Of a DNA stretch of 20,000 nt, positions 1 to 20,000 are shown in pieces (positions within the stretch are counted from its first letter, which is position 1; every line of letters starts with the position of its first letter). This stretch comes from an uncultured virus (IMG/VR IMGVR_UViG_3300011339_000326) (Duplodnaviria > Heunggongvirae > Uroviricota > Caudoviricetes). Location of the stretch: IMG/VR virus record IMGVR_UViG_3300011339_000326; one strand, 5' to 3'. The notes under the pieces are model-generated. The model saw nothing but the letters and a program-made list of their open reading frames with translations, ran no database searches and was not told the DNA's origin. The translations under genes and the position numbers were made by a program.

Positions 1-250
1 CATCCGCCTTATTTGCTTCGTAGTACCTATTCTTAGCCTTTTGCCCCGCGTCAGACTTGTTGTACGCCTTAAAGTAGCTAGCGCGAGTTTCAAGCGCTTT
101 TTGCCACTCAACCTTCAAACAATCTATACAGGCCCCCTTGGTCTTGCGTGGGGCAACGTGTCCGTGCTTGCAAGGCTCTCCAGTGAAATAGTGAGTTGCC
201 TTAGTCGCCGTAGCTTCGGCACGAGTTTTGGGTAGTTTCTGTGTGTCCAT
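1..250 (-). CDS. Putative HNH-type endonuclease, N-terminal part (runs off window start)
   Basis: Not in the ORF track because it is truncated. ATG at 250 follows an AGGAG RBS and translates as MDTQKLPKTRAEATATKATHYFTGEPCKHGHVAPRKTKGACIDCLK..., open to position 1. From recollection, the YFTGxPCKHGH...CxxC N-terminus is typical of free-standing phage HNH genes; the HNH domain itself would lie outside the window. Confidence 0.6.
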   Translation of the reverse strand, partial: MDTQKLPKTRAEATATKATHYFTGEPCKHGHVAPRKTKGACIDCLKVEWQKALETRASYFKAYNKSDAGQKAKNRYYEANKAD

Positions 251-313
251 TTATGCTCCTGTGGTTTGACACAGGTAATGTACCATAGAAGCGTGCTGGT
301 TACCAGTGGACGT

Positions 314-340
314 AAAAAAGGCCCCCGAAGGAGCCTTTTT
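314..340 (-). terminator. Rho-independent terminator after major capsid gene (possibly bidirectional)
   Basis: Minus strand reads AAAAA-GGCTCC-TTCG-GGGGCC-TTTTTT: a UUCG-loop hairpin plus U-tract, about 20 nt after the MCP stop. Confidence 0.9.
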
Positions 341-359
341 AGAACAACACCAGTCGTTT

Positions 360-1271
360 TTAAGACGAACCGGGGCTTCCGAACACGCCCAGAGGGTCAG
401 ACCAGCCAAAACTGTAACGCTCGCGGCTCTTATACCGGACATTGCCAGTGTCGAAGTCACCGTCCATTGAGTTAGCCAGAGGCGAACGCACAAAGTGCTT
501 CAGACCGTTGGGCACATCAGTGGTCAGATACCAACCATTGGTGTCGGTCAAGAAGTGGTTGATTGCATAGCCTTCAGGGATTGAACCGTTGCTCTTCAAC
601 GCATTGATATCGTTGTCGGTAGTGCCAACACGGAGGCTGGTTTCCAACAGACGGGTAGCAACGAATTGCAAAGCCGGGGGAACAATCATCTTTTTGGGCT
701 TCGCAGCGATCAGCAGACCACGCTCATCCGTCCAAGCAGCGATCTGAATGACAGCGGCTTCCAAAGAAGTCTCGTTCAAATCAGCGCCAACTGAGGGGCG
801 GTTAGAGTTGGTACCACCGTTGACCAGCGGGTGGGCAGTGGAAAACAAAGCAACGCCGTCGCCACCGGGGTAAGCCGCAGAGAAACCGTTGTTGATAACG
901 GCAGCGCCCTTGACTTGCTTGGTGTACGCCATCGCACGAGCCAGACCCTTGGTGTAACGAGCAGACAGTGAGTCATACAAGTTATCTTCCACGGCCTCTT
1001 CAGTGATGGAGAAGCCTAGAGCAATGGTTTCGTGGTTGTAGCGAGTCGTCCATGCTTCCTGTGCGTTGTCATAAGCGATGGCAGAACCCTCGTTTTTGAC
1101 TGGTGCAGCAGAGAAACCGGACAGCTTGGTTTCCTCTTCGAACGAACGCTCAGAAGATTCAACTTCGTAGAGTTCTTTGTGCTCCTCGCCGTAGCGAGAG
1201 TACTCAAGGCCAAACAAGGCATTGAGGCCGGGGAGCAGTTCTTTAAGTAGTTGTGCGCGTGAAATTGCCAT
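360..1271 (-). CDS. Major capsid protein (likely HK97 fold, Mu gpT-like family)
   Basis: 303 aa with AGGAG RBS. MAISRAQLLKELLPGLNALFG...LGFSITEEAVEDNLY...DGDFDTGNVRYKSRERYSFGWSDP resembles a widespread MCP family of aquatic phages. It is the last gene of the head operon and is followed by a terminator. Confidence 0.88.
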   Translation of the reverse strand: MAISRAQLLKELLPGLNALFGLEYSRYGEEHKELYEVESSERSFEEETKLSGFSAAPVKNEGSAIAYDNAQEAWTTRYNHETIALGFSITEEAVEDNLYDSLSARYTKGLARAMAYTKQVKGAAVINNGFSAAYPGGDGVALFSTAHPLVNGGTNSNRPSVGADLNETSLEAAVIQIAAWTDERGLLIAAKPKKMIVPPALQFVATRLLETSLRVGTTDNDINALKSNGSIPEGYAINHFLTDTNGWYLTTDVPNGLKHFVRSPLANSMDGDFDTGNVRYKSRERYSFGWSDPLGVFGSPGSS

Positions 1272-1282
1272 GATTTAGCTCC

Positions 1283-2119
1283 TTAAGCGCCAGTGGCAGA
1301 GTAGTAGCCATGCAGAGCTTGGTTCATTTTGACCAAGATTTCAGGATACTGAGTGAAAACCACAGTCGATGTGTAAACACCGGAGTTCAGCGTAAAGGTA
1401 GCAGCTTGGTCAAGCACAACAGAAGTTGCACCAGCGGCGGCAGCAGTTTTTACGAAAGAACCCGTCTGTGCAACTTGACCACTAGTGGTCAACACAGAAA
1501 CGTCCGTGCCAATTGGTAACGCAAACGGCAGAGCACTTACGGTCAAGGTACTAGTACCCGAACTGAAAGTAACTGTACCCAGCGATACTGCGGTCTCAGG
1601 CACAACACCAACCATGCGCAGAGGCAGAGTGGTAGTGACTGGGGTGTCCGTAGGAGCCAGAACAGCATTGGAAGAATTGCCGGTATTGGTGTTACCAGTA
1701 GCGTTATTGATGGCTGACAGGTTAGTGCCAATCATCGCCAAAGCGCCAGAAGCAACAGTAGTGCCGGAACTGCAAACAACAGCCTTGAACACAGCATCAG
1801 GGTCGTCCAAAATATAGGCTTGGCAGTCACCGGCAGCGGTGCTTGCGGGCCAATATTGCGAGAACAACTTTTGCTTAGTTGTGGGGTTGGTGAAAGTGCA
1901 GCCCAAGAAGATACCGACAGTCTGGTTCAAACCAGTACCGGCAGCAACGGCAGCGCGTGTGGCAAAGCCACGGGATAGGACAACAAAATCACCATAGAAG
2001 ATGTTAGTCGCATAACCGTACTGGATGTTGTACATGCGGGTAGAACCAGCAAATACTTGACCTCCAATTAGGTTCTGCGGCAACAGCCCATACGGTGCTG
2101 ATACTACAGGGTAAGCCAT
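1283..2119 (-). CDS. Virion structural protein, probable capsid decoration/minor head protein
   Basis: 278 aa, rich in A/T/G/V (beta-rich), AGGAG RBS, directly upstream of MCP. Confidence 0.6.
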   Translation of the reverse strand: MAYPVVSAPYGLLPQNLIGGQVFAGSTRMYNIQYGYATNIFYGDFVVLSRGFATRAAVAAGTGLNQTVGIFLGCTFTNPTTKQKLFSQYWPASTAAGDCQAYILDDPDAVFKAVVCSSGTTVASGALAMIGTNLSAINNATGNTNTGNSSNAVLAPTDTPVTTTLPLRMVGVVPETAVSLGTVTFSSGTSTLTVSALPFALPIGTDVSVLTTSGQVAQTGSFVKTAAAAGATSVVLDQAATFTLNSGVYTSTVVFTQYPEILVKMNQALHGYYSATGA

Positions 2120-2137
2120 TTAAGACTCCTTAAAAAA

Positions 2138-2605
2138 TTAAGAACCAGAACCAAACGTCACTTTTGTCGATTTTTCTGAAAACTTCGACATCCGTGGATC
2201 GTTATCTCGAAGAAAGTTATTGTCTACTGACTCCATCTGAGCTTTGTTCTGATTAGCGTAATAAGCAGAACGCTGTTTCAGAAACTCTTCTGGAATACGG
2301 CAAAGCAATAGTCCGCCTACTTCGACGTTGCCTTTGAAACGTCCTTCAGTAGAAGCGTGCACCAATAGCTCAGGATAGTCCTCTGCTTTGCAGGGCTCAT
2401 ACCCCTCGCGTAACTTAGAAGAAGTGTTACTAGGATCAGCTTGTCCCAGCATGCTAATACGAACCCAGCGATGATCCCAACCCGGACGTTTATCCGGTGA
2501 TGGCAGCGTTTCTGGAGGACGCCAAGCAGTAGGGCGTGCAAAAGATTCACGACTGTCCAGTTCACGAACCAGACGGTTTTGAGTTTTGTCCAAAGTCTTT
2601 TCCAT
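2138..2605 (-). CDS. Conserved head-module hypothetical protein
   Basis: 155 aa between the scaffold-like gene and the capsid genes, with a WxPP...RWVR...GYEP...EVGGLLLCRIP motif pattern typical of this phage type. Confidence 0.65.
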   Translation of the reverse strand: MEKTLDKTQNRLVRELDSRESFARPTAWRPPETLPSPDKRPGWDHRWVRISMLGQADPSNTSSKLREGYEPCKAEDYPELLVHASTEGRFKGNVEVGGLLLCRIPEEFLKQRSAYYANQNKAQMESVDNNFLRDNDPRMSKFSEKSTKVTFGSGS

Positions 2606-2607
2606 TT

Positions 2608-3612
2608 TTAACCTCTAGTAAGTAAAGCAACCTGTTTCGCGTATTGTTCTGGGGTCACCCCAAGTCGCCGGGCAATGGCTACTTCGGATGCCTTTAACCG
2701 AATACGGTTAGGCGGTGTGCTGCGGGTAGCTGGAGCTACAACCGAAGCTGGTTTTGTTGCACGGACGGGGGTGTAATCCTCCTCCGGTTCAGAAACTTTT
2801 TTGGAAGGAGTTTCATCATCCTCATAGCTCTGAGAGTCTGAAAAACTCTCAGGAAAACGCTTTCGCATTGTTTTGTCAATGGTCTCAAAGTAGTCTTTGG
2901 AACCAATATAGTCAGCACCATACTGCCTTTGCAGCTTTCTGTCAAGTCCTGATGCTGCAGCAGTCATTTCTTCGTCTTTGCCCCACCAGTCTGAGTTTGC
3001 TTCTAGCCACTTAGCAGTACGTGGTGCAAGTTGTGGTGGGGCGTTTTGCGGTTGCTCAGGTATAAACCTATTAGTCTCGGCTGGGATAGGCTGCATATTT
3101 TCAGCCTTGTCCAATCTCAACGTAGCTTTGGCAATTCTGGTCTGCGCTGCAGCAATAAGGTCGGGGTCCCCAGCCTCGTAGGCTTCTTTGTACCCACGTT
3201 CAGCAGCCGCCAAGTCACTTTCTGCAGAGGTTTTGTTCTGCGCAATAAATGCTTGGCTTCCTGTAGAAAGCTGTTGTTGTAGGCGTTTGTTGTCTTCAAA
3301 CACTTGTTTTGCAAAGGTCTCCGCAGCTTGGCGCTCACGGATAGCCTCTTCTTTCGCTCGGCGCTCGTCGTGGTACCCACGAGTAAACTTCTTGATGCGT
3401 GCCTGTACCTTCTCGTCGTACGAAGCAAGCTCGTCTTCAGAAGCATCTTCAGGCGGGGGCGCAGCTTTGCGATTGCGGTCTTCCGGTGGCGTATCGTTCT
3501 CGATCTCAATTACAAACTCGCCATCACCCGCTTCTGTACCTACGGGTTTACCCTTAGCCTCAGCTTCCTTTTCGTCGGGGAACTTGAATTCGTCTTGTCC
3601 AAATCTAGCCAT
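2608..3612 (-). CDS. Putative capsid scaffolding protein
   Basis: 334 aa with an acidic N-terminus, a long coiled-coil and a short C-terminal helical domain (LKASEVAIARRLGVTPEQYAKQV). Located between portal and MCP. Confidence 0.6.
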   Translation of the reverse strand: MARFGQDEFKFPDEKEAEAKGKPVGTEAGDGEFVIEIENDTPPEDRNRKAAPPPEDASEDELASYDEKVQARIKKFTRGYHDERRAKEEAIRERQAAETFAKQVFEDNKRLQQQLSTGSQAFIAQNKTSAESDLAAAERGYKEAYEAGDPDLIAAAQTRIAKATLRLDKAENMQPIPAETNRFIPEQPQNAPPQLAPRTAKWLEANSDWWGKDEEMTAAASGLDRKLQRQYGADYIGSKDYFETIDKTMRKRFPESFSDSQSYEDDETPSKKVSEPEEDYTPVRATKPASVVAPATRSTPPNRIRLKASEVAIARRLGVTPEQYAKQVALLTRG

Positions 3613-3622
3613 TATTTACTCC

Positions 3623-4033
3623 TTATGCAGCGCGGGTAATTCCACGCGGATCGTCAACTGTTGCTTCAACCGAGTCATCATTGATGATTCGGAACTCGCG
3701 GCCATGAATCTTCAAACGGGTACCGGAATTTGGTCGGCAAATAACAAAATCACCTTCCGCGCACGATGGCCCATTGGGGAAACGAGTCGCGTCTTTGTAC
3801 GCATCAGGTCCAAGTTTCACTACAAATAGCACTGGGGTCAGCACCTCTTCATAGTGCATAGTCTTTGAGTCTTTGATAATCCCCACAGAACTCTCTGCAA
3901 ACTCCTCCATAGCCTCTGGGACTACGCAAAGAACGTGAAAGGTTTTGGGGTCAGGCAACTGCTTCGCTTTTTCCTCGGCACCCTTATTCAGAATACCGGA
4001 GAGGTCCACCGCAGTGATGTCAAATTCACTCAT
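3623..4033 (-). CDS. groES: GroES/Cpn10-like co-chaperonin
   Basis: 136 aa. The pattern P..FHVLCV...SVGII......VVKLGPDAY...CAEGDFV....SGTRLKIHGREFRIINDDSVEATV follows the Cpn10 fold (mobile-loop GII, V..GP, GD.V, G..I.I.G.E..I..D). Confidence 0.8.
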   Translation of the reverse strand: MSEFDITAVDLSGILNKGAEEKAKQLPDPKTFHVLCVVPEAMEEFAESSVGIIKDSKTMHYEEVLTPVLFVVKLGPDAYKDATRFPNGPSCAEGDFVICRPNSGTRLKIHGREFRIINDDSVEATVDDPRGITRAA

Positions 4034-4226
4034 CTTCAGATTTCTCCATACGTTGCACGAGGTCGTTTAGGATAGATTCTGCATGGCTCAGACCCCGGAT
4101 GATCCCGCAGATGTGCCGGTATTCAGGGTAGTCCCCTGCTCTCCCAGCGGAAAGAAAACTCGCTTGCTCATTACGCAATTTGTCTATCTCTCGGGCAATG
4201 AACCCGAGCAAGCGATGTTGATCCAT
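4026..4226 (-). CDS. Small hypothetical protein
   Basis: 66 aa, overlapping both the portal stop and the GroES start (coupled). Carries a DYPEYRHICGIIRGL motif. Confidence 0.7.
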   Translation of the reverse strand: MDQHRLLGFIAREIDKLRNEQASFLSAGRAGDYPEYRHICGIIRGLSHAESILNDLVQRMEKSEDE

Positions 4227-6727
4227 TATTTAGTTTCCTTAGCGGGTTTTGGCTGCTGCTGTTGCTGCATACGTTGTTGAGCTTGTTGCCGTTGCTGTTG
4301 CGCCAACTGCGACTGGTGCTTCGAGATGTCCACGCGCAAGCGGGCGGTATCTGTTTCTTGCTGTTTAGCCACCCGATCTCGTGCAGTGGCTGAATTAGCC
4401 GCAATCTGCATACGCGCAATCTCCTTCTGAGCCTCAATGCGGGCCTGCTCAACAGTCAATTGCGCTGCTTTGGCGTGTGCCTCGGCGTTCTGCTTCTGCT
4501 CCTTGAGCCTCAGTTCCTGCTGCTTGATCTGCAGTTCCTGCTGTTGCATTTGTACAACAGGGTCTTGCTGCTGTTGCTGCGCTGCTTGTTGCTTCGCTTC
4601 CTGCTGGTTCTGCTGCAGTAGTTTCTGCGATGCCTGCGCTGCCATCATTGCAATACGATCAGCAAGTTCTGGAGTGACCTCTTTGTTCTGCTCCTTAGTC
4701 GGCAGCGGCAAGCCCATCTCCATCTCAACCTGCTTGCGGTACTCAAACGCAATATGCTCGTTCATGTGAGCCATAGCTGCCGCCATGATTGCCGGTGCTT
4801 GGGGATTCATCTGCATCAACTGCTGAATCTTGGGGTCTTGCATCGCCGCTTGGTGCACTGCAATATGCGCTTGGTGATTCTGCTCAATGAACGCCTTTAC
4901 CGGCTTGCCTGTGAGGACGTCTTGGTTCTCCTGCACGGGGTCCACTGGAACTGCGTCATCTTCAGTAGGTACAAGTTTGGCTGCGTTTTTAACCCCTAAA
5001 ATCTCAATCATCTGGCGGTGCAGGAGCGGGAGGTCATACAACTGAGGTGCTGACTGGGCCAACTGCAGTACTGCCTGATACTGCACAACCTTCTGCGCCA
5101 TCGTTGCGGCGTTAGGATCACTAACCGGAATAACGTCCACCGCGTCATAGTCGGACTTCTTAACATCCCGATCCCCGCCCTCTGGCTTGTAGTCGTATTC
5201 TTCCGGTGTGTAGTCTGCAATGATGACCTTCAGCAGTTTGAACTCCTGCTTCATCGCATAGTGCAGGCGAGCCTGAACTGCAGACATGACCTTTAACGTG
5301 CGCTCAAGCAGGGCCAAAGTGGTGCCAACTGGAGCGTTTGCGCTCATATCACTCACGTTCATGTCGCCCGATGACGCAAACGCACGGCCTTCAGACACGA
5401 TATTTTGGAATAAAGCGAATAGAACTTGGCTAGGTTCTTTGTACGGCAAGGGGAGAATGTTGTCTCTGATGCTGCCGCTTGGCACATCCACATCCCTAAA
5501 TTCACCCGGAGCAATGGGCGTATCGTCCCCTTTAATCCGTAGACCACGGGATTTCAGACCACCGGGCAAGTTGCTCAGTGTGCCAGCATCCACCAACTGA
5601 CGGATCAACATCGTGGATGACTTGGCGTAGCCACCAATCAAGTGGATCAGACCATATCCGTAGAACCCAAAGCCGGGGATGTACTGGTAGTGTACGAAGT
5701 GCTGGCGTTTCAGGTGCAGCTTGTCTCCCTCGTACCAATTCCTACGCACGGACAAGACCTTTGTAGTGCCCTTCTCAATAGTGACTACATACGGCAGGGC
5801 TATGCCTGTCATCTCACCTTCACTGTCTTTGTCCTCATACCCCTCAAGGTCCAAGTCAACGTGCATCTCTAGTATGCGGAACCGATTGTCCTGTGTAGCA
5901 GACAGGCCCATCTCCTCGGCCTTTTGCTTCTCGATGTCGTCCAATTCATTCGACGGCTCACCAAGCTCAACATCTGAGTAGAACCCAGCAGCCATCAGCT
6001 TCTTCAACTCATTCGGTGTCTTCCGCATCACGTGCGTAACCCGCTCCGCTGTCTCTAAACTAGACGCACCATACGGCACGACAATATCCTCTGCGGGAAT
6101 AAACATCGCCACCTGCCGACCTTTGCTCGGGTCGTAGTACACCTTCTTGAACGCTGAGCCTGCCAGCGGCAACGACCACAATAGCTTCTCATGTTCTGGC
6201 CGGTACTCAGCCATTACCTCGGTCAACTGGTAATTCATGTCATCACGAACACGGGCGGCAGATTCCTCAGCCAATACGTCAATTGCCCCAATAATCTGGG
6301 TCTTCACCGGGCCCATAGCCGGGAACGTCTCCATCATTGCTTCTGACTGGAACCTTACAACACTCTCAGTAAGCATTGGGTGGAACACACCACAAGCGCC
6401 ATTCCACGGTTCTGTACGCTCTTCGTACTTCAATCCAAGTAGCTTCAGCCCTTCTACATACGTGCGCATCCAGTCCTTGCGGTCCATCAGGTCTTTGTCA
6501 ACCTCTGATACAAGCTCTGAGCCCAAGGAGTCCAGCACGCTGTCACTGATGTACTCAGCGAGGTTGTCGTCGAACCCCTCCTCGTTACCTTCTCCCGGCT
6601 CCAAGTCAATCTCTAGCCCGCCTATGTCAATGTGCACAGCCTCCGGGTCCTCGATCTCAATCTCAATGTCAGGCTGCAGTGACTCAAGCCCCTGCGGTGC
6701 TGCGTATAAACCTTTGTCCATTGCCAT
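4226..6727 (-). CDS. Portal protein
   Basis: 833 aa directly downstream of TerL. Contains HPMLTESVVRFQ, GSAFKKVYYD and GFGFYGYGLIHLIGG segments and a long Q-rich coiled-coil C-terminus (P22-like barrel). Confidence 0.85.
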   Translation of the reverse strand: MAMDKGLYAAPQGLESLQPDIEIEIEDPEAVHIDIGGLEIDLEPGEGNEEGFDDNLAEYISDSVLDSLGSELVSEVDKDLMDRKDWMRTYVEGLKLLGLKYEERTEPWNGACGVFHPMLTESVVRFQSEAMMETFPAMGPVKTQIIGAIDVLAEESAARVRDDMNYQLTEVMAEYRPEHEKLLWSLPLAGSAFKKVYYDPSKGRQVAMFIPAEDIVVPYGASSLETAERVTHVMRKTPNELKKLMAAGFYSDVELGEPSNELDDIEKQKAEEMGLSATQDNRFRILEMHVDLDLEGYEDKDSEGEMTGIALPYVVTIEKGTTKVLSVRRNWYEGDKLHLKRQHFVHYQYIPGFGFYGYGLIHLIGGYAKSSTMLIRQLVDAGTLSNLPGGLKSRGLRIKGDDTPIAPGEFRDVDVPSGSIRDNILPLPYKEPSQVLFALFQNIVSEGRAFASSGDMNVSDMSANAPVGTTLALLERTLKVMSAVQARLHYAMKQEFKLLKVIIADYTPEEYDYKPEGGDRDVKKSDYDAVDVIPVSDPNAATMAQKVVQYQAVLQLAQSAPQLYDLPLLHRQMIEILGVKNAAKLVPTEDDAVPVDPVQENQDVLTGKPVKAFIEQNHQAHIAVHQAAMQDPKIQQLMQMNPQAPAIMAAAMAHMNEHIAFEYRKQVEMEMGLPLPTKEQNKEVTPELADRIAMMAAQASQKLLQQNQQEAKQQAAQQQQQDPVVQMQQQELQIKQQELRLKEQKQNAEAHAKAAQLTVEQARIEAQKEIARMQIAANSATARDRVAKQQETDTARLRVDISKHQSQLAQQQRQQAQQRMQQQQQPKPAKETK

Positions 6728-6738
6728 GATGTATCCTT

Positions 6739-6774
6739 AAACTGTGTAGAACCGTTTCAAACTGTGTAGAACCG
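6739..6774. repeat. 16-bp tandem direct repeat (AAACTGTGTAGAACCG x2, 20-bp period) at terL 3' end
   Basis: Copies at 6739-6754 and 6759-6774. On the minus strand both read CGGTTCTACACAGTTT, one followed by GA (the TerL TGA stop) and the other by AA (TAA). Confidence 0.95.
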
Positions 6775-8280
6775 CTCTCGGCGGGCACTTTTGAACCACT
6801 TGATCTCTTCTGGTTCGTCAGTGGGCAGTCGTAGGAACCCACCCTGTCTGAACCGCATGAGTGCTAATGTTGTGGCGTCAACCAAGTCATCGTGTTCCCC
6901 GGAAGGAAACGAAGCAACCTCGTCAACTAGCTCCTCGGCCCATCGGGTACGGGGAACCCACACTTTTCCAGACGCAATTATGTCCGAGACCGCATTTAGA
7001 CGAGCAATTTTGTCTTGGCCCTTACCCGGCGTAAACTCCTGCACAGGTATGCCCATTGAGCGAAGCTCGTAGATCAAAGGTGCGCCACTAGCTTTTTTCT
7101 CGATCAACACCCCATCAGGCTCGTACTCGTTGTACTCCTTGAGCACATCTTTCTTTAAGTCCGGGTACTCGACCCGCTTCTTATATGTGTTCAGCAGGAT
7201 GATGTTAGGCGCATTATTGTCCTCGTCTAGGTTAAATATGCCCCATGTAGTGCCCGCAGAATAGTCAGCCCGTTGGTTTTTCTCAAAAGCTGTGTCCCAT
7301 GTCTGCAAAATGTAGTCACAACGGGGTGGATCATCCTTTTCCCACCACTTCCACCAGTCGCGTTTTACGATGGCGCTTTCGTTGCCAACAGGATTCTGCT
7401 GATACTGTGCCTGCCATTTGGAGTTTGGCAGTTCAGCACGGAGGGCTTCAAGCTCTTCGAGGGGCCAGAATTCGGGCCAAAGAGGAGTACCGGACGGCAA
7501 AATGGCCGGAAATTCGATGACTTCCCAATCTTCACCTGCTCGTTGTGCTGCACTTTTGAGTACCTGTCCAGTTAAATCCCGCTGAGCCCAGCGCGTCATC
7601 ACTATAACAATAGCCGCACTTGGCTGCAAACGCTGTCTTGGCCCCGATGTATACCACTCGTACACCTTATCGTAGACTTCTGGGTTGCTGGAGGCCATCG
7701 CAGCCTCTTGTTCTGAGTGCGGATCGTCAATAATGAGCACATCTGCGCCCTTACCGGTCACCGTACCCCCTACGCCGATAGCAAAATAGTCACCGCCCTT
7801 GCTGGTATTCCACCTACCCGCAGCTTTTGAGTCTGCTTGGAGCGTCAATTCGGGAAAAATGTCATGGTAAACCTCGGAATCGACCAGATTTCGCACCTTT
7901 CGACCAAAACCAACTGCCAACTCGCCCGTATTTGAGGTCTGAATCACCTTCTTGTGTGGAAACTTACCTAGAAACCACGCAGGGAGCAGATAAGACGCAA
8001 ATTCTGACTTGGTATGCCGGGGCGGCATGTTGATAATGAGTCGTTTACATGTCCCGTTCGCAACTCGCTCAAACGCTTCGGCCATCCGCTTATGGTGCCT
8101 ACCCGAAATGAAGCTCGGCCACACCGCTTCCACAAACTTGATGAACTTAGTCTGACTAAGCTCCCGTTGTTTCATCTTCTCCAGCTTATCTAGCTGCGCT
8201 TCCAGCACGCGCATGTCCGACTCGGAGAGTTTCCCCGTATTTATGAGCGTCTCGATATCTCTAAGCGAGATGTTACTCAT
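6757..8280 (-). CDS. terL: Terminase large subunit
   Basis: 507 aa with Walker A variant INMPPRHTKS, Walker B VLIIDDPH, coupling motif VMTRW, and RNase H-like nuclease residues in QTWDTA, IEKKASG and HDDLVDA. Confidence 0.96.
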   Translation of the reverse strand: MSNISLRDIETLINTGKLSESDMRVLEAQLDKLEKMKQRELSQTKFIKFVEAVWPSFISGRHHKRMAEAFERVANGTCKRLIINMPPRHTKSEFASYLLPAWFLGKFPHKKVIQTSNTGELAVGFGRKVRNLVDSEVYHDIFPELTLQADSKAAGRWNTSKGGDYFAIGVGGTVTGKGADVLIIDDPHSEQEAAMASSNPEVYDKVYEWYTSGPRQRLQPSAAIVIVMTRWAQRDLTGQVLKSAAQRAGEDWEVIEFPAILPSGTPLWPEFWPLEELEALRAELPNSKWQAQYQQNPVGNESAIVKRDWWKWWEKDDPPRCDYILQTWDTAFEKNQRADYSAGTTWGIFNLDEDNNAPNIILLNTYKKRVEYPDLKKDVLKEYNEYEPDGVLIEKKASGAPLIYELRSMGIPVQEFTPGKGQDKIARLNAVSDIIASGKVWVPRTRWAEELVDEVASFPSGEHDDLVDATTLALMRFRQGGFLRLPTDEPEEIKWFKSARRERFYTV

Positions 8281-8881
8281 CTTGGGTTTGCTCTAGGTCT
8301 AGTTCTGGTTCTGGTTCAGGCACAGGCTCGGGTAGTCCTAGCTGCGCATCCAGATCATCTATTGGGGTTACGTCCGTAACCGTAGTATTCAGCAGACGTT
8401 TGACTCGTTCCTTGATGGAGTTCTCAAGAGACGCAGACGTTGTATGGTGCACAGTAATCTCGCTGCGCTCTGTAAAAATTCCTATGTCGCTGTGCTTGCC
8501 CAAAAGCTCCAACGCCTTTAGTTCAAACCGAGGGTCTCCGCAGTCTGCCAACTCGATGAGCTTATTGGTGATGAAGTTGCGGGCCTGAATTGCATCCGCA
8601 ATCGCTTGGTAGTCGTAAACCTTGAGGATTTGCGCAGCCTTCTTGGCTACGCCGGGGATAGATACAGTTTTTGGTTCTTCGCCCTTTGCCTCCCCCTTGA
8701 TCAGGGTGCGGGCCTTCGCTTCGTCCTCTTCTGAGAAATCAATGCTGCCCCCCAACTGATCTATGAGGTCTGCAGTATTTGCAGCAATGGCAATACTGTC
8801 TGCATGCGTTTTGGGCTGCTCTGCGGACAGATCAAAGGGCAGTGGATGTTCTGCAGTAGGCGTAATTTCTATCATGTGCAC
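8273..8881 (-). CDS. Putative terminase small subunit
   Basis: 202 aa, overlapping the terL start and first gene of the packaging operon. The helical ELKALELLGKHSDIGIF segment resembles TerS oligomerisation regions. Start codon uncertain. Confidence 0.55.
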   Translation of the reverse strand: MHMIEITPTAEHPLPFDLSAEQPKTHADSIAIAANTADLIDQLGGSIDFSEEDEAKARTLIKGEAKGEEPKTVSIPGVAKKAAQILKVYDYQAIADAIQARNFITNKLIELADCGDPRFELKALELLGKHSDIGIFTERSEITVHHTTSASLENSIKERVKRLLNTTVTDVTPIDDLDAQLGLPEPVPEPEPELDLEQTQDE

Positions 8882-8923
8882 CGGGTTAGCGGGAGTTGGG
8901 CCAAATGTAACACAAAAATATAT

Positions 8924-9114
8924 GGGGGTGGGGGTGTTTGATTTAGAAAAGTGACGGGGGGTGTTTCTGGGGCAGCAGTTGGCGGAATGGCTTGGTGGAT
9001 TTTGTAGGGGGTGGGGGGTGTTTTGTTAGGAAAAATTTAAAAGTGAGTATCGGGTGTGCAACGCACAGAGTATAGGTACCGGGTACCCTAAACAGCCCTT
9101 TCGGGGTGGTGGGG
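8924..9114. repeat. G-tract-rich intergenic junction (GGGGGTGTTT x3, GGTACC palindromes); possible packaging/terminus region
   Basis: GGGGGTGTTT at 8930, 8957 and 9014; GGTACCGGGTACC at 9075-9087; GGGGTGGTGGGG at 9103-9114. Lies between the divergent operons. The function is inferred. Confidence 0.55.
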
Positions 9115-9281
9115 TCGTCGTCAGCGTCGCCATCTAAACTTGTTAGGCCGTACGGGGTCTGATTCCCTGTATTTATTGTCCACGCTTATTATGGTTTTTC
9201 GTCATACGATGTTATACATTAGACCCATCGATTCATACAGCACATTGCCTGTATGTCGATTAAACCTAGAAGGGGTTTATC

Positions 9282-9800
9282 ATGTTAGAAGTTATCGTCA
9301 CGGTTCCTACATTGTCCGACATTGCTGTCCTGCGCACTAGGGCTGTAGATTCAGAAGCTAGTGTGTACGGGGCGCGTAAAGACTACGCAAAGGGAATCAA
9401 TGGGCTGTCCGATATCGCATGGTATAGAGACGGGGTTCAATTGCCTAAGGCAATAGCTGAGGAGAAGGCCGAATACTATAAGGCCTTGAAGGCCATCGGA
9501 TACTCTAACCCCAGTAACGCGTGGAAGATGGTCAAGCAATACGCCTTCGAGGCCGCGAAGGCCGAAGGGTTATTTGGCGAAGTGGCCGAAACGGGCGAAG
9601 AGGGCGAAGAGGGCGAAGCTGGCGAAACCCGCGAAACCCGCTCGTTAACCCTTCGCATGGTCGAAGAGCTTACGACGCTCCATAAAGCGGCCATGAAAAC
9701 TCGGGACAATAAGCCTGAGCAATACAGCCCGAAAGTGGCGCTCGCGCACCATCATGTGATCGAAGCACTCAAGGCAATGGGTGTTGACGTAGGCATCTAA
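9282..9800 (+). CDS. Hypothetical protein, first gene of the rightward arm
   Basis: 172 aa with a GAAGGGG RBS and an internal acidic linker encoded by 9-bp repeats (GEEGEEGEAGETRETR). Confidence 0.8.
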   Translation: MLEVIVTVPTLSDIAVLRTRAVDSEASVYGARKDYAKGINGLSDIAWYRDGVQLPKAIAEEKAEYYKALKAIGYSNPSNAWKMVKQYAFEAAKAEGLFGEVAETGEEGEEGEAGETRETRSLTLRMVEELTTLHKAAMKTRDNKPEQYSPKVALAHHHVIEALKAMGVDVGI

Positions 9801-9827
9801 GGGAATGGGGCAGGGTAAACCCTGCCC

Positions 9828-9840
9828 CTAACAATGTTAG
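9828..9840. repeat. 13-bp palindrome copy 1 (CTAACAATGTTAG), intergenic
   Basis: Exact match, extending to CCTAACAATGTTAGG. Abuts the GC hairpin at 9807-9828. Confidence 0.95.
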
Positions 9841-9932
9841 GTTTACCATGAAATAGCTACCCGGCGTGCGCAGGCCGTAAAACTGCGCAGGATGTTGGGT
9901 TCCTACTAACAAAGCCCTTCGTATGCTCACGC

Positions 9933-9965
9933 AGGCCCTGATCTCGTCGGATCGGGGCTTTTTTT
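9933..9965 (+). terminator. Rho-independent terminator
   Basis: AGGCCCTGATC-tcgtcg-GATCGGGGCTT followed by a T-run. Confidence 0.85.
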
Positions 9966-9974
9966 CGTCCGCGA

Positions 9975-10099
9975 TTTATGCCAGTTCCCACGTAGTTGCT
10001 CGGGGCTGGCGCTCGGCTTGCTGCTGCCGTGGAATCTGCAGGGGGTTGGTTTTGGGGCTTGGGCTTTTATGCCAGTTCCCATGTCCGAGTCCGGGGCTG
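9975..10099. repeat. Bipartite direct repeat TTTATGCCAGTTCCCA-N10-CGGGGCTG x2 (91-bp period)
   Basis: Copies at 9975-10008 and 10066-10099: 16 identical bp, 10 variable bp, then 8 identical bp. Confidence 0.9.
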
Positions 10100-10103
10100 C
10101 GGC

Positions 10104-10394
10104 CTACTCGATGTTCTGCTGTAACTGCAGCAGGGTTTGCCGTTCCCGGTCTAACACTGTTAGGCGATGGGCAATGTAGTCGGCGACGGACTTGTTACCT
10201 TTGCGGAAGTTGCACTGCTTGCAAGCCACTACTAAGTTATCCGCATTGAACGCACCGCCTTTGGATTCGGGGTGAACGTGGTCTATGTTTAGCTGAGTTT
10301 TGTAGAGCTTCGACTTGCCGCAGTATCTGCAAGTCCTTTTGTCCCGCGCTATCACATCATCGCGGAGTTGCTTGGCGGCTTCCCGCATGTTCAT
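10104..10394 (-). CDS. HNH endonuclease
   Basis: RDKRTCRYCG...IDHVHP...GG....NLVVACKQCN..KG is a canonical HNH/Zn motif. The likely start is ATG 10394 (AAGGGG RBS, promoter just upstream), not the 10541 given in the ORF track. Confidence 0.9.
   Translation of the reverse strand: MNMREAAKQLRDDVIARDKRTCRYCGKSKLYKTQLNIDHVHPESKGGAFNADNLVVACKQCNFRKGNKSVADYIAHRLTVLDRERQTLLQLQQNIE
10151..10163. repeat. 13-bp palindrome copy 2 (CTAACACTGTTAG), inside HNH gene
   Basis: Centre base C. Encodes L-T-V-L on the minus strand. Confidence 0.9.
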
Positions 10395-10419
10395 CTTGTT
10401 ACCCCTTAAACTGCTTAGC

Positions 10420-10448
10420 AGTTTAACCGTGGATTTACTGAAAGTCAA
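10420..10448 (-). promoter_or_regulatory. sigma70-type promoter for HNH gene
   Basis: Minus strand TTGACT-N17-TAAACT. The -10 overlaps a 21-bp palindrome TTAAACTGCT-T-AGCAGTTTAA (10406-10426). Confidence 0.7.
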
Positions 10449-10480
10449 GCCTTTTTGGTAGTATTTCGCAGCATCGGGGG

Positions 10481-10493
10481 CTAACAATGTTAG
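10481..10493. repeat. 13-bp palindrome copy 3 (CTAACAATGTTAG), intergenic
   Basis: Exact match, about 30 bp upstream of the HNH promoter -35. Confidence 0.95.
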
Positions 10494-10753
10494 GTTTTGG
10501 GGCTTTTGCGTTACGTTTTTAGGGGTATTGTTACTTTTCACATAGTGAAAAGGCTGGGAACCCGCATGGATGCTAGGTTCCTTGCTATTAAGTTAGATGT
10601 TACGTGTTACAACGAGGGTATGAAGGTTGGAAAATCTGCAAGAGCGGCAAAACGAGGGGCAACGAGCCAGCAAGAGTATTTTGTATTACGCACTTTCCAG
10701 CGCCATACCCTTTTTTACTCAAAACATTATAATTTATATATATAAAAGTATCC

Positions 10754-10766
10754 TAACCTATTGATT
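10754..10766 (-). promoter_or_regulatory. IHF consensus site
   Basis: Minus strand AATCAATAGGTTA matches WATCAANNNNTTR and is flanked by AT-rich tracts. Confidence 0.55.
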
Positions 10767-10856
10767 TCATTGGGTTTTTTACGTTACGTTTTTTTCATTT
10801 TTTCTCCCTTTGTTACAACAGCCTTTTGTAACGCACCCTTGCCCATCCCCGACACG

Positions 10857-10865
10857 TGTTATAAT
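10857..10865 (+). promoter_or_regulatory. Extended -10 promoter (TGnTATAAT)
   Basis: TGTTATAAT about 30 bp upstream of the ATG at 10898. TTGCCC at 10839 has only a 15-bp spacer. Confidence 0.65.
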
Positions 10866-10897
10866 CTATATAGTTACACCACAACCAAAGGATTGCC

Positions 10898-11215
10898 ATG
10901 AAGCCCAAGTTACGACTGACAAGTCTGATCTCCACCGTTTCCTCACAACAAATGAGCGAAGCCATAGAAGTTCTGAACTGCAGTAAATCGGACGCAATCC
11001 GTGAGGCAATGTCGGTGCACGCCTACAAAGCCAAGTCGTTGCATGTACCGCCGAAGTTCCAACCCCCCAAGACGTACGCAGACAGGTTGTTCATAAATGC
11101 AGTCGTCGATGCGGAGACGAAGCAGGACTACGAGATACTCGCAAGACGCTACGGCGTACCTGTATCCGAGCTAGTCCTACGCTGCCTAAGTGCATACGTG
11201 CTGCGGAGCCAATAA
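10898..11215 (+). CDS. Putative DNA-binding protein with two tandem ribbon-helix-helix-like domains
   Basis: 105 aa with AAAGGA RBS. LRLTSLI...QQMSEAIEVLNCSKSDAIREAM and FINAVVDAETKQDYEILARRYGVPVSELVLRCL both follow the RHH beta-helix-(G)xSxSE-helix pattern. Confidence 0.6.
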   Translation: MKPKLRLTSLISTVSSQQMSEAIEVLNCSKSDAIREAMSVHAYKAKSLHVPPKFQPPKTYADRLFINAVVDAETKQDYEILARRYGVPVSELVLRCLSAYVLRSQ

Positions 11216-11264
11216 CACCCCAAAACCTTTACTCTTACCCCAAGTGCAACGCTGCCGCTTACTC

Positions 11265-11293
11265 TTGCATAGTACATAACAATGTGATACACT
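11265..11293 (+). promoter_or_regulatory. sigma70-type early promoter
   Basis: TTGCAT-N17-TACACT with extended -10 TG. Closely resembles the promoter at 14758. Confidence 0.7.
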
Positions 11294-11343
11294 ATAGGCT
11301 CAGGTGGGAAATCTCCTACCTGCAACCCGGCAAGCAAGCCAAC

Positions 11344-11356
11344 CTAACAATGTTAG
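11344..11356. repeat. 13-bp palindrome copy 4 (CTAACAATGTTAG), 5' leader
   Basis: Extends to a 17-bp palindrome ACCTAACAATGTTAGGT between the promoter and the RBS. Confidence 0.95.
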
Positions 11357-11378
11357 GTCTAACAGCAAAGGAAGCATC

Positions 11379-11756
11379 ATGAGCAAGCAAATCAACCAAA
11401 ACAGTATCAACGTCCTTATGCGCCACGTGCGTCATACCCTCGCACCCAACACAGAGGTGCGCCAAGTCAGCGCATCGAGCGAGGGCGTAGGGTTCTACAT
11501 GGACTCCCGGCATGGGGAGAAAACCCGTGATCTAGTGCACTTTTCGTGCACACCAACAGACCCCGAAGATGGGCAAGCCGAAGGCGGCTGGAATATCCTT
11601 GCCCGACTAGATGGCGGGCAGTTTGTCGGCGAGTGGGTTGCACAGGGCGAAAGCCTCAACGCAGACTGGTACGCTGCATGGTTCAGCGTAATGGCTAACT
11701 GCAGCGGGGCTAACTACTGGCTGCGTTTCGTCGAGGTCGAGGAGGTGCTGGAATGA
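11379..11756 (+). CDS. Hypothetical protein
   Basis: Start reassigned to ATG 11379 (MSKQINQ...) after an AAAGGA RBS. ATGA overlap with the next gene. Confidence 0.75.
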   Translation: MSKQINQNSINVLMRHVRHTLAPNTEVRQVSASSEGVGFYMDSRHGEKTRDLVHFSCTPTDPEDGQAEGGWNILARLDGGQFVGEWVAQGESLNADWYAAWFSVMANCSGANYWLRFVEVEEVLE

Positions 11757-11878
11757 AGCCCAAGACCAAATCCGACCTAACATTGTTAGGCATGACGCCA
11801 ATACAACGCGCCGAACGCATCGTGTTCCTCTTGTGCCTCATTGTGCTGGCACTCGATCTTTTATTTTGGAGGCCATGA
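11753..11878 (+). CDS. Small membrane protein (41 aa)
   Basis: Below the ORF-track cut-off. MKPKTKSDLTLLGMTPIQRAERIVFLLCLIVLALDLLFWRP, with a GGAGGT RBS, ATGA overlaps at both ends and one hydrophobic helix. Confidence 0.7.
   Translation: MKPKTKSDLTLLGMTPIQRAERIVFLLCLIVLALDLLFWRP
11777..11789. repeat. 13-bp palindrome copy 5 (CTAACATTGTTAG), intragenic
   Basis: Encodes L-T-L-L. Confidence 0.95.
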
Positions 11879-12114
11879 TGGGACAAGTAAAAGCCCTTCT
11901 CTGCACCTGCAGTCACTGCGGTGACGATATTGACCCTCGGCGAGTAACCCTAGGGTATCGGCTCTGCCTGTGGTGCGGTGAGGAAGCCGCAACCCAGACC
12001 CGGAAGGGCTGGACCGTGGTGCAGGAATACACCAAGGGTAACTATCAGTTCATTACCCCTAGCAGCGTAGCAGTAACACTTAAGCAGACTAACCCGAAGA
12101 ACCTGAGGACATAA
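11875..12114 (+). CDS. C4 zinc-finger protein (DksA/TraR-like Zn finger)
   Basis: CSHCGDDIDPRR..LGYRLCLWC fits the CxxCGxxIxxxRxxxxxxxCxxC pattern. GGAGG RBS; start ATG 11875 or 11878. Confidence 0.7.
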   Translation: MMGQVKALLCTCSHCGDDIDPRRVTLGYRLCLWCGEEAATQTRKGWTVVQEYTKGNYQFITPSSVAVTLKQTNPKNLRT

Positions 12115-12116
12115 GC

Positions 12117-12365
12117 ATGACAACGACCACAACAAAACGACCCTACATCACCCAATACTTTGAGGCACCCAATGCCTCGGGTAAGAAGCCAGCATCCACC
12201 GGGTATGCGGCAACCCTGCGCGGTGCGCGTAGGAACATGGCCGTGCGCATCGTGCTCGGCCAATACGGCTTGGCTATAGTAGCCGAGAGGGAGAAGGTAA
12301 CGACAACGCCCCTGTGCGTCATGCGCAGGACAACCACAGGCATAGATATCAAGGAGGGTGTATGA
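12117..12365 (+). CDS. Hypothetical protein
   Basis: 82 aa, GAGGA RBS, tightly packed in the operon. Confidence 0.75.
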   Translation: MTTTTTKRPYITQYFEAPNASGKKPASTGYAATLRGARRNMAVRIVLGQYGLAIVAEREKVTTTPLCVMRRTTTGIDIKEGV

Positions 12366-12598
12366 AACTCAGGGGGTTGAAGAAGGTACGGCACGGGATG
12401 GTGAACCGTGCCGACTGGATCGCAGCCGACAACGACACGAGGATGTATTTCATCCGAGGGGTCAAGCCATGCAAAACCTACTCACCTTGGTGCAGTGACT
12501 GCAATGCGGTCAAGTTTAGGCGGGACATGGCTCGGTTCCCCTACTCCATCGTGGAGTTCAACGAGTACGAGGACAAGCAACAGGAGAAAACGGAATGA
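12362..12598 (+). CDS. Hypothetical protein
   Basis: Start ATG 12362 (AGGAGG RBS, ATGA overlap). Contains C...CSDC. Confidence 0.7.
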   Translation: MKLRGLKKVRHGMVNRADWIAADNDTRMYFIRGVKPCKTYSPWCSDCNAVKFRRDMARFPYSIVEFNEYEDKQQEKTE

Positions 12599-12804
12599 TC
12601 ACCAACACATTCATCACCGAGGATGGCAAGTACCACATCGAGTCACTCGGCAACGGGTGGGCGTACTCAGTCACCTGCCAGCGTACAGGTAACAACTTCT
12701 TTGTGCAGGACCACGATGCCGACACCCTGCAGCAGGAGACGAGCAACTTCGAGTGCACTGGTGCACTGGACAACTATATGGAGGCCCTTGGGGGAGAAGC
12801 ATGA
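12595..12804 (+). CDS. Hypothetical protein
   Basis: 69 aa, AGGAG RBS, ATGA overlaps. Confidence 0.75.
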   Translation: MITNTFITEDGKYHIESLGNGWAYSVTCQRTGNNFFVQDHDADTLQQETSNFECTGALDNYMEALGGEA

Positions 12805-13049
12805 GTAACCGAAAACAAATCGACACAAGTGGACCACTCACCGAGGCAGAGCAGAAGTCAATGAGGCAGAAGGTGGACCTGATTCTGTCCCTTGCAGGCT
12901 CAGACCCTGCAACGATGCTAGCTGCTATTAGCTATGCGCTGGTAAATGCAGCAGCTAAGTGTGACGTCACGCCGATGAGCGTGATCAGTGTATTGGCCCA
13001 GATGTTTGACGACACAGAGGAGAGTGAAGATGAAGATCAAGACGAGTGA
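12801..13049 (+). CDS. Hypothetical protein
   Basis: Start ATG 12801 (MSNRKQ...), GGGGAG RBS, acidic C-terminal tail. Confidence 0.7.
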   Translation: MSNRKQIDTSGPLTEAEQKSMRQKVDLILSLAGSDPATMLAAISYALVNAAAKCDVTPMSVISVLAQMFDDTEESEDEDQDE

Positions 13050-13425
13050 CCTAACATTGTTAGCCCTTGATTGGGCAGTGGCTGAGTCCGAGAAGATGGA
13101 TATTGAGATACGCCCAGCGGGTGCGTGTGGACGGCCTTTGTACGTGCTTGCTGCTGAGGCTGGCCGTACACCATGGACATGGACTCCGACAACAAGCTGG
13201 CACCAAGGTGGGCCGATTATTGATCGGGAGAAGATCGCAACGTCCCCGCTGCCTAATAACTCATGGAGGGCCTATGCGCCGATGGGCACTCGCGTTCTGA
13301 ATGGACGGGAGATATTTAGCTGGCAACACAAAGGGAATGGCCCAACCCTACTCATCGCAGCCATGCGCTGCTATGTGGCCTCAAAACTCGGCGACACCGT
13401 TGACATACCAGAGGAGTTGGTATGA
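13030..13425 (+). CDS. DUF2591 / NinX-like phage protein
   Basis: MKIKTSDLTLLALDWAVA...PTTSWHQGGPIIDREKI...GPTLLIAAMRCYVASKLGDTVDIPEEL is the family signature as I recall it. Start ATG 13030. Confidence 0.8.
   Translation: MKIKTSDLTLLALDWAVAESEKMDIEIRPAGACGRPLYVLAAEAGRTPWTWTPTTSWHQGGPIIDREKIATSPLPNNSWRAYAPMGTRVLNGREIFSWQHKGNGPTLLIAAMRCYVASKLGDTVDIPEELV
13051..13063. repeat. 13-bp palindrome copy 6 (CTAACATTGTTAG), intragenic
   Basis: Encodes L-T-L-L in the DUF2591-like gene. Confidence 0.95.
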
Positions 13426-13682
13426 GTAAATGGATAAAGGCCAATAAGTATTGCGAGTACGTTGACTTCGACAAGGAGTTGTACCGACTGCCCGACAAGG
13501 GCAACACGAGCGTGGACATACGGCTGACGTTCAACACAGACATGCGCACGTGCTACTACACGATCAGCTTGAAGAACGACGATGGCGATACGCGTGATTG
13601 GCAGCAAGACCACCGCGTACCTTGGGCCGTGGGCGTTGCAATGCTCGGTGACGAGGTGGAAGTGCCCGAGGAGTTGCAGTGA
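13422..13682 (+). CDS. Hypothetical protein
   Basis: 86 aa, ATGA overlap. The C-terminus LGDEVEVPEEL resembles that of the preceding gene. Confidence 0.75.
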   Translation: MSKWIKANKYCEYVDFDKELYRLPDKGNTSVDIRLTFNTDMRTCYYTISLKNDDGDTRDWQQDHRVPWAVGVAMLGDEVEVPEELQ

Positions 13683-13831
13683 TCAGGTTCTTTGTGTCTG
13701 GCTGGAGTAGCCGCTTCAGCCTGTGGCACTCAGAGGTCATCGAGGCCAAGAGCAAGGCTGCGGCCAAGGAGCGGTTCGTCGCCCTGCGGCCTACGCTGAA
13801 ACATGTCAAGGTTTTAATTTTAGGAGATTAG
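13679..13831 (+). CDS. Small hypothetical protein (50 aa)
   Basis: GTG start overlapping the previous stop, GAGGAG RBS. MIRFFVSGWSSRFSLWHSEVIEAKSKAAAKERF... fills the gap to the next gene. Confidence 0.6.
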   Translation: MIRFFVSGWSSRFSLWHSEVIEAKSKAAAKERFVALRPTLKHVKVLILGD

Positions 13832-13832
13832 C

Positions 13833-14735
13833 ATGTATGGAAATGGAAGTATGCGCGAGATCAAGCGTATAACGACATACGAGGAAGCGAAGCTGCGGTA
13901 CGAGCAGGTCAAGCCGATCAGGGGCAGGGCTGGAGATGTGCGCCCATTGGGCGAGCGAAGGAATGACAACTTCAGGATAGCCAAGCGAGTGAACCCACTA
14001 AGCGGCATCACAGCCTATCAGTGCATCCTGTACTCGACCCCGGTGGTGGAGTTCAAGCCCGACGGTGATGTGGAGATCGTTATGGGTGGGTGGGCCACGA
14101 CTGCAACCCGGACATTCATAGAACGACTGCTGCACCTTAGCTGTTACTCAAAGAACGACAGTAGTGTGCTGTGTCTTGGCAATAAAGCCGAGGTTGTGCT
14201 GCACCCGACCAAGACCACAGTGATCCGTCGGCTGGAGGTCTATCCGTACACGTGGGAACTAACATCGAGCGAGCCGGTGTACGAAACGCAGTTGAACAAG
14301 AAGAAGGCTAACAATGTTAGGGCGCAGTACAGCGAGTTCGAGAAGTACCTGAAGGCAATGGTCAACCTGCGCGAAGAAACACGGATGGAAGGTTTCATGA
14401 GGGGCAAGTACGTCTACAAACGTATCACGTTCACCAAAACCGAGTTCATCGAGGCGGATTTGGGCGGCATGGTGCAGGTGGAGCTAATGCGGAACGACCA
14501 ACCGGAGGAGAGCAAGCACAGCAACTTCTACAAAGCAGCGCTTGGGATTGCTATATCTATTAGAGGAGGGTTTACGGCCGTTAGGGGGGGTCCCGAGATG
14601 TACTTGCAGTCAAACACTTTGCTGCCCAAGTTCCGCGAGATTGTGTACCGACACCATAAGAACGAGGTGTTCGAGAAGGTGCTGCTGCCCGTAGGTAAGG
14701 CAGCGAACAAGAAGTACGACAGTTGGGTCAAGTAA
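13833..14735 (+). CDS. Hypothetical protein (300 aa)
   Basis: AGGAG RBS, long ORF; I recognise no catalytic motif. Confidence 0.85.
   Translation: MYGNGSMREIKRITTYEEAKLRYEQVKPIRGRAGDVRPLGERRNDNFRIAKRVNPLSGITAYQCILYSTPVVEFKPDGDVEIVMGGWATTATRTFIERLLHLSCYSKNDSSVLCLGNKAEVVLHPTKTTVIRRLEVYPYTWELTSSEPVYETQLNKKKANNVRAQYSEFEKYLKAMVNLREETRMEGFMRGKYVYKRITFTKTEFIEADLGGMVQVELMRNDQPEESKHSNFYKAALGIAISIRGGFTAVRGGPEMYLQSNTLLPKFREIVYRHHKNEVFEKVLLPVGKAANKKYDSWVK
14308..14320. repeat. 13-bp palindrome copy 7 (CTAACAATGTTAG), intragenic
   Basis: Encodes A-N-N-V-R, a different frame from the L-T-x-L copies. Confidence 0.95.
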
Positions 14736-14757
14736 AGAGTAAAGGTTGTGCTTACGC

Positions 14758-14786
14758 TTGACATAGGTACTATATTGTGTTACAAT
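14758..14786 (+). promoter_or_regulatory. Strong sigma70-type promoter for the AAA/VWA operon
   Basis: TTGACA-N17-TACAAT with extended -10 TG. Confidence 0.85.
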
Positions 14787-14823
14787 GTAGTTTGATTAGC
14801 GGTAGTGTGGTTAGGGCTAGCCC

Positions 14824-14836
14824 CTAACAATGTTAG
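14824..14836. repeat. 13-bp palindrome copy 8 (CTAACAATGTTAG), 5' leader
   Basis: About 30 bp downstream of the predicted TSS of the 14758 promoter. Confidence 0.95.
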
Positions 14837-14880
14837 TAGTGGGCGTCTTGCCCGGTTAGTGTTATTTTAAGGAGTTAGAA

Positions 14881-15945
14881 ATGGCTGAAGTCACATTTGG
14901 TAAGAGCATCACGCTCAAGCAAGCTGCGGACCTGATTTGCAGCAACCCGGAAACCCGCTTCCTCTTGCAGGGCGAGCCCGGTATCGGCAAGTCCAGTCTG
15001 CTGGAAATGATCAGCGCACGCATGGGTTTTGCTCATTCGTATATTGACGTACCCAATATGGATTTGGGCGACATTGCGATGCCGGTGATTGATCACGAGA
15101 CCAAGACAACCCGGTATTACCCGAATGCCCGCTTTAATGTGCACGAGGGCAAGCCTGTGGTGGTGATGCTTGACGAGTTCACCAAGGGTGCCGACCCGGT
15201 GAAGAACATGCTGCACCCTATGCTAGAGAAGGCAAACCCACGGCTGGGTGACATCAGCTTGAACAAGGACTGCATCGTGTTCTTGACGGGCAACCTGTCT
15301 ACCGACGGTGTGGGCGACAACCTGAAAGCACATAGCCGTAATCGTTTAGTCCCGGTGACGATCAGCAAACCCAATGCCGAGCAGTGGATTGAGTGGGCTA
15401 TCAACAAGAACATCGAGGCCGAGGTGATTGCATGGGTGAGTCGGTTCCCTCAGGTGCTTGCATCGTATACGGACGGGGGGCAGAACGACAACCCGTACAT
15501 CTACAACCCTAAGCGCAACCAGAATGCGTTCGTGTCGCCCCGCTCACTGGAGACTGCATCTAACATTGTTAGGACCCGCAAGCAGAACGACCCGGATGCG
15601 GTGATCGCGGCACTCAGTGGTGCTATCGGTGAGTCAGGTGCACGGGACATGCAGGCGTACATCGAGTTTGCCGACCAGCTACCAACGTGGGAGGCGACGG
15701 TGAGTAAGCCCGACACAGCGCCTGTGCCTACTAGCCCCGGTGCATGCTCAATCGTGGTGTTTGGTGCTATCTCCCGTGTGACCAAGGAGACGATCACGCC
15801 GTTCATGCAGTATCTGGAGCGGTTCGAGCCTGAGTGGCAGGCAGTGTTCGCAGTCAACATCGCCAAGGCCCCGGCCAAGCAGTCCATTGCGTTCAGTTGC
15901 AAGGCGTTTGCAACGTGGGTTGCCAAGAACCAAGACCTACTGTAA
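14881..15945 (+). CDS. MoxR-like AAA+ ATPase
   Basis: 354 aa with Walker A GEPGIGKS, Walker B VVMLDEF, sensor 1 LTGN, Arg finger NR and sensor 2 SPRS. AAGGAG RBS. Confidence 0.9.
   Translation: MAEVTFGKSITLKQAADLICSNPETRFLLQGEPGIGKSSLLEMISARMGFAHSYIDVPNMDLGDIAMPVIDHETKTTRYYPNARFNVHEGKPVVVMLDEFTKGADPVKNMLHPMLEKANPRLGDISLNKDCIVFLTGNLSTDGVGDNLKAHSRNRLVPVTISKPNAEQWIEWAINKNIEAEVIAWVSRFPQVLASYTDGGQNDNPYIYNPKRNQNAFVSPRSLETASNIVRTRKQNDPDAVIAALSGAIGESGARDMQAYIEFADQLPTWEATVSKPDTAPVPTSPGACSIVVFGAISRVTKETITPFMQYLERFEPEWQAVFAVNIAKAPAKQSIAFSCKAFATWVAKNQDLL
15560..15572. repeat. 13-bp palindrome copy 9 (CTAACATTGTTAG), intragenic
   Basis: Encodes S-N-I-V-R in the ATPase. Confidence 0.95.
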
Positions 15946-15960
15946 TACAAGGAGTTAAAC

Positions 15961-17166
15961 ATGGAAGCAGAACGTAAATTGCAGAAGGCGAAGATCGCCT
16001 TGATGCGCAACAAGAACTTTGCCCTGTTGCAGGGCGTGATGATGATTGGCAAGACGCGAGTGGATGAGCACACGCCGACTGCCTGTACTAACGGACGGGA
16101 TGAGGTGTACGGGCGTGAGTTCGTGACCAAGCTGCGTGATCCTGAGTTGTGCTTTGTGATTGCCCACGAGGCAGGGCACAAGATGTACCGGCACATGACC
16201 ACGTGGAAGAAGCTGCACGACGAGGACCACCGGCTAGCCAACATTGCCTGTGACCACGTGATCAACCTGATGCTCAAGGAGTTGGACCCGCAAGGTGTGG
16301 TGATAGCTATGCCTGTGTACCGGGATGGTCCACACAAGGGCAAGCAGATGGGCATGTGCGATGCGCGGTTCAAGAACATGAACAGCAAGCAGGTGTTCGA
16401 CATACTGAAAGAGGAGAAGAAGTCGGGCGGCGGAAGCGGTGAGAGTGGCGACGGTGGCGTCGACGAGCACGACTGGGATGGTGCCGAGGGTATGACCGAC
16501 GAGGAGAAGCGCGAGCTAGTGCGAGACATTGACCAAGCTATACGGCAGGGGTTGATGGCGCACAACAAGCAGGTGGGTGAGGGTGCGGGTGGACTAGACC
16601 GCGAGTTGCAGGAGTTGCTTGAGCCCAAGGTCAACTGGCGTGAGGTGCTGCGTGACTACGTGAAGTCCATGTGTCACAGCAAGGACGCGAGTAGCTGGCG
16701 CAGGGTTAACCGTAGGTTCCTATCCACAGGTGTTTACATGCCGAGCATGATCGGTGAGAAGGTGGGGCATCTGGTGGTTGCGATAGACACATCAGGCTCC
16801 ATTGGGCAGGAGGCGTTATCCGAGTTCCTGTCCGAGGTTAAGGGTATCGCCGAAGAGGTAAGCCCTGAGCTTGTGGACTTGATCTATTGGGACAGCGCAG
16901 TGGCTGCACATGAGACCTACACGGAGTCCGAGGTACCTAACATTGTTAGCTCTACCAAGCCACGAGGCGGTGGGGGTACATCACCTAGCTGTGTGTCGGA
17001 CTACCTGAAGAAGGAGCAGATCGTGCCTCAGTGCGTGATCGTGCTGACTGACGGATACGTGGGTAGTGACTGGGGTAACGACTGGACTGCGCCCGTTATG
17101 TGGGCCATCGTAGGAGGTAATGATGTGGTGGCACCGAACGGCAAAACAATTCACATTAAAGACTAA
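15961..17166 (+). CDS. VWA-domain protein with N-terminal putative metallopeptidase (DUF2201-like)
   Basis: 401 aa with TACTNG, an HExxH motif (HEAGH), NIACDHVIN, MIDAS motif IDTSGS, GGGT and LTDG. Confidence 0.9.
   Translation: MEAERKLQKAKIALMRNKNFALLQGVMMIGKTRVDEHTPTACTNGRDEVYGREFVTKLRDPELCFVIAHEAGHKMYRHMTTWKKLHDEDHRLANIACDHVINLMLKELDPQGVVIAMPVYRDGPHKGKQMGMCDARFKNMNSKQVFDILKEEKKSGGGSGESGDGGVDEHDWDGAEGMTDEEKRELVRDIDQAIRQGLMAHNKQVGEGAGGLDRELQELLEPKVNWREVLRDYVKSMCHSKDASSWRRVNRRFLSTGVYMPSMIGEKVGHLVVAIDTSGSIGQEALSEFLSEVKGIAEEVSPELVDLIYWDSAVAAHETYTESEVPNIVSSTKPRGGGGTSPSCVSDYLKKEQIVPQCVIVLTDGYVGSDWGNDWTAPVMWAIVGGNDVVAPNGKTIHIKD
16937..16949. repeat. 13-bp palindrome copy 10 (CTAACATTGTTAG), intragenic
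   Basis: Encodes P-N-I-V-S in the VWA domain. Confidence 0.95.
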
Positions 17167-17176
17167 GGAGGACGAC

Positions 17177-17422
17177 ATGGTGGTTATAGAGTTTGGCTAC
17201 AACACCAGTAGCTTAGTGATGTCGCCTAAGGATGCGCTGGCGATGGCCGAGATCATGCAGCGTGCGGAGAAGTACGAGAAGAAGTACCGCCCCGGAAGTG
17301 GCGGGGGCGAGAGCAGTTACACGTACCACGTGTGGACTAACCCCGATGAGATCACCATGAAGCTCATCAGCGACGACACCTACCGCATGGCAAAGCTGGC
17401 GGGTAAATCGGAGAAGGAATGA
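17177..17422 (+). CDS. Hypothetical protein
   Basis: Start ATG 17177 after AAGGAGG (MVVIEFGYNT...). Confidence 0.75.
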   Translation: MVVIEFGYNTSSLVMSPKDALAMAEIMQRAEKYEKKYRPGSGGGESSYTYHVWTNPDEITMKLISDDTYRMAKLAGKSEKE

Positions 17423-17859
17423 TGCTAGACCCAGAACTGCAGATCAAACTGCTGATAGCTGAACGACCTTGGGAGCAAGAGTGCAAACACTTCGAGGAGT
17501 GGATTGATAAAGGTACGGGGTACACGTGCACGATCTGGCGACACCCGACGCTAGGCCATCTGTGTGGATACGTGGGGATACCCAAGGGGCACCGCTGCTG
17601 TGGGCTTGGGTACAACGACATGAATGACATCGAGGTTCATGGTGGGCTGACGTACTCAGAGGTAGACGATAAGCGGCAGTTGCATGTGTTTGGATTCGAT
17701 GCTGGTCACGGTGGAGATTATTCACCGGGGCTGACGGTCACTCTGCTGAGGGTTACCGGGGAGTTCAATAGAGTGAGCAGAGGCCAAACGTACCGTACGT
17801 GGGCGTACATGAAAGAGCAAGTGTTGAGTTTGTGTAATCAATTGAAACTGAAGGAGTAA
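17419..17859 (+). CDS. Conserved phage hypothetical protein
   Basis: 146 aa with a GHLCGYVGIP..H...VHGGLTYS...FGFDAGH.GD motif set, recalled as common in phage early regions. Confidence 0.8.
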   Translation: MMLDPELQIKLLIAERPWEQECKHFEEWIDKGTGYTCTIWRHPTLGHLCGYVGIPKGHRCCGLGYNDMNDIEVHGGLTYSEVDDKRQLHVFGFDAGHGGDYSPGLTVTLLRVTGEFNRVSRGQTYRTWAYMKEQVLSLCNQLKLKE

Positions 17860-17863
17860 TGAA

Positions 17864-18715
17864 ATGAGTATTAGTGCATCAGCAGTGTTAGTGGAACTGA
17901 ACATCAGTGTGTGGCCTGCGTCGAAGATCGACCGGGAGACAACTGAGCTAACCAATACAAACGCAGGGGCAGTGCGAGACGCATCGCAGACCAAGAAGAA
18001 CCTGTTCGCAGGTACGGGTTTGCGCAAGGACATCGAGAAGTTCGCTGCTCGGGCTCGGCTGTATCACAACCTGCACACATTGCCGTGGGCTGACAAGGGT
18101 GAGCGCATGCTGCCGACCAAGTTGTTCATGGAGTACAAGCAGACGATTAATGGGTTCGAGCGGACGTTCGACGTTATGTGCCAGAACTTCTTTGTGCAGT
18201 ACCCGCGTCTGGTATCTGAAGCCCCTACCAACCTAGGTGCACTGTACAAGGCAGGTGACTACCCTGACCTTGAGGAGGTCAAGCAGAAGTTCGGGTTCCG
18301 TCGCTCAGTCAACCCCATGCCTGACTCCGGCGACTTTCGCTTGGACATACCAGCAGAGGACTTGGATGATGTGCGAGCAGAGTTCCGCGACAAGTTCGAC
18401 GAGCGGCTGAAGGAGGCTATGCGTGCACCGTGGGACAAGCTGCACTCAATGTTGCTAGGTGTATCTGACAAGCTGAAGGAGGGCAACGAGGGGGACAAGA
18501 AGCGATACCACGACTCACTGCTGACCAACCCACTGGAGTTGTGTGCACTGCTGACTAAGCTCAACGTGACCAACGACCCGCTGTTGGAAGAGGCACGGCG
18601 ACAGGTAGAGCTAACAATGTTAGGGGCTAACATGGACAACATCAAAGAGGACGCTGACTCACGCAGCGAGTTGAAGTCCAAGGTCGATTCGATCTTGGGT
18701 AAGTTTAATTGGTAA
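17864..18715 (+). CDS. DUF3150-like protein
   Basis: 283 aa with LVELNISVW...KNLFAG...HTLPWAD.G.RMLP...YP..EEVKQKF...LN(V)TNDP.LEE motifs. From recollection, this family often neighbours AAA/VWA pairs. Confidence 0.6.
   Translation: MSISASAVLVELNISVWPASKIDRETTELTNTNAGAVRDASQTKKNLFAGTGLRKDIEKFAARARLYHNLHTLPWADKGERMLPTKLFMEYKQTINGFERTFDVMCQNFFVQYPRLVSEAPTNLGALYKAGDYPDLEEVKQKFGFRRSVNPMPDSGDFRLDIPAEDLDDVRAEFRDKFDERLKEAMRAPWDKLHSMLLGVSDKLKEGNEGDKKRYHDSLLTNPLELCALLTKLNVTNDPLLEEARRQVELTMLGANMDNIKEDADSRSELKSKVDSILGKFNW
18611..18623. repeat. 13-bp palindrome copy 11 (CTAACAATGTTAG), intragenic
   Basis: Encodes L-T-M-L. Confidence 0.95.
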
Positions 18716-18725
18716 GGAGAGACAC

Positions 18726-19250
18726 ATGGCAACGAAAAAGAAGACAACCGAGGCACCGGCACCGGTAACACCGATGACCCCCAAGGAGATAGCCTATAAG
18801 CTGCGGGCTAAGTTCATTGTGGCTGCTACCGCAGTAGCTAACGATGCAGTGGCCGACCAAGTAGCGGAAAGCATCATCGCTGACCTGAACGCACAGAAGC
18901 GTGCGGTGACGCTAAGCCTGTTGGGTCTGACTGACAAGTGGGGCAGGTGGGAGGTAGAGAGCCGCGATTCCCCCATCACTAAGCACTTGACAGAAGCGGC
19001 TAGAGCAACGGTTATGCAGTGGGTCAACGATGCTGTCGCCGAGGTGCTGACCGAGGAGCGCAAGGTGAAGGTCAAGAACACCGTTAAGAATGCAATGAAG
19101 GCGCATATAGAGGGCATCGTGAACGATAGCGTACACGACTACACCATTCGGAAAAAAGCCGAGGGACTGGTTGAGACGATGCTGCAGAAAGCCGCAGATG
19201 AGGTACGCGACGAACTTGGACTGGAATTCAAAGTAGGAGCAAAGAAATGA
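18726..19250 (+). CDS. Hypothetical protein (helical)
   Basis: 174 aa, AAGGAG RBS. Confidence 0.8.
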   Translation: MATKKKTTEAPAPVTPMTPKEIAYKLRAKFIVAATAVANDAVADQVAESIIADLNAQKRAVTLSLLGLTDKWGRWEVESRDSPITKHLTEAARATVMQWVNDAVAEVLTEERKVKVKNTVKNAMKAHIEGIVNDSVHDYTIRKKAEGLVETMLQKAADEVRDELGLEFKVGAKK

Positions 19251-20000
19251 GCATAACAAACAACGCGATGGATTTGCCTAACGTACACGCAGCCGAAACC
19301 AAAGAGCCTGTTGGTGCGTACAAGGTAACGTCCATCCTCGCCACAGTCATATGGGAACTGGCATTGAAAAACCCGATGTGGTCGTTCAAAGTAACAAACT
19401 TTAGCTGGGCAGTAGACGACAAACAACAAAGAACGATGGTGGCAAACAAGTTCGTAGTAAGCCACAACTGGGAGACGCTAGGCTCTATTGAGAGAGGGTA
19501 CAAATCGGGGCCGGTCATTGAAATTGAGAATCACCGAATAACCACGCGCCAAAACAACTACAGGACCGAAGATTTTGCGAAAGCTATAGCCAAAGTCCGA
19601 AAGACATTCAAGCCTCGATCAGTGCTAGAGGTAGCAGCAGATGCAGTAGAAAAAGCCGACATTGTTGTTCGTCAAGAGCGTCACAGCAAGGACAGAACGG
19701 TACGCAGGCATATGGAGGAGATCAGACAGAAAGCCATCGACTACGTGACCAAAGGTCCGGGGTACAACTTGTTCTTAGAGCATGCAAAACAGACTGGTGA
19801 TGCGAGCGTACACAACAGCTTGGAGATGCTGCAGATTGCAACGGACGAACTGTCTACTATCGAAGGGATTAGGGACGCTATGGGAGCTAAAAAATCTGCA
19901 CTTATTGTTGTGGATGAGGGTAAATACTTAGTCAAAACTAATGACAATGTTCAACTCTACGACGATACTACCCTCCCCATCGAATTCCGTGAAAAGCTGG
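19247..20000 (+). CDS. Hypothetical protein (truncated at window end)
   Basis: ATG 19247 overlaps the previous TGA, AGGAG RBS. MSITNNAMDLPNVHAAETKEP... stays open to the end of the window. Confidence 0.8.
   Translation, partial: MSITNNAMDLPNVHAAETKEPVGAYKVTSILATVIWELALKNPMWSFKVTNFSWAVDDKQQRTMVANKFVVSHNWETLGSIERGYKSGPVIEIENHRITTRQNNYRTEDFAKAIAKVRKTFKPRSVLEVAADAVEKADIVVRQERHSKDRTVRRHMEEIRQKAIDYVTKGPGYNLFLEHAKQTGDASVHNSLEMLQIATDELSTIEGIRDAMGAKKSALIVVDEGKYLVKTNDNVQLYDDTTLPIEFREKL

Follow-up and report, generated by a model that had tools for sequence, protein, structure and literature searches.

A palindromic 13-mer array in the early arm of a phage family: candidate recognition sites of a specific regulatory reader

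We propose, with a probability of roughly 0.5, that the 13-mers dispersed over the early arm of the phage DNA analysed here are the recognition sites of a single reader, highly specific and two-fold symmetric, by which expression of the early arm is controlled. An operator- or "stoperator"-like array fits the observations better than a MatP-like organiser.

The whole stretch of DNA analysed, hereafter the window, is 20,000 nt long; its source is an uncultured freshwater phage. The palindrome CTAACANTGTTAG had 11 exact matches in the window (sites 1 to 11 below), compared to a mean of 0.00 in 200 dinucleotide-preserving shuffles. When up to two mismatches were allowed, 12 matches were found versus 0.80 expected, the sole addition being the copy at 9134, and the motif was thus nearly all-or-none (11 perfect copies, none with one mismatch and one with two). 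These are the coordinates given in the preliminary description. Every copy was located in the plus-strand early arm, and a motif scan of positions 1 to 9100, which hold minus-strand head and packaging genes, returned no copy, in agreement with the claimed absence from the structural arm. The features of the window are as follows.

360-1271, minus strand: capsid gene
4226-6727, minus strand: portal gene
6757-8280, minus strand: large terminase gene
9134..9146: degenerate copy CTAAACTTGTTAG with two mismatches, at the conserved "O1" position 5' of the first early promoter
9190..9218, plus strand: putative first early promoter (low confidence), with a weak -35 and an extended -10, TGtTATACA
9282..9800, plus strand: first early-arm gene, "FIRST", 172 aa, candidate reader
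9808..9827, plus strand: GC-rich hairpin GGGCAGGG-TAAA-CCCTGCCC, just past the FIRST stop and abutting the first perfect site
9828..9840: site 1, intergenic, 28 nt past the FIRST stop codon
9933..9960, plus strand: terminator-like stem-loop of 12 pairs, then a T-run
10151..10163: site 2, within the HNH endonuclease gene (10104-10541, minus strand)
10481..10493: site 3, also within this HNH gene, in its 5' part
11344..11356: site 4, intergenic, 22 nt before the ATG at 11379
11777..11789: site 5, at +24 of the ORF starting at 11753, reads L-T-L-L
13051..13063: site 6, at +21 of the NinX/DUF2591 gene (13030-13425)
13833-14735: 300-aa gene containing site 7 (14308..14320), which reads A-N-N-V-R
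14758..14786, plus strand: strong sigma-70-type promoter, TTGACA-17-TACAAT with TG, kept in relatives
14824..14836: site 8, AAA gene 5'UTR, with the -10 element approximately 38 nt ahead of it and the ATG 44 nt behind it
14881-15945: MoxR-like AAA gene containing site 9 (15560..15572), which reads S-N-I-V-R
15961-17166: DUF2201 metallopeptidase/VWA gene containing site 10 (16937..16949), which reads P-N-I-V-S
17864-18715: 283-aa gene containing site 11 (18611..18623), which reads L-T-M-L-G

The five complete relatives (62 to 66 kb) carried 13, 12, 16, 8, and 9 copies of the motif, with none for a backwards control, and these copies were confined to 18.2, 15.3, 12.6, 18.8, and 9.0 kb, respectively. 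The motif block of these genomes (9 to 19 kb) began at the junction between the terminase and early genes. Confinement to one arm, as proposed earlier, was therefore found in 5/5 complete relatives and also in 3/3 long records with a 4-bp spacer. The suggestion that spacing grows away from the junction was also correct, for the window and for 4/5 complete relatives; counts per 2.5 kb going from the junction were 7, 1, 2, 1, 0, 0, 1, 1 in one relative (G002) and 6, 2, 1, 1, 0, 1, 1, 0 in another (G003). An array restricted to one arm and densest beside the junction would also be expected if the sites served to coat or organise the arm, in the manner of MatP/matS or ParB/parS, or to pace or protect the end of the DNA that enters first. 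Several assembled contigs break at the junction and conserved G-rich repeats are located there, which suggests that the genome may physically end at this point, and many of the sites are intragenic, as parS and matS sites often are. We nonetheless regard such a structural role as distinctly unlikely, because of the placement and orientation of the sites described below and because neither the window proteins nor the closest complete relative yielded a MatP, ParB/KorB, or SMC-type protein.

Three variants of the site occurred in the family: CTAAC arms around a 3-bp A/T spacer (CTAAC-W3-GTTAG), CTAAC arms around a 4-bp spacer (CTAAC-W4-GTTAG), and CTGAC arms (CTGAC-W4-GTCAG). Across 81 sequences, 42 carried the 3-spacer form, 27 carried the 4-spacer form, and 12 were motif-poor. 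Each genome was dominated by a single variant, with a few mixed or degenerate cases, and the type switched even between close relatives: phages with AAA proteins approximately 80% identical differed in the arms and in the length of the spacer. Among distinct sites in motif-rich loci, perfect copies numbered 285, one-mismatch copies 74, and two-mismatch copies 29. Over 324 distinct contexts the two flanks mirrored each other (C at -1 in 178, G at +13 in 214), 319 had A or T at the centre, and a directional flank, for instance a -10 element, was absent, which supports the two-fold symmetry originally attributed to the site. Such lineage-specific variants imply a specific reader.

Within the window, 8/11 sites were in genes, 6 of them in plus-strand genes and 2 in the minus-strand HNH gene, and three (9828, 11344, and 14824) were intergenic by our own gene calls. 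The plus-strand gene sites at 11777, 13051, and 18611 encode L-T-x-L, and those at 14308, 15560, and 16937 encode x-N-x-V-R/S. The preliminary description was right that two reading frames are used. The copies at 10151 and 10481, which it had assumed to be in a plus-strand ORF, are both inside the opposite-strand HNH gene. It had also contrasted the CTA and TTA codons of the sites with GC3-rich genes. GC3 of the early-arm genes was 0.65, and outside the sites CTA and TTA accounted for 24 and 14 of 218 Leu codons; they are minority codons but not rare ones.

The claim that selection acts on the DNA rather than on the protein was borne out by comparing orthologues at four gene positions. The S-N-I-V-R position of the AAA gene (site 9) held a site in 37/42 3-spacer genomes versus 2/27 4-spacer genomes, and in 15/27 of the latter the same peptide was encoded by synonymous codons. 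Sites were likewise present at the site 10 position in 35/40 3-spacer versus 0/26 4-spacer relatives, at the site 11 position in 32/38 versus 2/26, and at the site 7 position in 18/23 versus 0/8. At these positions the site was kept only with the matching variant and the same peptide was otherwise recoded, demonstrating selection at the DNA level.

Among distinct sites, 146/312 of the 3-spacer type and 113/162 of the 4-spacer type were outside plus-strand ORFs, compared to non-coding fractions of 12% and 18%, respectively, an approximately four-fold family-wide excess in short intergenic spaces. Site positions peaked 10 to 30 nt ahead of start codons, and some sites overlapped the Shine-Dalgarno sequence (TTAGGAG). 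Forward-strand promoters were concentrated 20 to 140 nt 5' of sites, with almost no overlap. Site 8 is located between a conserved strong sigma-70 promoter and the ribosome-binding site of the AAA gene, and this 5'UTR position was kept across motif types, each genome having its own variant there. Sites also bracketed the first early gene and its promoter across the family: among 40 distinct relatives, a site was downstream of the first gene in 36 (11 to 106 nt past the stop) and upstream in 25, and a similar AGGGT..ACCCT hairpin followed the gene in relatives. The upstream site, O1, is 5' of the -35 of the conserved first early promoter; in relatives it is a type-specific site about -150 from the first-gene start and 20 to 35 nt upstream of the -35, and in a close relative (L006) the copy at this position is perfect. 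The corresponding window promoter (9190..9218) is a putative assignment by positional homology only to the conserved promoter of relatives (TTGAtt-17-TGTGGTATAAT), and a consensus promoter scan of the window did not report it. The earlier view that most sites are away from promoters is thus not upheld family-wide. The A/T centre showed a modest bias that followed the direction of transcription, with more sense-strand A than composition predicts (48 AA versus 16 TT clusters, p 0.007; 70 A versus 35 T, p 0.014). A purely symmetric structural role does not predict this bias, and the intergenic excess and the ties to promoters and start codons further weigh against coating or organising of the arm.

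The same placement and orientation data could reflect a hairpin read in single-stranded form, either in early mRNA (a boxB-like element or translational operator with CUAAC/GUUAG arms and a 3- to 4-nt A/U loop) or in transient single-stranded DNA, in which case translation, antitermination, or RNA stability of many early genes would be under the control of a phage protein that binds RNA or hairpins. The arms do not vary, whereas the spacer comes in two lengths (3 or 4) and in some genomes also differs in sequence (AAA, TTT, AAAA, TTTT, AGAA), and an A-to-G change in one arm is always paired with T-to-C in the other. This tolerance of 3- and 4-base spacers, at times within one genome, is no less compatible with a hairpin than with a rigid dimer bound to duplex DNA, and the same holds for the A bias of the centre on the sense strand. 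The many sites before start codons, on Shine-Dalgarno sequences, or at +21/+24 of ORFs point in the same direction, and intergenic copies have extended stems (-5.4 and -6.8 kcal/mol). Stems of intragenic copies, by contrast, were weak, at -1.8 to -2.6 kcal/mol, and did not outperform shuffles, the orientation bias was only 2-3 to 1, and positions 6 and 8 (A...T) are fixed yet unable to pair in a 1-nt loop. Each genome has a single stem sequence without compensatory variety from copy to copy, an Rfam search returned no family, and the conserved copy 5' of the first early promoter's -35 would be outside the rightward early transcript. We therefore consider a single-strand hairpin rather unlikely.

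For a reader acting on duplex DNA, the leading candidate is the product of FIRST. The FIRST family (321 representative clusters, all stand-alone) was present in every motif-bearing record that spans the junction, and it was the sole family with this distribution that was also missing from a complete relative counted as motif-less (G012; absent by both BLAST and six-frame profile search), in which relics of the motif amount to 1 perfect and 2 one-mismatch copies. One FIRST clade occurred with the 3-spacer motif alone (27/27 loci) and the other with 4-spacer or CTGAC motifs (19/20). A homodimer was predicted with a score of 0.55 versus 0.00 for the best of 3 controls, a mark reached by 20/30 proteins solved as one-chain pairs and 1/23 solved as single chains, counts that hold only roughly since our own alignment was the input; across runs at least 78% of contacts agreed and partner pLDDT was at least 76. 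The protein matched no Pfam or PHROG family and is not basic by our own residue count, and its N-terminal domain is a predicted four-helix bundle (pLDDT 82). Its best structural matches, at noise level, were the KaiA C-domain (Z 6.1, rmsd 3.5, 78 aligned) and the Rev1 C-terminal domain (Z 5.7). Both of these are protein-binding bundles. Counter-cases were found: one genome (L029) combines a 4-spacer-clade first gene with 3-spacer sites, none adjoining that gene, and at six loci an unrelated family (f39) stands in place of the first gene, yet 1 to 5 perfect sites remain. A test of phylogenetically independent pairs was not significant (7 pairs, approximately 4 concordant, 0-1 opposite, p 0.06-0.25). 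The sole recognised HTH protein was rejected as the reader because its recognition helix is identical in 3-spacer, 4-spacer, and motif-less genomes.

No protein of a recognised DNA-binding fold was found to co-vary with the motif, and loci lacking the first-gene family still retain a few perfect sites; both would be compatible with a host factor as reader, in which case the phage would recruit or titrate a regulator or nucleoid protein of its host, with the variants tracking hosts. This we judge quite improbable, given that close relatives differ in site type, that the sites are near-perfect where host regulons are usually degenerate, and that the array decays in genomes without the first gene, as the relics in G012 illustrate.

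The array is densest where small ORFs with few homologues form a hypervariable region, and several homology blocks shared with the closest relatives end within 8 to 32 nt of a site (for example at 9845-9847, 10478, 11367-11382, 13036-13082, and 14838-14858). Identical boundary sequences might act as linkers that promote the shuffling of early-gene cassettes among co-infecting relatives, a role that has been proposed for the PeSL cassettes of T4-type phages. PeSL cassettes are reported as repeated regulatory elements around small variable early genes (PMC2839356; PMC4122927), an arrangement shared by the array here. They are composite promoter-terminator units, whereas the motif here contains no promoter and is also found inside conserved genes, where its upkeep by codon choice is not needed by a linker model. 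Over all relatives, only 2.1% of block ends were within 15 nt of sites versus 3.3% at random (P 0.37), a conserved 13-mer at a block edge trivially lengthens alignments, 13 bp is short for homologous recombination, and no recombinase was found in the ORFs of the closest complete relative (PHROGs/Pfam). A linker function is accordingly very improbable.

Known dispersed-site systems resemble this array to differing degrees. In enterobacterial chromosomes, matS is a dispersed palindrome of 13 bp that often falls inside genes and is restricted to one region of the replicon, features shared by the motif here. The sequence differs, the sites here are associated with promoters, 5'UTRs, and gene boundaries, and the matS/MatP analogy of the preliminary description finds no counterpart in the proteins: no MatP, ribbon-helix-helix, or ParB domain was detected in the 30 window proteins scanned or in the closest complete relative (85/88 ORFs with PHROGs, 82 with Pfam). 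In the temperate phages phiC31 and P1, repressor c binds conserved inverted repeats and C1 operators are dispersed, respectively, so that a single repressor reads many operator copies over an early region or genome; those repressors are known, whereas the sole link here is a weak lead from a language model, which pointed to the Phage_Repressor_c family with a score of 0.81, short of the level at which the tool is trusted. The KorB operator OB is 13 bp long and present in 12 copies on plasmid RK2. It is reported as a repeated palindrome, some copies of which are far from promoters, with global silencing as the outcome (PMC11790492), and it parallels the array here as a palindromic operator found about a dozen times over a replicon and partly promoter-distant. 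KorB, however, is a ParB-family CTP-dependent clamp on a plasmid. In Cluster A mycobacteriophages, a 13-mer is reported to occur more than 20 times at promoters and in short intergenic spaces, the bound L5 gp71-type repressor stops elongation, and specificities diversify among relatives (PMC9283540; PMC6550527). The repeated short 13-mer, the promoter and intergenic placement, and the diversified specificities are similar here. The Cluster A stoperator is asymmetric, whereas the site here is a palindrome, limited to the early arm, often inside genes, and only weakly biased in orientation, with no gp71-like HTH repressor. As for signs of lysogeny, no integrase was found in the 85 ORFs scanned of the closest complete relative and no relative was found in 185,579 prokaryote genomes.

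Under the preferred reading, the site 5' of the first early promoter, often with a second between that promoter and the first gene, would form an autoregulatory operator, with another site behind the first gene and the remainder in short intergenic spaces, in 5'UTRs 10 to 30 nt before starts, and at fixed places in conserved genes. A reader bound to duplex CTAACAATGTTAG would act as a roadblock or throttle to host RNA polymerase travelling along the arm, so that early genes could be shut off or insulated, as in some phage operator/stoperator networks and at the KorB sites of RK2. Since each lineage has its own site variant, the reader and its sites would evolve together as a specificity module.

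The palindrome of the window consists of two CTAAC arms around a 3-base A/T spacer and is written here as CTAACAWTGTTAG, CTAACAATGTTAG or CTAACANTGTTAG, depending on the place. Exact copies of CTAACANTGTTAG were counted and compared to those in 200 dinucleotide-preserving shuffles, and 11 were found versus none expected, which verified the 11 copies reported in the preliminary description. The motif was nearly all-or-none: there were 11 perfect copies, none with one mismatch and, when up to two mismatches were permitted, a single additional copy with two, at 9134. The window carries two arms on opposite strands:

Window 1-8881, minus strand: head and packaging arm, with capsid, portal and large terminase genes.
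Window from about 9280, plus strand: early arm, with small ORFs, NinX/DUF2591, a MoxR-like AAA ATPase, a DUF2201 metallopeptidase/VWA protein and further ORFs without assigned function.

Every copy lies in the plus-strand arm, with 6 in plus-strand genes, where two reading frames are used as had been described, 2 in an HNH endonuclease gene on the opposite strand and 3 between genes. The array is real and is stronger than could have been known from the first reading. The HNH gene (window 10104-10541, minus strand) contains two perfect copies, and because no counterpart was present in 80 related loci, it resembles a recent insertion, yet one that carries sites. The MoxR-like ATPase (AAA) and the DUF2201/VWA protein (VWA) form a conserved neighbouring pair at 14881-17166 and exceed all other genes of the arm in conservation, with approximately 80% and 68% identity across the clade, respectively.

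Our statements about whole genomes rest on relatives rather than on the window's own assembly. No DNA-level match to the window was found by megablast in 50,697 phage records, and the matches of the AAA protein in 50,697 phage records were all below 60% identity and mostly to N4-like phages, the top listed ones being at 21.6-27.0%. A search of IMG/VR with the AAA protein provided 321 related stretches, from which 80 loci were retained, and the exact motif was present in 53 of the 81 loci examined. Five complete relatives of 62-66 kb contained 13, 12, 16, 8 and 9 copies, compared to 0 for a backwards control pattern, and in each of them all copies were inside a single block of 9-19 kb (clustering probability, 1e-3 to 6e-10). 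This block starts where the terminase genes and the first plus-strand gene diverge and extends into the DNA polymerase gene, and the site density peaks beside this divergent junction. Confinement to one arm and spacing that widens away from the junction had both been proposed from the window, and since the blocks of the relatives are confined and densest at the junction, both are traits of the family. No integrase was found among 85 ORFs of the closest complete relative (G002) scanned by PHROGs, and neither relatives of the AAA gene nor prophage relatives were found in 185,579 prokaryotic genomes. Nothing therefore indicates lysogeny, and the motif-bearing phages appear to be virulent. Among the 20 public runs listed as containing the stretch, none was of RNA, and several DNA runs labelled with a single organism covered 99% of it.

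Variants of the motif were sought through an unbiased palindrome count across all loci. Relatives without the window motif were found to bear CTAACA-NN-TGTTAG, CTGACA-NN-TGTCAG or GTAACA-NN-TGTTAC, with a single variant predominating per genome, and in the longer records each variant was restricted to the early arm, the counts being 10, 16 and 20 for TAACA-NN-TGTTA and 10 and 10 for the CTGACA form. Certain genomes had relaxed centres (CTAAC-TTT-GTTAG, CTAAC-AAAA-GTTAG) or a mixture of 3- and 4-base spacers. Taken together, the variants and relaxed centres lead to a general form of two CTAAC arms flanking a 3- or 4-base A/T spacer, and classification by spacer gave 42 3-spacer, 27 4-spacer and 12 motif-poor sequences. 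Over 324 distinct contexts, the core had symmetric flanks, being preceded by C in 178 and followed by G in 214; its centre was A or T in 319, and neither a directional flank nor conserved promoter elements were found beside the motif. Polarity can reside in the centre alone, and counts made after similar flanks were collapsed showed that the centre of intergenic sites favours A on the sense strand (48 AA versus 16 TT and 70 A versus 35 T clusters), a bias above that predicted from composition (p of 0.007 and 0.014); this preference was seemingly reversed at the small number of 4-spacer sites that precede the first gene.

Promoters for a phage RNA polymerase were considered as the function of the motif and rejected, because no polymerase was recognisable among the phage proteins of the relatives and the motif has no directional flank. 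The stem-loop geometry of the motif (5 bp, 3 nt) would fit the definition of an N4-type hairpin promoter. Such promoters need a virion RNA polymerase, however, and the virion-type protein of these phages matches none:

G002 26845-35748 (6845-15748 of the related locus L083), minus strand: 2967-aa protein whose C-terminal part is PLxRFG/DarB-like and which also has a weak GHKL-ATPase-like hit and matches a solved 'internal virion protein'.

This protein resembles the PLxRFG/DarB-like proteins of podophages of approximately 60 kb and is probably an ejected virion protein. No matching family for the motif element was found in Rfam, and no occurrence of the exact 13-mers was found in matching literature. 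The inner 11-mer TAACATTGTTA has been defined by experiment as the operator bound by MtvA, which is a MazE-like antitoxin of a Pseudomonas plasmid (PMC11826091); this match is probably a coincidence, because no AbrB/MazE-type protein or domain was found in these phages.

We compared homologous genes between the motif types for the presence of intragenic sites. The AAA peptide S-N-I-V-R is conserved family-wide, and in 37 of 42 3-spacer genomes it is encoded by TCT AAC ATT GTT AGG, which is the site. Among the 4-spacer genomes, the AAA internal site was present in 2 of 27, and the peptide was kept by other codons (e.g., TCG AAC ATT GTC CGG) in 15 of 27. The other genes compared were as follows.

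Genomes with an intragenic site, by motif type
VWA gene: 35/40 of 3-spacer genomes, 0/26 of 4-spacer genomes.
283-aa gene: 32/38 of 3-spacer genomes, 2/26 of 4-spacer genomes.
300-aa gene: 18/23 of 3-spacer genomes, 0/8 of 4-spacer genomes.

The two types also differ in the peptide itself in the case of the VWA and 283-aa genes. The preliminary description had held that selection acts on the DNA and not on the protein, and the alignment of homologues confirms this in that the sites are type specific at the nucleotide level, which shows that selection is on the nucleotide sequence and is specific to the motif type.

The placement of the sites was then related to genes and promoters. Distinct sites outside plus-strand ORFs made up 146 of 312 (3-spacer) and 113 of 162 (4-spacer), the non-coding share of the spans being 12% and 18%, respectively; in the window alone, 3 of 11 sites were intergenic. 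Placement across the family was not random, with peaks 10-30 nt ahead of start codons and 0-10 nt past stop codons, and some copies form part of the Shine-Dalgarno sequence (…TGTTAGGAG…). The window coordinates of two of the elements related to the sites are:

Window 9282-9800, plus strand: first gene of the early arm, 172 aa.
Window 14758-14786: strong conserved sigma-70 promoter ahead of AAA, then a site in the 5'UTR.

A site was located 11-106 nt past the first-gene stop in 36 of 40 distinct relatives, with 2 more having a copy with one or two mismatches, and ahead of the start, at about -150 and/or about -30, in 25 of the 40. In the alignment, the junction consists of G-rich repeats, a type-specific site, a conserved ATTTATTGTTCACG block, the promoter TTGAtt-17-TGTGGTATAAT and a hairpin, followed by an optional second site, a ribosome-binding site and the first gene, and the degenerate copy of the window at 9134 occupies the upstream site position of this layout. 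The variant present at the AAA 5'UTR site is in each case that of the genome concerned. Of 613 site contexts, approximately 100 have a strong forward promoter 20-140 nt upstream, and such promoters hardly ever overlap with a site.

An operator array is the reading of the motif set that has the best support. In it, a single reader, specific to the lineage and two-fold symmetric, would occupy the first early promoter and about a dozen further positions in the arm and would control early expression through blocking or pacing host RNA polymerase, with the perfect sites in conserved genes acting as extra roadblocks. The main rival is that the motif is recognised as a hairpin on RNA or single-stranded DNA, as the variable spacer length, the sites near ribosome-binding sites and the orientation bias of the centre would suggest; the intragenic stems are weak, however, and the conserved copy upstream of the first promoter also argues against this reading. 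For antitermination sites of the lambda nut/boxB type, RNA hairpins that lie downstream of early promoters and are recognised by an N-like protein, the placement of sites after promoters and after the first gene would fit, but a conserved copy precedes the promoter here and there are 8-20 copies, including those inside genes; no N-like protein was recognised in these phages. PeSL cassettes combine a promoter with a stem-loop terminator, whereas the flanks here are without promoter elements and promoters, when present, are 20-140 nt away. Binding of the sites by a host factor is possible, with less support than an operator array, and the same grade applies to a role as recombination linkers, for which breakpoints would be expected at the sites but were not enriched there overall.

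Several other elements accompany the sites. The divergent junction (window 8900-9130), which separates the first early gene from the genes on the small-terminase side, contains conserved G-rich repeats (GGGGGTGGGGG(G)TGTT, CGGGGGGTGTT), and a junction block, ATCGnGTGnGC…CACAGTGTGTA, is conserved in nearly all relatives. The assembled contigs of two longer relatives (G002 and G007) and the record of locus L029 start or stop at this junction. It may be where the genome physically ends, or a signal for packaging or replication. A GC-rich hairpin, GGG(C/T)AGGGT-nn-ACCCT(G/A)CCC, follows the first gene (window 9808-9827), whether the genome has the first-gene family or f39, an unrelated family at that position; in the window this hairpin adjoins the first perfect site and is followed at 9933-9960 by another that is strong and terminator-like. 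A ribosome-binding cassette, …AGAAGGA / AGGTTAGA(A/T)…ATG, is common to window 14837-14881 and the 5'UTRs of many relatives, and the pentamers GTTAG, ATTAG and ATCAG, the first of which is the motif half-site, are repeated in 5'UTRs.

We clustered the ORFs of all loci, and the only family that tracked the motif was that of the first gene (321 sequence clusters). Its clade 1 contained 27 loci, all 3-spacer, and its clade 2 contained 20 loci, 15 of them 4-spacer, 4 CTGAC and 1 an exception.

Loci with 3-spacer (N3) sites at the AAA gene, by type of first gene
3-spacer clade: internal site 25/27, 5'UTR site 24/27.
4-spacer clade: internal site 1/20, 5'UTR site 1/20.
f39: internal site 2/6, 5'UTR site 1/6.

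A phylogenetically independent comparison of first gene and motif type, comprising 7 pairs, was not significant (p of 0.06-0.25). Among eleven long records, the first-gene family alone was in every motif-bearing record in which the junction is covered and was missing from the 97%-complete genome G012, where the array is lost, leaving 1 perfect and 2 one-mismatch copies as relics. This genome carries a different palindrome, GGGTTAACCC, in approximately 5 copies, which are in this arm and in the terminase gene, and f39 (approximately 170 aa) occupies the first-gene position in G012, as two tandem copies, and in five other motif-poor loci (the loci concerned are L010/L011 and L112-L115 for G012, then L004, L005, L012 and L045). 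Together, f39 and the GGGTTAACCC palindrome may be an alternative reader/site module. The possibility that f39 is a distant homologue of the first gene was rejected (hhalign probability, 3.8%).

For the first-gene product, the homodimer prediction score was 0.55, compared to 0.00 for the best of three controls, with contact agreement of at least 78% and pLDDT of at least 76 in the homodimer runs. Among proteins of solved structure, this score was attained by 20 of 30 same-chain pairs and 1 of 23 single chains, a calibration that is approximate because our own alignment was used. The predicted homodimer is consistent with binding by this protein, which it supports but does not show. By our residue count the protein is not basic, and its model consists of a four-helix N-domain and a helical hairpin. 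Foldseek searches of the PDB with the whole model and the N-domain returned nothing at an E value of ≤0.001; the best Z scores from VIA-align wide, 6.5 and 6.1, were in the noise range for helical bundles, the matches being protein-binding bundles; and a profile search of PDB sequences gave a best E value of 0.11. Pfam searches at an E value of ≤1 gave only chance-level hits for 42 family members (at most 3 members each) and no hits for 40 remote representatives, and the protein atlas provided only sub-threshold leads (DUF3102, 0.84; Phage_Repressor_c, 0.81). In addition, genome L029 combines a first gene of the 4-spacer clade with 3-spacer sites, none of which adjoins that gene. Because of the absence of a known family, the lack of basic character, the noise-level structural matches and the L029 mismatch, we give the first-gene product about one chance in three of being the reader, whose fold is possibly new.

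The only recognised DNA-binding protein of these genomes, a 79-aa HTH_3 protein encoded near the primase (G002 23506-23745), was excluded as the reader because its recognition helix, VSR(A/M)T(V/I)YNW, is identical in 3-spacer, 4-spacer and motif-less genomes. Other type-biased small families had no Pfam DNA-binding domain in the 14 proteins tested.

Among described systems, those closest to the array are the operators and stoperators of Cluster A mycobacteriophages, the RK2 KorB operators, the conserved inverted repeats of phiC31 and the C1 operators of phage P1. The parS/ParB and KorB/OB systems encode a ParB-family protein with their sites, whereas no such protein (ParBc) was found here in Pfam or PHROGs scans. 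The preliminary description had likened the palindrome to matS, bound by MatP. The matS consensus, quoted there as GTGACRNYGTCAC, is not matched by CTAACAWTGTTAG, the palindrome layout alone being common, and no Pfam hit to MatP domains with ribbon-helix-helix was obtained in the 30 window proteins or 82 G002 ORFs scanned. The DNA-marking, MatP-like proposal holds only in part, and a MatP/ParB-like or DNA-entry role is possible with less support. In Cluster A mycobacteriophages, more than 20 asymmetric 13-mers are present at promoters and in short intergenic spaces, with their orientation tied to transcription (PMC9283540). The array is like these operators and stoperators in having many copies of a single 13-mer (11 here and 8-16 in complete relatives) and, family-wide, sites at promoters (here the first promoter) and in short intergenic spaces. 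It differs in that the site is asymmetric there and a perfect palindrome here, and in that Cluster A has a monomeric two-domain (HTH plus second domain) repressor, which maintains lysogeny and immunity and of which no homologue was found here in Pfam or PHROGs scans. Orientation strictly follows transcription in Cluster A; here, where polarity can reside in the A/T centre alone, the bias is 48:16 and 70:35 clusters. The array is not a member of the Cluster A, KorB, phiC31 or P1 C1 families: its site is palindromic, their defining proteins are absent, it is confined to one arm and partly written into genes, and the phages appear to be virulent. It is best filed as a new form, the palindromic, coding-embedded type of multi-operator phage regulatory array.

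A more far-reaching proposal, which we consider improbable as a whole, is that the array and the first early protein are a swappable 'specificity module' of seemingly virulent phages. A dimer of undescribed fold, the first product after infection, would hold down the early arm by way of a dozen exact palindromes, in its own genome as well as in genomes of the same type that arrive later. Competition among co-infecting relatives would then have made immunity-like groups of the motif types (3-spacer, 4-spacer, CTGAC, GTAAC and f39 as an unrelated alternative), a heteroimmunity without lysogeny. If the operator reading is true, a large clade of uncultured freshwater phages governs its whole early arm via one exact palindrome that is partly embedded in coding sequence through codon choice and whose specificity has switched several times. 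This would provide a natural series of matched reader/site pairs in which to follow the evolution of DNA (or hairpin) recognition specificity, would open roadblock-type control to study beyond the temperate actinophages where it was defined and would offer a way to ask whether virulent phages form immunity-like groups. One dominant palindrome, in one arm and bracketing the first gene, would also be a simple genomic signature by which to mark the early arm in the genomes of uncultured phages, and perhaps their entering end.
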